Shown piece by piece: positions 1-64,000 of a DNA stretch of 64,000 nucleotides (positions within the stretch are counted from its first letter, which is position 1; each line of letters begins with the position of its first letter). The stretch spans positions 3,657 to 67,656 of the forward strand of contig JASGDY010000131.1 of NCBI GenBank assembly GCA_047606825.1, in the 5' to 3' direction. A model generated the notes under the pieces. It made no database searches. It was not told the DNA's origin and worked only from the letters and a program-made list of their open reading frames with translations. The stretch comes from Chitinophagaceae bacterium. GTDB taxonomy: Bacteria > Bacteroidota > Bacteroidia > Chitinophagales > Chitinophagaceae. The translations under genes and the position numbers were made by a program.

Positions 1-404
1 GCGCAAAAGAAAACATCGACATCTACCATTTTGACGGAGGCACGGCTGTGGAAAAGAGACGGGACATGGTGGCCGCTTTCCAAGATGCGGAAGACAGCAC
101 GACCGCCTTTCTTATCAGCCTGAAATCCGGCAATGCCGGTCTCAACCTGACCAATGCGCAATACGTCTATCTCGTCGATCCGTGGTGGAACCAAGCCGTC
201 GAACAGCAGGCCATCGACCGCACGCACCGCATCGGCCAGCGTTCCAGTGTATTTGCCTACCGCATGATCTGCAAAGGTTCCATCGAGGAAAAAATCATCG
301 CATTACAGGAAAAGAAAAAATTGTTGTCCGACGAACTGGTGTCCGCCGAGGAGGGGCTTGTGAAGCGTATGACGGAAGAGGATTTGAAGTATCTGTTCAG
401 TTAA
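1..404 (+). CDS. SNF2/SWI2 family DEAD/DEAH-box helicase, C-terminal part (5' end outside window)
   Basis: Frame open from base 3. HELICc motifs FLISLKSGNAGLNLT, DPWWNQAVEQQAIDRTHRIGQ and GSIEEKIIALQEKKK are typical of SNF2 C-termini. Confidence 0.92.
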   Translation, partial: AKENIDIYHFDGGTAVEKRRDMVAAFQDAEDSTTAFLISLKSGNAGLNLTNAQYVYLVDPWWNQAVEQQAIDRTHRIGQRSSVFAYRMICKGSIEEKIIALQEKKKLLSDELVSAEEGLVKRMTEEDLKYLFS

Positions 405-609
405 ATATTGTTCCACCTCAAGCCTACTGCCTAGAAGATATTTTTAGGGGAATGCGCCAAAGGATACATGTCTCATGTCTTTGCTGAAAACAGACATGAA
501 GCGGGAAAAGGAACACCTGGCGCGCTTCCTGCATACAGCCAAATACTAGACTACACACGCAAAAATCGTACGCTTTTTTATTTCCAGGTTGTTACCTTTG
601 CGGCCCTTC

Positions 610-1266
610 ATGGCATATACTTTAGAAATCAAGCGTTTTAGCTACTCCACGTTTTCCGTCGAGCTGTTTGTACCGAATGAGGCCACTCTCAAAAACACGT
701 TTGAGGATGCGCAGCAGCAAGATAAGGCTACGGAATGCCCTTACTGGGGCAAAATATGGCCATCAGCCAAAGGAATGGCACAATTCCTCCTAAATCATAG
801 CACCCTCCTGAAAGGCAAAAAAGTATTGGAACTGGCTGCGGGTCTGGGGCTTCCATCTTTTGTGGCCGCACAGTTCGCCAAATCGGTCTGTTGTACCGAC
901 TATATACCCGAAGCCGTCCAATTAGTACAAAAAAGTATCGACTATAACAACTGCAACAATATATCGGCATGTATAATGGATTGGCGTACTATCTCCTCTG
1001 ATATCCTACCGGACGTAGTGCTCCTTAGTGACATTAATTATGAACCGGTACTTTTCGATCAGCTGCTCCAGACTATACAGAGGCTACTGATGCAAAATGT
1101 CACCGTTATCCTATCCACTCCCGCACGCCTTCTGGCAAAACCCTTCATCAGCCGCCTTCAGGATAATATCGTCCAACACGCAACGTACCAACACTCTGCC
1201 GCCATATCCATCGAAGGCGATATCCACATTTTTGTATTGGGGCAAAACTTGCAACAGCACCCATAA
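610..1266 (+). CDS. Class I SAM-dependent methyltransferase (METTL21/Methyltransf_16-like)
   Basis: PYWGKIWPSA and VLELAAGLGLPS (motif I), LLSDINYE. ATG at 610 preferred over the upstream TTG at 589. Confidence 0.85.
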   Translation: MAYTLEIKRFSYSTFSVELFVPNEATLKNTFEDAQQQDKATECPYWGKIWPSAKGMAQFLLNHSTLLKGKKVLELAAGLGLPSFVAAQFAKSVCCTDYIPEAVQLVQKSIDYNNCNNISACIMDWRTISSDILPDVVLLSDINYEPVLFDQLLQTIQRLLMQNVTVILSTPARLLAKPFISRLQDNIVQHATYQHSAAISIEGDIHIFVLGQNLQQHP

Positions 1267-1295
1267 CCATATAGCGATAATATTTTTTCCACAAA

Positions 1296-1309
1296 TGAAA
1301 CCGATTACA
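1296..1309. promoter_or_regulatory. LacI-type operator TGAAACCGATTACA, directly followed by Bacteroidota -7 element TATATTTG (1310-1317)
   Basis: Matches TGNAACCGATTNCA also found at 14859, 20309 and 20502; pseudo-palindrome with central CG. Confidence 0.7.
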
Positions 1310-1430
1310 TATATTTGTTAGCATGAATGATTGCCTGGACTCCTGAGCTTAACCGATATGGATTCCCTTCCTGTTGCTTCCACACGGCTCCCGTTCCGGC
1401 GACTTTTTTCACGAACAAGCACAAGACGAT

Positions 1431-3365
1431 ATGCAATTGGTAAAAAGCGGATGGACATTCCTCGCTGCGGGCTTTATTTATACTGCTGCAACAGCACAAG
1501 TAAAACTTCCCCGGTTAGTACGCGACAGCATGGTGCTGCAAAGAGACAAACCTGTACATATATGGGGATGGGCTTCGAGAGGGGAAAAAATACAGGTAAG
1601 GTTCAATGGGAAAAAATACATCACCAGAACCAGCAACGACGGAAAATGGCAGCTCGACATGCAGCCTACGGCAGCCGGCGGCCCCTTCCAGATGGACATA
1701 TCGGGCAAAAACAAGATCCATTTACATGACATATTGGTCGGCGACGTATGGCTTTGCAGTGGGCAGTCCAATATGGAACACCAGCTTAAGCTGCACACCG
1801 TTTATTATCCCAAGGAAATAGCACAGGCCCACTATCCCGAAATACGCCAGTTCAAAGTGCCCAACGTCACCAACCTGGAAAGCCCCCAATCCGACCTTCC
1901 GGGCGGCAACTGGAAATGGGCCAATCCGGAAAATGTGCCGGATTTCTCGGCTGTCGCTTATTTTTTTGCGGAATCACTGTACAGACAATACCATATCCCC
2001 ATCGGCCTCATCAACGTAACATGGGGAGGCTCCCCTATTGAAGCATGGATGAGCGAGGAAAGCCTGGCAACCTTTCCCGGCGAAGAATCCATCATAGAAA
2101 AAAATAAGGATTCTGCTTATGTCAATAGCCGCAACAGGGCGGCAGCTGCCGATGTCACATCCGTAAGGATACCAGAGGACAAGGGAGCAGAAGAGCAATG
2201 GTATGCCACTACTTACCAGACAGCAGGAAAGGGCTGGCGCCCATTTGCCATCCCCGGCTACTGGGAAGACCAAGGCGTTGCCGACCTCAACGGTACCGTC
2301 TGGTTTAGAAAAGAAATAGAGGTACCCGCTGCCATAGCGCAATCCGCCGCCAAGGTATTCCTTGGCCGTATCGTAGACGCTGATGCCCTGTATATCAATG
2401 GAAAAGAAGTGGGGGCTACTACCTATCTGTATCCGCAACGCCGCTACGATGTACCCACCGGGTTACTGAAACCCGGCAAAAACACTTTTGCCATACGGGT
2501 TACCAACTACAGCGGAAAAGGAGGTTTTGTACCGGACAAGCCTTACCAGCTCATGGGGGCGGGCGACACGGTTTCCCTCACAGGATACTGGCAATACAAG
2601 GTGAGCAACGTCTTTACCCGTCACATACCGGGTGTCCCCCCGGCACTCACCTTGCAATACCAGCCAACAGCCTTGTTTAACGCCATGCTATCACCTGTCA
2701 TCGGTTACGGCATCAAAGGATTTATATGGTATCAGGGAGAATCCAATGCAGGAGATGCCAAAGGCTACGCCAGCATGCAACCGGCCATGATTACCGATTG
2801 GCGCCAACGCTGGCAAGCAGGAAATCTGCCATTCCTGTTTGTACAGCTCCCCGGTTTTATGGACTACCATTATCTTCCCACCGAAAGTGGATGGGCGGCT
2901 TTTCGTGAAGCACAGGCCAAATCTCTAGCATTGCCCAATACCGGTATGGCTGTGGCCATAGACTTAGGAGAATGGAACGACATTCATCCGGACCGGAAAA
3001 AGCCTATCGGGCAAAGACTTGCGCTCGTGGCACAAAAGGTTGCCTACGGGGAAAATGTGGTAGACGCCGGCCCCACTTACGAAAAGGCAGTTGCCCATAG
3101 CAATACCCTTATTATATCCTTTAGCCATACAGGGAAGGGCCTGACAACGAGTGACGGGGAAGCCCCATCGGAATTTGCCATCGCAGGAGCCGACAAAAAA
3201 TTCTACTGGGCACAAGCCACAATAGAAGGCAACCAGATTGTTCTGCATAGCGATATGGTTCCACAACCGGAATATGTCCGTTATGCATGGGCCGACGACC
3301 CCGTTAACCCCAACCTTATTAACAAGGAAGGGCTTCCCGCCCCTCCATTCCGGTCAGACAAATAA
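1431..3365 (+). CDS. Sialate O-acetylesterase (SASA)-family carbohydrate esterase with inserted galactose-binding-like domain; probable acetylxylan esterase
   Basis: GDVWLCSGQSNM, WYQGESN and DIHP SGNH-type motifs; signal peptide after ATG 1431; lies in a xylan locus. Confidence 0.88.
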   Translation: MQLVKSGWTFLAAGFIYTAATAQVKLPRLVRDSMVLQRDKPVHIWGWASRGEKIQVRFNGKKYITRTSNDGKWQLDMQPTAAGGPFQMDISGKNKIHLHDILVGDVWLCSGQSNMEHQLKLHTVYYPKEIAQAHYPEIRQFKVPNVTNLESPQSDLPGGNWKWANPENVPDFSAVAYFFAESLYRQYHIPIGLINVTWGGSPIEAWMSEESLATFPGEESIIEKNKDSAYVNSRNRAAAADVTSVRIPEDKGAEEQWYATTYQTAGKGWRPFAIPGYWEDQGVADLNGTVWFRKEIEVPAAIAQSAAKVFLGRIVDADALYINGKEVGATTYLYPQRRYDVPTGLLKPGKNTFAIRVTNYSGKGGFVPDKPYQLMGAGDTVSLTGYWQYKVSNVFTRHIPGVPPALTLQYQPTALFNAMLSPVIGYGIKGFIWYQGESNAGDAKGYASMQPAMITDWRQRWQAGNLPFLFVQLPGFMDYHYLPTESGWAAFREAQAKSLALPNTGMAVAIDLGEWNDIHPDRKKPIGQRLALVAQKVAYGENVVDAGPTYEKAVAHSNTLIISFSHTGKGLTTSDGEAPSEFAIAGADKKFYWAQATIEGNQIVLHSDMVPQPEYVRYAWADDPVNPNLINKEGLPAPPFRSDK

Positions 3366-3529
3366 AAAAAGTAAAGAAAAAACACCAAACACTTTTAATG
3401 ATATGTCTATCCTAAATGGCTGACGTATAAATTTAAAGGTCCCTGTTCCTTTTTTCTCATAATGTAAAAAACAAAACAACATTGCTTAGCTAAGCTTTTT
3501 GGACGACCCATTCTTCATTCCTGCCAAAA

Positions 3530-6256
3530 TTATAATACCGATATTACGGTTTTGCCAGAGATTCCGTTTACCCCATGTGCACTCAATACTATCGTACCTC
3601 TGCGCCCCTGTTCCGGCTGGATAATGACGAGCGCGTACCCACCAAGCGTTTTGCGTTCCGGAAGAGAAAACCCTTGCAGGTCGGAAGGGTCGCCGTTGTC
3701 AGTTGCGATGATTTTCCCTGGGCCGCTGATATCAAAGCGCAGCATCTCGTCCGCATTTGGCACGGTAATCCCGTCTTTGTCTTTCAGCTGTACCGTGACA
3801 AACACACGTTCATCAGCACTCGGCACCGCACGTTTTTTGTCAGCCTGCAATGTAATGGACACCGCATTGCCAGCAGTGTGCACTTTTTCCTCCGCCCAAT
3901 GCTTTCCTTTCTTGTATGCCACGACCTGCAATACACCAGGCTCATACACTACACTGTCCCATCTAAAGCGATATTCGTATTGACCTCTCTTTTTCCGGCC
4001 CAAGGATTTTCCGTTTAAAAACAATTCGGCTTCATCACCTGAACTATACACATGTACCGGAGTTATTTTCCCGACCCTTTCGGGCCAGGTCCAATGCGGC
4101 AGAATATGCGCCATTGGCAAATCTGGCCGCCAACGGCTCTGGTACAGGTAAAACCTATCTTTCGGAAAACCTGCCAGGTCTATGATGCCCGAATAGGAAC
4201 TCCGGGACGAATAGTAAGGAGTTGGTTCACCCAAATAGTCAAATCCTGTCCACACAAACTCTCCAGCAATATATGGATGACGATCCTGGGCGGCAAATAC
4301 CTTGTCGGGAGATGCCCCAAATGCCGCAGTGTATAAATCATAAGAACTTACAAACCTATGTAACGAATCTCCACCCATATCATCACTTATAGGAGCACTA
4401 GTCCCCTCAAATACCGGAAACATATAGGTACCCCTTGAACTCAGGGTAGACGCGGATTCGCTACTCTGGATCATTTTGGACGGAAAAGCTTTTTGGAATG
4501 CACCATACAACGGCGGAGTATGGATACCTTTCAAGGCTGCATAAGCCGACGCATCCCGGATACCTTCCCCCTGATAGTTGACACTCAACACATCCATCTC
4601 TTTTGGGAAAGGCATATAAGGTTTGGCATAGTTCATGGAAGCTGTGGCAGGACGCGTCGTGTCCTCCTCATGGACTATTGTCCGCAACTCATGGGCGATA
4701 CGCGCTCCTGCCGTATCCGTATATTGTTCACCTACTTCATTACCAAAACTCCACTCAATAATAGAAGGATGGTTTCGGTCACGTCGTATCATCGCACGCA
4801 GATCTGCCTCATGCCATTCAGGGAATATCAGGTGAAAATCCAGCGGGGTTTTCCCCTTTTCCCAACAGTCAAATACTTCATCGATAACCAGAAATCCCAT
4901 TTCATCCGTAAGTTTCAGCAAGCCGGGATCGGGAGGATTATGGGACATACGAATGGCATTGCATCCCATTTGCTTCAACAATTCCAGCTGTCTTCTGGCC
5001 GCACCGTAGTTAAAGGCCATGCCGAGTGCCCCCAAGTCACTATGCTGGTTGACTCCCTGTATGCGTACGGGCAGATCATTGACCAACAGGCCTTTTAAGG
5101 AATCGAAACGTAACTTCCTGATACCAAAATATGTAGTGTAACTGTCCAATACTTTACCATCCTGCACAATATAGGTAAGTGCCGCATACCGGTTTGTCAC
5201 GGCATGAGGCAATGGTTGCCATAATGCCGGATGGGGAATATCAGTTGCCAATTGCAGGATTTCTGACGTATGGCCGACTAACCTTATTTTGGTTACCGGC
5301 AGCACCTTTACTTTTTTCCATTGCTCCTTTTCTCCGTTGCCCACATAATAAATGGAAGTCTGCACACTTACTGCCTGCGACCGGGCACCATTGTTTTCCA
5401 GCGCTACGGACATCTTCCATCCAGCGGAAGCGGCAGTTACATTTTGAGTGGTAACAAAAGTACCCCATTGGGAAATGTGTACGGCATTGGTTTTGACCAG
5501 CCGCACATTGCGGTAAAGACCACCGCCCGGATACCAGCGTGCGGAATTGGATGGATTGTCCAGACGAATAGCAAGCTGGTTTTCCTTACCGTATTGAATA
5601 TACGGTGTCAGATCCAGCCGGAAGGAATTGTAGCCATAGGGCCAACCGCCAACCAAATAGCCATTGAGCCATACCATGGCATAAGACATGGCACCATCGA
5701 TATCCAGATAAATAGACTTTCCATGATCGGAAGAGGGTATCGCTATTTTCTTACGATACCAGGCTATCCCCTGCAAAGGCAACCGTCCCATACCACCGCC
5801 CACAGGCACGTCTTCTCCTTTATAAAAAGGCTTGCCAATAGCCCAGTCATGCGGCAGCGACACCTTTTCCCACCCCGAATCGTCAAAACTGGCTTGGGTA
5901 AACGGGAAGTCGATACCGGGATTGGCTGCGGGGCGTAGATGCCGCTGCTGCGGATCACGAAGGAAAGGGTTGCCAGTAGGCAAAATCCACGGTTTTAGCA
6001 CAAATTGTTTTTGGGTAGCTTTTTCGGAAATGTCGGCCCTAGTATCTGCCACCTTACTGTCGTTGCGGTCCCTTACTTCCGGACGGACATCATATATCAG
6101 GCTATCCCCTCCCTGGTCATAACGCATAAAGTACCAGCCTGTTCGAAGATCTTCCGAATCACGTACCGCCACCATCTGCCCGGCTACAAACCGAACGGAA
6201 GCCAGAGATGCCATTACTATAAGAAGTGCTCTGTTCATTCGCATGCTGTCAATCAT
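3530..6256 (-). CDS. Glycoside hydrolase family 2 (beta-galactosidase-like), secreted
   Basis: GCNAIRMSHNPP, RDRNHPSIIEWSFGNE (acid/base), GEFVWTGFDYLGEP, GIIDLAGFPKDRFYLYQS; signal peptide. Confidence 0.92.
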   Translation of the reverse strand: MIDSMRMNRALLIVMASLASVRFVAGQMVAVRDSEDLRTGWYFMRYDQGGDSLIYDVRPEVRDRNDSKVADTRADISEKATQKQFVLKPWILPTGNPFLRDPQQRHLRPAANPGIDFPFTQASFDDSGWEKVSLPHDWAIGKPFYKGEDVPVGGGMGRLPLQGIAWYRKKIAIPSSDHGKSIYLDIDGAMSYAMVWLNGYLVGGWPYGYNSFRLDLTPYIQYGKENQLAIRLDNPSNSARWYPGGGLYRNVRLVKTNAVHISQWGTFVTTQNVTAASAGWKMSVALENNGARSQAVSVQTSIYYVGNGEKEQWKKVKVLPVTKIRLVGHTSEILQLATDIPHPALWQPLPHAVTNRYAALTYIVQDGKVLDSYTTYFGIRKLRFDSLKGLLVNDLPVRIQGVNQHSDLGALGMAFNYGAARRQLELLKQMGCNAIRMSHNPPDPGLLKLTDEMGFLVIDEVFDCWEKGKTPLDFHLIFPEWHEADLRAMIRRDRNHPSIIEWSFGNEVGEQYTDTAGARIAHELRTIVHEEDTTRPATASMNYAKPYMPFPKEMDVLSVNYQGEGIRDASAYAALKGIHTPPLYGAFQKAFPSKMIQSSESASTLSSRGTYMFPVFEGTSAPISDDMGGDSLHRFVSSYDLYTAAFGASPDKVFAAQDRHPYIAGEFVWTGFDYLGEPTPYYSSRSSYSGIIDLAGFPKDRFYLYQSRWRPDLPMAHILPHWTWPERVGKITPVHVYSSGDEAELFLNGKSLGRKKRGQYEYRFRWDSVVYEPGVLQVVAYKKGKHWAEEKVHTAGNAVSITLQADKKRAVPSADERVFVTVQLKDKDGITVPNADEMLRFDISGPGKIIATDNGDPSDLQGFSLPERKTLGGYALVIIQPEQGRRGTIVLSAHGVNGISGKTVISVL

Positions 6257-6372
6257 TTAACTCCCGTAAAGATAAACCCAGATTAGATTAGATTAGAGAA
6301 ATTCAACGACTTGAAACGTATCATTTTTCTATTGCGTAACCTGGGTTAAATCAAGAACTTGTTTGATCCTGC

Positions 6373-8058
6373 TTATTTCAGCTGCAATCCTTCTAAAAAT
6401 TTATAATAAGCCGGTTTTTTATTAAACGAGCTGTCCCAAAGCAATGGATAATCTGGTTTTAATTTTGTATTTATCCAACTGGATTTATCATCAATTCCCC
6501 AGACAGAAATGCCATACCGCTGTGCGGTGGGCACATTGGTCAAATACGACTCTGCTAAATATTTATACTTAGCCGCCTGCTGCGTGTACAAAATAGGTGT
6601 GGGTATAAATGTAACGTTGGACGAAGGCGTAGTGGTATTAACCGGGTTAATGGCAATATCCAGCTCAGACACGCGTATCAGCAAACCCAGTTGTGCCAGT
6701 TTGGTGAACACATTATCCATACTGGTAGTGGGAAGGCTGTAATCCATGTGGAACTGTACGCCCACGCCATCAATGGGTGTGCCCATATCCTTTAACCGGC
6801 TTACTAAAACTATAAACGAGTCTAATTTAATTGCATTTGATTCCAGGTTATAGTCGTTTAAGAAAAGTTTTGCATCAGGATTGGCTTCATGAGCGGCCAC
6901 AAAGGCCTTATAACACATGCTGTCAAGACCCAGATATTTTGCACGGTAAAATTTTCCGCCGCTTACATCATAATCATCTGTGCGGGCTACCCCATCCTCA
7001 TCAATGGGCTCGTTTACGACATCCCAGGCATTTACGGAGCTTTTATACCTGCCTACCACTGTTTTTATATAGTTGACCATATTTGTGTCAATCCGATATT
7101 TAATTTCTTCATCAGTGGGCGCTATTTTCGTTATAACCGTACTTCCGGATCCGGTTTGCTCCAGCCTCAGGCTATCGATATAGTAAGTATTGGCATCGGC
7201 GCCTAAATCAAAAACCAGCGTATGGGTGCTGCCGGTAGCGGTAAACGACCATGAATATTGCTGATAACTGGAGCCTATTACCTGGTGGGATAAGTATTGG
7301 GTACCTGTACCGCCGGTAATTTCAAATCTAAAACCATTTGAACCTACCTCACTCGCTTTTGCCCAAACTTTGATTGTATAATTTACACCAGAGGTAACAG
7401 TTAAAGCAGTGCTCGCCAGTTGTACCTTCCATGAATTGCTTTGACCGTTTGAAACAGTATTGACCACCTTTAAGCATCCGTCACCATGATAACTTTCTGC
7501 TGAAGATCCCATGGATATTGTTGCATTCTGGGTATTGTAAACCGACCAGTTTGCAAATGGTGCTGTTCCCGAACCGGCTGTTTCAAAATCGTTATTGGGA
7601 ACAGTTATCGTAGTAGCCGAAACAACTGATGTGTCATAAGACTGCGGCTTAGTAATTAAACTATCAACCAGGTAGGTTGTTTGCTGCTGGCTGTGCCAAA
7701 CCAGCGTGTGCCCAAAAATGCTTAAGCCTGCGCTGATTGCGGCATCTACAAAAGCATCGGCGGTAGTAAAATTGAACACACCTGTGGAACTAAGCAGGGA
7801 CGCATGTTTCATACTGTTGCCGGGGGTAACATTATTAAACTGGGTTTTAACTATATATGCATACATGCCATTACTTAAAAGTGAGTCCTCAGATACGCCG
7901 GCGCCAATGTAAAACAACACAGCATCTTTCAGCTTAAGAGTGGTGTCTGCGGTTAAGGTGCTTTGGGTTCCGTAATCCGCTTTTTTACATTTACTAAAAA
8001 TAGCCGCAAGCAGGATGCCTGTAATAACCAACAGTGCGGGTTTTATATAATTTTTCAT
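6373..8058 (-). CDS. GH10 endo-1,4-beta-xylanase lipoprotein with a CBM4/9-like module inserted in the catalytic barrel (Xyn10C-type)
   Basis: Lipobox AAIFSKC. GH10 motifs TPGNSMKH, GHTLVWHSQ, WDVVNE and VSELDI. About 190 aa beta-rich insert (PNNDFE...YIDSLRLEQ) between HTLVWHSQ and WDVVNE. Confidence 0.9.
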   Translation of the reverse strand: MKNYIKPALLVITGILLAAIFSKCKKADYGTQSTLTADTTLKLKDAVLFYIGAGVSEDSLLSNGMYAYIVKTQFNNVTPGNSMKHASLLSSTGVFNFTTADAFVDAAISAGLSIFGHTLVWHSQQQTTYLVDSLITKPQSYDTSVVSATTITVPNNDFETAGSGTAPFANWSVYNTQNATISMGSSAESYHGDGCLKVVNTVSNGQSNSWKVQLASTALTVTSGVNYTIKVWAKASEVGSNGFRFEITGGTGTQYLSHQVIGSSYQQYSWSFTATGSTHTLVFDLGADANTYYIDSLRLEQTGSGSTVITKIAPTDEEIKYRIDTNMVNYIKTVVGRYKSSVNAWDVVNEPIDEDGVARTDDYDVSGGKFYRAKYLGLDSMCYKAFVAAHEANPDAKLFLNDYNLESNAIKLDSFIVLVSRLKDMGTPIDGVGVQFHMDYSLPTTSMDNVFTKLAQLGLLIRVSELDIAINPVNTTTPSSNVTFIPTPILYTQQAAKYKYLAESYLTNVPTAQRYGISVWGIDDKSSWINTKLKPDYPLLWDSSFNKKPAYYKFLEGLQLK

Positions 8059-8098
8059 CTGTTTATTTTTTTATTTTTCAAATTGCCAGATGGAATTC

Positions 8099-8153
8099 AG
8101 CATAAAAATTTTCATCACTGTGGGTATAAAATCTGTTCGAAAATTTTTATGCT
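8099..8153. other. Intergenic perfect 15-bp inverted repeat (AGCATAAAAATTTTC / GAAAATTTTTATGCT) with 25-nt loop
   Basis: Arms at 8099-8113 and 8139-8153, read directly. Confidence 0.75.
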
Positions 8154-8203
8154 TGATTTCATATACCGGAATTTATAATTAATTCAGAATCGTTTTTAAG
8201 GGA

Positions 8204-9355
8204 TTAAGGTTCCTGGACAAACTTGATATTGTCGAGATTTAATTCGGAAACCGTTCCCGATGTGCCTACCTGCGCAAAATCCACTTTAGTGATTGTTGTC
8301 GGATCGATCATGGTTGTTCCCTCAACCGGCGTGGCAGAACTATAGCCATATCCAATAGTAGATAACTGTATCGTTGTGGTTTGCCAGCCGGTCCAGTTCA
8401 CACTCATATATTTGGTATAAACAGTGCTTACAGCCGTGCCATCTGCAGAATTGGCCGTTATAGTTACTCTTATCTTTGTGGTAGATGAATAGTCGCCCGG
8501 GTTGGCATCAAAGCTAAAATATATTTTATCTGCAGAAGCGGTCAGCTCCAGGGGCGTGGTATAAGTGCTCGCTCTCGGATTAAAGCCAACCCAGCCGCTG
8601 GATTCGGGGTTTACAACTGATAATTTGACAAACAGGCCTGAAACCGGATCCGGTGTCGCATTGGTATAAGAGGCGGTAATGGAACCGATGTAGGAGCTGC
8701 CCCGCGAATAAGCATCCCAGGTTGGACAAACGCCATTGCCGTCGAAATCTGTAAGCAGTATTTCCCCAAAACTAATCTGCGCCGTTCCGCCGGCCGTTAC
8801 AATAACCAACTGGCCGGAGCTGACACCATCAGGGACCGTGAACCGTATCTGAGATTCACTGTCAATGGTGTAATCTGTTACTTCGACTCCGTCCAGTGTA
8901 ATGGAGCTGATGTTTGCAAAATTGGTACCGGTTACTGTAATCTCATCGCCGCTTACACCGCTTATTGGTGAAATGGACTTGATATAAGGTATGGGCTGAA
9001 TTACTTTAAACTGAACCGTAACGGTGCTGCTGTCGCTGTTTTTTAAAACCACATCGTTCCACCCAAATTTGGCGCCGCTAGGTACATTGCAAAACAATAC
9101 AGAATCTGTGTTGTACGTAGAATTGAGATAGGTAGCTTTTATACCTCCAAAATCAATGGCTACAATATTGCCAAGGTTTTGACCGGTGAAATAGAAAAAC
9201 TGCCCCCTGATGCCGGAATCCGGTACGGCCTTTACATTGGTGGGTACCACTATTTCATTTTTGGTACAGCCTGTATGGGTAAAAACCGATCCTGATACAG
9301 CAATCAGTATTATAATATATAGTGAATACTTTTTCATCTTACTCTTTTTAGTCAT
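8204..9355 (-). CDS. IPT/TIG-domain surface glycan-binding lipoprotein (SGBP-B/XusE-like)
   Basis: Lipobox THTGC; two IPT/TIG-like repeats (PYIKSISPISGVSGDEITVTGTNF); C-terminal beta-sandwich ending LDNIKF; immediately downstream of susD. Confidence 0.8.
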   Translation of the reverse strand: MTKKSKMKKYSLYIIILIAVSGSVFTHTGCTKNEIVVPTNVKAVPDSGIRGQFFYFTGQNLGNIVAIDFGGIKATYLNSTYNTDSVLFCNVPSGAKFGWNDVVLKNSDSSTVTVQFKVIQPIPYIKSISPISGVSGDEITVTGTNFANISSITLDGVEVTDYTIDSESQIRFTVPDGVSSGQLVIVTAGGTAQISFGEILLTDFDGNGVCPTWDAYSRGSSYIGSITASYTNATPDPVSGLFVKLSVVNPESSGWVGFNPRASTYTTPLELTASADKIYFSFDANPGDYSSTTKIRVTITANSADGTAVSTVYTKYMSVNWTGWQTTTIQLSTIGYGYSSATPVEGTTMIDPTTITKVDFAQVGTSGTVSELNLDNIKFVQEP

Positions 9356-9359
9356 TTAA

Positions 9360-11003
9360 TTAGTAATAGCTAACAGCTGGAACATCTGCCGCAAGATTCG
9401 GGTTTTGGTCTATCTCGCTTTGAGGTATGGAAAAAAGAAGCTTTGAGGCATCGAATATAATTTTATTGCTCACCACGGAGCCGCCGCCATAACCGCTGTA
9501 CCTTCCTCTTTCCCGCTGGCTGAGCCAGGTAATCGCATCTGCCTGCGGCATCCTCAGCACATCATACCAGTACATACCCTCAAAAGCAAATTCCAGCCTG
9601 CGCTCGTGGAGGATGTCGGCAAAACTTATGCTGGTCTCGGAGGCCAGCCCGGCGCGGTTCCTCACTTCGTTAAATGCGGCCAATGCATTTGCATCGCTGG
9701 TTGATGTTCCACCTGCCAGTATGGCTTCTGCATAAGTGAGCAACACATCGGCATACCGGATCATATAAGTATTAATCCCGGTACTCATAGAATAAACGCC
9801 CCCGGTAGAAGCATTGTCTGCGTAAGTTCCCACCACATATTTTTTTGCATTGCCTCCGGTAAGGGAAATATATCCGGGATAAGTATAGCCTCCGCTTGCC
9901 TGTAGTAATTCAGAATAAGTATCGCTTATACTGCCGCCAACCGGGTTAACCATATAAGTTGGTTTTCTTCTTAAATCCGTATAAACATTACTTACAATCC
10001 CTTCTTCCTGAAACTCGGTCTGTAGATCGAGTGTTGGCCTAAAACTGCCCCAGCCATCGGTGCCGCCGGTGAGCCCCTGGTTGTAAGCGGCGCAATAGGA
10101 CTGGGTAACATTGCCTGTACCATAAGCGCCGCTGGCATTGCTGGCAACCCATTGCAGGGCAAAGATCGATTCTGAATTGTTGTTGTTTTTTGTATAGAAC
10201 AGATCGGCGTAGTCACTTAGCAGCTCATATCCGTAAGTAGACTTATTGCTGATGACAGCCCAGGCTTCTTCCGCTGCTGCCGCATAATCCGTAGCCGGGG
10301 TTATACTGGCATCGGCATTGTTAGCCGCTCTTGTCAGGTAGACCTTTGCCAGTAACGCGAGTGCGGCTCCTTTAGATACACGCCCCGCATCGGTTTGCGT
10401 ATTAGGCAGATAGGTTTCTGCAAATTCAAGATCAGTGATTATAAATTTGTAAATATCCTTTACGATGTGTTTTGGCTGCAGATAGTCCGTCTCTATATCC
10501 AGAGTTTCCGGAATAATGGGTACTTCCCCATACAGCCGGACCAGGTAAAAATAAGCGATGGCCCGGTGGAATCTGGCCTCCGCCAATGCCACGTTCAACA
10601 CAGAGGTATCCACACCCGACGAATACAGTGAAATGTTTTTCATTACTGCATTGGCCTGCCCTATAACCTGGTAAAGACTTGCCCAGCCTTTATAAAGATA
10701 TTGGTTACCGGTAGTAAAAGACACGTTTTGGAACTGCAGCATATCCGCATCTGCATCGCCGGTTGAGTTGCCCGAACAAACATCCCCAACGCCCATACTG
10801 AACTGGCAGTTGAAGAAAAACCAAGGCTGTCCATACAGCGCGGCAGTAGCAGTCTGCACGCCGGTTGCGGTAGCGTACACTTCTTCAACAGTATAGTTAC
10901 TTTGGGTAGTGCCGTCAAAGAAGGATTTTTTACATCCGGCAACCGCAATAACTGCAAAAAGCAGAAACAATTGTAATTTTTTAAATATCGAATATGTTTT
11001 CAT
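9360..11003 (-). CDS. SusD/RagB family glycan-binding lipoprotein (pair 1)
   Basis: Lipobox VAGC; AEARFHRAIAYFYLVRLYGEVP, GRVSKGAALALLAKVYL, IRYADVLLTYAEA, ERRLEFAFEG. Start taken at ATG 11003 (MKTYSIF). Confidence 0.93.
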   Translation of the reverse strand: MKTYSIFKKLQLFLLFAVIAVAGCKKSFFDGTTQSNYTVEEVYATATGVQTATAALYGQPWFFFNCQFSMGVGDVCSGNSTGDADADMLQFQNVSFTTGNQYLYKGWASLYQVIGQANAVMKNISLYSSGVDTSVLNVALAEARFHRAIAYFYLVRLYGEVPIIPETLDIETDYLQPKHIVKDIYKFIITDLEFAETYLPNTQTDAGRVSKGAALALLAKVYLTRAANNADASITPATDYAAAAEEAWAVISNKSTYGYELLSDYADLFYTKNNNNSESIFALQWVASNASGAYGTGNVTQSYCAAYNQGLTGGTDGWGSFRPTLDLQTEFQEEGIVSNVYTDLRRKPTYMVNPVGGSISDTYSELLQASGGYTYPGYISLTGGNAKKYVVGTYADNASTGGVYSMSTGINTYMIRYADVLLTYAEAILAGGTSTSDANALAAFNEVRNRAGLASETSISFADILHERRLEFAFEGMYWYDVLRMPQADAITWLSQRERGRYSGYGGGSVVSNKIIFDASKLLFSIPQSEIDQNPNLAADVPAVSYY

Positions 11004-11034
11004 GACTGTATCGTTTATTAGGATTTTCAGTAAA

Positions 11035-14000
11035 TTAAAATTCAGCGTTAATACCAAATGTCACTGTCCGGGGCACCGGATAGCGTCCCATGTCAATGCC
11101 GGTTCTGAATATATCATAGTTCATGGAACCTATTTCAGGGTCGTAACCTGAGTAATGTGTGAATGTGTACACATTCTGAACGGCTATATAGGTCTTTAGT
11201 TTACTGATGAATTTCGGAACGATTTTACTGTTGGGGGAAATAGTGTACGCCAGCTGTATGTTTTGTATTCTCAGGTAAGATCCGTCTTCAATAAACCTGT
11301 CTGATATTTGTGTGGCATTTCCGTTAGGGTCGCCATTGGCATACCTAGGGATATTGGTATTCGGGTTTTCGGGTGTCCATCTGTACTTTACAGATTTCAT
11401 CTGATTGCCCGAAGCGGCTGTCATTCCCTCGCCCCAGACCCTGGTATAGTTGTACACATCATTACCATAAACGCCGTTGGCAAATATGGTTAAATCAAAG
11501 TTCTTGTATGTAAAATTGTTATTAAAACCAAAGGTGAAGTCTGGATTGGGATTACCAATGATGGTACGGTCATTTTCATCTATTACCCCGTCTCCGTTAA
11601 TGTCTTTAAATTGGATATCACCCAGATAAGTTCCTGATTTGGCATCAATACTATTGCCATTTTTAATGGGTACCGAATACAATTTTTCCAAGTTGCGTAT
11701 GATACCCACGGTTTTCAGGCCATAAAACAGCCCTACCGGCTGTCCGACAGTAGTATAGGTGATAGTTTGACCACCATTTGTTGCTATGGCTCTATATATG
11801 GCACTTACGCTTGTTGTAAGCTTTTTGACTGTATTTTTATAGCGGGAGAAAATGAGCGTGCTGTTCCAGTTAAAATCTTTCTTACCGGCTGTATGATATT
11901 TTAGCGTCAAATCAAATCCCCTATTCTGCATTTTACCCAGATTCACATACCGCGATGCAATTCCGGAAGCCGAGCCTTGGCTGGCAACACCGGTGCCGGT
12001 TATATAGGGAGCCGGGTCGGGAAAGAGAAATTTATCAGATATTTTATTATACAGTTCAAGTGTCAGATCGAACCGTTTTGCAAATGACGCGTCTATTCCT
12101 ATGTTGGTGGACTGCTGGTGCTCCCATGTCAAATCGGGGTTGGCGTAATTGCCCTGAACATAGCCTGCGCCGCTACCAAATGCAGTTTGGTTGATGAACA
12201 CCTGATTCATATAAGTACCCCAGGCATATTGAGATATGTTTTGGTTGCCCACTTCACCATAACCGACCCTTAGCTTAAGGTAGTTCAGGAATGGATTCTT
12301 TTTAAGAAATTTTTCTTCTGAGATCGTCCAGGCCACTGCCGCCGCAGGAAAATAACCCACCTGTTTACCCGGGGCAAAATTGGAAGATCGATCCCTGCGC
12401 AGCGTGCCGGTAAATGAATACTTATTATCAAAATTATAGAGAAGCCGTCCAAAATAGGATTCCTGTGCATTATAGCCCTTGGATTCTGTGCTGCTGGCAG
12501 TAGCCGGGTCCCCTTCGCTTAATGAGGTGGGGTCGTTTGTTAAAAATCTAGATCTTGATGAAGTGATTACATCATACTTGTTCTGGCTTACTTCGCGGCC
12601 CAGCATAAACGTAATATCATTTCTTTCAATTTTGTTTTTATACGTCAATACAGACCGCCAGTTCCAGTAAGCAGCATTATTGGTCTGCACATTCATGGTG
12701 TTAAGTGTATTGGTCACACTTCCCCATGTATAAGTGGGCACAAATGTTTGTGATTTATTCCAGTTAAGATCGGAGCCGAAATCTGAACGCAGGTTGAGAT
12801 GTTTACCAAAAGCCACCTGTGCAAAAAGGTTATTCAGAAACCGGCTTTTATCATTCGTGGTATGCCAGGTTTTGGCCTGTGCTACAGGGTTGCCTGCGCC
12901 CACACTGCCAAAACCGCCATTAGCCTGGGTCTCATCGGGGCCGCCAAAAGTGCCATCTACAACATTATAAACAGGCACATCAGGAGCCTGCAATATGGCC
13001 ATAGCTATTACATTACCAAAGCTGTTATTGGCATTATTGGTCAGGGTTACTTTTTGGTTATTAGTTGAATACGTAGCATTGATACCCATTTTCAGCCATT
13101 GGGTCACATCCGTTTCTAAGTTGAGCCTCACAGATTTCCTTTTCAATCCGGATCCTATTATTGTTCCTTCCTGGTCGTAATAGTTGCCGGATATATAATA
13201 GTTAACACCCTTTGTTCCTCCGGATAAGGCTAATTGATGGTTTTGCTGCACGGCTCTTGTAAATATTTCCCGCTGCCAGTCTGTACCATAACCTAACAGG
13301 CTGATATTGGCATATTGGGATTGCCGATCCTCACCCCTAAAGTCAGCTATATCATTTTTATAGGCGGCATATTCCTTTAGGTTGAGCAATTCCAGATATC
13401 TCGAATTGTTGGAGGCACCTATATAAGAATCGAGAGTAATTTTGCTTTGGCCGGGCTTGCCTTTTTTGGTGGTAATGATCACTACCCCGTTAGCTGCTTT
13501 ATTGCCATAGATAGCGGTAGCAGACGCGTCTTTTAAGATATCAACGCTCAATATATCCGACGCATTAAGGCTTGCCAGGGCACTCATTTTTGTTTCACCA
13601 TCCCCTGCAATGGAGAGCACATCGTTGTTGCTGTTTCCGTCCACGGGTACACCGTCGATAACGTATAAAGGCTCATTGCTCCCGAGTGAAGAAATACCCC
13701 TGATCTTTACAGATACGCCGCCACCCGGTGCTCCGGAGTTTTGGGTGACACTTACACCGGCAACACGCCCCTGCAACATTTGGTCGATACCGGCCTGGGG
13801 CACATTCCTGATGTCTTCGGCCTTGATGGACGATATGGCTCCGGTAAGGTCTTTTTTCTTTACCTCACCATAGCCGATAACTACCACCTGGTCAAGCTGG
13901 CTGCTGGTCGATTGTAATTGTACTTTTAGTGTTTTGTTGGTTTCGCTCACCAATATTTCTTGTGTGCCATAGCCCAAATAGGAAAATATGAGCGTGCTTT

Positions 14001-14250
14001 TGGGTGATGTTTGAATTTTAAACGAACCATCATTTTCGGTAACGGTACCTTTTGTGCCGCCTTTAACTCGTACTAATGTGCCGGGTAGCGGCTGTTTGTT
14101 TTCGTCAGTCACCAAACCTGTAACGGTAACGAGGTTTTGAGAAAAACCCTTTAAGTTGCTAAGCACAATAAAAGCAATTAAACAGCATGTTTTTAAGCTT
14201 TTTTGACACTTGCTTGCAGGGCTTAAGAAACAGATGAAAAGTTGTCTCAT
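11035..14250 (-). CDS. SusC/RagA TonB-dependent outer-membrane transporter (pair 1)
   Basis: QVVVIGYG, LKDASATAIYGNKAANGVVIITTKKG, NPDLTWE, C-terminal YPVPRTVTFGINAEF. Confidence 0.95.
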   Translation of the reverse strand: MRQLFICFLSPASKCQKSLKTCCLIAFIVLSNLKGFSQNLVTVTGLVTDENKQPLPGTLVRVKGGTKGTVTENDGSFKIQTSPKSTLIFSYLGYGTQEILVSETNKTLKVQLQSTSSQLDQVVVIGYGEVKKKDLTGAISSIKAEDIRNVPQAGIDQMLQGRVAGVSVTQNSGAPGGGVSVKIRGISSLGSNEPLYVIDGVPVDGNSNNDVLSIAGDGETKMSALASLNASDILSVDILKDASATAIYGNKAANGVVIITTKKGKPGQSKITLDSYIGASNNSRYLELLNLKEYAAYKNDIADFRGEDRQSQYANISLLGYGTDWQREIFTRAVQQNHQLALSGGTKGVNYYISGNYYDQEGTIIGSGLKRKSVRLNLETDVTQWLKMGINATYSTNNQKVTLTNNANNSFGNVIAMAILQAPDVPVYNVVDGTFGGPDETQANGGFGSVGAGNPVAQAKTWHTTNDKSRFLNNLFAQVAFGKHLNLRSDFGSDLNWNKSQTFVPTYTWGSVTNTLNTMNVQTNNAAYWNWRSVLTYKNKIERNDITFMLGREVSQNKYDVITSSRSRFLTNDPTSLSEGDPATASSTESKGYNAQESYFGRLLYNFDNKYSFTGTLRRDRSSNFAPGKQVGYFPAAAVAWTISEEKFLKKNPFLNYLKLRVGYGEVGNQNISQYAWGTYMNQVFINQTAFGSGAGYVQGNYANPDLTWEHQQSTNIGIDASFAKRFDLTLELYNKISDKFLFPDPAPYITGTGVASQGSASGIASRYVNLGKMQNRGFDLTLKYHTAGKKDFNWNSTLIFSRYKNTVKKLTTSVSAIYRAIATNGGQTITYTTVGQPVGLFYGLKTVGIIRNLEKLYSVPIKNGNSIDAKSGTYLGDIQFKDINGDGVIDENDRTIIGNPNPDFTFGFNNNFTYKNFDLTIFANGVYGNDVYNYTRVWGEGMTAASGNQMKSVKYRWTPENPNTNIPRYANGDPNGNATQISDRFIEDGSYLRIQNIQLAYTISPNSKIVPKFISKLKTYIAVQNVYTFTHYSGYDPEIGSMNYDIFRTGIDMGRYPVPRTVTFGINAEF

Positions 14251-14329
14251 AATTTATAGTTATTGGTTATATTTTTTGGTTAGTAAAGGCGTTGTTAAAC
14301 CTATAATGCTTTTGTGTGAAAATTGAGCA

Positions 14330-14732
14330 TAGCCAACATTAAGATGGCACATCAAGCCTTCAATACATGGGATTTTACTTCAGGAAATAAAGAGTTGTAA
14401 GAATTAAATGGTCTGGTTTTATATACATAATCGTGCTTCAACGCTTTCAAAGATTGTTTTGTATAAACCCATATCTGATCGATAGAGGTTGGATCAGCGC
14501 GTTTTAATGAACCATCTGTACCTGTCCCGGTTTTTAAGTTGATGACCGTTACCCCCGCTAAGAGTTTGCCATCCTTGTCACTGACATGACCCGTTATCTT
14601 TAGGGTTTGGCCATGTGCATTTTCTAACGAACCCAGACAAAAAAATACGATTAAAAGCAAGATAGAGTGTAAAAAAGGATGCGTCCCTACGCAAGCAATC
14701 CGTTTTACCTCATTCAGATTTGGTCTGTCCAT
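14330..14732 (-). pseudogene. Truncated susC remnant: 5' end of a susC2-like allele fused across a 990-bp in-frame deletion to an internal segment, then frameshifted
   Basis: 14518-14732 matches 19965-20179 and 14330-14520 matches ~18787-18977. The junction carries the shared trinucleotide GTA (14518-14520; 18975-18977 and 19965-19967 in the intact gene). A 1-bp deletion near 14370 breaks the frame. Confidence 0.88.
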
Positions 14733-14858
14733 AGCATGTTGATTTAATAATAGTTAAGAATGTGAAAGAAGATTTTTGTATCATTTTTTTTACTTCTCCT
14801 TGCCAATTACGCAGCGAACAAACAATCGTTAGGCAAATGTAAAGCAATTCTTAAATAA

Positions 14859-14872
14859 TGTAACCGATTTCA
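14859..14872. promoter_or_regulatory. LacI-type operator TGTAACCGATTTCA, just upstream of minus-strand -7 element TACATTTG (14834-14841)
   Basis: Matches the TGNAACCGATTNCA consensus; lies within the duplicated promoter. Confidence 0.7.
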
Positions 14873-15066
14873 AATATTTTTTTAAAAAATTCTACGGCCT
14901 CTCATTTTCAAAAAAACTGCAAAAAAATCGAACTGCCCTTCCAGCAAAAGAAAAAATTCTAAAAAGCAACCAAACTACATGGTTTAGCCCCTAATAAGAC
15001 ATAAAACTTACACAGTTTTATTATCTAAGGACAGTCTAACATTGCAAATCCTAAAATTTAACAATG

Positions 15067-17040
15067 TCATTCTTGATATTGCGGATTTTGATATGCTGTC
15101 TTTTCTGCATCCGTTAGATCAAGAGCATCAATTTGAGTTTGAGGAATCGGACGTAAATAATATCCAGAAGTTAAAGTACGCGTAACAGTAGAGGTAGAAT
15201 GGTCCGAAAAGCTAGCACCGGTTCCAATTGTATAAGTACCAGCCAAATCAGTCCACTGCTGTGTTCTAACGAGATCATACCAACGATATCCTTCACCGTA
15301 ATATTCCCTTGAACGTTCCGCTAAAATATAAGCAATGGTAATGGTCGAAGGAGTAGCTGCTATCATTTCTGCACTATAATCTTCCGAAACCTCCTCATTG
15401 TTATACCTACTATAAGACCAAACACCCGCTCTAGCCCTTATCACATTAATCAAACCTCTAGCAGTACCGTCATTTGCATAAGTGCCGGAGATAGCACTAG
15501 TAGTAGCACCTTTCACAGCCGCTTCCGCTGCTATAAAAAAAAGTTCAGAAAACTTTGCTATATTCCAAGGTCTTGTACTACCAGCATTAGGCTCTCCTAA
15601 TCCTGTACCATTATCCGTACGATAAGGACCAATTTTCCAGTTACCAGGATACAAGATCCTACTTACTTTACTAGGTTCTACTACATAATCAGCGCTGCCT
15701 GACAATGTACCAGCTCCAATATTACTTGCATACGTTGTATTACTATAATCGACATCCGTTGTATCATTATTTAGAAAAGTTAATACAGCATCACCTTCAG
15801 TTATAGCTAATCCATTTGCATTATACAATTGAGAATAGCTATCGCTAAGTCCAGATTCATCCATATTACACCTATATCTTAAAGTAAATGTCCCATCATA
15901 TCTAGAATCATTTACTTTGTCAGAAAACGTGGTGGTAAAAACAGATAATGGCGGGGCAATCATATACCAAGGCCGACCCAGATCCTGTATTGCTTGCCGC
16001 TGTACTGAATTTACCAGTGTACTACTCCAATCAGAGGTAATCGAACTATTAATTAACGGATAATTAAATTGTTCAAACCAGCTACCAAAATTATCAGGAG
16101 AAGAACCGGAAGAATAAGAAGTACTAGAAAGTCCACCATACTGAGTAGAAAGACTATGATCTGCATACAACAGAATCTCGCTATTTCTATCATTAGTAGC
16201 GACATTCACCTGGTAAAAGCTACTCTGCAACCCAAAGCTTCCGGGATTATTTATGGCTTCAGAAGCCACATCATAGGCTTCTTGATAATACCATGCCGCA
16301 TTATGGCCGTCAGGATCTGTTCTGTCCGCAGTGGGATATGTCGGGATATTATTGGGATTCTCAAGCCACCATGCATATGTCAAATATGCTTTTGCTAAAT
16401 ATAACCTTGCCAATGTTTGTGTCACGCCTCCCGTGACTCTTCCAGCTACTGGTAAATTGGCAATCGCCGAATCTAAATCAGGAAAAATAGCTTCTGTGTA
16501 AACTTCAGAAACGGTATTGCGGGTAGAACTTTGAGAAGACGAGGTATTATATAACAAATCACCAGATCCCAAATCCAATGGCACACCTCCAAAAGTCTGC
16601 ACTAACATAAAATAATAAAAAGCACGAAAAAAATGCGCTTCAGCTATAACAGAACTTTCAACTCCAGCATCGTAACCATACTCGATAACACCATTTGCGG
16701 TGTTTATACCGACGAAGGCATTTGTCCATAATGTATTGGCATTACTATTGGATCCGGTTAGGCTTCCCGTTCCAGACATATCCATTATCCCAGATGAATT
16801 GGTTCCATATGTACTTTCGTCAGTACCTGTTTGACTTGCATCCAAAAAATAACCATTGCCATAATAATAACGCAAATTATAATATAAATAGGTAATTGCG
16901 CCCGTAATTCCAGCTTCCGTTTTGAAATATTCAGAAGTATAGGTACTTTTGGATGTTTCATCCAAAATTTTTTTACATCCAGTAAGACCAACTATTAAAA
17001 TAGCAAAAAGCATAACTAGATTTATATAAATCCTTTTCAT
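15067..17040 (-). CDS. SusD/RagB family glycan-binding lipoprotein (pair 2)
   Basis: Lipobox LTGC; AEAHFFRAFYYFMLVQTFGGVP, AERSREYYGEGYRWYDLVRT. Start taken at ATG 17040 (MKRIYINL). Confidence 0.93.
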   Translation of the reverse strand: MKRIYINLVMLFAILIVGLTGCKKILDETSKSTYTSEYFKTEAGITGAITYLYYNLRYYYGNGYFLDASQTGTDESTYGTNSSGIMDMSGTGSLTGSNSNANTLWTNAFVGINTANGVIEYGYDAGVESSVIAEAHFFRAFYYFMLVQTFGGVPLDLGSGDLLYNTSSSQSSTRNTVSEVYTEAIFPDLDSAIANLPVAGRVTGGVTQTLARLYLAKAYLTYAWWLENPNNIPTYPTADRTDPDGHNAAWYYQEAYDVASEAINNPGSFGLQSSFYQVNVATNDRNSEILLYADHSLSTQYGGLSSTSYSSGSSPDNFGSWFEQFNYPLINSSITSDWSSTLVNSVQRQAIQDLGRPWYMIAPPLSVFTTTFSDKVNDSRYDGTFTLRYRCNMDESGLSDSYSQLYNANGLAITEGDAVLTFLNNDTTDVDYSNTTYASNIGAGTLSGSADYVVEPSKVSRILYPGNWKIGPYRTDNGTGLGEPNAGSTRPWNIAKFSELFFIAAEAAVKGATTSAISGTYANDGTARGLINVIRARAGVWSYSRYNNEEVSEDYSAEMIAATPSTITIAYILAERSREYYGEGYRWYDLVRTQQWTDLAGTYTIGTGASFSDHSTSTVTRTLTSGYYLRPIPQTQIDALDLTDAEKTAYQNPQYQE

Positions 17041-17050
17041 TTTGTAAGAT

Positions 17051-20000
17051 TTAGAATGATAAGTTAACACCTAAGATATAATTGTATGTAGTCGGGGTAT
17101 TATAACCAACAACCAATAGCCTACTAGGATAACCAGAAACGGCTTGATTGGAAGTACCCGTAGAATTTGGCTCTGGATCCAAGCCCGATTCTTTATGATA
17201 AGGGGAGAAAAAAACAAAAGGGCCTTGGGCCGTCGCATACACCCTTAATCTAGTAATACCAACTTTTTTCATCCAATCCCTGCGAAAATTATATCCCAAT
17301 GTCATTGTTCTTATTTTTAAATATGAACCACTGAAATATCCCAGGGTCGAACCATATTTAGGATTATTGCTACTGACAATCCCACCTGGATAAGGATATT
17401 TTGCATTTGTATGTTCCGGCGTCCAATAATCAACTTTTACATTATTCTGACGTCCAGACAAAGTATTCAAATAGCTAGCTGAACCATATAAAGTACTAAT
17501 AAGAACGCCTCCACTTTGAAACCCGCCGACAATATTCAGTTCCCAATCTTTGTAGGTAAAATGTGAATTGAAGCCGCCCTGGAATGTTGGCTGTAGATTA
17601 ATTATTTGTCTATCGGCAGTACCAATGGCTCTGGTGGGTGATCCATCAGAATTATAAGTACCGGTATATTGCACCTTTATCATACCGGCGTTACCCCCTG
17701 GTTCATAAGTCTGTAGATATTGATAATCGTTATCCGTTGTTTGCCAAAGACCTATCTTCTTGTAATCATAAACAACATCGATTGGATGGCCAACAAACCA
17801 CCAGTTAGTCTGATCTTCCGTAGCTCCACTATTTAATGCTGTTAGCTTATTCCTATTAGCATATACATTAATGCCCGCATCCCAAGAAAAACCTCCCGGA
17901 TTGTCTATAATCGTTCCATTAAGAGATATTTCTAGACCCTTGTTCTGTGAACTACCAACATTCTCCAATACCTGGCTCACTCCCGAACTTGCTGGCAAAC
18001 TAACATACTGCAACAAATCACTGGTCTTTTGACTGTAATATTCGATGGTGCCGGATATTCTATTGTTCAATAATGAAAAATCCACGGCAAAATTCCAGGT
18101 TTTTGTATATTCCCAACCTAAGTCAGAATTAGCTAAAAGTGAAGTATAATATCCTGTTGCATTCGTTGAAGTTCCATAATTATAACCAACAGAGGTTAAT
18201 TGCCCCTGGGTAGTATAAGGATCAACCGCTTGATTAGACGTTTGTCCATATCCTACTCTTAACTTCAAGTTATCCAAAAAATGAACATTTTGCATAAAAG
18301 CTTCTCTGGTTATATTCCAACCCACAGAAATCGCTGGATATGTATGCCATTTGTGACCTGCTGCTAGAACAGATGATCCATCTGAACGCAAAGTTGCAGT
18401 AGCCATATATTTATCGTCAAAAGAATATATGAGCCTTCCCATATATGATTGCAATCCTCTTTGCCAATAGCTCTGGGAATTAGGATCCACAGTGATGGCA
18501 CCGTTTTCATCCGTTACTGCCCCAATATTATAAAATTGAAATGCAGTATTTTCAATGCCAGTTGCACTAACTGTTGAATACCAATAAGTAGTTTGCTGAT
18601 TAGAATATAGTCCTGTAAAGTTTATCTTATGTTTAGCTGCAAAAGTGCGATCATAAATTAACAGATTTTCAATAATCCAATCATTTGTATGCGAATTACT
18701 GATTGTAGCTGTTGATATCGAAGATTCAGAATAGCTAAAAACGCCATATCCTTGGTAGTAACCGTAATTACTTTGGCGATAGTTCAAGCCAACATTGGCA
18801 CGGTACTTCAAACCTTCAATACCTGGAATTTTTACTTCTGCAAATAAAGAGTTATAAGAATTAAATGGTCTGGTTTTATCTACATAGTCGTTATTCAACG
18901 CTTCCAACGATTGTTTTGTATAAACCCATATCTGATCGATAGAGGTTGACACTGCACGTTTTAATGAACCATCTGTATCGTATGGATTAATTAATGGCGA
19001 AGCAGATAGAGCGCTATAAGAGCTTAATGAAGAACCGTTTGTAATCGAAAAATTCGAATTACTATTAAAACCTATCCTGATATTTTTTCCAAGCCATTGA
19101 TCTAATGATATGTGGAAAGCATATCTGGTATAGTTTTGCAAAGGCATGACCGCCTCATCACGGTAATAAGAAGCCCCTAAACTATAACTACCCCTTTTTG
19201 TACCACTGGTCATATTAATATCCTGGCTTGTAACGTTTCCCGTAGTGTACAGAAGCTTCTGCCAATCCGTATTTACAGCTCCAGAGGAATCTTCATCAGT
19301 TCCTAAATTAGGGTAGATGTTTGCTATTTCCTTTAATGTGGTATATTCCCGCCAATTCATCATAGGAATCTTCAATGCAGTCTTTAAACCATAATAACCA
19401 TTATATGTTACCTTAGGATCACTTCCCTGATTACCTTTATTTGTCGTCACTAATATAACCCCGTTAGCACCGCGAGATCCATAGATCGCAGTGGCAGAGG
19501 CGTCTTTTAAGATATCTAAACTTTTGATTTGGTTAGGATCTATATCGGCAAATGTTCCGGGGAAAGGTATACCATCCAATACGATAAGGGGGTCATTGGA
19601 TGCATTCAGGGATCTTGACCCACGAACACGGATTTGCGCGGTAGCCCCTGGCTTACTATCTGTCTGTAAGATCTGAACACCTGCCACCCTTCCTTGCAGG
19701 GCTTGGGAAACATTGGCCGAAGGCATTTCATTCAAACTTGCGCCAGAAATAGAAGCAACAGACCCCGTAACAGCTTCTTTGCGCTGCGTACCATATCCCA
19801 CAACAATGACCTCTTCTAATTGCTTGGATATTGGCTCCAAGATCACCGTTAGAGGAGATTGATTAGACACTAATATTGATTTAGAGGCGTATCCTATATT
19901 ATTCATCTGAATGCTGTCCCCGACAGAAGCGGCAATATTGAAATTACCTGTTTCATTGGTAGCGGTACCTGCCCCGGTTTTAAGGTTGATGACCGACACG

Positions 20001-20179
20001 CCCGCTAAGGGTTTGCCATCTTTGTCACTGACATGACCCGTTATCTTTAGCGTTTGGCCATGTGCATTTTCTAACGAACCCAGACAAAAAAACACGATTA
20101 AAAGCAAGATAGAGTGTAAAAAAGGATGCGTCCCTTCGCAAGCAATCCCTTTTACCTCATTCACATTTGGTCTGTCCAT
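17051..20179 (-). CDS. SusC/RagA TonB-dependent outer-membrane transporter (pair 2)
   Basis: EEVIVVGYGTQ, LKDASATAIYGSRGANGVILVTT, NSDLGWE, C-terminal LGVNLSF. Confidence 0.95.
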   Translation of the reverse strand: MDRPNVNEVKGIACEGTHPFLHSILLLIVFFCLGSLENAHGQTLKITGHVSDKDGKPLAGVSVINLKTGAGTATNETGNFNIAASVGDSIQMNNIGYASKSILVSNQSPLTVILEPISKQLEEVIVVGYGTQRKEAVTGSVASISGASLNEMPSANVSQALQGRVAGVQILQTDSKPGATAQIRVRGSRSLNASNDPLIVLDGIPFPGTFADIDPNQIKSLDILKDASATAIYGSRGANGVILVTTNKGNQGSDPKVTYNGYYGLKTALKIPMMNWREYTTLKEIANIYPNLGTDEDSSGAVNTDWQKLLYTTGNVTSQDINMTSGTKRGSYSLGASYYRDEAVMPLQNYTRYAFHISLDQWLGKNIRIGFNSNSNFSITNGSSLSSYSALSASPLINPYDTDGSLKRAVSTSIDQIWVYTKQSLEALNNDYVDKTRPFNSYNSLFAEVKIPGIEGLKYRANVGLNYRQSNYGYYQGYGVFSYSESSISTATISNSHTNDWIIENLLIYDRTFAAKHKINFTGLYSNQQTTYWYSTVSATGIENTAFQFYNIGAVTDENGAITVDPNSQSYWQRGLQSYMGRLIYSFDDKYMATATLRSDGSSVLAAGHKWHTYPAISVGWNITREAFMQNVHFLDNLKLRVGYGQTSNQAVDPYTTQGQLTSVGYNYGTSTNATGYYTSLLANSDLGWEYTKTWNFAVDFSLLNNRISGTIEYYSQKTSDLLQYVSLPASSGVSQVLENVGSSQNKGLEISLNGTIIDNPGGFSWDAGINVYANRNKLTALNSGATEDQTNWWFVGHPIDVVYDYKKIGLWQTTDNDYQYLQTYEPGGNAGMIKVQYTGTYNSDGSPTRAIGTADRQIINLQPTFQGGFNSHFTYKDWELNIVGGFQSGGVLISTLYGSASYLNTLSGRQNNVKVDYWTPEHTNAKYPYPGGIVSSNNPKYGSTLGYFSGSYLKIRTMTLGYNFRRDWMKKVGITRLRVYATAQGPFVFFSPYHKESGLDPEPNSTGTSNQAVSGYPSRLLVVGYNTPTTYNYILGVNLSF

Positions 20180-20308
20180 ACCATGTTGATTTAATAATAA
20201 TAAAGAATGTGAAAGAAGATTTTTGTGTCATTTTTTTGCTTCTCTTTGTCAATTATGCAGAAAACAAACAAACAATCGTTTGGCAAATGTAAAGCAATTA
20301 TTAAATAA

Positions 20309-20322
20309 TGCAACCGATTTCA
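20309..20322. promoter_or_regulatory. LacI-type operator TGCAACCGATTTCA in the divergent susC2/GH43 intergenic region
   Basis: Consensus match; minus-strand -7 element TACATTTG nearby (CAAATGTA on + at 20284-20291). Confidence 0.7.
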
Positions 20323-20496
20323 AATATTTTTTTTAAAAAAATTTCCAGCCTCCCATTTTCGGAAAAAAAACTGCAAAAAAGCGAACTGATCTTCTAGCTA
20401 AAATCTAAAAGCAGTCAAACTACATGGTTTAACCCCTGATAAGGCATAAAGAATAACAAAAAAACGCCAAAAAATATAAAGCCAACAAGTATTTGC

Positions 20497-20520
20497 AAAT
20501 ATGCAACCGATTGCATATTT
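20497..20520. promoter_or_regulatory. Strongest operator copy: AAATATGCAA-CCGA-TTGCATATTT (10-bp perfect arms)
   Basis: Near-perfect palindrome containing TGCAACCGATTGCA, immediately upstream of the GH43 gene. Confidence 0.78.
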
Positions 20521-22242
20521 TTGTTTCCATTATCTTTTTCTAAACGATTCAAAACTTGCATATTGAAAAAGTCAATTCTTCTGGTATCGCTCTTCATGAT
20601 CGGACTTACTAGCAAAGCCCAATATTACCACAATCCCGTTCTCGCCGGTTTCTATCCAGACCCGTCCATCTGTAAGGCTGGCGACGATTATTATATTGTC
20701 AATTCTACTTTTTCCTACTTCCCGGGTTTACCGATTTTCCATAGTAAGGATTTGCTCAACTGGCAGTTGGAAAGCTATGCCCTCGACCGTCCCGAACAGT
20801 TGCCATTGGAAGGTGCGCCACTCTCTTCGGGCTTATTTGCCCCCACCATACGCTACCATAATGGCACATTCTATATTGTCTGTACCAATGTCTCCGGCGT
20901 AGGCAATTTTGTCGTCACCGCCAAAAACACCAAAGGCCCCTGGAGCAACCCCGTAAAATTGCCAGAGGTCAATGGCATAGACCCGTCTCTGTTTTTCGAC
21001 GGTGATTCCGCATACATCGTGTACAACAGCATACCGCCGGATGGCAAGCCGCTATATGAAGGGCACAGAACCATCCGTGTCGTACCTTTTTCCGAACAAT
21101 CCTTACAGGTTGCCGGGTCCAACAGGATTCTGGTCAACGGGGGCACGGACATCTCCCAAAAGCCGATATGGATCGAGGGGCCGCACCTGTACAAAATCAA
21201 TGGATGGTATTATCTCATGTGTGCCCAGGGAGGCACCGGCTACAATCATTCCGAGGTTGTTTTTCGCTCCAGAAGTATGGAAGAACCCTTTGTTCCCTAC
21301 CAACATAACCCGATATTGACGCAAATGTTCCTGCCCAAGGACCGGAAAAGCCCGGTTACCTCCACTGGGCATGCCGACCTTGTACAGGATAACGCGGGGA
21401 GCTGGTGGGCCGTGTTTCTCGGTTGCCGTCCCTATACAGGAGAGAATTACAATACAGGAAGGGAAACGTTTATGGCTCCCGTAAAATGGGAAAACGGATG
21501 GCCTGTCATCGACCTCAAAGGAGAAGAAGTCAAATACCGATATCCCATCAATGCCGGAAGAGAAGAAAAATGGCAAACATTCAACGGTAATTTTACGTTT
21601 CGTGACGACTTCAAGGATCGAGTGTTAAACAGCAGGTATGCCTTTCTGCGTACACCGCTGGAAAAATGGTACAGTTTAAATGACACCGAAGGAACTCTGG
21701 CATTGCAGCTGCGCCCGGCAACATGTAGCGGTCGCAGCAATCCGTCCTTTGTAGGATTCCGCCAATCACACCTCAAAGGGCATGCCGCTACGGAATTGCA
21801 GTTTACCCCCACAGCAGAAAACGAAAAAGCAGGATTGTTGGTTTTTCAAAGTGAAAACAGGTATTATTTCATATCCAAGTCAGTCAAGGACAGCAAGCCC
21901 GTACTGGAACTATGGAAAAGCAACGGAAACCCGTACAAAAAGATAAATACAGTACCTTCCGTTTTGCTTGCGTCCGTGCCGCTTCCCGACACCAATGCCG
22001 CTGTACAATTGAAAATAGAAGCCAACAACAGTGTTTATAATTTCTACTACAAGCTACAGGAACAGGATTGGAAAGCCTTGCAAAAAAATGTGGATGCCAA
22101 ATATCTCAGCACCAGTGAGGCAGGAGGTTTTGTAGGTTGCATGTACGCCATGTATGCGACATCCGAGGGCAAACCATCTACCCAAAAAGCCTATTTCAAG
22201 TATTTTGAAAATGTAAACAATGACGATGTTTATAAAAAATAA
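20521..22242 (+). CDS. GH43 beta-xylosidase/alpha-L-arabinofuranosidase with C-terminal beta-sandwich
   Basis: NPVLAGFYPDPSIC, GIDPSLFFD, WIEGPHLYK, TGHADLV, GRET, GGFVG. The true start may be TTG at ~20562 (LKKSILLV signal peptide). Confidence 0.92.
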   Translation: MFPLSFSKRFKTCILKKSILLVSLFMIGLTSKAQYYHNPVLAGFYPDPSICKAGDDYYIVNSTFSYFPGLPIFHSKDLLNWQLESYALDRPEQLPLEGAPLSSGLFAPTIRYHNGTFYIVCTNVSGVGNFVVTAKNTKGPWSNPVKLPEVNGIDPSLFFDGDSAYIVYNSIPPDGKPLYEGHRTIRVVPFSEQSLQVAGSNRILVNGGTDISQKPIWIEGPHLYKINGWYYLMCAQGGTGYNHSEVVFRSRSMEEPFVPYQHNPILTQMFLPKDRKSPVTSTGHADLVQDNAGSWWAVFLGCRPYTGENYNTGRETFMAPVKWENGWPVIDLKGEEVKYRYPINAGREEKWQTFNGNFTFRDDFKDRVLNSRYAFLRTPLEKWYSLNDTEGTLALQLRPATCSGRSNPSFVGFRQSHLKGHAATELQFTPTAENEKAGLLVFQSENRYYFISKSVKDSKPVLELWKSNGNPYKKINTVPSVLLASVPLPDTNAAVQLKIEANNSVYNFYYKLQEQDWKALQKNVDAKYLSTSEAGGFVGCMYAMYATSEGKPSTQKAYFKYFENVNNDDVYKK

Positions 22243-22474
22243 ATCCCATATAATAGCGCTCCTTGCGGGTAGTATCTTCTGTGTACATAGTATCAGAGGG
22301 CAGACAAAACAGCTTTTGTCCGAAAACGGAAATACCGCAAATTGTGATATTGCGGGAACTTCCCTCTTGCTGGAAAAGCAGGGAAACAGGCAAAATTGGT
22401 CCATGGCAAACCTTCCGGCGAAAATATCGTCATCGCAGGTACCATTGACTCCAAATACATCAAGGCATTGGTAG
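22220..22474 (+). CDS. Small ORF with signal-peptide-like N-terminus; possible truncated gene
   Basis: Fills the 22243-22516 gap in an otherwise compact operon; hydrophobic N-terminus ending IRG-Q; no family recognised. Confidence 0.35.
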   Translation: MTMFIKNKSHIIALLAGSIFCVHSIRGQTKQLLSENGNTANCDIAGTSLLLEKQGNRQNWSMANLPAKISSSQVPLTPNTSRHW

Positions 22475-22516
22475 ACGCAGAGACCCATTTAGATTAAATA
22501 AATTTACCCCAACTTT

Positions 22517-23632
22517 ATGAAAAAAGAACTTGGTTATATCCTACTGTGCAGCGCCTTAATCCTGGGAGCCTGCCGTTCCACACATAAATTTTCCGACAAA
22601 AAGCTTCCCTCGCTAGCAGCAAAATACAAAAATGATTTTCTGATAGGAACGGCATTGGATCTGCCACAGATAAACGGCGCAGATCCTGCAACCATGGAAA
22701 TTTCCAAAACACAGTTTGATGCCACCACTCCCGAGAACATCATGAAATGTGAAGAGATACACCCCGCATGGAATAAATACCTCTGGAACCATGCCGACTT
22801 ATATGTCTCCGAAGGACAAAAGAACAAACAATTTATAGTTGGCCACACGCTTATATGGCACAGTCAGTTGTCACCATTTGTACGCCAGATACAAAGCAAG
22901 GACTCTTTACTCCTGTTCATGCAGAACCATATTGCAACCGTTGCCGGAAGATATACCGGAAAGATAGGCAGCTGGGACGTCGTCAACGAAGCCCTCAATG
23001 AAGATGGCAGTTTTCGCAAATCGGTCTTCTACAACTTATTGGGTGCCGACTATATCCCTACGGCATTTCAGCTCGCCGCGAAAGCCGATCCGCATGCCCA
23101 ACTCTATTACAATGATTACAACATAGAGCAGCCTGAAAAGCGCGCAGGAGCTATTGCTCTTATCAAACTGGTTAAGGCAAACGGAGGCAGGATAGACGGC
23201 ATAGGGATACAGGGACATTGGCATGTCAACGACATTCCCTTTAAGGCCATAGAAGAAAGCATCAAGGAATTTAGTGCGTTGGGCGTAAAAGTAGCATTCA
23301 CTGAACTCGACCTAAGCGTATTGCCTAATCCGAAAAAACTGGTGGGTGCAGATGTAAACCAACATTTTGAAGGATCGAACGAGATGAATCCTTATACGCA
23401 AGGCTTGCCCGATTCCGTTGGTAAAATGCTGGCAGACCAATATGCCCAACTATTTAAATTATTTTTAAAATACAAAAAAGACATTAGCCGTGTGACTTTT
23501 TGGGGTACCAATGACAAACAATCCTGGTTGAACGATTTTCCGGTAAAAGGCAGAACAAACTATCCTCTCTTGTTCGACCGCAACAACCAACCCAAAAAAG
23601 CATTTTACAGTCTGATAAACCTCAAAAATTGA
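22517..23632 (+). CDS. xynA: GH10 endo-1,4-beta-xylanase (single domain, lipobox ILGAC)
   Basis: TPENIMK, GHTLIWHSQ, WDVVNEA, YYNDYN, GIQGHW, FTELDL, RVTFWG, RTNYPLLFD. Confidence 0.92.
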   Translation: MKKELGYILLCSALILGACRSTHKFSDKKLPSLAAKYKNDFLIGTALDLPQINGADPATMEISKTQFDATTPENIMKCEEIHPAWNKYLWNHADLYVSEGQKNKQFIVGHTLIWHSQLSPFVRQIQSKDSLLLFMQNHIATVAGRYTGKIGSWDVVNEALNEDGSFRKSVFYNLLGADYIPTAFQLAAKADPHAQLYYNDYNIEQPEKRAGAIALIKLVKANGGRIDGIGIQGHWHVNDIPFKAIEESIKEFSALGVKVAFTELDLSVLPNPKKLVGADVNQHFEGSNEMNPYTQGLPDSVGKMLADQYAQLFKLFLKYKKDISRVTFWGTNDKQSWLNDFPVKGRTNYPLLFDRNNQPKKAFYSLINLKN

Positions 23633-25122
23633 TTCTAATGAATACAGAAAACGAAAAATTGTCCATAAAGGAAAAAGTTGGTTACAGCCTGGGAGACTTT
23701 GCGGCCAATCTGGTGTTCCAGACCTTGATGACGTATCTCGCCTACTTCTACACCGACATCTACGGGCTCAAAACGGAACACGCGTCCCTGATCATTTTGA
23801 TTGTCGGGCTGGTGGCTGCCTTTGGATTCAACCCCATTATCGGCGCACTGGCGGATCGCACCAATTCCAGATGGGGAAAGTTCCGTCCCTGGATTTTGTT
23901 TACCGCACTCCCACTTGGAGCTGTGGCTATTTTTGCCTTCAGCACTCCACATTTTGACTACAAGGGAAAAGTTATCTATGCCATCGCCACCTATTCCCTG
24001 CTGTTGTTGCTGTATGCCGCCAACAACCTCCCTTATTCCGCTCTTAGCGGAGTCATTACCGGCAGTATGAAAGAAAGAAACAGCCTTTCCTCCTACCGGT
24101 TCGTAGCGGTTACGTTGGCTCAGCTATTTGTACAGGCGTTCATGCTGTCCATTATCGAAACAGCCGGAGGCGGCGACAAAGCAGTCGGCATCCAAAAAGT
24201 AATGAGCTGGCTTGCCGTCATAGGAACAGTCATGCTGTTGATAACTTTCTTTACGACAAAAGAAAGGATCATCCCCAAACCGGAACAGAAATCAAGTTTC
24301 AAGGAAGACTTGGCGGATCTGTTCCGTAACAAACCGTGGCTGATTATGCTGGCTTTGACCACATTGGTCTTTGTGACCTTGGCCATGAAGGGCGGTTCTT
24401 ATGTGTATTATTTTAAAAACTATGTCGACCCCAATGCTTTGTCTGGCTTTACCCACCCGATCACCAGCGCTTTCCAAAAAATAGGACTGAACTTCTTCGG
24501 GACGGATATTGCTTCCGCAGGATTTGGTCTTTTCAATGCGGCTGGCATCATCTGCATGATTATCGGCATTTCGTTTTCCAAACGCCTCGCCGACAAGTTT
24601 GGGAAACGGGACCTATACGGTATCGCTCTTTTCATTTCCACCTTGTTTATCATTTCCTTTTATTTCTTTTCACCCACAAATGTTGGGCTGATGTTCCTGG
24701 CACAGATATGCCACGGATTCTTTTACGGGCTCACGATTCCCGTATTGTGGGCCATGATTGCGGATGTAGCGGACTATAGTGAATGGAAAACGAACCACAG
24801 AGCCACCGCGATTATTTTTTCAGCCATGATGGTGGGCCTCAAAGCGGGACTTTCCGTGGGCAGCGCACTGGTAGCCTGGATATTGGGGCTTTTTCATTAC
24901 GTGCCCAACCAGGAGACACAGGTCGCTGCCGCCGTACAAGGCACCCGTTACCTGGTAAGTGTGTTCCCGGCCATACCGTTCCTGATCGGAGCGGCTCTTT
25001 TGCTTTTTTATGAAATAAACAAAAAGATGGAACTTCAGATCGAAGCAGATCTTAAAAAGAAAAGGGCGGTATCGGAAAGCATCCCCGAGATTGCCGTAGA
25101 GGACGCTTCATTGAGTATATAA
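23629..25122 (+). CDS. GPH-family (MFS) sugar/oligosaccharide:cation symporter
   Basis: EKVGYSLGD, IIGALADRTNSRWGKFRPWIL, WAMIADVADYSEWK; about 12 TM segments. Confidence 0.92.
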   Translation: MILMNTENEKLSIKEKVGYSLGDFAANLVFQTLMTYLAYFYTDIYGLKTEHASLIILIVGLVAAFGFNPIIGALADRTNSRWGKFRPWILFTALPLGAVAIFAFSTPHFDYKGKVIYAIATYSLLLLLYAANNLPYSALSGVITGSMKERNSLSSYRFVAVTLAQLFVQAFMLSIIETAGGGDKAVGIQKVMSWLAVIGTVMLLITFFTTKERIIPKPEQKSSFKEDLADLFRNKPWLIMLALTTLVFVTLAMKGGSYVYYFKNYVDPNALSGFTHPITSAFQKIGLNFFGTDIASAGFGLFNAAGIICMIIGISFSKRLADKFGKRDLYGIALFISTLFIISFYFFSPTNVGLMFLAQICHGFFYGLTIPVLWAMIADVADYSEWKTNHRATAIIFSAMMVGLKAGLSVGSALVAWILGLFHYVPNQETQVAAAVQGTRYLVSVFPAIPFLIGAALLLFYEINKKMELQIEADLKKKRAVSESIPEIAVEDASLSI

Positions 25123-25182
25123 AAGACAAGTATTACCCACCTGTTTTGGATATGAAAATTACTTTTTAAAAAAATCAACTAT

Positions 25183-26229
25183 ATGCCAGAAGAAAGCATC
25201 GAACATATCGATTTCCTGAAATTAAATAGAAATGCCATTGCACAGCCATTGGTCAGAGATATCTATACAGCAGACCCCTCCGCCCATGTATTCAACGGTA
25301 GGATTTACATCTACCCCTCACATGATGTGGATGCGGGGGATGCGTTTGACGATCTGGGAAGCCATTTTGCCATGGAAGACTACCATGTGATCAGTATGGA
25401 CACACCCGAAAGTGAAGCCAAAGACAACGGCGTCGCATTGCGTGTGGAAGATGTCTCCTGGGTCCAAAAACAGATGTGGGCGCCCGATGCCAACGAAAAA
25501 GACGGTAAATATTACCTCTTTTTTCCGGCGAAAAACCACGAAGGTATTTTCAAAATCGGCGTTGCCGTCAGCAACTCCCCGACCGGCCCTTTCGTACCGC
25601 AACCCGAAGCGATACAGAAAAGTTTTTCGATAGACCCAGCAGTATTCAGAGACGACGACGACAGCTACTATATGTATTTCGGAGGCATCTGGGGCGGACA
25701 GTTGCAGCGCTGGCGCGAAGGAAAATTCAATGCGGAGCAACCGGAAAGCCCTTTTGCTTTCCTTCCCGCCGACAACGAACCTGCGTTGTGTGCGAAAGTT
25801 GCCAAACTCGCGGATGATTTATTGGAATTTGCAGAAGACGCAAAGGATCTAGTTATATTGGACGAGCAGGGCAATGCGCTGTTGCAGGGCGATACGGAAA
25901 GGCGTTTCTTTGAGGCCTCCTGGATGCACAAGTACAACGGGAAATACTATTTTTCCTATTCCACGGGCGACACGCATCTGATCTGCTATGCCACCTCGGA
26001 CAGTCCTTACGGTCCGTTTACCTACCAGGGGATCATCTTAAAACCTGTCGTAGGCTGGACCACGCATCATTCCATTGTGGAATTTGAGGGAAAATGGTAC
26101 TTGTATTACCACGACTCCAGCCTTTCGGAAGGCGTTACGCATCTGCGCAGCATAAAGGTTTCCGAAATCCAATACGATGGAAACGGAAAAATAAAAACGT
26201 TGCAACCCTACCAAGATTTTAATTTTTAG
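25183..26229 (+). CDS. xynB: GH43 subfamily 1-like xylosidase/arabinosidase, cytoplasmic
   Basis: YTADPSAHVFNGRIYIYPSHD, MWAPDA, SIDPAVF, RRFFEASWMHK, GWTTHHSIVEF. Confidence 0.9.
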   Translation: MPEESIEHIDFLKLNRNAIAQPLVRDIYTADPSAHVFNGRIYIYPSHDVDAGDAFDDLGSHFAMEDYHVISMDTPESEAKDNGVALRVEDVSWVQKQMWAPDANEKDGKYYLFFPAKNHEGIFKIGVAVSNSPTGPFVPQPEAIQKSFSIDPAVFRDDDDSYYMYFGGIWGGQLQRWREGKFNAEQPESPFAFLPADNEPALCAKVAKLADDLLEFAEDAKDLVILDEQGNALLQGDTERRFFEASWMHKYNGKYYFSYSTGDTHLICYATSDSPYGPFTYQGIILKPVVGWTTHHSIVEFEGKWYLYYHDSSLSEGVTHLRSIKVSEIQYDGNGKIKTLQPYQDFNF

Positions 26230-26264
26230 TTTTCTTTGACATCGTATTAAGTCATTCAACCAAC

Positions 26265-27473
26265 TTGAATTTTATGCCAAAAATGATACAGTCCATGCGG
26301 TGGTTTGGGCCGCAGGATCCCGTAAGCCTTGCCGATATAAGGCAAACAGGTGCTACGGAAGTGGTGACAGCACTACACCATATTCCGGTGGGCGAGATAT
26401 GGACGGAGAATGCCATACAGGAAAGAAAAAATATAATCGAAGCGGCACATCTGCAATGGACGGTAGTGGAAAGCCTGCCGGTACATACCGATATCAAACT
26501 CAAAAAAGGCCGCTATCAGGAATGGATCGAAAACTATCAAACAAGCCTCCAAAACCTGGCCAGACATGGCATACGGGTGGTCACGTACAATTTCATGCCA
26601 TTGTTTGACTGGATCCGGACAGATCTCAGTTTTGCGCTTCCGCAAGGTTCCCAATCACTGTATTTCAGTAAACGGGAAGCCATCGCCTTTGGGTTGGAAG
26701 TATTGCAGCGGCAGGGAGCAGAAAAACCCTTTTACACGGAAGAAGAAAAAGAGGAAGCACTGACCTACTACCATTCATTGTCCGAAAACCAGAAACAAGC
26801 CTTATCAGACAGCATCTTACTGGGTCTGCCGGGCACGATGGGGACTTTCGGACTGGAAGAAATTCGGAACGCCTTTGACGCTTACAAAGACATAGATTCC
26901 GAACGGTACAGAACCCATTTTATCTATTTTCTGGAACAGGTGGTACCCACGGCACAGGATTGTGGCACCAAGCTGGCCATACATCCCGATGATCCGCCGT
27001 TTCCATTGTTTGGATTACCACGCGTCGTCAGCACGGCAGACGACATTCGGAAAATCGTGGAAGCGGTGGATATGGAAGCTAACGGACTCTGTTTCTGTAC
27101 AGGCTCCTTAGGCGTAAGGGAAGAAAACCATCTGGAAGATATGATACAGCGTTACGGCGACCGTATCCATTTTGCCCATTTGCGCAATATAAAAAGACTA
27201 CCGAACGGTGATTTTTATGAATCAGCTATTTTTCAAGGCAGTGTAGACATGTATGGGGTGGTAAAGACCCTTTGCGACATTATGCAAAAACGCAACGTAG
27301 CCATTCCCATGCGTCCTGACCATGGACACCAGATGTTGGATGACCTGCAAAAAAACACTTATCCCGGTTATTCTGCCATCGGCCGACTGAAGTCCCTAGC
27401 GGAACTCCGTGGCCTGGAAATGGGCATCATGGGTACATCAGTAGCAGCATCCGAAAGCGAAAACAAAATATAG
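26265..27473 (+). CDS. uxuA: Mannonate dehydratase
   Basis: MRWFGPQDPVSL, WTVVESLP, VTYNFMP, AIHPDDPP, GLCFCTGSLG, FAHLRN, PMRPDHG, PGYSAIGRL. Confidence 0.95.
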   Translation: MNFMPKMIQSMRWFGPQDPVSLADIRQTGATEVVTALHHIPVGEIWTENAIQERKNIIEAAHLQWTVVESLPVHTDIKLKKGRYQEWIENYQTSLQNLARHGIRVVTYNFMPLFDWIRTDLSFALPQGSQSLYFSKREAIAFGLEVLQRQGAEKPFYTEEEKEEALTYYHSLSENQKQALSDSILLGLPGTMGTFGLEEIRNAFDAYKDIDSERYRTHFIYFLEQVVPTAQDCGTKLAIHPDDPPFPLFGLPRVVSTADDIRKIVEAVDMEANGLCFCTGSLGVREENHLEDMIQRYGDRIHFAHLRNIKRLPNGDFYESAIFQGSVDMYGVVKTLCDIMQKRNVAIPMRPDHGHQMLDDLQKNTYPGYSAIGRLKSLAELRGLEMGIMGTSVAASESENKI

Positions 27474-27488
27474 ACAAAAGAAGGCTGT

Positions 27489-29567
27489 ATGACAAAGAAA
27501 TTATGGACATCCCTGGTATTGGCCTGTGCCATTTTCGGTATCATCCGTGCCCAGGACGGACATTCCTTATGGCTCAGTGGTATTCAAAAAGCCCACAAGG
27601 TGACAGTGGAAGGGTTTCCCAAAAACGCGGCCACATTGCAGATAGCGGCCGATGAACTCCAAAAGGGATGGCTAGGCAAGGAAAACGCAACCATAAAATT
27701 TCTGGTCAACAGCAAAAATCCACGCCTAAAAAAAGATGGATTTATCCTTCACCCCAACAGTATAGAATCTCCTTCCAATACCGGAATTCTTTACGGAGTG
27801 TACGAGTGGCTACGGCGGCAGCAATGCGGAGAAACCATTCCCTTTGGGAAAAACAACAATCCATCCTACGCCTTCCGGCTCTTGAACCATTGGGATAACC
27901 GGGACGGAAGCATAGAACGGGGATATGCTGGCAATTCCATTTTCTGGAGGTCAGGTGCTGATTCCCTGCAAGTAACCCAGACCGACATACAACGCTGGCG
28001 AGAATACGCACGTGCCAATGCCTCCATCGGTATCAACGCGGCGGTACTCAACAACGTAAACGCCTCTCCTATCCTGCTCACACAGCCCTATCTGGAACGG
28101 ATCAAAGCCATAGCCGACGTGCTTAGAGACTATGGCATGAAGGTCTATCTGTCCATCAACTTTTCCTCCCCAGTCCTCATTGGCGGACTCACCACAGCCG
28201 ACCCGTTAAACCAAGAAGTCGTGGCCTGGTGGCACAGCAAGGTCAAGGCAATCTACCAGTTTGTGCCGGATTTTGGTGGCTTTCTGGTAAAGGCCAGCAG
28301 CGAAGGACAACCGGGTCCGCAGGATTTCGGAAGAACCCATGCCGACGGTGCCAATATGCTGGCAGATGCACTCCAACCATTTGGCGGTATCGTCATGTGG
28401 CGGGCATTCGTGTATAGCTCCTCCGATAAAGACCGGGCAAAACAGGCTTATCTGGAATTCAAGCCACTGGATGGAAAATTCCGGGACAATGTCATCCTCC
28501 AGGTTAAAAACGGCCCTATCGATTTCCAGCCAAGGGAACCGTTCAGCCCCTTGTTCGGAGCCATGGAAAAAACGGATGTAATGGCAGAACTCCAAATCAC
28601 GCAGGAATATCTAGGACATGCCATCCACCTAGCATTTCTGGCACCCATGTGGGAGGAGTTTTTTAAGAGTGACACCTACCAGCAAGGAAAAGGAAGCACC
28701 GTAGCCAAGTGTACGAATGGTAGCGTTTTCCACCAAAAATACACAGCCATCGCAGGCGTTTCCAATATCGGAATGGACAAAAACTGGACAGGTCACCCAT
28801 TCGCACAAGCCAACTGGTATGCCTTCGGACGATTGGCATGGAACGATACTTTGTCAAGTGCACAGATTGCAGAGGAGTGGATCAAGCTGACATTCCCCGC
28901 CAAACCGAATGGCGGCAACACCCTTACTTGGAAACAACGTTTTCTCCAACCTGTCAAGTCGATGATGCTTGCCAGCCGCGAGGCTGTAGTAAATTACATG
29001 ATGCCACTGGGATTACACCATATATTTTCGGCCAACGACCATTACGGTCCCGGACCGTGGTGGACACCCAAAGGGGTAAGGAAAGACTGGACGCCACCAT
29101 ATTACCACCAGGCGGACAGCATGGGCATCGGCTTTGACCGAACCAAAACGGGAAGTGACGCAGTCGACCAATACCATTCCCCCCTGAATGAAATATTTGC
29201 CAATACGGCCACTTGCCCTGAAGGATACCTCTTATGGTTCCACCATCTTCCCTGGACTTACCGGTTGAAAAATGGCCAGACACTCTGGGACGGCATCTGT
29301 CAACATTACGAAGATGGGGTAAACGAAGTGGCCGCGTTCCAAAAAACATGGGAAAATGTAGCAGGCTATGTGGACAAGACAACTTTCTCCGATGTAAAAA
29401 AACGGTTACAAATGCAATATGACAATGCAGTGATATGGAAAGACGGTTGCCTCCAATACTTTCAGCAATTCAGTAAAATGCCCTTACCCAAAACAGTGGC
29501 AGCTCCCAAATACAAGCTGGCAGACCTTATAAAGGCGGATCTCAGAAAGCAAGAGAAATACAAATAG
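27489..29567 (+). CDS. aguA: GH67 alpha-glucuronidase
   Basis: LNHWDNRDGSIERGYAG, LNNVNA, GFLVKASSEGQPGP, KNGPIDFQPREP, ELQITQEYLG, YMMPLGLHH. Confidence 0.95.
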   Translation: MTKKLWTSLVLACAIFGIIRAQDGHSLWLSGIQKAHKVTVEGFPKNAATLQIAADELQKGWLGKENATIKFLVNSKNPRLKKDGFILHPNSIESPSNTGILYGVYEWLRRQQCGETIPFGKNNNPSYAFRLLNHWDNRDGSIERGYAGNSIFWRSGADSLQVTQTDIQRWREYARANASIGINAAVLNNVNASPILLTQPYLERIKAIADVLRDYGMKVYLSINFSSPVLIGGLTTADPLNQEVVAWWHSKVKAIYQFVPDFGGFLVKASSEGQPGPQDFGRTHADGANMLADALQPFGGIVMWRAFVYSSSDKDRAKQAYLEFKPLDGKFRDNVILQVKNGPIDFQPREPFSPLFGAMEKTDVMAELQITQEYLGHAIHLAFLAPMWEEFFKSDTYQQGKGSTVAKCTNGSVFHQKYTAIAGVSNIGMDKNWTGHPFAQANWYAFGRLAWNDTLSSAQIAEEWIKLTFPAKPNGGNTLTWKQRFLQPVKSMMLASREAVVNYMMPLGLHHIFSANDHYGPGPWWTPKGVRKDWTPPYYHQADSMGIGFDRTKTGSDAVDQYHSPLNEIFANTATCPEGYLLWFHHLPWTYRLKNGQTLWDGICQHYEDGVNEVAAFQKTWENVAGYVDKTTFSDVKKRLQMQYDNAVIWKDGCLQYFQQFSKMPLPKTVAAPKYKLADLIKADLRKQEKYK

Positions 29568-29605
29568 CCCGAGGGCAGTCCACCCCTCCTATACAGACAT
29601 ATTTA

Positions 29606-29868
29606 ACGTGAGTTCGGGATAAGAAAAAGTCATCATAATTTGATTTTAAATAAGTTATGTTCTTTTGCCTTGATGCAAAAGAACCAAAAAATCAAGACGG
29701 TATTGAATTAACTAAAAATCAACGCATAAGTCGGAAACAAAAGAAACTCACTACGCTTCGCTACGTTCAGACAACTTTTATTTCTATCGACTTATTTCAT
29801 TGATTTTCTTAACGTTAATTCAATAAGGTCAATTCCAAAATACATACTACCTTATCCCAAACTCACGT
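29606..29868. mobile_element. 263-bp MITE-like element with 18-bp TIRs (1 mismatch) and 6-bp TATTTA direct repeats
   Basis: Left TIR ACGTGAGTTCGGGATAAG (29606-29623); right CTTATCCCAAACTCACGT (29851-29868); TATTTA at 29600-29605 and 29869-29874; no ORF inside. Confidence 0.8.
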
Positions 29869-29954
29869 TATTTAATATCCAGACAAAAGACAACCAAAAT
29901 CAACCATTAAAAGGAACATTTACCGACGTGCCCTGCTTTTTTATAAAACCAAGC

Positions 29955-32399
29955 TCAGAACTTATAGGTCAGGCTCGCAACGAGTTGTCGAAGCATCTGG
30001 GGATTCATGGTCGTATAGCCGGTCCAATAGTGTTTATTGGTAAGGTTGTCCACCTTGACCCCCAGCACCATGCTTCTGGTTTCGTATGTAACGGCAGCAT
30101 TCAGCACCACATAGGAGGGCAATATAAACACGCCCATCGTCGTACTGTTTACGATTTTGTTGTCACTGGCGTAGTTACCGCCAAACCCTACACGCAGTCC
30201 ATTGAGGACACCTTTGGACAGCCTGTAGCTGAGCCACCAGTTGGCCAGCCATGGAGAACTGGCGGTGGTAGGCCTGCGTCCAAGTGTGGTAGAGTCTGAT
30301 TCGGTATATTTGGAATCATTGTAGGAAAGTCCGGAAGTAAAGTTAAAACCATCCAAAAGATTAGCGCTCAACTGCAATTCCACGCCTTTACTGACCTGGG
30401 TACCGTTTTGGACACTTGCCAGTGCGGGAAGGTCAGGATCGGTCCGTACGGTGTTTTTTACCGTAATATCATAATAACTTAAGGAGGCACTCACACGGTT
30501 TTTAACCAGATCGGTTTTGACACCTACTTCCCATTGATTCGCCTCTTCTGGTTTGGCTATCACGGTTACCAGGCTGTCCTGTTGCCCTTTGCGGTAGGCC
30601 GTATAGGTATTTTTGTTGGTAAAACCATTTTGGTAATTAGCAAAAACGGAGACCTGGTCCTTGACCAATTGGTACACGGCACCAAACTTGGGAGAAAACA
30701 CAGTCTGGTTATATTTTTCCGCGGAGCCCTTATCGTTGATATCGAAATGATCCACGCGCACGGCAGCCGATACATTCAAACGATCCGTAATATTGACTAC
30801 ATCCGAAATATAGGCACTGTATGTATTGGTAAGGCTGATGGACGGATAAGTACCCACATTGCTGGAGGTATCATAATATTTGTCTATGGATACCCCGTTG
30901 AATCCACTGTAATCATAGGTGGACGACAACGGAACAATATCATAATAGCTACTGGGATAATAAAACAGGATATTGGCATCCAAGCGGGTATAATCCAAAC
31001 CAAACACCATCCGGTTTCTGATAGTGCCTATATTGAAGTCGCCATGAAAATTTTGCTGCACCTCGAATGTTTTCTTTTTCCCATTGCGTGTCGACTGGTC
31101 GGCACGAGCCAGATAGTAGTCGTTGATATCCGTGGAGTTGGGCACCAGGTAAAAATAGGCCGCACGACCATTGGAGTAGCTTTCTCCATAAGTCAGGTTG
31201 GTGGAGGAAGAAAAATGGCGGGAAAAATTGTAATTGACCTGTCCAAAATAATTGGTGCTTCTGGAATGCTGGAAAAGACCGTTTCCCACATAAGCATTTT
31301 TGTAATCCATCTTTACCTGGTCAGCCCGCGTTACGCCCAATTGGGTCACAGGATAATAAAAAAACAAATAGGGGCTTGCCTGGTTTTTGCCATAGGAGAG
31401 CTCCGCTTCCAGACTTACTGTCAGCTTATCCGATGGTTTGTACAGCAAACTGGGAGCCAGGAAATACCTACGGGAAAATCCCTCTGTCTGGAAAGACCCC
31501 TGGTAATTATAAGCACCGTTGAAGCGGAACAATAGTTTTTTTTGCCTGTCCAGCGGTGAATTGAGATCCACACTTCCTCGTCCGAACTGGTAGCCTCCCA
31601 AGGAAGCTGAAATATTGCCGCCAGAATGTTCATACGGTTTTTTGGTCACGCGGTTGATCAAACCGCCATAGGAAGTCAATGTACTGCCGAACAGGGTAGC
31701 GGAAGGACCTTTGATGATTTCCAGCGTTTCCAGGTTAGCGGCATCAATGGCATCGGTCACGACACCAGCAATACCATTGCGCAGGGTCGACTGCATGACA
31801 AAACCGCGGCTGTTGTAATAGGCACCGCCGTCCCCGGCACGTCCTGTAGCCGCCCACATGCTCTGTATGCCAGGCGCATTGCGCATGGCATCGTCTACGG
31901 AATATACAAGCTGATCGACCAGGATATCTTTGGAAATGGTAGTGTACACCTGGGAATTTTCCAGGTTCTTCAGCGGCATTTTTCCTACCGTCTCACTACC
32001 TGCAATCCCAAACTTGCGGCCTAGGGCAGATACCGTGATCTCCTCCAGTTGCGCACTGGACAATTGCAATGCGATATCGAGGGTGCTAATACCGCCGGAC
32101 ACTACCGTTACGTTTTTTGTCACTTTTTCGTAACCTGCCAGAGATATTTCCAATGCATACATCCCCGGGCGTAGGTTCGTCAGCCGGAAAATGCCCTTTG
32201 CATCCGTAGTGGTAGATTTTTCCAATCTGGAGATATAAACAAAGGCATAGGGAACCGCCTTGTGATCATTGGTGGTAATGGAGCCCCGGATGGAACCATT
32301 TTTGACGTCCTGGGCCCAAAGGGAGAAGGATGCCAATGAAAAGAGGAAAAAAAGGTATAAAGAGATAAAAAAAGACTTTCGTAAGAACGACTTTAGCAT
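29955..32399 (-). CDS. TonB-dependent siderophore-type receptor with N-terminal carboxypeptidase-regulatory-like domain
   Basis: LEEITVS TonB-box-like segment, LEIIKGPSATLFGS, GGLINRVTKKP, C-terminal LTYKF. Confidence 0.9.
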   Translation of the reverse strand: MLKSFLRKSFFISLYLFFLFSLASFSLWAQDVKNGSIRGSITTNDHKAVPYAFVYISRLEKSTTTDAKGIFRLTNLRPGMYALEISLAGYEKVTKNVTVVSGGISTLDIALQLSSAQLEEITVSALGRKFGIAGSETVGKMPLKNLENSQVYTTISKDILVDQLVYSVDDAMRNAPGIQSMWAATGRAGDGGAYYNSRGFVMQSTLRNGIAGVVTDAIDAANLETLEIIKGPSATLFGSTLTSYGGLINRVTKKPYEHSGGNISASLGGYQFGRGSVDLNSPLDRQKKLLFRFNGAYNYQGSFQTEGFSRRYFLAPSLLYKPSDKLTVSLEAELSYGKNQASPYLFFYYPVTQLGVTRADQVKMDYKNAYVGNGLFQHSRSTNYFGQVNYNFSRHFSSSTNLTYGESYSNGRAAYFYLVPNSTDINDYYLARADQSTRNGKKKTFEVQQNFHGDFNIGTIRNRMVFGLDYTRLDANILFYYPSSYYDIVPLSSTYDYSGFNGVSIDKYYDTSSNVGTYPSISLTNTYSAYISDVVNITDRLNVSAAVRVDHFDINDKGSAEKYNQTVFSPKFGAVYQLVKDQVSVFANYQNGFTNKNTYTAYRKGQQDSLVTVIAKPEEANQWEVGVKTDLVKNRVSASLSYYDITVKNTVRTDPDLPALASVQNGTQVSKGVELQLSANLLDGFNFTSGLSYNDSKYTESDSTTLGRRPTTASSPWLANWWLSYRLSKGVLNGLRVGFGGNYASDNKIVNSTTMGVFILPSYVVLNAAVTYETRSMVLGVKVDNLTNKHYWTGYTTMNPQMLRQLVASLTYKF

Positions 32400-32647
32400 T
32401 GCTACCGGATTTTAATAAATTAATAAATAGATATAATTGAAAAATAAGGCTGTAAAATTGAAATGAAACTTTCATTTTCATTTACGCAATGCGGAAAAAA
32501 TAAGCCAATCCCAATATTTTACACATCGATGACAAAAGAACATCAGCCGGAATCGAAAAGATGGATAGACAATGGTAGGCGTAAAGCCACGTCCAGTACA
32601 CAGCATAGTGATTTATTAACAAGAGCATCAATTAGTCTTATTGTTGT

Positions 32648-33372
32648 ATAAGAGCAATTAGGTATCTACGCTTTAGCCAACTGGGGCAAAGCAACGGCTC
32701 GATTGAGAGGCAGGAACGGTACAATGGCCAATGGATAAAATACAACAATGTAGAGCTTGTGGATATCTTTACCGACAGGAGAAAAACGCAAGTACTTTTG
32801 ACCGTCCTGACTTTATCAAATTACAGGCGTTTATTGCCAAACTGCAAAATCTGGTTAAACGGAGCAGTTAAATATTGTTGAAATTGAGCAACCTGAGGCT
32901 TTGATGTTGGGATTCACACAGTCTGTTGCTGTAAAGGAAGAAGCCACAAAATCAATCCATCCAGCACCAAAACTGTTTTATCGTGCTAAGCAATGAAACT
33001 ATTTTTCGTAGAGGGAAGAGTAATCGCATCAGATTTTCCACAAAACAACATAACAAGCCATTATAGTCAATCCCAGTGCCCAGAATAATTATTACATATT
33101 ATTATGTCCTCCGTCAATTGGAAAAGAACACCTATACGCTTTCTGACATACGGTATGTGTTTACGGCTTCAAGTACGATACAGAAACGGGATTTCGTAAA
33201 CAGGGTGTTCGATAACAACTTGTACTACCAGGAAGGTATTTATCGAACACCTACGATGCTGAGGGTGCTGTCCCATAACGCATTGAAAATGAAGGAAAAA
33301 GGGTTTTTGATATACGAAAAAAAGAGGGACTTCTTGATGAAGTCCCTCTCAGCGGAGAGTCAGGGGTTCTGA
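32648..33372 (+). pseudogene. Large serine recombinase relic (frameshifted, internally deleted)
   Basis: My translation from 32648 gives (I)RAIRYLRFSQLGQSNGSIERQE...DIFTDR, then after a 1-nt shift KNASTFDRPDF, matching the resolvase catalytic Y-x-R-x-S, S-I-E-R-Q and D-R-P motifs. The C-terminal part (33076-33372) ends in a tRNA-derived tail (AESQGF). Confidence 0.75.
33317..33349 (-). terminator. Intrinsic terminator (11-bp perfect stem, 5-nt loop, U7 on minus strand)
   Basis: AGAGGGACTTC (33323-33333) / GAAGTCCCTCT (33339-33349); A7 at 33317-33323; sits just downstream of the degenerate tRNA 3' copy. Confidence 0.7.
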
Positions 33373-33376
33373 AACC
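33352..33376 (-). repeat. Degenerate copy of a tRNA-Ser 3' end (att-like site)
   Basis: GCGGAGAGTCAGGGGTTCTGAAACC versus the tRNA GCGGAGAGAGGGGGATTCGAACCC at 36819-36842, same orientation. Confidence 0.65.
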
Positions 33377-33470
33377 TTACCCTTGCATCCTATTATCTAC
33401 ATTGAATTTCAAATACTTACACATTTAGCCAAACATGATATTTAAGGTTTATTCTTGAACTTTATTGAAG

Positions 33471-33773
33471 CTACATACCCTGTTTCAAAAGCGTTTCCAG
33501 CTTTAGGAGTATCTCTTTCTGTACAGCCTCCACCCTGTCGAGCTGATCCTTTACCGACGGCAGGGACTTCTGCGAAACCACCGTGTCGTCCCGGAGCATC
33601 TTTAGTTTCGTGTACAGGCCTTTGCTTGTCCCCCGGGAGAGCATGGAGTTGAGCGACGCCACGTCGATGCCAACGCGTTCCGCCGTCTCATCGCGCGTCA
33701 GCCCCAGCCAGTTGAGCTCCCCTATCAGTGCCTTTGTCTGCTCCTTGAGCGTGGGTGCGGTTTTTCTTGCCAT
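33471..33773 (-). CDS. Small HTH (XRE/Cro-like) DNA-binding protein
   Basis: GLTRDETAERVGIDVASLNSMLSRG resembles a helix-turn-helix; C-terminal coiled-coil-like segment; GC-rich phage-like DNA. Confidence 0.6.
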   Translation of the reverse strand: MARKTAPTLKEQTKALIGELNWLGLTRDETAERVGIDVASLNSMLSRGTSKGLYTKLKMLRDDTVVSQKSLPSVKDQLDRVEAVQKEILLKLETLLKQGM

Positions 33774-33776
33774 TGT

Positions 33777-34115
33777 TCAGTCCAGTGTTATTTTGTAGTG
33801 GATGCCCTTGTCCGTGACTATTTCCGCTTCCCCGTCCTCCGGTTCCGGCGGGTCGAAGTGCGTAGCGTCGATGAACCCTCCGCGCGGGAAGTAGACGCAC
33901 GTCACCTTTCCGTCCTCCACCAGCACCTCCATGCCGTGGTAGGTCGAGCGGTTGCCCGAGCGCGGGTTGTAGTATTCCACCGTCGCCTTGCGCCTGTCCT
34001 TCGTGTCGCTTTTGACGTGCGTGTGAATCGCTGCGTGGTCGGCCGGGTTCCCGCCGTCGCTGCAACCCCAAAGGAGCACCGCGCACAGTACGGATAAAAA
34101 TAATTTCAAATTCAT
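33777..34115 (-). CDS. Hypothetical lipoprotein (prophage accessory)
   Basis: Signal peptide with lipobox LWGC; 112 aa; no recognised family. Confidence 0.65.
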   Translation of the reverse strand: MNLKLFLSVLCAVLLWGCSDGGNPADHAAIHTHVKSDTKDRRKATVEYYNPRSGNRSTYHGMEVLVEDGKVTCVYFPRGGFIDATHFDPPEPEDGEAEIVTDKGIHYKITLD

Positions 34116-34122
34116 TTAACCC

Positions 34123-34857
34123 TCAAACTCTAAATTTATCCATGATTGACTTATTAATAACAGCCTCAATTCTTTCACTTTTCCTATTATTTTCAAAAAA
34201 ATCTTTCAAACACAAACAGACATAATCATTCGATTCCTCCTCATCATAGCCATCAACAGAAAACTCGTCTTTGTCATTCAGGCACTTCAGCACAAAACTC
34301 AAGGTCATAGGATAACAGATAGCCGCTGCAGAGACATAATAACCTTTTCTTACGCCTGAACACCCTACCCGTTCCAGTTTATTAAACAATCCTACAAACC
34401 TATTTTCTGTAATTCCCTTTGTTTGGAAAAATTCATTAAATACCCTATCCTTATTTAAACTATTATAGATAATAGATATCCGCTCCCTCGACTTCCCAAC
34501 ACTCCTAAAAGGATTTTTTGTATTTAAGTTCCCCATAAAATCATCAACTGACTTGTTTATGTCGTTTAAAACATCCATCGAAGCAGTTTTAACAAACAAG
34601 TCGAAATCACTATCCATTACACTACCGTTTACTAAATCAGGTTCTCCAAATAATTTCCCAATTAAAAACGTCAAAGCAAATCCGATTATCAACGGATAAA
34701 AGGACATTGTACGATATGCTATAAAGGCAGACAATAAATAACACAATCCTACTAAATTTACTCCCCAATACTTAAACCTTAATCTTCTCGAAGAAACAAA
34801 AATCCCATAACCGCAAATACAAAAAACACCAATCAGTATGAATAAGACAACTTTCAT
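34123..34857 (-). CDS. Hypothetical membrane protein (about 3 N-terminal TM helices plus soluble domain), AT-rich
   Basis: Hydrophobic N-terminal ~70 aa; 244-aa ORF; visibly low GC. Confidence 0.65.
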   Translation of the reverse strand: MKVVLFILIGVFCICGYGIFVSSRRLRFKYWGVNLVGLCYLLSAFIAYRTMSFYPLIIGFALTFLIGKLFGEPDLVNGSVMDSDFDLFVKTASMDVLNDINKSVDDFMGNLNTKNPFRSVGKSRERISIIYNSLNKDRVFNEFFQTKGITENRFVGLFNKLERVGCSGVRKGYYVSAAAICYPMTLSFVLKCLNDKDEFSVDGYDEEESNDYVCLCLKDFFENNRKSERIEAVINKSIMDKFRV

Positions 34858-34877
34858 TGTTTTTTAAGGTTTATATT

Positions 34878-35075
34878 TTACACAAAATCAATCACCGCCC
34901 TTATCTCGTATATTGCTGCAAGTTGCCGCCACTTCCGCGTAAAGTCAGGATGCAATCGATATTCGCCGTCCATCGACTTGTTGTCCGAAACCAGCCTAAG
35001 TCCGTCCTTTTCCTCGTACAGATGCTTGACGACAACCTCCAACCTGCAGGAATCGTCAATATGGCATATACGGCC
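34878..35075 (-). pseudogene. C-terminal fragment of an S24 (LexA/CI-type) phage repressor
   Basis: Frame not in the ORF track: ...AVYAIL/(shift)DDSCRLEVVVKHLYEEKDGLRLVSDNKSMDGEY...IRAVIDFV*. The VVK and LVSDN segments resemble the S24 peptidase fold. Confidence 0.55.
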
Positions 35076-35203
35076 GGCCGAACAAAAGATATTAACAATT
35101 TATTTTATTTTTTTTGCTAATGTTTTTAGTAATTACTAAGTTTGCTCCTATAAATCCAAGTCTATGAAAAAGAAAAAGAAGACTAAGACGAAAGCCATTA
35201 TGA

Positions 35204-35455
35204 CTATCCAGTACGCAATACTGCCAATGCTTTATGCAAATCGACTTCAACAGATTTTGCAACTTTTGAAAGAGTAGCCGTTGCGCTCTTGTTTGTGTCT
35301 AACTTTTCCTGTATTTCAGAGAGCATTGCCAATACAAAATCCAATTTTAGCCCTGTTTTTATAGATTGTATTTGAGATTCTGTTTCAATATTCGATTGCT
35401 CTTTCCCCACGTCAATTTTAGACAACACACCTCTTTCGGAGAAAAAGTTAACCAA
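35204..35455 (-). CDS. Hypothetical protein, possibly the C-terminal part of a truncated regulator
   Basis: 83-aa ORF overlapping the degenerate end of the upstream relic; helical composition. Confidence 0.4.
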   Translation of the reverse strand: MVNFFSERGVLSKIDVGKEQSNIETESQIQSIKTGLKLDFVLAMLSEIQEKLDTNKSATATLSKVAKSVEVDLHKALAVLRTG

Positions 35456-36737
35456 CTTATTGTAATCATGAACTTTTGGGTTGCCCGTGTATCCGGAAGC
35501 TCTCCGCCACCTGCTCCTCTATCTCCTTCAAGGAGTAGGGTTGCTTCGACAGTTCTTCTTCCCGTCTCAGTCTTTCCGCCCCCTTCCGGGTGATAAGTTC
35601 CTCTAAGGACAAGTCGTCCGTCGACGACTGCGTCTGCGGTTTCGGACAGTCCTTTTTCGTCGATGCTTCCATCTTTGTTGATTATGTTTTCAGCGAAATT
35701 ACTGTTATTCTGGGTTTTGTCTTTTTTATTTTTACCGTCCTTCCGGGTAAAAGGCGTATCGTCGTCCATGCCGTATCCGCCTTTGTTTTCGTCCCACCAG
35801 TCGTATTTTCTTTCGGACGTTCCGCCTGTAGGTGTGTCGTTGTCGCTTTCGGGACGGTCTTCTGGTTCGCCGTGCGTCTGCCGGTACCAGTCTTCGTAGG
35901 ACTGTCCGCCGAGTTTTTGGGACAGGAGTTCGTCCGCCATCGATTCCTTGCCTTGATGGGACAGGAGTACGTCTTCTACCGCATCCCTAAAGTCCGACGT
36001 GGTAAACCTGTCCCTGTTTTCGGAAGTGTCCCACAAGCGGTGCGCCAGTTCCTCGATTCCCTTTCCACCCTTGCCCATCATCCATATACGGTTTTGCGTT
36101 TCCTCCTGCGGGGCTTTCCCCCTGCGCCCCAACAGGTCGGTCAACGCCTCCATGTTTATTTTGCCGTTTCCGAGGAAATAATGCAGTACCTGCCCACGCG
36201 GGCTGTCGTCTTCCACCTCTCCCGCATCCTTTATCTTCTGTTGCCTTTCCGATTCCGATACGGATTTGGCAGACATTCCTTTATCCACGCCGGTAACGCC
36301 CGACTTCCACATACGCTCGTCCACATGGGACACGTTGCCGTTTCCGTCCCTTAGTGCGACGTACTCCTTTCCGTTGTTTTTATTCTTGACACGACCAGTT
36401 ACGGTCATCTCCTTGCCGTTGAAACTGACAACGTCACCTCCTTTTGTTTTGGAGAAGTCGGGGGCTTTGGATACCTTTATGTCGGAAGCACCGTTTGATG
36501 GTAAAGTCACCCCATCAGCCGATTGGTTTAAGGGAGGAGTTGTCAAAGTCCCTTTTGACGGTGTTTTTTCTTTCCTGTTCCTCGTTTTGTCAAATGCCGT
36601 TACTATCCAGTTTTTAGAGCCGACAATATTTCCATGTTCGTCCCTTACGTTTTTTTGGACCTAAAGCCCACGTACCATCCTTTCGTCGTGTCGCCGTCAT
36701 AGTCGTGCAGCGACACCCTTGGAACGCCGATTTTCAT
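35359..36737 (-). pseudogene. Fragment of a large phage polyvalent-type protein with a PBECR-like nuclease tail, frameshifted at an A7 run
   Basis: The frame of the 395-aa ORF is open up to 36660 and reads NVRDEHGNIVGSKNWIVTAFDKTR. Adding one A at T7 36650-36656 joins it to GWYVGFRSKK. Charged low-complexity linkers follow, and the 3' end runs out of frame into ORF 35204-35455. Confidence 0.5.
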
Positions 36738-36819
36738 TTTTACAAGTTTTTGAGTTTTCTTGAACTTTTTAAACTTGACCCTGCGAGGTAATTGAATATC
36801 AACGTGTAGCAATAATAGG

Positions 36820-36906
36820 CGGAGAGAGGGGGATTCGAACCCTCGGTACAGTTGCCCGTACAACGGTTTTCGAGACCGTCCCATTCGACCGCTCTGGCAT
36901 CTCTCC
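36820..36906 (-). tRNA. tRNA-Ser(CGA)
   Basis: Reverse complement GGAGAGATGCCAGAGCGGTCGAATGGGACGGTCTCGAAAACCGTTGTACGGGCAACTGTACCGAGGGTTCGAATCCCCCTCTCTCCG; anticodon loop CTCGAAA; long variable arm; CCA not encoded; -7 element TACTTTTG at 36914-36921. Confidence 0.96.
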
Positions 36907-36946
36907 CGGGCTGCAAAAGTAAGGCATTCCCAACAACAAAAACACA

Positions 36947-38584
36947 CTATTTTAATGGTAACAACTGTGCCAATATTTCTTTGGCTCGAGCGTTGGCAGG
37001 GTCGATTGTCAATATGTTTTTGTATTGCTGCGCTGCACGCTGGTAATCCTTTTCGGTATTGGCATAGTACTGCCCAAGAATATCAAAGTAATAGACCAGT
37101 TTCGTTTTGTTCTTTACTTTATCGTTATGGAGAAATGTTATATAGTCCTTGACTGGCTGTGATGCCCTTTGCAACGTGGAGTCGGTACTGATAGCAATTT
37201 TAGATCTTCCAAAATAACCAAATTCCTTGTCGGGATGCTGCATAATATAGGTACTGAAAGCACTATCTATAAATGCATATTCCCGGATGTCATCAAAAAG
37301 AGGAATCGCCCTCATAGCCTTGGCACACAGCTGAGGCAAAGCGGTTGTATTTTTATAGCCAAGCGAAGTAGGAAGTGCGAGATATTGTTTTCGGGTCCAC
37401 TGATATGCGTTGATAGTATCATCCGCTTCTGTATATAATTTGATTAAGGAATCCGAATAAGCAACCTTACCATAAACAGATGTATCGTGTTCAAAACCTT
37501 TTTTATAAAAGCTTTCCATGGAATCAAGGTTGCCACTATATGCCTTTGCTGCAATGGCATAGCTGGAATCCGTTACCCTGTCTTCTGGCGTAATGGAAAG
37601 ATACTTTGAAATCGCTTTTTGTGCTTGCAGTTGGTCACCTTTGTTTAAATAAACATTGGAAAGGAGCAACCAGTTTTTGTTATAGTCTGCACAGATGCCA
37701 TTGGTTAGTTGACTTGCTGAGTTAAGTGCAGTCGTCAGTTCGCCCTGGGCATATTGCAAATATGCAAGACTATATTGCATCTCACAGTCAGCGTCAACTA
37801 ATGACATGTAACTTTTTAAATAATTCTCTGCCAGATGATAGTCCTTGTCCTCTACAGCCAGCCCAAACAAACCAAAATAGGTCGGTCCGTAGTTGGAATC
37901 TGCGGCTATTGCTTTTTGAAAATAAAGTTTACTTTGAGAACGATCATTTTGTTGTTGGTATATTTTACCTATTGTATAGTAAGCGAGTGCATAATGTGCA
38001 TCCCGCTTGATTGCATCCAGCAAAATATTGATTGCAGACTGCCTATTGCCGGGCAACCTTAAATAATTAAGGGCAAGGTTATAATCTATATCTGGATTTT
38101 TATTGTCATTAACCGAGACTTTTTTTAATATGTCAATAGCATAAGCGGGGTCTCCCACTCCATTGTTTCCCGCAGCGTTAGCACGACCTACGGCAACCAA
38201 TATTTCAGGGTTATTTTTAGAGGTGAGCATCGCCTGGTCAAATTTTTGCCTAGCTTGATCTATATTATTTTCCACCAACAAATCAATCTCTCCCATTCCG
38301 ACTATCAAAAAAGGGTCGTTGAAATTCCTCGTTAGCCCATTTTGATAAATCGACTCGGCTTGCGTTACAGCATTTGGAAGTTGTGTGTTTAGCAAATAAG
38401 TTTGCCCTAACCAATAGATGGCTTTGGTGTCATTAGGATTGGCTTGGACGATTGCCCCTAATATCTTCTGTGCTAATTGATATCGGTGATAATAAAGCGC
38501 ACGGATAGCATCCTCTGTTTTCTGTGCAAAAACAGCGTTGGCAAAAACATTAAGTATCAATATAATTAAAACAATCTTTTTCAT
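36947..38584 (-). CDS. Tetratricopeptide-repeat protein, secreted
   Basis: Signal peptide ending AVFA-Q; repeated TPR-like helices (AIYWLGQTY, AYYTIGKIY). Confidence 0.85.
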   Translation of the reverse strand: MKKIVLIILILNVFANAVFAQKTEDAIRALYYHRYQLAQKILGAIVQANPNDTKAIYWLGQTYLLNTQLPNAVTQAESIYQNGLTRNFNDPFLIVGMGEIDLLVENNIDQARQKFDQAMLTSKNNPEILVAVGRANAAGNNGVGDPAYAIDILKKVSVNDNKNPDIDYNLALNYLRLPGNRQSAINILLDAIKRDAHYALAYYTIGKIYQQQNDRSQSKLYFQKAIAADSNYGPTYFGLFGLAVEDKDYHLAENYLKSYMSLVDADCEMQYSLAYLQYAQGELTTALNSASQLTNGICADYNKNWLLLSNVYLNKGDQLQAQKAISKYLSITPEDRVTDSSYAIAAKAYSGNLDSMESFYKKGFEHDTSVYGKVAYSDSLIKLYTEADDTINAYQWTRKQYLALPTSLGYKNTTALPQLCAKAMRAIPLFDDIREYAFIDSAFSTYIMQHPDKEFGYFGRSKIAISTDSTLQRASQPVKDYITFLHNDKVKNKTKLVYYFDILGQYYANTEKDYQRAAQQYKNILTIDPANARAKEILAQLLPLK

Positions 38585-38622
38585 ATTAAATCAGCTAACA
38601 GCCAAAAGCTAATAGCTAACGG

Positions 38623-39603
38623 CTATTTCAAATTAACCTGCCTAATATTAAACGACATCACTGCCGGCATCAACGCGGCTCGCCTAAAAATCAGCTGCCC
38701 TCTCTCCGACTGGATAAAATTGTAAAATCCCGTCGCCAACGAAGCATCACGGTCTTTGACAATAGGAACAACCGGACGGAACATCGGATACCGCATATTG
38801 GATATGTTTTCCTGCGAGGGCCGTGCATACATGTTGGCTGGACAAGTTTTGCATTCGACCAAAGCGGTTTTTAATTTGCTGTCATAATAGGAATTGGCGG
38901 AATCCTGGATGCGTGCAAACCAGGAATAACCAATAAAACCAACTGTATTGGCATTGTTGGCGACCGCATCCAAAACCCCACTGGTATTAGCCGTCGCACT
39001 TACGTCCACGCCGAAATCTTTACCGCGCAACAGCGTATCAATCAAATAACGCACCGTACTCGTTGCTTTGCTGCCGTCCACTACAACTGATTTGCCCTTC
39101 GTTTCACCTGTCAACAGATTTTGTAGTTGTGCGTAAGTAAATACACTGTCCGCTGCTTGTTTGTTGACCAATACCGCTACTGCATCAAACGCAATTACCT
39201 CAAATCGAGGAACAGCACCCAATTGCGTTTTGTAACTATAGGCTTCCGCGGAATCCAAACCCCGTGCGACAATAATCAACCGCGTTTCATCCTTCTGGAA
39301 ATCCTTGAAACATTCCACTTCCGGTTTATAGTCCGCGATGATATGCGCATTGGGATATGTCGCTTCATACATCTGTATCTGCTGGTCAATCACGGGACGA
39401 AAAGTCTCATCCACGCTGATATAGAGCGTACCCTTGTCCGGTGTGGTTTGTGTTGTGTCAATATTGTTTGCCTTGCCTTCATTATGCCTATTGCATTTGC
39501 AGGAATCAAGGCAGCACAGCAAAACAGTACCCAGCATCAAGACTATGGTTTGTGTATATGTTTTTTTATAGTGCATTACTATAATAATTTGATGATTTGA
39601 CAA
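38623..39603 (-). CDS. PstS-like periplasmic substrate-binding lipoprotein
   Basis: LYISVDETFRPVIDQQIQMYEATYPNAHI, IAFDAVAVLVNK, IGFIGYSW, FIQSERGQLIFRRAAL. Confidence 0.8.
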   Translation of the reverse strand: MSNHQIIIVMHYKKTYTQTIVLMLGTVLLCCLDSCKCNRHNEGKANNIDTTQTTPDKGTLYISVDETFRPVIDQQIQMYEATYPNAHIIADYKPEVECFKDFQKDETRLIIVARGLDSAEAYSYKTQLGAVPRFEVIAFDAVAVLVNKQAADSVFTYAQLQNLLTGETKGKSVVVDGSKATSTVRYLIDTLLRGKDFGVDVSATANTSGVLDAVANNANTVGFIGYSWFARIQDSANSYYDSKLKTALVECKTCPANMYARPSQENISNMRYPMFRPVVPIVKDRDASLATGFYNFIQSERGQLIFRRAALMPAVMSFNIRQVNLK

Positions 39604-39670
39604 TTGAACAACATTTCAAATTTCTTCCCGAGAAGTCCCCTAGCGAGACGGTCCGGAGAAGTAATCGTGA

Positions 39671-39692
39671 AGACACACAATCGTGCGTCTCT
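39671..39692. repeat. Degenerate REP-like palindrome (GAGACGCACGATTGTGTGTCT type)
   Basis: AGACACACAATCGTGCGTCTCT, an imperfect hairpin in an intergenic region. Confidence 0.5.
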
Positions 39693-39726
39693 CGATTTTC
39701 AATTCTCCACTTTCAACTAAAAATGT

Positions 39727-39996
39727 TTAATAATCTTTTTTAATTGCCCGATAAAGTCGGAAACCGCCGTATATCAAGCACAATCCGCCAAACATATAGC
39801 GCATCAGCGGATCTACGCTCAATACCAATTGGCGTGTTTGCGGTACGTGGTCGCCTACCAACAGCAAAAATGCCATACCTAATATCAATGTTGACATCGT
39901 AAAGTCCCTTACCGTCCGAAAAAGGAGGTAACCACGACGGTCGGCCTGTCTTTGGCGTTCCAACTGTTTTCTGCTGTCACTAAGTTTGTTGTCCAT
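39727..39996 (-). CDS. Small two-TM hypothetical membrane protein
   Basis: Two hydrophobic helices; FGGLCLIYGGFRLYRAIKKDY is a common Bacteroidota small-protein ending. Confidence 0.75.
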   Translation of the reverse strand: MDNKLSDSRKQLERQRQADRRGYLLFRTVRDFTMSTLILGMAFLLLVGDHVPQTRQLVLSVDPLMRYMFGGLCLIYGGFRLYRAIKKDY

Positions 39997-40092
39997 ATTT
40001 ACGATTCAAAACAAAAACCAATACTATAATCTAAGATGCTTTTGTATTGATTTTTTCATACGGATAAATTGCTTTTTTTGTAAAACATTATA

Positions 40093-41385
40093 TTAAAAAA
40101 TCTCATCCAGACTCAATGCCACGGCCATTATCGTCGTGTCCAGATCGTCATAGGTCAAGGCATTGCTCAGGAACCAGGATTCATACTGCGATGCGGGGAG
40201 ATACACACCTTTTTTCAACAACGCGTGGAAGAATCTGGCAAAAATTTCTTGATTGGATTTTGCGGCGGTTGCGAAGTCCACGACAGGCGCATCATTGAAA
40301 AACAGACTCATCATGCTCTGTTTCTGGTTGACCTCCACAGGGATGTTCCTTTCCCCGAATATTTGCAAAACACCTTTTTTCAGGTATTCCGCCTTGGCGT
40401 TGAGTTCTTCATAATATTCGGGATGCTCGTTCAGTTCTTTCAATAATGTGTAACCTGCAACCATCGCCAAAGGATTGCCACTCAACGTCCCTGCCTGATA
40501 TATGTTGCCCAAGGGTGCGATGTGCGACATGATTTCGTAACGACCTGCGAAAGCGCCGACAGGAAGTCCTGCACCGATGACTTTTCCATAAGTCACGATA
40601 TCCGCCTGTATGCCAAGCCGTTCCTGGGCGCCACCTTTTGCCTGTCGGAACCCGGTCATCACTTCGTCAAAAATCAAGACTGCTCCGTGTTCGTCGCACA
40701 GCCCCCGCAAACCTTCCAAAAACCCTGCTTTCGGCAAGACGCAGCCCATGTTGCCCGCAACAGGCTCAACGATGACTGCCGCGATTTCGTTGCGATGTTG
40801 ATAGAACAGTTGCTCTACCGCATCCAAATCGTTATAAGGCGCAATCAGCGTATCGCTGCTCGTCCCCGCCGTCACGCCCGGCACTTGCTGTATGTTGAGC
40901 GTGGCAACACCACTGCCGGCATTGACCAGAAACATGTCTGCATGACCGTGGTAACAACCATCAAACTTGACAAATTTATTTCGTCCCGTATAACCGCGTG
41001 CCAGACGTATAGCACTCATGCAGGCTTCTGTGCCACTGTTGACCATTCGGATAAGGTCCACATTGGACACCATCAACTTGATCAGTTCCGCGATTTCGGT
41101 TTCCAAGAGTGTCGGTGCGCCAAACGAAGTGGACAAGGACGCTTTTTGCTGCACAGCCTCGATGACCGGGTCGTAAGCATGGCCCAATATCATCGGTCCC
41201 CAAGAACCAACATAATCGATATACTTGTTGCCGTCGATATCATAGAGGTAGGCACCCTTGGCTTTTTCCAAAAAGACCGGTGTCCCTCCAACGTTCTTGA
41301 ATGCCCTGACAGGCGAATTGACACCGCCGGGAATACTTTGCCGTGCTCTTTCGAAAGCCGATTTGCTGGATTCGTATGTGTACAT
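40093..41385 (-). CDS. hemL: Glutamate-1-semialdehyde 2,1-aminomutase
   Basis: [69 protein letters not shown]. Confidence 0.97.
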
Positions 41386-41588
41386 TTTTCAAAAATATGG
41401 AAGCGAAGTTACTATCCAACACCCTAAAACAAAAAGAATAAAAGATTTCGGGTTTCTTTAAGGTACAAATCTTGCCGCAATGCGTATCTTGCAGGGTCTC
41501 GAACGAAGTTTAACGCATATTTTAAAGAAAATGATTAAACATATTGTATCCAAAACTATCCGTATGGAGAAGAAAAACAAGTAACAAA

Positions 41589-42737
41589 ATGAAATTACAC
41601 ACAATAGCGAGCGTGTTCGTCGTTCTTCTGTTTCCCATGGCGGCAATGGCTCAAGATGAACAACAGTTCAAAATCGAAGGAAAACTCGACAACATAGGCA
41701 AAGAACCTGAAAAAATCCTCCTCTACTATCCTTACCGTGAACAGAACTATATGGACAGTGTCGAAGTAAAAGGCGACAAATACAAATTTGACGGCATGAT
41801 CTCCGGTCCGGTGAGAGCCGATCTGTACATCCGTTACAAAGACAGCCAAGGACAAACCAATATGTCTTCCGACGTACTGACCGTATTCCTACAACCCGGC
41901 AATATCGGGATCACGAGCAGCGGCTCATTTGCAAACGCGACAGTGACAGGCTCCAAGGCCAACGATGAATTTAAAAAAATACAGCAGGCCGCCGTTCCCT
42001 ACCAAAACCAGATCGCTCCGTTGATGGAACAATACAAAACCTACGCAAAGGACAAAAACAAGGCGGGGCAGCAAGAAGTCAACAAGCAAATAAACAACAT
42101 CAAACAAAGAATGCTGGCAGACACCTATGGCAACTACGTCAAGCAAAACCCCAATTCGCCCATCGCCCTGTTTGCCTTGCAGCAATACGAGGGTGTCAAT
42201 ATCAAACATCCAGACGAGGCTTCGCAGCTTTTCGGCACATTACCGGCTGATGTCCAGGCTTCGCGTGACGGACAGAAGTTCCAACAACTCATCCGCATGG
42301 CACAAATGGCGCCCGTCGGAAAAGCGGCACCGGACTTTGTCCAAAACGACACTTTGGGCACCCCCATTCCGCTGTCTGCCTATCGCGGCAACTATGTGTT
42401 GATTGATTTTTGGGCAAGCTGGTGCGGTCCGTGCCGTGCGGAAAACCCCGAACTGGTTGCACTATACAACAAATACCATTCGCATGGATTCAACGTCCTC
42501 GGCGTGTCGCTCGACAAACCCGGCGAAATGGACAACTGGCTCAAAGCCATCCACGAGGACAAGCTACCCTGGAGAAATGTTTCGGATTTGCAGTTTTGGA
42601 ACAATGCCGTCGCAAGGAAATACGGTATCGTCTCCGTCCCACAAAACTTCCTTATCGACCCAAGCGGGAAAATTGTCGCAAGGGACTTGAAAATGGACGA
42701 GTTGAACGCGAGGTTGACCGCACTCTACGGAAATTAA
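41589..42737 (+). CDS. TlpA-family thiol:disulfide oxidoreductase (DUF4369 N-terminus plus AhpC/TSA domain)
   Basis: Signal peptide from ATG 41589; IDFWASWCGPCRAENP (CxxC); WRNVSDLQFWNN; VPQNFLIDPSGKIVA. Confidence 0.92.
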   Translation: MKLHTIASVFVVLLFPMAAMAQDEQQFKIEGKLDNIGKEPEKILLYYPYREQNYMDSVEVKGDKYKFDGMISGPVRADLYIRYKDSQGQTNMSSDVLTVFLQPGNIGITSSGSFANATVTGSKANDEFKKIQQAAVPYQNQIAPLMEQYKTYAKDKNKAGQQEVNKQINNIKQRMLADTYGNYVKQNPNSPIALFALQQYEGVNIKHPDEASQLFGTLPADVQASRDGQKFQQLIRMAQMAPVGKAAPDFVQNDTLGTPIPLSAYRGNYVLIDFWASWCGPCRAENPELVALYNKYHSHGFNVLGVSLDKPGEMDNWLKAIHEDKLPWRNVSDLQFWNNAVARKYGIVSVPQNFLIDPSGKIVARDLKMDELNARLTALYGN

Positions 42738-42854
42738 CAGTCTGTAGACAGGACAGTGGGCAGTTGGACGTTCAAGTTAAACCTAAGAACCTTATATAGA
42801 AGGTCAAGTTACCCACAAACGTTGTGATTTTCCGTAAAGCCCGAGGGTAGAGAA

Positions 42855-43544
42855 CTAACCCAACGCAAAATCAACTGCTGCTTGGGCGTGTATTTTTGTC
42901 GTGTCAAATGCAGGAGCGGCAATTTCTTCCGTCTTTATCAACATCGGGATCTCGGTACAGCCGAGAATGATTCCTTCCGCACCTGCATGTAGCAGGTTGT
43001 CGATGATTTCCAAATACCCTTTTTTGGTGGATTCCGTAAGGATACCTTTGTGCAATTCCTCATCCAAGGTCTTTACGATATATGCCCTTTCTTCCTGCGA
43101 AGGCACAATTGTTTCGATGCCTTTTTCGGACAACTTGTCTTTAAAAAAACGACGTTCCATCGTAAACTGCGTTCCCAAAAGACCAATCTTTTTCAAACCT
43201 TGTTGGCGGACTGCATCTGCCGTTGACACGGCTATATGAATCAGGGGAAGCTGAATATATTCCTGTATTCTGTCGGCAATCAAATGGGCTGTATTGGCAC
43301 ACAGGACAATACCTTCGGCACCTGCCTTCTTCAAGCTGTCGCAGGCAGAGGAAAGCAACCTGAAATTAGCGTCCCAGTCATCCACACTGTTGTTGTCATG
43401 CACGTGCTGGAAATTGACGGAATAGGTGATACATTCCGCATAGTTTAAACCTCCCAAACGCTCATTGATACCTTCATTGATGTATCTATAATAATCGATT
43501 GTCGAAACCCAGCTAATGCCGCCAACAAGTCCTAACTTTTTCAT
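42855..43544 (-). CDS. Aspartate/glutamate racemase family protein
   Basis: GLVGGISWVST, IVLCANTAH, GLLGTQFTM, IILGCTEIP, FDTTKIHA. Confidence 0.93.
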   Translation of the reverse strand: MKKLGLVGGISWVSTIDYYRYINEGINERLGGLNYAECITYSVNFQHVHDNNSVDDWDANFRLLSSACDSLKKAGAEGIVLCANTAHLIADRIQEYIQLPLIHIAVSTADAVRQQGLKKIGLLGTQFTMERRFFKDKLSEKGIETIVPSQEERAYIVKTLDEELHKGILTESTKKGYLEIIDNLLHAGAEGIILGCTEIPMLIKTEEIAAPAFDTTKIHAQAAVDFALG

Positions 43545-43950
43545 GGTCTGTCATCATTTTATAGTCCAAAGTAAAACAATTTTTCTTTTGCCGCTGATGC
43601 ATGTACCAGCAACACCTATTATTTCTTCTCTGCAAAATTTCCATTTAGAAAAGCTGTACAAGGATAAAAAGTAGCGGTTAAACGTATATTGTCAAACCAC
43701 CCCGACCAGTGATTGGTTTCCCCGATACTGAAAATCCATCTATTTTATTTTCAATAAATTCCACTTACGCTACCTCCAAATCATGAACTTAATTTTGGAT
43801 GAACTTAACCAAGTAATCCCTGTCGAACTCGGGCTAGTATAAGCATCCCACAGCTATTTTTCTGTACATTTTCTAATAAATACAACCAAAGCAAATGAAG
43901 GTTTCGGCACAGTTCTACACATTATTGTGTGATTAGTTTGTTTAAAAATA

Positions 43951-44889
43951 TTAATCCGAAATATCCTTGAATAATTGCTCGAATGCAGCTACTACGCTAC
44001 TATATTCTGGCAAAGAACCAGCAGCATAGGACATACCTTTTACAAAACGGCCGTACTCAGTGGGGTATTTTTTATCATTTCTTAAAATATCCAGCGCAAT
44101 ACTGAATTTTTCTTTTATGCTAAGTCCTTCTATGCTTTTGGCACGATCATCATCTTCCTGAATAGTATGTATCATCAATGTTTTAAAGCCATGATAGTTG
44201 ATAACTGTACGGTTCAGAAAATATAAGTCATGCAAGTGTCTTACAATATTTCTGTCATCGGGATTTTCTGCATTGTTTTTAATATCTTCTTCTCTCTGCG
44301 GAATACGCCATAATAAAGCACTGCATTTATCAATAGCTATTTCTATTGAGTTGGCGCAAGCTACGTTCAATACTTCCGGCGATTTGCGGGACAATTCATT
44401 GACAAAAGAAGAAACTGAAAATGTCTGTGCTTTCAAAAACAGGTTAGTCAATCTAAATTCAATCAAGAGATGCGGGCGCAAGGCAACAGATTGCGGAAAC
44501 AAAGTAGGATAATCTAATTGAACAGAAAAGAAATGATTGCTATCTCTTGCAACAATTTTATTGTCATCAATATCAAACTCGGTTCTTAAATGAGTAATAA
44601 CCGCATTCTTAAAATCAGATAATATTTTCTTTTGTTGGCTTTTACTCTTTTCTTCAAGCAGATTAGTTTGTATTCTGAAATCAACGTCCTCTGAAAACCT
44701 TTGGATGATATTATGTGCTTTAGACAAAGCTGTTCCACCCGAAAATATAATGTCAAAACCGGGATAAGAAAATTCATGAACTTTCTTCAACACCTGCACT
44801 GCATACCAATCTTTCTCAACGAAAGCAGCATTGATATTTTTTATCGTAGCCACTTCTTCCAGCAGGTCTTTATTTTTAAACTCGTTCAT
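43951..44889 (-). CDS. AbiEii-type nucleotidyltransferase toxin (type IV TA)
   Basis: FVEKDWYAV, IFSGGTALSKAHNIIQRFSEDVDF (GGT...RFSEDxD signature), RHLHDLY. Start taken at ATG 44889. Confidence 0.9.
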   Translation of the reverse strand: MNEFKNKDLLEEVATIKNINAAFVEKDWYAVQVLKKVHEFSYPGFDIIFSGGTALSKAHNIIQRFSEDVDFRIQTNLLEEKSKSQQKKILSDFKNAVITHLRTEFDIDDNKIVARDSNHFFSVQLDYPTLFPQSVALRPHLLIEFRLTNLFLKAQTFSVSSFVNELSRKSPEVLNVACANSIEIAIDKCSALLWRIPQREEDIKNNAENPDDRNIVRHLHDLYFLNRTVINYHGFKTLMIHTIQEDDDRAKSIEGLSIKEKFSIALDILRNDKKYPTEYGRFVKGMSYAAGSLPEYSSVVAAFEQLFKDISD

Positions 44890-45289
44890 AATAAATTGGC
44901 GTTTCCTTGTAACCAATTTTACGACTAAACCTTGACTTTGCTATGCCAATCTGCCTACCCGTAGGGATTTGTGTAGAGCGCCCTGCATGATATTCTTTTT
45001 CTGCATTAGTCGGCAGCGTCTTTACTCCCAGCTTTTGGAGTGCCTCTTTGGCCAAAGTGGGAAGCGGGGCAACGGGAAGAAGCTCGCCTGTAAGTTGTGA
45101 TACTTTCGTTTTGGCATAGATACCATAACCCAACTTTGCTAAATTACCTTGCCGGGTAAGTTTAAGCAACGCTCTACCCACTTGGTCGTAACCGCCGAGG
45201 TCAGCAAAATCCTCACGGATAAATATGTTAGACTTCATCCTTGCTATTCTTGCCTTAATCTTATTTTCCAATGATTTAAAATTCCCCAT
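44876..45289 (-). CDS. AbiEi-like antitoxin / DUF6088-type winged-HTH regulator
   Basis: IFIREDFADLGGYDQVGRALLKLTRQGNLAKLGYGIYAK; overlaps the start of the AbiEii-type gene. Confidence 0.82.
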   Translation of the reverse strand: MGNFKSLENKIKARIARMKSNIFIREDFADLGGYDQVGRALLKLTRQGNLAKLGYGIYAKTKVSQLTGELLPVAPLPTLAKEALQKLGVKTLPTNAEKEYHAGRSTQIPTGRQIGIAKSRFSRKIGYKETPIYYERV

Positions 45290-45315
45290 TGTTACCTGTA
45301 TTCTAATTTGTAAAA

Positions 45316-45350
45316 ATACGACAATTCTTAATTACAAAGATACGACAATT
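45316..45350. promoter_or_regulatory. Two 11-bp direct repeats (ATACGACAATT, 24-bp period) around the minus-strand -7 element TATCTTTG of the AbiE operon
   Basis: Repeats at 45316-45326 and 45340-45350; CAAAGATA on + at 45335-45342. Confidence 0.6.
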
Positions 45351-45562
45351 ATTTTCTTGGAATCATGTCCAAAATCAGTTGTAGCCCTAATACTAAAATT
45401 ACATTTTGTATTTGATCAACAAGGATAAACCTTATTGTATCTATATGAAATATAAAAACAACAAATCGGTTATTGTTGCTATTATAAGGAAATGCTCCAT
45501 TGTAGGGTCGCCCATCATTCTTTTGAGCAATATAATATCGACGACTGGCCACAGACTATTGT

Positions 45563-46813
45563 TTACTGACTACTGGCCGCTATTTTCCTTCTCCACAACA
45601 GATTACCGTCTCCATAACTTAAAAAACGGAAACCATTGTCCAGTGCATACTGGTAGATACTTTTCCAACGGTCACCGACGACAGCCGCCACCAACAATAT
45701 CAACGTGGACTGCGGTTGGTGGAAATTTGTTACCAGACCATTGGCAATCCTTAGTTCGTAACCCGGTGCGATGATAATCTGTGTTTTTGCCAATAGCCTT
45801 TCGATATGGCGCGACCGCATCCATCTTACCAGACCTTCAATGGCTTCTTTTGCCGAAATATCGCTGGTATTTTCGTAAGGTTCCCATTGCCGGACCTCGA
45901 TATGCAAAGATTCGAGTTCGTTGCGGCTAGCTTTGACACCCATCCAATAAAGGCTTTCAACGGTGCGCATGGACGTAGTGCCGACCGTGACGATATTGCG
46001 GTTTTCGGCAATGGCCGACAACAGTTGTTGGAGAAAGGACAGGGAAATATCCATCGCCTCGTAGTGCATATCATGGTCTGCGATATGTTCAGCTTTTACG
46101 GGTTTGAACGTCCCCGCGCCGACATGCAGCGTCACGAAATCGTAGGAACTTTTTTTTTCCCGTAGGCTGTCCAATACTTTTTCCGTGAAATGCAGCCCTG
46201 CCGTGGGCGCAGCGACGGAACCATCATATTTTGCATAAACCGTTTGATAGCGTTCCTGGTCCGAAACTTCGGTCTCGCGGTTGAGGTAAGGCGGCAGTGG
46301 GATGATACCCGCATAATGCAAAACCTCCGCAAAAGACAAAATACTGTCGCTCCAATACAACCGCACGAGAAAATAGTCGTTGCGCTTCTCCATCTTTTCG
46401 ACGGATAGCTCAACAGTTCCGTTTTTCCCTTCGAAAGAGCGCGTCAAAACACCGTCTTTCCATTTTTTGGCACCACCGACAAGACATTTCCAATAGACCT
46501 CACCAGTTTGCAGCATCGCCGAGGTGATGTCGGGATAACAATCGTCCGGCTCCAGGCAGAAAATCTCTATCGTCGAACCCGTTGATTTCTGGAAAAAAAT
46601 CCGCGCCTCGACAACTTTGGTGTTGTTGAAAACCAGAAATGTGTTTTCCGGCAATTCATCAGCGATATGCGCGTAAGTGTTTTGCCTGATGCCTTTTCCC
46701 GGTTCGAAAACCAATAGTTTGCTCGCGTCGCGTTGCGGGAGCGGGTATTTTGCAATGCGTTCCTCAGGAAGTTCGTAAGTATAGTCGAGAATGGAAATGT
46801 CTTTTGGATGCAT
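45563..46813 (-). CDS. queA: S-adenosylmethionine:tRNA ribosyltransferase-isomerase
   Basis: YTYELPEERIAKYP, LVFNNTKV, IPLPPYLNR, RYQTVYA, GSVAAPTAGLHFT, TLHVGAGTFKPV, TNFHQPQSTL, FLSYGD; -7 element TACCTTTG at 46818-46825 (minus). Confidence 0.95.
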   Translation of the reverse strand: MHPKDISILDYTYELPEERIAKYPLPQRDASKLLVFEPGKGIRQNTYAHIADELPENTFLVFNNTKVVEARIFFQKSTGSTIEIFCLEPDDCYPDITSAMLQTGEVYWKCLVGGAKKWKDGVLTRSFEGKNGTVELSVEKMEKRNDYFLVRLYWSDSILSFAEVLHYAGIIPLPPYLNRETEVSDQERYQTVYAKYDGSVAAPTAGLHFTEKVLDSLREKKSSYDFVTLHVGAGTFKPVKAEHIADHDMHYEAMDISLSFLQQLLSAIAENRNIVTVGTTSMRTVESLYWMGVKASRNELESLHIEVRQWEPYENTSDISAKEAIEGLVRWMRSRHIERLLAKTQIIIAPGYELRIANGLVTNFHQPQSTLILLVAAVVGDRWKSIYQYALDNGFRFLSYGDGNLLWRRKIAASSQ

Positions 46814-47072
46814 GGCGCAAAGGTAGGGGTTGCAGGGAAAAAAGGCATGGAGATAAGCCCACTACCCTGACCATGACATCCTGTTTTCTTTATGGATTAG
46901 ACAATCAAGACCAACTTATCCTTTCAGAACAGACAACCGAATGCACTTTTTTAACAACTTATAAAAATTCCCGATTTCGTAAACAATATTCCCAAACTCG
47001 TAAACCACAAGCTACCGCCGGATATACCTTTGCCATCTTCATCAATCTATATATTCTAAATCTTAAAACTTA

Positions 47073-49397
47073 ATGAAATACAGTCGTTTATGGAGAAGAC
47101 TGACGACCCTGGTTCTTGGCATATCGGTATGCCTGATGGCAAAATCCCAAAACGTCTATCTGAAAGGAACGGTGGAGACCAGAGACAGACAGCGGATACA
47201 GGGAATCAGCATTGCAGTCCCCGAAACTAGGAGCAAGACCGTTTCTGACGCCAAAGGACACTTCTTGCTTAGAGGACTCCCTCAACGGGAATTTGTCGTT
47301 CAATTAAGAAGTGAAGACAGCCTGTTGATGGAAACAAAATTCAGCCATCCGGAGCAAGACACGATCTTTTACACCTTTACACTTCCTTTTGACGCGCAAA
47401 AACTGGAAGAGGTAGTTGTAAGCAGCACCCGCCTACACCTGGAATCGGACGATATCGGCAAGGTGAAAATGAAAAACATGGAAAACCCGGAAGTGTATAG
47501 CTATGTTTCGAAGGAATTGCTGAAAGAGACCAATATCGTCAACATACAAGACGCATTGAGAAACGTCACGGGTGCTACCGTCAACATGGATCCTGCCGGG
47601 GGTATCAGCATTATGTCCCGCGGCTTTGCCACCTATGTCGGCGCACGGAATGGATACCCTTTTCGGGCAACGGCAAGGAGCAACACCGACCTTGTCAACA
47701 TTGAAGCCATCGAGGTACTGAAAGGCCCAAGCGGCGCGCTGTTTGGAAATGCCGTCAATTCCTATGGTGGGCTCGTCAACCTCGTGACCAAAAAACCTTT
47801 TGAATCTACCCAGACCGAAATCAGCTACACCGTCGGTAGCTTTGGACTCCAAAGATTGACGGCGGACGTCAACACACCGCTTACCACGGACAAAAAGACT
47901 TTGCTGCGCGTAAACGGTGCCATCCATAAACAAGGTAGCTTCATGAATGCCGGCCACAACAACCGATACATGCTGGCGCCCAGTTTGGCATTCATGCCCA
48001 CCGATAAGCTAAAACTGACTTTAGATATGGAACTGTACAAAGAAGACGTCACAAGACCTTATTATATCTCGAGCTATTCGGCACTGACCGGACTCAAAAA
48101 CATCAAAGACTTGCCAATCGATTACAAAGAAGCGTTTTTCGACAATTCATTGAATGCCGTCTCCCAGAATCTTAGGGTCTACCTCAATTCGGAATATAAA
48201 ATCTCGAAAACATGGACTTCCGTCACCAATATCGCCTACATCAACGAAGACCTCCAAAAAAGCTATCAGGGATACCTGTATTTTATGCCAAATGATTCGT
48301 TGGCACGGAGCAACGGTGATTTTGGACCAATCACGACCTACTCCACCGACTTCCAGCAAAACTTTAAGGCGGACTTCCGTATTGGGTCTATCAGGAATCG
48401 GCTGTTGCTGGGTTTTGACTATTATAGCTACAACTCTAGGCGTATCTACGTAAGTTTCCCCCTCCTCGATACCATCAATTATAAGACATCCTTCAATCTC
48501 GCCAATATACGTAAAGTTGAACAGGCTTATAACAACTATGACAACATGGTGGCAACGAGCGCATACAGCTCCAATTTTAACCAAGTGGCATTTTATGCCT
48601 CCGACCTTATCAATATCACCCCCGGATTGATGGTGCTTGCAAGTGCAAGGGCAGACCGATACATGCTCAAAGGCTCTTCTGGCTATAACCAAAACTCCAT
48701 TACACCCAAATTTGGAATAGTATATCAACCTATTTTGGAAAAAATATCCATTTTTGGAAACTATACCAGCGGCTATACCAATGCCGGCACCGTCACCCAG
48801 CCCGACGGTACCCAGTTCGTAATGAAACCTTATTTTGCACATCAATGGGAAGCCGGCATCAAAGCGGCACTCTCCAACAACCATCTGGTCGCCACGCTTA
48901 GCTATTTTGACATCAGGATATCCGATGCACCTAGATACGATGGTACAGGATACGCCTACCAAGATGGCAACCAGAAAAGCAACGGTCTGGAATTTGATTT
49001 AAAGGCATACGCCTTCGATGGATTTTCCGCGATAGCAGGCTATGTCTACAATGTCAATAAATATATCAAATCGACGAGCAATGAAGGCAAACTCACAACA
49101 GCCACTCCGAAGAACGTCGGTAATCTATGGCTCAGCTATCGCTTCCGCCATAGCCCTGCATTAAAACATTTCGGCATAGGCGCGGGTGGAAACTATGTAG
49201 ACAAGAGCTTTTTTAATGCGGCCAATACGATTATCCTTCCCTCCTACTTATTGGTAAATGCATCTGTTTTTTATGACAACGAGACATGGCGGGCCGGGGT
49301 TGCAGTGGCCAATATTACCAACAGGAAATACTGGTCTTCGATTGCCACGCCCCAGACACCAAGGAACATTTCCTTAAACGTCTCTTTCAAATTCTAA
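47073..49397 (+). CDS. TonB-dependent siderophore-type receptor
   Basis: LEEVVVS, IEVLKGPSGALFG, GGLVNLVTKKP, C-terminal VSFKF; -7 element TACCTTTG at 47025-47032. Confidence 0.9.
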   Translation: MKYSRLWRRLTTLVLGISVCLMAKSQNVYLKGTVETRDRQRIQGISIAVPETRSKTVSDAKGHFLLRGLPQREFVVQLRSEDSLLMETKFSHPEQDTIFYTFTLPFDAQKLEEVVVSSTRLHLESDDIGKVKMKNMENPEVYSYVSKELLKETNIVNIQDALRNVTGATVNMDPAGGISIMSRGFATYVGARNGYPFRATARSNTDLVNIEAIEVLKGPSGALFGNAVNSYGGLVNLVTKKPFESTQTEISYTVGSFGLQRLTADVNTPLTTDKKTLLRVNGAIHKQGSFMNAGHNNRYMLAPSLAFMPTDKLKLTLDMELYKEDVTRPYYISSYSALTGLKNIKDLPIDYKEAFFDNSLNAVSQNLRVYLNSEYKISKTWTSVTNIAYINEDLQKSYQGYLYFMPNDSLARSNGDFGPITTYSTDFQQNFKADFRIGSIRNRLLLGFDYYSYNSRRIYVSFPLLDTINYKTSFNLANIRKVEQAYNNYDNMVATSAYSSNFNQVAFYASDLINITPGLMVLASARADRYMLKGSSGYNQNSITPKFGIVYQPILEKISIFGNYTSGYTNAGTVTQPDGTQFVMKPYFAHQWEAGIKAALSNNHLVATLSYFDIRISDAPRYDGTGYAYQDGNQKSNGLEFDLKAYAFDGFSAIAGYVYNVNKYIKSTSNEGKLTTATPKNVGNLWLSYRFRHSPALKHFGIGAGGNYVDKSFFNAANTIILPSYLLVNASVFYDNETWRAGVAVANITNRKYWSSIATPQTPRNISLNVSFKF

Positions 49398-49690
49398 AAG
49401 GATTCAGGACAAAATACATTCGTTCGTGGTATATGAAAGAAATACAAAGCATGCTTAGTTTCCGCAAAGCCCCCTTCGGGAGGGCATGCGGAGACTGAAT
49501 GTGAATGTGCAATGATATTAGGCTTTGGACACGCTTACGCGTCATTTCCGGGAAGGCGGGAAGCGACCACCCTAACAATCCGACGTCAATTTCAAAAATG
49601 ACCCGCTCGTCAACAATTCGTCATAATTTCCTGTTAATCTATGCGCAAACAAATATTACACAATATCTTTAACGCCAAATTATAATAACA

Positions 49691-50239
49691 ATGAAAACAT
49701 GTCGTCTATCCGCAAGCTTGCAGAAAGCACTAAACGAGCAAATGACCTTGGAAGCCTATTCCGCACAAGTATATCTGATGTTGTCTTCCTGGGCTGATTC
49801 ACAGAGCTATATCGGCATTTCCGGTTTCTTGTTCAAACACGCCAACGAGGAGCGTACCCACATGGCCAAACTGATTGAATATATACAGGAACGCGGTGGC
49901 AAAGTCACCATCGACGCCATCAAAAAACCCGGCGTGGAACCCAAATCCGTGCAGGAATGCTTTGAGATGGTATTCAAACAAGAAGTGGAAAATACCACCG
50001 CCATCTACAAAATCATCGATTTGGCGATGAAAGAAGGTGACTGGGCAACCTGGAACCATCTCCAGTGGTTCGTGAAAGAACAACGTGAAGAAGAAAAATA
50101 TGCACTCCACCTCTTGGACAAAATCAAAATCGCCGGTGGCAAAAATGCCGTTGAATCTGCCCTGTACGAACTGGACAAGGACATTTCCAAGGCTTCGCAG
50201 GACACGCCTGTTTCCGACGACCTTCATTTGGACGCTTAA
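49691..50239 (+). CDS. ftnA: Non-heme ferritin
   Basis: LNEQMTLEAYSAQVYL, HANEERTHM, QEVENT, WFVKEQREEE ferroxidase residues. Confidence 0.92.
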   Translation: MKTCRLSASLQKALNEQMTLEAYSAQVYLMLSSWADSQSYIGISGFLFKHANEERTHMAKLIEYIQERGGKVTIDAIKKPGVEPKSVQECFEMVFKQEVENTTAIYKIIDLAMKEGDWATWNHLQWFVKEQREEEKYALHLLDKIKIAGGKNAVESALYELDKDISKASQDTPVSDDLHLDA

Positions 50240-50332
50240 CCATATTTGCGTATTGCAAATTTCGGACGGTAAAATTCAACTTTGCTTTAACTGCAAATGA
50301 TTTAACTTTGCCAGTCGGAAATGTAAAACATT

Positions 50333-50932
50333 ATGATGAAGACTGGTAATCAAATCATTAGTATCTACACGGAGATGACACCCAACCCAGAGACCATGAA
50401 GTTTGTGGCCAACAAACTCCTATACCCTGGGAAAAGTATTGATTTTCAGGACGAAACAAACGCATCCGCCTCTCCTTTGGCGAAGGAACTGTTTGGATTT
50501 CCTTTTATCAAGAGCGTGTTTATCGCCAGCAATTTTGTGACGCTGACCAAAAGTGCCGATACCGAAGACTGGCAGGACGTAATCCCAACGGTCAAGCAGT
50601 TTCTCAAAGACTACATCGAAAATGGCGAACCTATCGTCCTCGAAGACGAAATTGCCAAAATAAAAGTCAACCACGGCAACCAAGTCGCGGCAGACGATGA
50701 CGACGTGGTCAAGCGCATCAAGGAACTATTGGACAACTACGTGCGTCCGGCAGTGGAAATGGACGGCGGTGCCATCCAGTTCAAAAGCTACGACGACGGC
50801 AAAGTCAACCTGATGATGCAGGGAAGCTGTAGCGGCTGCCCCTCGTCCATGATTACGTTGAAAGCCGGTATCGAAGGCATGATGAAACGCATGATTCCTG
50901 AAGTAAAGGAAGTCGTTGCGGAAGCAGTCTAA
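50333..50932 (+). CDS. nfuA: NifU/NfuA-family Fe-S cluster carrier (Nfu_N plus NifU C-terminal domain)
   Basis: TPNPETMKF, SPLAKELF, VRPAVEMDGG, MQGSCSGCPSSMITLKAGIE; -33/-7 promoter TTTG (50281) and TAACTTTG (50303-50310). Confidence 0.92.
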   Translation: MMKTGNQIISIYTEMTPNPETMKFVANKLLYPGKSIDFQDETNASASPLAKELFGFPFIKSVFIASNFVTLTKSADTEDWQDVIPTVKQFLKDYIENGEPIVLEDEIAKIKVNHGNQVAADDDDVVKRIKELLDNYVRPAVEMDGGAIQFKSYDDGKVNLMMQGSCSGCPSSMITLKAGIEGMMKRMIPEVKEVVAEAV

Positions 50933-50958
50933 AGTGTATTTTATAATCAAGAAATAGT

Positions 50959-50991
50959 AACGGGAAGACCTGATGGTCTTTCCGTTTTTTT
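50959..50991 (+). terminator. Intrinsic terminator after nfuA
   Basis: AACGGGAAGACC-TGAT-GGTCTTTCCGTT followed by a T run. Confidence 0.7.
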
Positions 50992-51024
50992 GTTTTAGGT
51001 TGTTGAGCTATGGTTATGTGACAA

Positions 51025-51339
51025 TTAATCTTGTAAGAATTGAACCAACTCGGCGACGACCTCCCGATATATAGCATTATGAAGTGTACCAATTCTTTTG
51101 ATAAGCAATACTGTCGAGATGACCCCGATTTTTTCATAAACGATGACAGATGCTTTTGGCAAATATCCATTTGACAGATGCCCGTTGTCAATGCTTATGC
51201 CTTTGGTTGCAACGTTGCTTGTAAGCGGCATGTACAACATATCTCCAAAACTATTAGGCCTCAACAATAATATTGGTCTAACTTTAGATGCAGCAGCATC
51301 CGTAAAATATATATTGGCCAGATAAATCGCTCCTACCAT
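51025..51339 (-). CDS. PemK/MazF-family toxin (type II TA)
   Basis: IYLANIYFTD...SKVRPILLL...MPLTSN and S...YEKI...LIKRIGTL fit the PemK pattern. Confidence 0.82.
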   Translation of the reverse strand: MVGAIYLANIYFTDAAASKVRPILLLRPNSFGDMLYMPLTSNVATKGISIDNGHLSNGYLPKASVIVYEKIGVISTVLLIKRIGTLHNAIYREVVAELVQFLQD

Positions 51340-51551
51340 TTTGTATAATCTTCATCATCATACAATGAAATACCCAGATTAGCAGTGGGCAATTGCAGTA
51401 ATTCAGCATCCGTAAAAAATTCGATAGGCTGATGCTCCGTTTGCGATACAGGCAAAATAATAATTTGCAGTTCCATACCCTTCAATGCATCCGGAATATG
51501 AAGCTGTAGTTCATTGGTATCTGTCCTACTATGTATCGTAAGCCCTATCAT
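51333..51551 (-). CDS. Putative antitoxin, acidic small protein overlapping the toxin start
   Basis: Upstream, same strand, 7-nt overlap; acidic C-terminus (YDDEDYTKW). Start uncertain (51551 or 51566). Confidence 0.65.
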   Translation of the reverse strand: MIGLTIHSRTDTNELQLHIPDALKGMELQIIILPVSQTEHQPIEFFTDAELLQLPTANLGISLYDDEDYTKW

Positions 51552-51629
51552 AAGCCAAAGATACATAAATACCGTTTAGTAATAATACTCCTTTTATCCA
51601 AATCATCTCGGATTCCACATTTCCCCAAT

Positions 51630-51641
51630 GCAAACGTTTGC
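51630..51641. promoter_or_regulatory. Perfect palindrome GCAAACGTTTGC (LacI-type operator candidate)
   Basis: 50 nt upstream of the DUF6067-like gene; central CG. Confidence 0.55.
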
Positions 51642-51690
51642 CTCAATCGACTGGGAGTTTTGACGTAATTTAGGCGCAGATTCACCCGTT

Positions 51691-54684
51691 ATGAAGAAAA
51701 TATTGTTTTCCACTCTGATATTATGCGCGGCGGTTAGCACCGCCGATGCACAGGAACTGAAATTTACCAATGCCGCCACGCCTTGGGCTTATGATTCGCT
51801 GGGTAACCACCGCATATTGGTGGGTGTCAACGCAGCTGGAGATGTCGCGAAAGTCATCGTTCCGTGGCGCAGAAGGGACAATCATCCAGAGGAAAAAATG
51901 GTGTTCGTCGTGGATGCCAAAACCAATGAACGCATCTACAACGTTGTGCAGGAAAATATCACACGTGAAAAAGGAACGGTATATTTCCAACCGGTTTCCG
52001 GTGTAGGTGATTACTATATTTACTACATGCCCTATCGCCAGAAAGGGAGTCCATACTATCCCAAAGTGGAATATTACACGCCAGTCGGTACGGCACAACA
52101 GCCTTGGATAGACAAAATAAAACAAGGAAAAACCATTGTCGCCAGTGCTCTGGAACTCCAGGCCGTCAATGCTTTCAACAGCTTTTACCCAATGGAAGTG
52201 GTAGCAACGGAAAAAGAAAGACACACTTTGTTGGCGGCGCAACACAACGCGCCCTACATCGTATTTCCGGAAGACCGGTTGCATTCCATCCGTATGCGCT
52301 ACGATTTTCCATACAGGTGGGCACAGCAAGGCATCCGCAGCTCTTTTTCGGACGTAGCGGACAAAGGGGAAAATTTTGCGTACCAATTAGGCATCTATCC
52401 GCAAAAAGACACTTTGAAAAATGTCGTCATCCAGTTCTCTGATCTGAAAGACGAAAAGGGAAATATTTTGTCCAAAAACATCATGGAATGCATCAACAAC
52501 AAAGGTGTCAACTGGATAGGCATCCCTGAAACTTTTGAAGTCAACGTTCCCATAAACCAGATACAGCCGATGTGGTGTACAGTCGCCATTCCGGAAAATG
52601 CGGTCGCCGGAAACTATAAAGGCACTGTCACCGTCACGGCAAGCAACGCACCGTCCAAATCCATTGCCGTCAACCTCACTGTTACCAACAAAACCGCCAA
52701 AAACCACGGCGTGGACGAACCCTTGAAACAGACACGCCTCTCCTGGCTCAACTCTACCTTGGCAGCGAAAAACGAGGTCATCACGCCATACACCGATTTA
52801 AAAACCACAGGCAACAAAATCGATTTGCTGGGACGTTCCATAGAAATCGCGCCGAGCGGCTTCCCCCAACAAATCCAAACATACTTCACACCGGAAATGA
52901 CCTCCATCGGCACGACACCCAAAAACTTGCTGGTCGAGCCTATCCATTTCCATGTAAAAAAATCCGATGGGAAAGAAATAAAATTCCGCAACACACCCAT
53001 CGACTTTACCGAACAATCCGCCGGAACCGTCGCATGGAAAACTGCCAACGAATCTCCGGAACTGACGATGGACATCAACGCCGACCTCGAATACGACGGC
53101 TACCTCGACTATACGGTCAAGGTCATCGCCCAACAGGACATCGCCTTGCAGGACATCTGCCTGCACCTGCCCATCGTCCCCGAAAACGCGGAATACCTGA
53201 TGGGGCTGGGCTACAAAGGTGGCTACCGTAAAGATACGGTGCAATGGAAATGGGACGTCGCCCACAAAAACCAGGACGGCGCATGGGTCGGAACGGTCAA
53301 CGCAGGCGTGCAGTTTTCGCTGCGCGACCAGCACTATTCACGTCCACTCAACACCAATTTTTATCTGCAGAAACCATTGGTATTGCCGACATCCTGGGGC
53401 AACGGAGACAAGGGCGGCATTGACATTTTCAAAAAGGGGACTTCAGTTTTGGTCAACAATTACAGTGGCGCGCGCGACATGAAAAAAGGCGATACGCTAT
53501 ACTATAATTTCCGGCTGATCATCACGCCGTTCCACACCATCAACACCGACTTCCAGTGGTCGGCAAGATTTGTCCACAAATACTTAAACGTAGATACGGC
53601 AAAAGCACTGGGCGCGACGGTCGTCAATATCCACCAAGGCACGCCCATCAATCCTTATATCAACTATCCCTTTGTGAAGACCAAAGAGATGAAAGACTAT
53701 ATCGACAGCGCACACGCCGAAGGGCTGAAAGTCAAAATCTACAATACCGTGCGTGAACTTTCGAACCGTGCCTACGAACTTCCGGCATTGTTTAGCCTCG
53801 GACACGAAATATTTTCGGACGGTAAAAGCGGCGGCTATTCCTGGTTGCAGGAACATCTCGACACGGGATATATCGCGGCATGGTACACGCCGGCAGCCAA
53901 CGACGCGGCGATTATCAACAGCGGCATGAGCCGTTGGCACAACTACTACGTCGAAGGCATGAACTGGCTCACACAGAATGTCGGCATCGACGGCATCTAT
54001 CTGGACGACGTGGCATTTGACCGGAGCATCATGAAACGCATCAAGCGCGTATTGACCAAGGACAGACATCCCGGGCTGATAGACCTGCACTCCGCCAACC
54101 AATACAACAAAAGCGACGGTTTCAACAACAGCGCCAACCTGTATCTGGAACTGTTTCCGTATCTCAACAGGCTGTGGTTTGGCGAATATTTCGATTACGA
54201 ACACAACTCACCGGACTTTTTCCTGACAGAGATTTCGGGTATTCCTTTTGGATTGATGGGCGAGATGCTCCAAAGCGGCGGCAACCAATGGCGCGGATTG
54301 TTGTACGGCATGACGAGCCGTCTGCTCTGGGACGATTCGCGTGACCCGCGTCCAATATGGAAGGTGTGGGACAGTTTCGGAATGCAAGGTTCGCAGATGG
54401 TCGGCTATTGGGTCAAGGACAATCCCGTGAAAACCGACAATCCCAACGTCCCGATTACAATCTACAAAAAAGACAAAAAAGTATTGGTGGCATTGGCAAG
54501 CTGGGATTCCTCCAACGTCAGTATCCACCTCCATATCGACTGGAAAAAATTGGGAATCGACCCCGCAAAAACAAAAATCGTCGCGCATGAAATGAACGAC
54601 TTCCAACCTGCAAAAACTTTTGGCATCAACGACCCGATTGCAGTAGAACCTGCAAAAGGTTGGTTGTTGGAGATTGGGGAATAA
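51691..54684 (+). CDS. Secreted DUF6067-like putative glycoside hydrolase
   Basis: Signal peptide ending ADA-Q; WRRRD, INPYINYPF, KIYNTVREL, GIDGIYLDD, LWFGEYFDY and PFGLMGEML recalled as typical of DUF6067 proteins; not search-confirmed. Confidence 0.72.
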   Translation: MKKILFSTLILCAAVSTADAQELKFTNAATPWAYDSLGNHRILVGVNAAGDVAKVIVPWRRRDNHPEEKMVFVVDAKTNERIYNVVQENITREKGTVYFQPVSGVGDYYIYYMPYRQKGSPYYPKVEYYTPVGTAQQPWIDKIKQGKTIVASALELQAVNAFNSFYPMEVVATEKERHTLLAAQHNAPYIVFPEDRLHSIRMRYDFPYRWAQQGIRSSFSDVADKGENFAYQLGIYPQKDTLKNVVIQFSDLKDEKGNILSKNIMECINNKGVNWIGIPETFEVNVPINQIQPMWCTVAIPENAVAGNYKGTVTVTASNAPSKSIAVNLTVTNKTAKNHGVDEPLKQTRLSWLNSTLAAKNEVITPYTDLKTTGNKIDLLGRSIEIAPSGFPQQIQTYFTPEMTSIGTTPKNLLVEPIHFHVKKSDGKEIKFRNTPIDFTEQSAGTVAWKTANESPELTMDINADLEYDGYLDYTVKVIAQQDIALQDICLHLPIVPENAEYLMGLGYKGGYRKDTVQWKWDVAHKNQDGAWVGTVNAGVQFSLRDQHYSRPLNTNFYLQKPLVLPTSWGNGDKGGIDIFKKGTSVLVNNYSGARDMKKGDTLYYNFRLIITPFHTINTDFQWSARFVHKYLNVDTAKALGATVVNIHQGTPINPYINYPFVKTKEMKDYIDSAHAEGLKVKIYNTVRELSNRAYELPALFSLGHEIFSDGKSGGYSWLQEHLDTGYIAAWYTPAANDAAIINSGMSRWHNYYVEGMNWLTQNVGIDGIYLDDVAFDRSIMKRIKRVLTKDRHPGLIDLHSANQYNKSDGFNNSANLYLELFPYLNRLWFGEYFDYEHNSPDFFLTEISGIPFGLMGEMLQSGGNQWRGLLYGMTSRLLWDDSRDPRPIWKVWDSFGMQGSQMVGYWVKDNPVKTDNPNVPITIYKKDKKVLVALASWDSSNVSIHLHIDWKKLGIDPAKTKIVAHEMNDFQPAKTFGINDPIAVEPAKGWLLEIGE

Positions 54685-54775
54685 GGACAGGGTCGTTGCC
54701 AAAAGGTAAGATTCCAGTCAACAGAAAAACTGAGTGCATTTACCTTAGGTGGGGAATAGTTCAAATTTCTGTTGG

Positions 54776-54999
54776 CGGGTGGAGACACCGCGCCAGTAGA
54801 ACCATGTACACTTGTTTGGCATATTGAAACAAGGTATTGCTAATTATGTAGAGATATTGAGCGATTTTTTAAAAACATCTATTGAAAATCAGATTATTAC
54901 ATCGAAAATATCTTCCAAACCCCTATTTGGTTAGCAATGCCTGAAACAAATACTGGTCGAGTGATATGCCCTCTAGTGGTCGGTGTCCTCACCGACCAC
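54776..54999. repeat. Inverted pair of related REP-like hairpins
   Basis: GGCGGGTGGAGACACCGCGCC near 54776-54796, and perfect hairpin GTGGTCGGTG-TCCT-CACCGACCAC at 54976-54999; cores GGTGGAGACACC and revcomp GGTGAGGACACC. Confidence 0.55.
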
Positions 55000-55140
55000 C
55001 CTATTCATGGAATGGACGAGAATTGGAACCATTCCCCTCCAAGGTAAATGCAGCAGAAAAAACTTAATATTATGGTAAATTATCCAAGAATGTTTATCTT
55101 TCCGTAGCTATTACATTTGTGACTCCTTGATGAAGATATC

Positions 55141-55668
55141 ATGAAAGCATTAATATCTGCCTTGAAATATTGCGATGGGGAAGAAGCCTTTCAGGAGATT
55201 TTCCTCCTGACAAAAGGCAAAGTATATGCTTATTTTTTAAAGAAGACCAACTCTGCCGACGATGCGAAGGACCTCACACAGAATGTCTATTTCCGCCTTT
55301 GGAAATACCGCAAGAAGGTAAACGAGGACATATCGCTCGACCAGCATTTGTTTCAATATGCCAAACAAGTGTACATTGATTACCTGAAATCGCGGAAATC
55401 AACCTCTTACGTACCAGACATTCGATCCATGGAAAACAATAATGCCTTTTTGGGACAACCCGACGGCATTTTTGACAGGATGGAAAAAGAGAAAATCTTT
55501 GGCTATTTACAATCAGAGCCTCCCCTGAACCAGCATATTTTTATCCTCAACAAATGGGAAGGCTATTCCTACCAGCAACTGTCGGAAATGTTTTCCCTTT
55601 CCGTCAAAAGCATTGACAACTATATCAACAAAACCATGAAGCGGCTTAAAAAAAAAATCGGTTTTTAA
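55141..55668 (+). CDS. ECF sigma-70 family RNA polymerase sigma factor
   Basis: DAKDLTQNVYFRLWKYR (region 2), FILNKWEGYSYQQLSEMFSLSVKSIDNYI (region 4); -7 element TACATTTG at 55112-55119. Confidence 0.9.
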   Translation: MKALISALKYCDGEEAFQEIFLLTKGKVYAYFLKKTNSADDAKDLTQNVYFRLWKYRKKVNEDISLDQHLFQYAKQVYIDYLKSRKSTSYVPDIRSMENNNAFLGQPDGIFDRMEKEKIFGYLQSEPPLNQHIFILNKWEGYSYQQLSEMFSLSVKSIDNYINKTMKRLKKKIGF

Positions 55669-55704
55669 GGAGGAGTTTTCTACAGTTCATCGTAATACTA
55701 TACA

Positions 55705-56682
55705 GTGCGGAATTTATTTACAAAAAAAAATAAAGAAAAAACAAGTGCGGAACATTCTGAAACAGGTGATCCTGATTGGGATGCCGTATCTGACATTGAC
55801 GAGGGAAGTATAGACTGGGCAGATACCTGGAATACCATAAAAAGAGATGTTGGCAACTACCAAAAAAGAAAAGATGCAGTTAAAAGAGTTGTGACGGGTT
55901 CACTGATGCTGTTGTTTGTAGTAGGTAGTACAATGTACTATATAGGCTATCACAAGACGCAGTCCGCTGCTTATGCAACCTTGTACAACAAAGGACATCA
56001 TGAGTTATATTACCTATTAAGCGACAGTTCGAGGATGGTATTGTTTCCAGGAACAACGGTAAGACTACCCGAAAGCTACAACCAGCATACCCGTGAATTG
56101 TTTGTACAGGGAAAAGCACTTTTCATAGTACATAAGGATCGGACAAAACCATTCATCGTCCACTCGGCACATTTGGCAACATGCGCTATCGGAACCGAAT
56201 TTGTGGTGGAGAACAGACCAGACGAGCAGAAAGAGCTTGTCTACCTAGAAGAAGGGATTGTACAGGTCAATGTCAAGGGTAGCAATGTGTCCCATATACT
56301 GGCAGTAAAAGATACGTTGCACTATAATATTGCAAAACAAGTAGTATCCATTGCACATTATAGACCGGCTATGCCATTGTCTAAAAACTATGCGCACCGA
56401 GGGACTGGAGGCCAGAAGAATCATGTATCCAGAAAAGACAAGTCCGTCCAGAGACTCCAATGGTATTCATTTGACAATGCCTCCTTGGAAGACATATTCG
56501 GTCATCTGGAAAATATTTATGGCATCGAAATACGGTACACCAAAGCGGATGTCGTCGAAAAATATTTTATCGGAAAATTTTCATCCACAGATTCACTGTC
56601 ACACATATTGGACGTGATTACATCCTTAAACGAACTGAGATACAAAGAAGTTGCCGACGGCGTATATACGGTTTACAAATAG
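55705..56682 (+). CDS. FecR-family anti-sigma factor
   Basis: One TM helix; LSDSSRMVLFPGT, RELFVQGKALFIVHKDRTKPFIV, AIGTEFVV; C-terminal DUF4974-like FDNASLEDI...YGIEI. Confidence 0.9.
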   Translation: MRNLFTKKNKEKTSAEHSETGDPDWDAVSDIDEGSIDWADTWNTIKRDVGNYQKRKDAVKRVVTGSLMLLFVVGSTMYYIGYHKTQSAAYATLYNKGHHELYYLLSDSSRMVLFPGTTVRLPESYNQHTRELFVQGKALFIVHKDRTKPFIVHSAHLATCAIGTEFVVENRPDEQKELVYLEEGIVQVNVKGSNVSHILAVKDTLHYNIAKQVVSIAHYRPAMPLSKNYAHRGTGGQKNHVSRKDKSVQRLQWYSFDNASLEDIFGHLENIYGIEIRYTKADVVEKYFIGKFSSTDSLSHILDVITSLNELRYKEVADGVYTVYK

Positions 56683-56749
56683 GACAAAACATATAGGCAT
56701 ATAGGATCATAGTCATTTTTCTTTTTAAGTTCATCAATAATTTATTGTC

Positions 56750-59700
56750 ATGCGTAGTAAATGGAAACCAAAGTCCATGTGGGGACTGTTTGTCCCGAAA
56801 ATCGGACTGTTCGTATGTCTTTTCTCAATGAAAGGCAACATTTTAGCTCAAAAAGGCGGAGCAGCGATGAAAGGGCTTGTCCAAAATGAGAAAGGAGAAC
56901 CCTTGTCGGGAGCTAGCGTCACCATCAGTGACTCCGTTGCACATTTCACACAGGCAGCGACATCGGACAGCCTCGGTAGTTTTTATTTCAGTAACCTGCC
57001 GAGCAAGAATGCCCTCGCGATTGTCGTCGCTTTCAATGGTTACAAAACACAGACATTTAAAGATTATAAACTGACAGACAACGCAGTCACTTCTTTATAT
57101 GTCAAATTACTAAAAGATACAATAAACCTGGACGAGGTCGTGGTCGTTGGCTACGGCTCACAGCGTAAAAATCTTGTAGCCAGCGCCATATCCTCCGTTG
57201 GCATGGACAATATAACATCCCGTTCCATGCAGAACGTAAGCGAAGCACTGCAAGGGAAAGCCGCAGGTGTCATCGTTACCAATGAAGGCGGTGACCCTAC
57301 GGCAAGCCCTAGCGTGTATATACGCGGTATGGGAGGCATCAACGGAGAATCAGCACTATACGTTGTTGACGGCGTGATATACGAGAGCATGCCCAACATC
57401 AATTCCGATGATATAGCGTCCATGGACGTTCTGAAAGACGGAGCCGCGGCCATTTACGGAGCTAGGGCATCGGGCGGTGTTATTTTGATCACAACCAAGA
57501 AAGGGAAAAACGGCGCATTCAAAGCCTCTGTCGATGCCAAATACGGCGACCAGTCGGCTTGGCGCAAGTTGCATGCACTGAACGCTGAACAGTTTGCCAA
57601 CGCGATGAACACCGCAGCGGACAATGCCGGGGAAACCCGCAGTGATGCCTTTGACGCATCTGTCTATCCTGATGGACAGATTACAAGGACTGACTGGGTA
57701 GACGCGATTTTCCGACATGGCGCAACGAACGAATACAATGTCAATTTCAGCGGTGGCAACGACAGGTCAACCTTCTATGCAGGATTTGGGTACAGGAAAT
57801 CGCAGGCCATCCTGCTGAACACCTACAACCAGCGATACAATGCCACCTTAAATTCGGAACACAAAATAGGTACCTGGTTGACTTTTGGGGAACATTTGCA
57901 GTATTCATATAGCAACGGGAACGGCGCCAATACTTCGAGCGCCTACACGGGCGCAATACTTTCGGCTATTTTCTACCCGCCCAATGTAGCGGTCTATGAC
58001 AGTGCAGGCAACTTTTCCGGATTGCCCGAAGCCTATGCAGGCAGCTACGGCGATGTCATCAATCCGGTTGCCTACCTTAAACGTTTGGACTCCAAAAGCC
58101 CAACCCATGTGTTGATGATGAATCCATATATAGAAGCACGCATTACGGAAGACTTGAAATTTAGGTCCAGTTTTGCCTATACGGAGACCAACGCATTTGT
58201 AAAAACCTTTACCACAAGAGTTCCCGAAATTGGCAGGATATCGACTTCCAATATGTTGGAACAGACCACATCCACCACCCAGAACCTGCTGGCGGAACAG
58301 ACGCTCAGCTATGACCATAGATGGGGAAACCACCACCTGTCCTTGGTAGGCGGTACTACCTACCAAAAAAATACATACACCTCCACTTATGTGTACGGTA
58401 CGGACTTTGACGACGAAAGCGCACAGTACCGCTATCTTGAAAATGCAGGCACTATCTATAAACCAACGGACACGCGTACCGTCAGCATCCTACTTTCGTA
58501 TCTGGCAAGGGCAAACTATGATTACGACGGGAAATACCTGTTGTCTGTATTGGGCAGACGCGACGGTTCCTCTTTGGTATCAAGTCAGAACAAATATGAG
58601 AACTATGGTTCCGTGTCCGCCGGGTGGATAATATCCCGTGAAGATTTTTTTAAAGATATCTCGTGGGTCAGCTTGCTCAAGCTGAGGGGCAGCTACGGTA
58701 TATTGGGCAATCTTGGAAGCCTGCCCGCCAATGCCGTGGATCCCACACTGAGTACCACGACCGCCTATTTTGGTTCTACTTCCACCGCTAGCTACGGCTA
58801 TGCTGCAACCACGCTGCCCAACCCCAATCTCAAATGGGCAACCTCTAAGCAGACCGACATCGGCATTGACCTCAATCTGTTCGAAAACCATATCAGTATC
58901 ACGGCAGACTATTTCAACAAAAAGACGTCGGACATGATACTTTTAAAAACCTTGCCTAGCACGAGCGGTGTTACCAATGGACAGTATATCAACGCAGGCG
59001 ATGCACGGGACAGGGGTTTTGAATTTTCTATTAATTACAACAGCGCAAAGACCCGTGACTTTCAATACAGCGTGGGAGTCAATCTGACACATACTTCCAA
59101 CGAATTGCTGACTCTCTATGACGACTATACGTCCCTATCGACTTCGGACATCAATATCCGAAGTGCACTCACGCCAGTAGTCGTACAGATAGGTGCTCCG
59201 CTCTATGCGTTCAACCTAGTTAAAACAGCCGGCATTTTCAAGACGCAGGAAGAAATCGATAGCTATGCCAACAGTAGCGGCAGTCTGATACAGCCTGACG
59301 CTACGCCCGGCGACCTCAAATTTGTGGATGCCAACGGAGACGGATCGATTGATGACAATGACAGAGTCTTGATGGGCTCGGCGTTTCCTAAGCTGACTTA
59401 TGGCGTTTCGTTTAACGCGTCCTATAAAAACTTTGACCTAAACCTGTTTGTTCAGGGAGTCACATCCAACAAGGTATTCAACAGTTTAAGGTACCTGGCT
59501 TTGCAGGCAGGATTGGGCGGCCAGCATTACAATCTCTGGAACAAGGTATCGGATGCATGGTCGGAAACCAACCCCAATGGCTCCATTCCCAAATTATCCT
59601 TCTCGGATGCCAACGGAAACTTTAGCACCAATTCCGATTTCTTTCTGGAAAACGGTGCTTATATGCGACTGAAAAACCTTACGCTGGGATATACGTTCAG

Positions 59701-59884
59701 GCAAAATGTGCTTAGAAAAGCCAATATAGACGGCATCCGCCTCTACTTTACCTCCAACAACCTGTTGACCATCACCAAATATACAGGCTTTGACCCGGAA
59801 GTAGGTATGAGCAACTATGGCATCGACGTGGCGCGTTACCCACAGGCACGTAGTTTCATTGTAGGCCTCAACGTCAATTTCTAA
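56750..59884 (+). CDS. SusC/RagA TonB-dependent transporter
   Basis: LDEVVVVGYG, LKDGAAAIYGARASGGVILITTKKG, NPNLKWAT, YPQARSFIVGLNVNF. Confidence 0.95.
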   Translation: MRSKWKPKSMWGLFVPKIGLFVCLFSMKGNILAQKGGAAMKGLVQNEKGEPLSGASVTISDSVAHFTQAATSDSLGSFYFSNLPSKNALAIVVAFNGYKTQTFKDYKLTDNAVTSLYVKLLKDTINLDEVVVVGYGSQRKNLVASAISSVGMDNITSRSMQNVSEALQGKAAGVIVTNEGGDPTASPSVYIRGMGGINGESALYVVDGVIYESMPNINSDDIASMDVLKDGAAAIYGARASGGVILITTKKGKNGAFKASVDAKYGDQSAWRKLHALNAEQFANAMNTAADNAGETRSDAFDASVYPDGQITRTDWVDAIFRHGATNEYNVNFSGGNDRSTFYAGFGYRKSQAILLNTYNQRYNATLNSEHKIGTWLTFGEHLQYSYSNGNGANTSSAYTGAILSAIFYPPNVAVYDSAGNFSGLPEAYAGSYGDVINPVAYLKRLDSKSPTHVLMMNPYIEARITEDLKFRSSFAYTETNAFVKTFTTRVPEIGRISTSNMLEQTTSTTQNLLAEQTLSYDHRWGNHHLSLVGGTTYQKNTYTSTYVYGTDFDDESAQYRYLENAGTIYKPTDTRTVSILLSYLARANYDYDGKYLLSVLGRRDGSSLVSSQNKYENYGSVSAGWIISREDFFKDISWVSLLKLRGSYGILGNLGSLPANAVDPTLSTTTAYFGSTSTASYGYAATTLPNPNLKWATSKQTDIGIDLNLFENHISITADYFNKKTSDMILLKTLPSTSGVTNGQYINAGDARDRGFEFSINYNSAKTRDFQYSVGVNLTHTSNELLTLYDDYTSLSTSDINIRSALTPVVVQIGAPLYAFNLVKTAGIFKTQEEIDSYANSSGSLIQPDATPGDLKFVDANGDGSIDDNDRVLMGSAFPKLTYGVSFNASYKNFDLNLFVQGVTSNKVFNSLRYLALQAGLGGQHYNLWNKVSDAWSETNPNGSIPKLSFSDANGNFSTNSDFFLENGAYMRLKNLTLGYTFRQNVLRKANIDGIRLYFTSNNLLTITKYTGFDPEVGMSNYGIDVARYPQARSFIVGLNVNF

Positions 59885-59935
59885 CACATCATACACTAGT
59901 CAATTCTGACAATTGAAAAAATAAAAAATATACAG

Positions 59936-61462
59936 ATGAAACGTAGATTATTTTATATCAATAATATGGCAGTAGGCGCAATACTGCTATTGCTCGGTGG
60001 TTGTAAAAAGACACTCGACACAACGGCGGAGGTAACACCTACGTCCGAATCGTTCTGGATTTCCGAAGCTTCCGCACTAAAAGGCATCAATGCCATGTAC
60101 GAACAGTTTGACGGCGAGGAGTTTTACGGAAGAGGGTTTATGTGGTATATCAACGCCAGCGACGACATGATTACCGGACGTAGCAACAGCACGGCACAAA
60201 ACATCAAGAACTTTTCGAGCAATGCCATATCTGCGTCCTATCTGGCAGAACAGTGGTCTATGCGATTTATCGTCATTAAAAGAGCCAATGACGTGATCCG
60301 CAACCTGCCCAGGATTGCATTTGACGACGACTCTCTCAAAAACCGATATTTAGGGGAAGCCTATTTCCTGAGGGCACTGATGTATTTCCAGTTGACCTAC
60401 AACTATGCCGATGACAAAGCTGGTATTCCAATCATCAGAGAAACAGATTCAATACAGACAGAGGCAGTGGCAAGGGCAGCAAGTGCCAGCGTCAACTATG
60501 CCATGATAGATTCGGACTTTGTGCAGGCGGCAGCACTGTTGCCTTATTTCGACACTTATGAGAGTACAGACTATGGACATGCCCATAAAACGGCGGCGTG
60601 GGCTTACCTCAGCAAGTCCAAGTTGTACCAAAAAGATTACCAAGCTACCAGCCAATATGCCGACTCCGTCATCCTTAGCGGTAAGCATGCGTTGCTTTCC
60701 AATTACAAAGACGTATTTACCATTGCCAATAACTGGAGTTCTGAGTATATTTGGAGCGCGTACAGTACAGGTTCGATTACAGGCGGCTGGGGAAGTATCC
60801 TGCCAGGCGTCATGCTGGAAAACAAAGGTTGGGGATATTACAACGGTTGGGGATATTATACGCCGACCAAGGAACTCTACGATGAATTTGAGGACGGCGA
60901 CACAAGGCTTGCGGCAACAATACTGAAGCCGGGGGACACATTTACATTTTATGGCTCTTCCCGCACGTATGCGTCCGACAACAGTCTTAGCGGTTACCAG
61001 TTCAACAAATACATGGAACCATTTAGTTATTCATCGCCCGAAGGAACGTATGTCAGTACCAATGGCGACCATCCGACTACGTCCCTCTGCCCGCCTTTGA
61101 TAAGATATGCGGAAATTCTTCTTATCAAGGCAGAGGCGCTGATAATGCTGGGCGAAAGCGGCGATACTTACATCAACATGGTACGGGAAAGAGCCGGGCT
61201 GGACGACATCACCAATGCCGACCTTGACGACCTAAAACATGAAAGGCGTTGCGAACTGGCTGGCGAATGGGCAGACCGCCACCGCGACTTGGTCAGATGG
61301 GGCGACGCACAATCCACCTACGCCAATACATTGCACAGTTATTCGGGCAGCGTCGTATGGGCTGCAAGGACATTTGACTCGACCTATATGAACGTATGGC
61401 CAGTTCCGCAAAACGAGATTACAAACAGTGGTGGCGTCATCACACAAAATGCAGGTTGGTAA
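59936..61462 (+). CDS. SusD/RagB family lipoprotein
   Basis: Lipobox LGGC; GEAYFLRALMYFQL, IRYAEILLIKAEA, HERRCELAGE. Confidence 0.93.
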   Translation: MKRRLFYINNMAVGAILLLLGGCKKTLDTTAEVTPTSESFWISEASALKGINAMYEQFDGEEFYGRGFMWYINASDDMITGRSNSTAQNIKNFSSNAISASYLAEQWSMRFIVIKRANDVIRNLPRIAFDDDSLKNRYLGEAYFLRALMYFQLTYNYADDKAGIPIIRETDSIQTEAVARAASASVNYAMIDSDFVQAAALLPYFDTYESTDYGHAHKTAAWAYLSKSKLYQKDYQATSQYADSVILSGKHALLSNYKDVFTIANNWSSEYIWSAYSTGSITGGWGSILPGVMLENKGWGYYNGWGYYTPTKELYDEFEDGDTRLAATILKPGDTFTFYGSSRTYASDNSLSGYQFNKYMEPFSYSSPEGTYVSTNGDHPTTSLCPPLIRYAEILLIKAEALIMLGESGDTYINMVRERAGLDDITNADLDDLKHERRCELAGEWADRHRDLVRWGDAQSTYANTLHSYSGSVVWAARTFDSTYMNVWPVPQNEITNSGGVITQNAGW

Positions 61463-62259
61463 TGAAAATAAAAATGGATTTCAAACAATTATGGATGGGT
61501 GCTTTCCTGTCGCTCCCCTTTGTCTCGATCGGGCAGAATGCAGGCTATTCCCTCAACAAAGTGCATTCGCACAACGACTATTGGCAATCGCGTCCGTTTT
61601 ATCTGGCTTATGAACATGGGCTTGGCTCCGTGGAGGCCGACACGTATCTGTGGGACGGCGCACTGTTGGTCGCACACGATACGGTTGCCTTAAAAAAGGA
61701 AAATACCTTACAGCACCTGTATTTAGAGCCTTTGAAGGCAGCGTTGCTTTCGCATGGCGGTCATCCGTTTGCCGATACTTCGCTGCATATCCAGTTGCTG
61801 ATAGAGTTGAAAACGGAAGCCGACACGGAAATAAAAGCGATGGAAACGGCATTGCAGCAATATCCCGAAATCACCGACAACCCGCAGGTGCAAGTCGTGT
61901 TTACGGGCAACACGCCCTCCGTAAAGGCGATGCTTGCCTGTCCGACCTATATGCGGTTTGACGGCCAGCTTTCACACACGTATCCGCCGGAGGCTTTGGC
62001 GCATATTGCCATGCTGAGCGACAATCTTCAGGATTTCATAACTTGGGACGGAAAAGGCAAGCTCACGCAAAAGCAGGAAAAGGTTTTGCGTCGCTGGGTG
62101 AAGAAAGGCCATGACTTGGGAAAGAAAGTACGTTTTTGGAACGCCCCGGACAACCCGCTTGCCTGGGAAACATTTATGCGTCTCGGCGTGGACTATATCA
62201 ACACAGACCATATCGAAGCCGTCACCCAATTTTTTGAAAAGTTAAACCAAAAACAATGA
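61462..62259 (+). CDS. Secreted PI-PLC/GDPD-superfamily phosphodiesterase (Aim6-like HSHNDY family)
   Basis: VHSHNDY, GSVEADTYL...LLVAHD, LLIELK, KVRFWNAPD, GVDYINTDH; TAATG coupling to susD. Confidence 0.82.
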   Translation: MKIKMDFKQLWMGAFLSLPFVSIGQNAGYSLNKVHSHNDYWQSRPFYLAYEHGLGSVEADTYLWDGALLVAHDTVALKKENTLQHLYLEPLKAALLSHGGHPFADTSLHIQLLIELKTEADTEIKAMETALQQYPEITDNPQVQVVFTGNTPSVKAMLACPTYMRFDGQLSHTYPPEALAHIAMLSDNLQDFITWDGKGKLTQKQEKVLRRWVKKGHDLGKKVRFWNAPDNPLAWETFMRLGVDYINTDHIEAVTQFFEKLNQKQ

Positions 62260-63125
62260 TGCGTAGAAGTCATTTGAACACCTTACCGTCATTCCCGCGT
62301 AGGCGGGAATCTTTTCTACTGGTCGTTGTTTGTATCGCAGCTTGTACAATAGCCAGAGCGCAAGAAAGGGAAGTTATATTGCAGGGGACGTACAATTTCC
62401 GCGATATCGGCGGCTATCCAACCAAAGGCGGGAAAAAAATCAAATGGGAAAAGCTTTACCGCTCTGCATTCCTAACAGGACTGACAGCGGAAGACCTGGA
62501 CATTCTGCAAAGCCGCAAGGTTGCCCGTGTCATCGACTTCCGAGGTCCCAAGGAGATTGCTTTTGCGCCGGACAAGCTGCCGCAAGGCACACAGCATATT
62601 GTGCTTTCGGCGGGAAGTGTCAACGACGGCCCTGACGACTGGGAGGACATGGCAAACGAGATGAAAACCAAAACGGAAGACGAATCCGAACAGGGCGCAT
62701 ATAACTATTACCGCAATGTGTCTTCGTTTGCCGACCGCTACCGACCGATGTTTGAACAGATGCTGAAACTGCCGCAGGACAGTGCATTGGTATTCCATTG
62801 CGTCGGCGGAAAAGACAGGACCGGTATTGCCGCCGCCCTGATACAGTATGTGCTGGGCGTGGACTACAAGGATATCATGAGTGATTTTGAACTGACCAAC
62901 CAATACCGCGCACGTTACAACAAGGAAATATCCGAACTCCTCGTCCGAAAATACGGCGTATCGCCCGACCGCGCCAAGTTGTATGGCCTGGCAAAAGCCA
63001 AATTCCTGCAAGCATCCTTTGACGCATTGGCAAAGCAATATGGTTCGTTGGATTTGTTCGTCAAAAACGGTCTAGGGCTGGACGACAGCAAAATCGCAAA
63101 GCTGAAAGCAATGTATTTGTATTAA
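62256..63125 (+). CDS. Secreted tyrosine/lipid/inositol phosphatase (Y_phosphatase3, CX5R)
   Basis: YNFRDIGGY, LYRSA, VIDFR, VFHCVGGKDRTG P-loop, IMSDFELTN; signal peptide. Confidence 0.9.
   Translation: MMRRSHLNTLPSFPRRRESFLLVVVCIAACTIARAQEREVILQGTYNFRDIGGYPTKGGKKIKWEKLYRSAFLTGLTAEDLDILQSRKVARVIDFRGPKEIAFAPDKLPQGTQHIVLSAGSVNDGPDDWEDMANEMKTKTEDESEQGAYNYYRNVSSFADRYRPMFEQMLKLPQDSALVFHCVGGKDRTGIAAALIQYVLGVDYKDIMSDFELTNQYRARYNKEISELLVRKYGVSPDRAKLYGLAKAKFLQASFDALAKQYGSLDLFVKNGLGLDDSKIAKLKAMYLY
62291..62310. repeat. ATTCCC-N8-GGGAAT palindromic repeat inside the phosphatase 5' coding region
   Basis: ATTCCCGCGTAGGCGGGAAT, translated SFPRRRES; degenerate relative at 49540-49562. Confidence 0.7.
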
Positions 63126-63155
63126 AAAAAGCCAACAACGATTAAAACAGACTGA

Positions 63156-64000
63156 ATGGCGAAGAAAAAAAGACATGGATTGAATGTATGGTGCAATATA
63201 TTGGCATTGGGTGGTTGCTTGTTTTCGGCACACGCCCAGCAAAACAATCCCGCTGATGCCGCCCGACAATTGGTCGCAAGAGTGCTGCCAAGCTACGCCG
63301 ACAGCTTCGCTTTTGAAGTATTGACGGACTGCGCCAAAGACAGTTTCTCCATTGTCATGCGCAAGGACGGTAGGGTGTTGATACACGGCAACAACGGCGT
63401 GTCGATGGCTTCGGGATTTTATACCTATCTCACGGACTATTGCCATGCCAATATCACTTGGGACAGCCGCCAATTGGACATGCCGGTTCCGATGCCTAAA
63501 CCCGTCGGCACGGTTGGAAAATCTTCTTTGTACAAAGACCGCTACTATCTCAACTACTGTACCTACAACTATTCGATGTCGTGGTGGGACTGGAACCGCT
63601 GGCAACAGGAAATCGACTGGATGGCTATGCACGGCATCAATATGCCTTTGGCGTTGACGGGAGAGGAAGCTGTCTGGAAAGAAGTATATAGCGACCTGGG
63701 ATTGAGCCGACAGGATTTGGGTACGTTTTTTTCGGGTCCAGCATATTTTTCCTGGTTTTGGATGGGCAATCTGGACGGTTGGAACGGTCCGCTTTCGGAC
63801 AACTGGATGTCCCGCCAACGGCAATTACAACAGAAAATCCTCCAAAGGGAAAGAGAACTGGGAATGACACCCGTACTTCCGGCTTTTACCGGACACGTAC
63901 CCCAATCCCTGCGTAAACACTATCCACAGGCAAAAATCAAAAACACCAACTGGGACGCAGGTTTTGAGGATGTCTGCATTTTGGATGCGGAAGACCCACT
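63156..64000 (+). CDS. GH89 alpha-N-acetylglucosaminidase, N-terminal part (3' end outside window; absent from the ORF track)
   Basis: Manual translation from ATG 63156: signal peptide, HGNNGVSMASG, RYYLNYCTYNYSMSWWDWNRWQQEIDWMAMHGINMPLALTGEEAVW, GPAYFSWFWMGNLDGWNGPL, ELGMTPVLPAFTGHVP. Confidence 0.93.
   Translation, partial: MAKKKRHGLNVWCNILALGGCLFSAHAQQNNPADAARQLVARVLPSYADSFAFEVLTDCAKDSFSIVMRKDGRVLIHGNNGVSMASGFYTYLTDYCHANITWDSRQLDMPVPMPKPVGTVGKSSLYKDRYYLNYCTYNYSMSWWDWNRWQQEIDWMAMHGINMPLALTGEEAVWKEVYSDLGLSRQDLGTFFSGPAYFSWFWMGNLDGWNGPLSDNWMSRQRQLQQKILQRERELGMTPVLPAFTGHVPQSLRKHYPQAKIKNTNWDAGFEDVCILDAEDP

Follow-up and report, generated by a model that had tools for sequence, protein, structure and literature searches.

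Gene order and composite build of the locus

The window, which is the whole 64,000-nt stretch of Chitinophagaceae DNA analyzed here, harbors a polysaccharide utilization locus (PUL) with two SusC/SusD pairs. Its minus-strand arm starts with susC2 and susD2, which are separated by a remnant of susC2 from a second pair, susC1 and susD1. A surface glycan-binding protein (SGBP), a GH10 enzyme interrupted by a CBM4_9 module, and a GH2 enzyme follow (Table 1). A divergent operon encodes GH43, GH10, an MFS transporter, and GH67. Genomes of the same genus are devoid of the whole PUL.

Table 1. Features of the composite locus in window coordinates, with the susC2 remnant and its parent segments.
Feature	Position	Strand	Remarks
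susC2	20179..17051	-	
Parent: susC2 promoter, 5′UTR, and codons 1–71	19965..20450	-	Operator 20309–20322, -7 box 20284–20291
Parent of the internal fragment in susC2	18787..18977	-	BLASTN/pairwise match
susD2	17070..15067	-	
Spacer after the susD2 stop	15006..15066	-	61 nt; two AT-rich hairpins, one with stems 15001–15008/15014–15021 and one upstream
Far-upstream part of the promoter copy	14885..15005	-	Copy of 20330–20450; 13 mismatches in 111 aligned nt and 6 indel events
LacI-type operator TGAAATCGGTTACA (predicted)	14859..14872	-	One of 5 strict motif copies in 3.97 Mb
-7 box TACATTTG (predicted)	14834..14841	-	Bacteroidota TAnnTTTG type, 17 nt 3′ of the operator
susC2 5′UTR copy	14733..14833	-	10 mismatches in 100 nt and 2 indel events
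susC2′ codons 1–71	14518..14732	-	Signal peptide and start of a CarboxypepD_reg-like domain; 202/215 identical to 19965–20179
Deletion junction	14518..14520	-	3-nt microhomology TAC (GTA on the plus strand), shared by both segments
susC2′ internal fragment, codons 402–464	14331..14520	-	1-nt deletion at ~14376/14377
126-codon ORF left open by the remnant	14352..14732	-	No Pfam family; dN/dS ~0.36
Truncated native leader of the susC1 module	14251..14330	-	Native operator and promoter absent
susC1	14250..11035	-	
susC1 5′ part, ~450 nt	13790..14250	-	Other lineage than the rest of the gene; breakpoint ~13800
susD1	11057..9360	-	
TIG/SGBP-type surface glycan-binding protein	9355..8204	-	
GH10 interrupted by a CBM4_9 module	8058..6373	-	
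GH2	6256..3530	-	With DUF4982 and GH2 C-terminal domain 5

At 63–68% identity, the nearest orthologs of susC2/susD2 are found in metagenomes, in a MAG, and in Dinghuibacter silviterrae. Four of five contexts of the nearest susC2 orthologs have the gene order susC-susD-GH2, and the GH2 proteins encoded there (L043, L044, L054, L055) are reciprocal best matches of the window GH2 at 62–63% identity, with the next paralog at 30–32%. These contexts and matches point to an ancestral unit promoter-susC2-susD2-GH2, which is usually accompanied by a nearby LacI gene and a divergent xylanolytic operon. The window departs from this order, with the remnant and the module susC1-susD1-SGBP-GH10 intercalated between susD2 and GH2. 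In the comparison with orthologous PULs that had been suggested in the initial annotation, GH2 directly follows susD in the four contexts. Judged by synteny, the window GH2 belongs to the susC2-susD2 unit rather than to the xylan module now in front of it, and the window cluster is a composite of two PUL types.

Two repeats lie in the spacers of the module. A short tandem repeat (TCTAA)x3 is found at 6270–6290 between GH10 and GH2, close to where the right-hand seam of the inserted module is presumed. The SGBP-GH10 spacer contains a 24-nt inverted repeat (8090–8162, 88% complementary, arms 25 nt apart) whose perfect core spans 15 bp, GCATAAAAATTTTC.../...GAAAATTTTTATGC. This inverted repeat may serve as an attenuator, as a processing site, or as a terminator inside the module.

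The closest relative of the xylan module lies in a Niabella sp. MAG (L056; GCA_047606125.1, contig JASGEW010000023.1), in which a LacI gene, a susC-susD pair, a 330-nt spacer, and susC1-susD1-SGBP follow one another. Window positions 13861–8181 on the minus strand match positions 10372–16052 of this locus as a 5.7-kb block of 93.4% DNA identity, which covers most of susC1, susD1 (96% amino acid identity), SGBP (97%), and the start of GH10. The rest of the Niabella locus shares 64–78% nucleotide or 48–63% amino acid identity with the window genome. Its upstream SusC/SusD pair is 56–63% identical to the window pair at the amino acid level and is not orthologous to it (susC 56%). A 93% block beside flanks of 48–63% amino acid identity indicates that most of the module was exchanged between distant lineages.

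The left end of the block lies inside susC1: at window position ~13800, where the Plug domain starts, the identity jumps from ~50% to ~94%. Over its first 150 residues, SusC1 shares 66% identity with the protein P0122 and 50% with the Niabella protein; over the other 920 residues, the values are 60% for P0122 and 94.7% for the Niabella protein. The split identities and the sharp breakpoint characterize susC1 as a recombinant gene, and the breakpoint indicates that a PUL module was exchanged horizontally by recombination within a conserved susC segment. The synonymous divergence of the exchanged block amounts to 0.13–0.31 and that of the remnant from susC2 to 0.20. The duplication that gave rise to the remnant and the exchange are hence of roughly similar age.

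The susC2 remnant and its promoter copy

The remnant (14331–15005, minus strand) is a partial copy of the susC2 promoter, the 5′UTR, and pieces of the gene, with 87–88% identity over 675 nt. Two segments are matched to the parent. The first (15005..14518 against 20450..19965, 437/496 identical, 88%, E = 3e-179, BLASTN and pairwise alignment) spans 271 nt 5′ of susC2 and its first 71 codons, and the second (14520..14331 against 18977..18787, 167/191 identical, 87%, E = 1e-64, BLASTN) corresponds to codons 402–464. With such E-values, the match is far beyond chance. At the microhomology that joins the segments, 990 nt (330 codons) of the parent are absent; the join is in frame, with both offsets at 2 mod 3. 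Further downstream, a single A is missing from an A-run and shifts the frame, a stop codon follows at 14354–14352, and the homology to susC2 ends abruptly at 14331. The initial annotation had described a diverged promoter, operator, and ~70 codons that are fused through a GTA microhomology to a later part of the gene, with a 990-bp in-frame deletion and a subsequent frameshift, and all of these elements are confirmed by the alignment. The two pieces are the only copies of these susC2 segments in the 3.97-Mb assembly, and no more susC2 or susD2 fragments were found in the locus, e.g., before GH2, at word size 9. The most diverged part of the remnant is the far-upstream part of the promoter copy.

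The coding part bears typical properties of a pseudogene. It differs from susC2 by 15.5 synonymous and 20.5 nonsynonymous changes (dS 0.20, dN 0.069, dN/dS 0.36), compared to dN/dS values of 0.08–0.10 for the adjacent functional susC1, susD1, and SGBP against their 93% relatives. Ten outgroup SusC proteins served to polarize the 18 amino acid differences: 12 arose on the remnant branch and three on the susC2 branch, with three undecided, which places 12 of the 15 polarizable changes on the remnant branch. V410D, K458M, Y459C, and R460H are radical changes in the remnant at residues that are invariant in all ten outgroups. A functional SusC/RagA TonB-dependent transporter is characterized by a Plug domain and a complete β-barrel in one open frame, and the remnant retains only codons 1–71 and 402–464 of 1042. 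The homology continues into the noncoding flank (271 nt of upstream DNA), as in a relic of a segmental duplication, and the 990-nt deletion, the 3′ truncation, the 1-nt frameshift, and the dN/dS value illustrate a disrupted frame under relaxed constraint. By these sequence properties, the coding part of the remnant is a decaying pseudogene.

The promoter copy, in turn, is intact in its predicted elements. Its operator differs from that of susC2 solely at a degenerate position of the motif. The -7 box TACATTTG is the only perfect TAnnTTTG on the minus strand between 14200 and 15100, at a genome-wide frequency of 0.46 per kb per strand, and qualifies the copy as the carrier of a -7 element. The canonical -33 position (TTTG/TTG, ~19–21 nt 5′ of the -7 box) is taken by the operator half-site GGTTACA and holds no clean TTTG, which is likewise absent at this spacing from the parent and from related promoters. 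A layout of A-tract, TGnAATCGrTTnCA operator, 17–18 nt, and TAnnTTT[G/A] is common to seven susC promoters of five other genomes. When an 816-nt query was searched against 400 genomes of the family, only the 50–59-nt promoter core was matched, each time a few hundred bases 5′ of a susC gene. Read by this motif comparison, the promoter copy is intact and has the layout that is typical of the regulon. A σ70 promoter scan was uninformative for this phylum, and the TAnnTTTG motif was used instead. Known RNA families were absent from 13900–15400 at E ≤ 1.

Selection on the promoter core is not claimed. Remnant and susC2 differ by two mismatches in 51 nt and one indel in the core, compared to 23 mismatches in 211 nt of the other noncoding parts, a contrast that is suggestive and not significant. 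At the rate of the remnant, ~4 changes are expected in the 51–59-nt core, and 2–3 are seen; the contrast is insecure because the parent copy is constrained and only the remnant branch counts. An intact 12-position motif at 7–10% divergence has a chance of ~30–40% under neutrality. Additionally, codons 12–20 of both the remnant (14680–14693) and susC2 (~20127–20140) contain a 5-bp G+C hairpin with T6 behind it, which resembles a terminator by pattern. It was rejected as a transcription block, since it is also present in the 5′ coding region of the functional susC2, which must be expressed.

The operator belongs to a small set. The strict motif TGNAACCGATTNCA occurs at five sites in the 3.97-Mb assembly, i.e., at window positions 1296, 14859, 20309, and 20502 and at C113:12513, and all five precede xylan/xylose genes or a LacI gene, four of them in this locus. 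The fifth site (TGAAACCGATTACA, C113:12513–12526) is located directly 5′ of a LacI-family gene, with the gene for an FGGY (xylulokinase-like) kinase next in line. The encoded LacI protein is the best match (48–53%, next best 33–39%) of the LacI genes that adjoin the orthologous PULs. This gene (L050:1456–2511), which lies outside of the window, probably encodes the autoregulated repressor of the xylan/xylose regulon. Other genomes have conserved the operator ahead of their orthologous susC genes. The scan of cluster genes revealed no hybrid two-component regulator, and LacI-type operators are found at every promoter.

Operators of the LacI/GalR family are 14-bp palindromes centered on CG, e.g., cre or PurR-type sites. 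The sites described here share the TGnAAnCGnTTnCA symmetry, the overlap or abutment with core promoter elements, and the copy before the regulator's own gene with this family; they are CG-centered 14-bp palindromes as well, rare in the genome, and placed at the promoters of a coherent regulon. Unlike generic LacI/GalR sites, they are combined with a Bacteroidota-type TAnnTTTG promoter, and the predicted operator is positioned at about -30 to -43 in the susC promoters. In the esterase and GH43 promoters (1296–1317 and 20502–20523, plus strand) the predicted LacI-type site abuts the -7 box, with TGAAACCGATTACA directly followed by TATATTTG and TGCAACCGATTGCA by TATTTTTG, respectively. The operator of the susC promoters lies 17–18 nt further upstream, and one regulon therefore appears to use two distinct operator positions.

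The module itself has a shortened leader in the window. In L057 and L058/L059, the xylan module susC1-susD1-SGBP-GH10 stands alone and keeps its own operator-promoter, with an operator 261–263 nt before the ATG and, 3′ of this operator, a -7-like box and a long leader. Only the last ~50 nt 5′ of the window susC1 (CGCCTTTACTAACCAAAAAATA...ACTATAAATTATG) align with the 5′UTR end of these stand-alone modules and nothing further upstream does; the module-like sequence ends at most 80 nt 5′ of susC1, where the remnant has its 3′ end. From the shortened leader and the lack of further upstream homology it follows that the module lost its native operator-promoter, which leaves the duplicated susC2 promoter as the only recognizable promoter ahead of the susC1 arm. 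A module without a promoter of its own that now lies behind a duplicated promoter is the arrangement that is characteristic of promoter capture. In line with the initial annotation, which had reported no other operator in front of susC1, no further operator-like site with two or fewer mismatches was detected between susD2 and susC1. A relaxed -7-like box, TAGGTTTA, is present at 14303, 53 nt 5′ of susC1.

In the Niabella locus, the equivalent 330-nt spacer contains an intrinsic terminator (CCCGGTTT...AAACCGGG, then T6). An operator identical to the remnant's TGAAATCGGTTACA follows, and after 17 nt a -7-like box TATTTTGT; a near-operator lies ~30 nt before the susC1 ATG, and the spacer is free of any susC relic. 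The combination of terminator and operator-promoter indicates that the second arm is a separately terminated and repressed unit in this kind of locus. The spacer aligns with the remnant only over ~45 nt around the operator, and the Niabella promoter is not claimed to be orthologous to the remnant copy, as there is no homology beyond this stretch. In the window, the 61-nt spacer after susD2 folds with an MFE of -19.6 kcal/mol (z = -3.07 versus shuffles), and a G+C-rich intrinsic terminator was not called after susD2 by the terminator scan. In this folding model, the AT-rich hairpins are a possible weak terminator of the susC2-susD2 unit. With a terminator this weak, read-through from the susC2 promoter could make the promoter copy redundant.

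Origin of the remnant and transcription of the susC1 arm

Taken from its structure, the remnant is on balance probably the rest of a second promoter-susC2-(susD2) copy at the seam of the cassette, whose promoter would drive the susC1 arm. The history would start with a head-to-tail duplication of the 5.4-kb unit 20450..15006, with which the left boundary of the remnant fits exactly. Subsequently, the second copy would have lost 990 nt internally and, additionally, everything from susC2′ nucleotide ~1393 to 80 nt before susC1. Either this deletion or an insertion of the module into the copy would have removed susD2′ and the module's own promoter. All told, ~4.7 kb of the second copy are deleted, and the full promoter region, codons 1–71, and codons 402–464 survive. 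The order of events given here is the one we infer for the locus.

The promoter copy would then start the transcription of susC1-susD1-SGBP-GH10-GH2 with a leader of ~575 nt that contains the relic ORF. Provided that the predicted operator is bound, the susC1 arm would be controlled by the same LacI-family repressor as the rest of the xylan/xylose regulon, and the acquired module may thereby stay co-regulated with it. Promoter capture is well supported structurally, and the promoter copy is presumably active. The initial annotation had claimed that the downstream arm has an operator-controlled promoter of its own. The complete copy, the family-typical layout, the loss of the native promoter, and the Niabella equivalent speak for this claim, in which the promoter itself stands as a prediction.

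The same present function could have arisen from another origin. The remnant would in this case be the residue of an older resident (or donor) susC2 allele from a close relative at ~12% divergence, which was left behind when an intact promoter-susC2-susD2, or the xylan module with its upstream flank, arrived by transfer or recombination. The locus does recombine with foreign DNA, as the 93% block and the sharp breakpoint inside susC1 illustrate, and the pair 5′ of susC1 is nonorthologous between the window and Niabella (56% amino acid identity, versus 95% for most of susC1). Furthermore, a copy that was neutral since the split should show a pairwise dN/dS of ~0.55, which is higher than the 0.36 found, and part of the divergence may hence have accrued while both copies were functional. 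The absence of the whole PUL from same-genus genomes also fits an arrival from elsewhere. However, no known sequence is closer to the remnant than the resident susC2, and nothing more than 67% identical to susC2 was found among 5.8 billion proteins. The left boundary (15005/15006 versus 20450) is an exact prediction of the 5.4-kb head-to-tail duplication, and the nonsynonymous changes are concentrated on the remnant branch; the substitution counts behind this comparison are small. A susC2 allele as the source is considered possible, though less likely than the in-situ duplication. The initial annotation had likewise offered a scar from the exchange of a susC2/susD2 allele. Recombinational exchange has indeed acted at the locus, but it is seen on the susC1 module in the form of the 93% block.

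A second alternative concerns function. The remnant and its promoter copy could be inert debris, with the susC1 arm being read through from the susC2 promoter or started at a weak promoter near susC1. In classical xylan PULs, the tandem SusC/SusD pairs are usually regarded as a single unit, which agrees with this reading, as do the missing call of a G+C-rich intrinsic terminator after susD2, the nonsignificant conservation of the promoter core, the clear decay of the coding parts, and the relaxed -7-like box at 14303. Yet every promoter element is intact and placed as in the conserved layout, and the deletion of ~4.7 kb of the copy has exactly spared its promoter end. Structured hairpins are present 3′ of susD2, the terminator and operator-promoter in the equivalent Niabella spacer set the second arm apart as a separate unit, and stand-alone modules always come with an operator-promoter. 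Inert debris is thus an unlikely explanation for the promoter copy.

The third alternative ascribes a function to the 126-codon ORF, either as a small secreted protein or as a translated leader that is needed for downstream expression. The start context of susC2 and its signal peptide are kept, the 990-nt deletion is in frame, and a long leader, if translated, could in principle act against polarity. Nevertheless, the 126-residue product matches no Pfam family, and all that remains is ~26 residues of an 88-residue domain and a fragment of the barrel; the frameshift and the radical substitutions at invariant sites add to the decay. By our own estimate, ~36 substitutions without a new stop codon have a chance of ~20% under neutrality. 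No homologous element was found in other genomes or metagenome contigs: the remnant DNA had no match in 40 relatives, only the promoter core was matched in the 400 family genomes, and the junction 24-mer was absent from metagenome contigs. A functional ORF is accordingly very improbable, and the proposal of the initial annotation that the 126-residue remnant could act as a translated leader is left unsupported by an ORF that decays at invariant residues.

An assembly artifact, e.g., a chimeric join of strain variants in this 132-contig draft, can be practically dismissed, because the two copies differ by 12% and many indels and would not be collapsed or confused by an assembler, and because the interior of an 81-kb contig holds features as specific as the internal deletion, the frameshift, and the fusion to the susC1 leader.

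Relation to known systems and significance

The window cluster resembles the Xus-type xylan clusters, reportedly described by Dodd et al. in 2010/2011, such as xusA-xusE/xyn10C of Prevotella bryantii with its tandem SusC/SusD pairs; tandem pairs are also said to occur in the xylan PULs of Bacteroides ovatus (Rogowski et al., 2015). It contains two SusC/SusD pairs, a surface glycan-binding protein, and a GH10 interrupted by CBM4 in one orientation, together with the divergent GH43/GH10/MFS/GH67 operon. It differs from the Xus type in its LacI-type operator signature instead of a hybrid two-component system and in the separate histories of its pairs, the first being part of a susC-susD-GH2 unit and the second of a four-gene module that was exchanged horizontally. 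The promoter copy and the susC relic between the two pairs are a further difference. With the Niabella locus, the window shares the tandem layout, susC1-susD1-SGBP at 93% nucleotide identity, and an identical operator that is followed by a -7-like box after 17 nt. Niabella differs by its clear intrinsic terminator, the second near-operator by the ATG, the lack of a susC remnant, and the adjacent LacI gene.

A duplicated upstream promoter with a gene fragment that is placed before a downstream gene without an adequate promoter is reminiscent of the rnk-citT duplication, the case of promoter capture that Blount et al. reportedly described in 2012 for the long-term evolution experiment with E. 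coli. Unlike rnk-citT, the event in the window is old (dS ~0.2) and reconstructed instead of observed. The captured promoter is also one of the same regulon, so that co-regulation would be retained after the loss of the native promoter and no new expression condition would be gained. A literature search for susC relics or promoter duplications in PULs gave nothing relevant. The remnant illustrates well, in a natural setting, the known process of promoter capture through duplication, here at a cassette seam, and does not represent a new kind of element.

A more far-reaching generalization is improbable on present evidence. Distant Chitinophagaceae might swap SusC/SusD cassettes by recombination at the conserved stretch where the Plug domain begins, and the duplication of a resident promoter-operator would then wire the cassette into the LacI regulon of the recipient, with the relic ORF being kept since its translation protects the ~575-nt leader transcript from premature termination. 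If this were true and general, relics of a promoter plus the 5′ part of susC would mark cassette seams in many composite PULs.

For the locus at hand, the remnant dates and locates the seam of a composite polysaccharide utilization locus. It offers a concrete and testable case in which a horizontally exchanged transporter–enzyme cassette would be kept under the sugar repressor of its host after the loss of its own promoter. Additionally, a compact promoter layout (A-tract, LacI operator, 17–18 nt, TAnnTTTG) is defined for soil Chitinophagaceae, to which most studies on PUL regulation do not apply, and this layout could serve annotation as well as inducible expression tools.

Follow-up and report, generated by a model that had tools for sequence, protein, structure and literature searches.

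The end of this window, a 64,000-nucleotide stretch from a Chitinophagaceae bacterium, raises the question of which substrate would call for a SusC/SusD uptake pair, two phosphoesterases and a GH89 alpha-N-acetylglucosaminidase in a single run of genes. We hold, with slightly better than even confidence, that the locus imports inositol-phosphate glycans bearing GlcN(Ac), of the GIPC or GPI type, and dismantles them in the periplasm. Two kinds of substrate come into consideration: inositol phosphate glycans set free from the GIPC sphingolipids of plants or fungi, and glycans of the GPI type.

Layout of the locus

Domain searches verified the positions and + strand orientation that the initial annotation had given for the sigma, FecR, SusC, SusD, GDPD_2, Y_phosphatase3 and GH89 genes (7/7). 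The parts past the window, on contig C131, are given in L002 coordinates, to which 58343 is added to obtain extrapolated window coordinates.

55141..55668, + strand: ECF-type sigma factor, 175 aa (Sigma70_r2 and Sigma70_r4_2)
55705..56682, + strand: FecR-type anti-sigma factor, 325 aa (FecR and FecR_C domains)
56750..59884, + strand: SusC/RagA TonB-dependent transporter without STN, 1044 aa (TIGR04056, 796 bits)
59936..61462, + strand: SusD-like surface lipoprotein, 508 aa (SusD_RagB and SusD-like_3)
61462..62259 (ORF from 61396), + strand: periplasmic GDPD_2 phosphodiesterase with HSHNDY, ~265 aa (PF13653, 45 bits)
62256..63125, + strand: secreted Y_phosphatase3 (CX5R) phosphomonoesterase, 289 aa (PF13350, 203 bits)
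63156..64000, truncated by the window end, + strand: GH89 alpha-N-acetylglucosaminidase, 739 aa as a whole gene (NAGLU_N, NAGLU, NAGLU_C); whole gene L002 4813-7032, extrapolated to window 63156-65375
L002 7033-7512: repeat-filled spacer, 480 bp, the site of GH35 in related PULs
L002 7513-8649, + strand: NagX/HGSNAT-like transmembrane glucosamine N-acetyltransferase, 378 aa (HGSNAT_cat, NagX equivalog)
L002 8612-11146, likely start near 8681, + strand: GH92-like protein with a LamG domain (GH92, GH92N, Laminin_G_3; TIGR01180, 324 bits)

The tight coupling described earlier is seen in the sequence: the SusD stop and the likely GDPD_2 start overlap at 61462 as TAATG, the GDPD_2 stop and the phosphatase start share 4 nt (ATGA), and 30 bp separate the phosphatase gene from GH89 in the same orientation. 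The GDPD_2 protein most likely starts at M23 (61462), with a predicted signal peptide right after it. Reading the genes past the window, as the initial annotation had advised, added the NagX-like and GH92-like genes behind GH89, while no alpha-glucuronidase was seen in any locus and MIOX (myo-inositol oxygenase) was not found in genome G000. Cleavage of the GlcA-alpha1,2-Ins linkage of plant GIPC would require an alpha-glucuronidase. Two modules make up this hybrid locus, a Pus2-like front half and the back half of a GH89 PUL.

The transporter pair and the phosphoesterases

The reference system for the front half is Pus2 (PUSII) of Flavobacterium johnsoniae, with PusC2 (Fjoh_3251), PusD2 (Fjoh_3250) and PhoA1 (Fjoh_3249); growth of this organism on PtdIns and GroPI requires Pus1 and Pus2 together, and both PusD1 and PusD2 bind IP1 (inositol-1-phosphate) and GroPI (Lidbury 2020 PMC8115612; Connolly 2026 bioRxiv 10.64898/2026.09.03.749221). 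The earlier statement that no PUL is characterised for such substrates now holds only in part, since PusCD1/2 are a characterised system for phosphoinositol lipids. The window SusC shares 48-54% identity with the SusC of GDPD_2::PhoA loci, and the window SusD 54-65% with the SusD of Pus2-like loci (Chitinophaga, Mucilaginibacter, Sphingobacterium, Chryseobacterium and L177), in an alignment with 170 invariant positions. The Flavobacterium Pus2-like pair in L082 is distant, with SusC at 29% and SusD barely detectable. A sigma gene occupies the same position in G002 and in the Pus2-like loci L070, L079, L088, L090, L096, L105 and L177. The locus had been called ECF-controlled and the sigma and FecR genes do adjoin SusC, but this amounts to adjacency only, because the window SusC (CarboxypepD_reg, Plug and barrel) lacks the STN signalling domain of related SusCs, such as those of L177 and L113.

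The HSHNDY motif of the diesterase and the CX5R motif of the phosphatase were both confirmed. The AF2 model of the diesterase is a TIM barrel (pLDDT 92.9) whose closest folds are GDPDs, including B. subtilis GlpQ (5t91), and PLD/SMase D-type enzymes; of the earlier label PI-PLC/GDPD-like, the second part is thus borne out by the model, which does not appear PI-PLC-like. Ten residues are invariant in 56 sequences (H35, H37, N38, D39, Y40, E58, D60, H72, K117 and R224). The phosphatase carries the P-loop HCVGGKDRTG and has M. tuberculosis PtpB and 8dhi as PDB relatives. In each genome of the genus (4/4) GDPD_2 is followed by Y_phosphatase3 with the ATGA overlap. Elsewhere GDPD_2 is fused to PhoA (39/80 GDPD_2 loci), to Exo_endo_phos (L043) or to PF04185 (L075, L061), so that its partners, fused or adjacent, comprise four unrelated phosphoesterase types; this implies a relay from diester to monoester to Pi. 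In L043 and L075, GDPD_2 also adjoins MIOX, an SSF symporter and SusC/D.

The same diesterase bears on the use of teichoic acid or another polyol phosphate, in which GH89 would strip alpha-GlcNAc, a GlpQ-like GDPD would depolymerise poly(glycerol or ribitol phosphate) and the phosphatase would free Pi. Gram-positive walls commonly carry alpha-GlcNAc on polyol phosphate, GlpQ is among the closest folds, and according to the Pus paper pusCD-like pairs occur beside glpQ-like genes. Yet the PF03009 GDPD model scores the diesterase under its cut-off, PF13653 is shared with PhoA1 of Pus2, which is linked to inositol lipids, and the co-localisation of MIOX, PI-PLC and SSF points to inositol rather than glycerol; NagX, GH35 and GH92 would have no obvious task on teichoic acids. 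We consider this explanation improbable, and no finding here came down in favour of the teichoic-acid candidate of the initial annotation.

The glycosidase genes and their joining to the phosphoesterases

The window GH89 is the sole GH89 of its genome and shares 50-56% identity with its counterparts in SusC-SusD-GH89-GH35-NagX-GH92 PULs. No GH35 remnant was found in the 480-bp GH89-NagX spacer, which contains three dispersed repeat segments. The NagX-like protein scores over the HGSNAT_cat cut-off (30.4 bits) and matches the NCBIfam NagX equivalog at E 2e-45, yet under its cut-off; fitness data link NagX to GlcN use. NagX accompanies GH89 in 26 of the 80 GH89 loci. It stands directly after GH89 in G002, L050, L177 and L124, behind GH35 (one gene further) in canonical loci, and after GDPD_2::PhoA in L036 and L077. 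The GH92-like gene follows NagX both here and in canonical PULs.

GH89 enzymes are known to act on heparan or heparosan and on alpha-GlcNAc-capped mucin, and the yeast-mannan PULs of B. thetaiotaomicron reportedly hold GH92 and a phosphatase together. The locus might then be a classical PUL for a host or microbial polysaccharide that is capped with alpha-GlcNAc or contains GlcN (heparosan or heparan-like, mucin-type, or fungal alpha-GlcNAc-mannan), its phosphoesterases only stripping phosphate decorations as with yeast phosphomannan. We regard this as very improbable: a domain search of the locus turned up neither lyases nor sulfatases, nor any GH88, GH76 or GH125, its relatives come from soil and rhizosphere, and the links to MIOX, PI-PLC and Pus2 speak against it.

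It was also asked earlier whether the phosphoesterases and GH89 are syntenic elsewhere. They are in G002, L050 and L177, with at least two independent joining events for GH89 and GDPD_2, but this is the exception: GDPD_2 occurs in 1/80 GH89 loci and GH89 in 1/80 GDPD_2 loci. MIOX lies between SusD and GH89 in 13/80 GH89 loci, all of one clade, and its association with GH89 PULs is a single evolutionary event; a Ca2+-dependent PI-PLC (PF16670, E 1e-129) occurs in one GH89 locus, L113.

Alternatively, the juxtaposition may be fortuitous: a Pus2-like scavenger of simple phosphodiesters (GroPI, GroPC or similar) would have gained an unrelated GH89-GH35-NagX-GH92 tail by recombination at repeats, with each half serving a substrate of its own or the back half decaying. 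The front module stands alone in the congeners G001 and G003 (SusC-SusD-GDPD_2-Y_phosphatase3, with neither GH89 nor NagX behind), 77/80 GH89 loci lack any phosphoesterase gene searched for, and PusD genes are rarely CAZyme-flanked according to the Pus paper. Decay of the back half is conceivable, because the GH89-NagX junction is a repeat-filled gap from which GH35 has been lost; in G002 the reading frame of GH89 is broken near residue 648. Against this, several lineages show GH89 and/or NagX joined to GDPD_2, in differing gene orders (the window lineage with G002, then L050, L177, L036 and L077), both modules attracted MIOX independently, and GH89 follows the phosphatase gene closely in the same orientation. 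We judge this explanation unlikely, though the strongest of the rivals.

The inositol-glycan reading is favoured by the Pus2 architecture, the four phosphoesterase partners, MIOX/SSF beside GDPD_2, NagX with GH89, MIOX and PI-PLC in GH89 PULs and the repeated GH89-GDPD_2 joinings. It also gains from the fact that GIPC cleavage in infected plants does yield GlcN-GlcA-Ins-P, GlcNAc-GlcA-Ins-P and Man-GlcA-Ins-P in soluble form. It is weakened by the bare loci of G001 and G003, the 1/80 synteny both ways, the G002 frame break, the repeat-filled gap, the missing alpha-glucuronidase and (in G000) MIOX, the distance of SusC/SusD from the L082 pair, and MIOX and PI-PLC links that amount to one event and one locus. 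The initial proposal, in which an inositol-phosphate or phosphodiester scaffold bears alpha-GlcN(Ac), therefore stands in part, with the sparse synteny and a diesterase that does not look PI-PLC-like on its debit side.

A possible pathway and the closest known systems

Gene content, junctions, domains and folds, catalytic residues, and synteny and fusion patterns together suggest six steps for the breakdown of inositol glycans. Phospholipases of the cell itself or of other organisms would free soluble head groups outside the cell, for the SusD-like protein to capture and SusC to take up. In the periplasm, the metal-dependent GDPD_2 enzyme would cut the phosphodiester that remains, such as glycerol-P-inositol or a different alcohol-P bridge, to a phosphomonoester, from which Y_phosphatase3 would release Pi. 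The GH92-like enzyme may trim alpha-mannose, NagX would N-acetylate the exposed GlcN with cytoplasmic acetyl-CoA, and GH89 would then cleave the alpha-GlcNAc. The cluster thus combines, in a soil Bacteroidota, an organophosphate-uptake type of system with enzymes predicted to acetylate and then remove alpha-linked glucosamine; if true, bacteria would here break down the sugar-inositol-phosphate heads of membrane lipids and anchors from plants or fungi, for which no bacterial pathway has so far been described.

Like Pus2, the locus has an ECF sigma factor, an anti-sigma factor, SusC-like and SusD-like proteins and a periplasmic PF13653 GDPD_2 enzyme coupled to a phosphomonoesterase, and relatives of its SusC/D (48-65% identity) precede GDPD_2::PhoA in Chitinophaga, Mucilaginibacter, Sphingobacterium and Chryseobacterium. 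Unlike in Pus2, its monoesterase is not a fused PhoA but a Y_phosphatase3 with a gene of its own, its SusC has no STN, its SusC/SusD stand at a distance from the Flavobacterium-type pair of L082, and GH89, NagX and GH92 are appended, which the Pus papers do not mention (PMC8115612; 10.64898/2026.09.03.749221). With the lysosomal HGSNAT and NAGLU of heparan sulfate breakdown and with bacterial NagX (PMC9007349) it shares the pairing of a transmembrane acetyl-CoA:alpha-glucosaminide N-acetyltransferase homologue with GH89, and with the lysosomal pair the two-step logic by which GlcN must be acetylated before cleavage. What differs is the setting, a bacterial periplasm and a SusC/D locus; the aglycone is presumed to be inositol or GlcA-inositol and not heparan, and the window NagX falls under the equivalog cut-off.

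A widespread uncharacterised rhizosphere PUL, SusC-SusD-[MIOX]-GH89-GH35-NagX-GH92(LamG)-[GH95] (metagenomes, L108-L187), has the same order of GH89 (50-56% identity), NagX (~50%) and GH92-like (~35%) genes, and many of its loci have an ECF sigma/FecR pair upstream. It differs in its SusC/D pair (~31% identity), in having GH35 and, in one clade, MIOX, and in lacking GDPD_2 or a phosphatase except in L177 (GDPD_2) and L122 (Y_phosphatase3 near the module). The yeast alpha-mannan PULs of B. thetaiotaomicron (Cuskin 2015) likewise combine GH92 with a phosphatase and handle phosphorylated glycans, but they do so with GH76, GH125, GH38 and an EEP phosphatase, and have no GH89, NagX or GDPD_2.

Gene order and enzymes of the locus

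The locus at the end of the window is a Pus2-type organophosphate system, named after the phosphate-utilization system of Flavobacterium johnsoniae, with a different phosphomonoesterase in place of the usual one and an additional GH89-NagX-GH92 module at its end. The initial annotation had described a co-oriented, tightly coupled gene run here, and that run, its orientation and its junctions are borne out by the ORF list, the Pfam/NCBIfam scans and the TAATG and ATGA overlaps.

Genes of the locus and the evidence for each
55141-55668, + strand: ECF-type sigma factor (ORF list, Pfam/NCBIfam scans)
55705-56682, + strand: FecR anti-sigma factor (ORF list, Pfam/NCBIfam scans)
56750-59884, + strand: SusC/RagA transporter (TIGR04056, 796 bits, cut-off 368; SusC signature)
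59936-61462, + strand: SusD (SusD_RagB, 119 bits)
ORF 61396-62259, + strand: GDPD_2 (PF13653) protein with an HSHNDY motif (45.4 bits, cut-off 27)
62256-63125, + strand: Y_phosphatase3 (PF13350) with the P-loop HCVGGKDRTG (203 bits)
from 63156, completed past the window, + strand: GH89 (NAGLU domains)

Read at the junctions, the stop codon of SusD shares the sequence TAATG with an ATG at 61462, where a signal peptide begins and the diesterase is likely to start; the phosphatase start overlaps the end of the diesterase gene (ATGA), and 30 bp separate the phosphatase from GH89. In the host genome (3.97 Mb, 132 contigs) the window occupies positions 3657-67656 of contig C131, which extends 13.6 kb past it, and there GH89 is followed by a 480-bp gap, by genes for a NagX/HGSNAT-like protein and a GH92-like protein (LamG), both co-oriented, and then by convergent unrelated genes. 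Adjacent SusC/RagA and SusD genes with degradative enzymes, GH89 and GH92 lying downstream, make this a PUL. The description of the locus as ECF-controlled agrees with the sigma/FecR pair upstream, whereas the STN signalling domain with which a SusC contacts FecR is absent: the window SusC begins with CarboxypepD_reg at residue 40. A repeat scan found no Pho-box-like repeat near or upstream of the locus, and scans for sigma-70 consensus promoters and terminators are uninformative in Bacteroidota. A search for public sequencing runs returned none.

On the same strand as the sigma gene, 51691-54684 encodes a secreted 997-aa protein that matches PF19543 (GH123_N) end to end (1466 bits), and in locus L071 a copy with 54% identity is found 5 kb away from GDPD_2. 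It was rejected as a member of the locus, given a 456-bp gap and its non-adjacent position in the congener G002.

The AlphaFold2 model of the GDPD_2 protein (56-sequence alignment) is a TIM barrel with a pLDDT of 92.9, and its nearest solved folds in Foldseek (TM ~0.5) are the glycerophosphodiester phosphodiesterases 3no3, 1zcc and GlpQ 5t91, as well as GDPD-like phospholipase D/sphingomyelinase D. Counted from the 61462 start, residues H35, H37, N38, D39, Y40, E58, D60, H72, K117 and R224 are invariant in the alignment and D115 is nearly so, a set that would correspond to the two histidines and the acidic metal site characteristic of GDPD and SMase D enzymes. The Pfam score, the barrel, and the invariant His pair and acidic residues place the protein in the GDPD/PLC-like superfamily; canonical GDPD (PF03009) stays below threshold (18.6 versus 23.6), and a PDB sequence search gave just one weak C-terminal GDPD match. 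Of the earlier label 'PI-PLC/GDPD-like', the second part stood, as GDPD/PLD folds head the Foldseek matches, whereas PI-PLC is not among the closest relatives, being absent both from the 50 best of those matches and from the PDB sequence search.

A scan of species-representative genomes with the GDPD_2 alignment yielded 80 loci, nearly all from Bacteroidota and many from Chitinophagaceae. GDPD_2 has four unrelated types of partner: PhoA, Exo_endo_phos (locus L043) and PF04185 (loci L075 and L061) as fusions, and Y_phosphatase3 as the overlapping gene of the window. That four phosphoesterases have been swapped in this position argues that GDPD_2 yields a phosphomonoester, which the partner would then hydrolyse. 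Two of these fusion types are new and both adjoin SusC/D: Exo_endo_phos::GDPD_2 (L043:9152-10717, 521 aa) and GDPD_2::beta-propeller::PF04185 phosphoesterase (L075:9902-13189 and L061:9992-13279, 1095 aa). The Exo_endo_phos fusion has a LacI regulator on one side and an SSF sodium:solute symporter on the other, and it faces an operon of myo-inositol oxygenase (MIOX), SusC and SusD; MIOX and an SSF symporter are also found near the fusion in L075. Since MIOX is single-copy and occurs in 41 of the family's 151 genomes, its occurrence within 8 kb of GDPD_2 in 2 of the 80 loci is above chance, in a small sample.

The CX5R phosphatase and the GH89 of the initial annotation were both confirmed. The former, P-loop included, has PDB relatives in 8dhi (E 1e-22) and PtpB 1ywf (E 5e-11), and each of the genus's four genomes has it behind GDPD_2. 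GH89 is full length (739 aa), its N-terminal, TIM-barrel and C-terminal NAGLU domains scoring 83.5, 471 and 290 bits. The NagX-like protein (multi-pass, 378 aa; PF07786, 30.4 bits against a cut-off of 22) matches the NagX equivalog model NF046061 at E 2e-45, but with 155 bits against a cut-off of 480, and by inspection the His in LQHAKWFG occupies the position expected for the acetyl-carrying His; it would be a member of the HGSNAT superfamily and not the NagX equivalog. Four more NagX/HGSNAT-like paralogues (39-53% identity) are encoded on contigs C50, C129, C112 and C40 of this 4-Mb genome, where GH89 is single, and the family clearly has other roles there.

Relatives and linkage of the two halves

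A metagenome scan with GH89 produced 80 loci (L108-L187) at 50-56% identity, many on short contigs, so that gene counts are lower bounds. Their typical layout is [FG-GAP/ASPIC protein]-[sigma-FecR]-SusC-SusD-GH89-GH35-NagX-GH92(LamG)-[GH95] (for example, L113:3686-19578 and L133:4074-12139), and their SusC/D share only ~31% identity with those of the window.

Genes in the 80 GH89 metagenome loci
SusD: at least 56 of 80
GH35: at least 51 of 80
SusC: at least 50 of 80
GH92-like: at least 36 of 80
NagX: at least 26 of 80
MIOX: at least 13 of 80
GH95: at least 9 of 80
GDPD_2: at least 1 of 80 (L177)
Y_phosphatase3: at least 1 of 80 (L122)
PI-PLC (PF16670): at least 1 of 80 (L113)

In 13 loci MIOX (PF05153, E 1e-105) separates SusD from GH89; these loci form one clade in the GH89 tree and therefore point to a single, retained insertion. 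In L113 the regulators are immediately preceded by a Ca2+-dependent PI-PLC (PF16670, E 1e-129); with 1 of 80 loci, the idea of PI-PLC as a regular companion of the GH89 PUL was rejected. No description of a GH89-GH35-NagX-GH92 PUL was found in the literature searched. The back half of the window locus, GH89-NagX-GH92, derives from this different, widespread and uncharacterised soil/rhizosphere PUL: the gene order is kept, GH35 is missing, and the 480-bp gap between GH89 and NagX (7033-7512 in L002, the continuation of the contig) holds no GH35 remnant. The gap itself consists of at least three dispersed repeat families (~75-110 bp, 75-92% identity, dozens of genome copies), which makes these REP- or MITE-like intergenic elements.

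The two halves might have come together by chance, as a P-scavenging module fused to the end of a glycan PUL that has no relation to it and has partly decayed; this is the most serious rival explanation, and we consider it unlikely. The initial annotation had proposed conserved synteny of GH89 with the phosphoesterases as a check, and the outcome is divided. In the genus, where synteny was taken from ORF lists, Pfam and search coordinates, the whole arrangement is repeated in the congener G002, whereas in G001 and G003 the operon ends after Y_phosphatase3; other family members carry GH89 orthologues and the GDPD_2 gene on separate contigs. Farther afield, a Spirosomataceae MAG has SusD-GH29-GH89-NagX-GDPD_2::PhoA (L050), and a rhizosphere contig has sigma-FecR-SusC(54%)-SusD(65%)-GDPD_2-GH89-NagX (L177). 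The three GDPD_2-linked sequences fall at three places in the GH89 tree, whose well-supported branches require that GH89 and GDPD_2 were joined independently at least twice, yet few loci in either 80-locus sample carry both. In Niastella (L036) and Pseudosphingobacterium (L077) the gene immediately behind GDPD_2::PhoA is NagX, and in Sphingobacterium (L096) GH29 follows the fusion. The GH89 gene of G002 (C1:3385227-3387382) breaks off near residue 648 and continues in a second frame, so that it is a pseudogene unless the assembly is wrong at this point. Convergent to the NagX end, G002 also encodes a PF04185 phospholipase C/acid phosphatase with PLipase_C_C, a DAO-family FAD oxidoreductase and a HAD hydrolase (L015:866-5179), which looks like another phospholipid-headgroup-like set.

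Candidate substrate

Alpha-GlcN beside inositol phosphate is the hallmark of GPI anchors (Man-alpha1,4-GlcN-alpha1,6-Ins-P-lipid), of some fungal GIPCs, as alpha-GlcN-inositol phosphate in GlcN-alpha1,2-Ins-P-Cer, and of the plant GIPC series GlcN(Ac)-alpha1,4-GlcA-alpha1,2-Ins-P-Cer. GIPCs are major outer-leaflet lipids of the plant plasma membrane, and GPI-/GIPC-type glycolipids are ubiquitous in fungi and protists. Tomato and Arabidopsis infected with Botrytis contain GlcN-GlcA-Ins-P, GlcNAc-GlcA-Ins-P and Man-GlcA-Ins-P as soluble products (PMC11496612). Five bacteria need NagX homologues in order to use glucosamine; the proposed reaction is acetylation of GlcN in the periplasm with acetyl-CoA from the cytoplasm, as carried out by human HGSNAT ahead of NAGLU (PMC9007349). 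As such acetylation would precede NAGLU-type cleavage, the NagX-GH89 pair points to alpha-linked, non-acetylated GlcN as the target.

The Pus2-type transporter would take up sugar-inositol-phosphate head groups, the diesterase/monoesterase pair would dephosphorylate them, and GH92, NagX and GH89 would remove alpha-Man and alpha-GlcN, leaving inositol as the end product, consistent with MIOX and PI-PLC in sister loci. Among the genes beyond the window, which the initial annotation had proposed to read, the NagX/HGSNAT-like and GH92-like genes were found, and inositol-related MIOX appeared in sister loci; no alpha-glucuronidase occurs in any locus examined, so that GPI or fungal GlcN-Ins cores fit better than plant GIPC. 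If the glycan were galactosylated or fucosylated, the canonical PUL could deal with it through GH35 and GH95. The original reading of alpha-GlcNAc on an inositol-phosphate scaffold is thus partly supported: Pus2 likeness, NagX and MIOX/PI-PLC ground it better, whereas the rare synteny and the missing alpha-glucuronidase count against it.

Teichoic-acid utilization, with which the GDPD fold is compatible, seems improbable, because it would leave NagX, GH35 and GH92 without a role and finds no support in the inositol-related neighbours. Degradation of heparosan, mucin or mannan is highly improbable, as the expected lyases, sulfatases or GH76/GH125 are missing and such substrates do not match the soil setting.

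We tentatively propose, as a possibility somewhat short of an even chance, that soil/rhizosphere Bacteroidota degrade the GlcN-alpha-inositol core, as found in GPI anchors and plant/fungal GIPC, by a dedicated route. SusC/D import would be followed by removal of the phosphodiester and phosphomonoester, trimming of alpha-mannose and beta-galactose, lysosome-like transmembrane N-acetylation by NagX, and cleavage by GH89; in some lineages myo-inositol oxygenase would channel the freed inositol into metabolism, and the window locus would be a variant importing the still-phosphorylated head group. We know of no bacterial pathway for GIPC/GPI glycan head groups; the proposed route, if true, would be the first to be described for such abundant membrane glycoconjugates of eukaryotes. 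The window locus and the GH89-GH35-NagX-GH92(-MIOX) PUL offer concrete candidates for transporter, diesterase, phosphatase, acetyltransferase and glycosidases, suggest which class of substrates bacterial GH89 and NagX may meet in nature away from animal hosts, and would link carbon and phosphorus acquisition in rhizosphere Bacteroidota. The PUL itself, with MIOX in one clade, was a by-product of this work and may be of equal interest.

Comparison with the Pus2 system

In Chitinophaga, Mucilaginibacter, Sphingobacterium, Sphingobacteriaceae and Chryseobacterium, GDPD_2 lies directly behind SusC/SusD (48-52% and 54-62% identical to those of the window), usually with sigma and FecR upstream. Here, and altogether in 39 of the 80 loci, a ~600-640-aa protein carries GDPD_2 as its N-terminal domain and an alkaline phosphatase as its C-terminal half. 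The same composition is known from F. johnsoniae, where PUSII/Pus2 comprises sigma, anti-sigma, PusC2, PusD2 and PhoA1 (PF00245 plus PF13653) and is induced by phosphate depletion (PMC8115612). According to a September 2026 preprint, growth on phosphatidylinositol and glycerophosphoinositol (GroPI) as P sources needs Pus1 and Pus2 together, and PusD1 and PusD2 bind inositol-1-phosphate and GroPI, the latter probably not being the preferred Pus2 substrate; GH89, glucosamine and tyrosine-type phosphatases receive no mention there (bioRxiv 10.64898/2026.09.03.749221).

The window locus matches Pus2 in order and domain content, from the sigma/anti-sigma pair through SusC and SusD to a PF13653 phosphoesterase. 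Yet, unlike PhoA1, in which PF00245 is fused to GDPD_2, the window GDPD_2 makes up a protein of its own (~265 aa), with Y_phosphatase3 encoded next, and a genome search found no PhoA-domain orthologue in the window's genome. The window SusC also differs from the SusCs of L177 and L113, which carry STN (PF07660); it lacks this ~90-aa N-terminal extension, and the SusC of G002 is likewise short (1043 aa). Both transporter proteins are remote from those of a Flavobacterium GDPD_2::PhoA locus (L082, Flavobacterium algoritolerans): SusC is 29% identical, and SusD is barely detectable, with a 28% match in the C-terminal part only. In PusD2 a pocket with a conserved Trp (W297) binds the inositol ring; the window's SusD clade has two invariant Trp residues, W299 and W305, whose numbers do not imply equivalent positions. 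To our knowledge, the characterised PusCD systems handle unglycosylated phosphoinositol compounds only. Judged by gene order and domain content, the window locus is Pus2-like in architecture, and its SusD at most a possible orthologue of PusD2.
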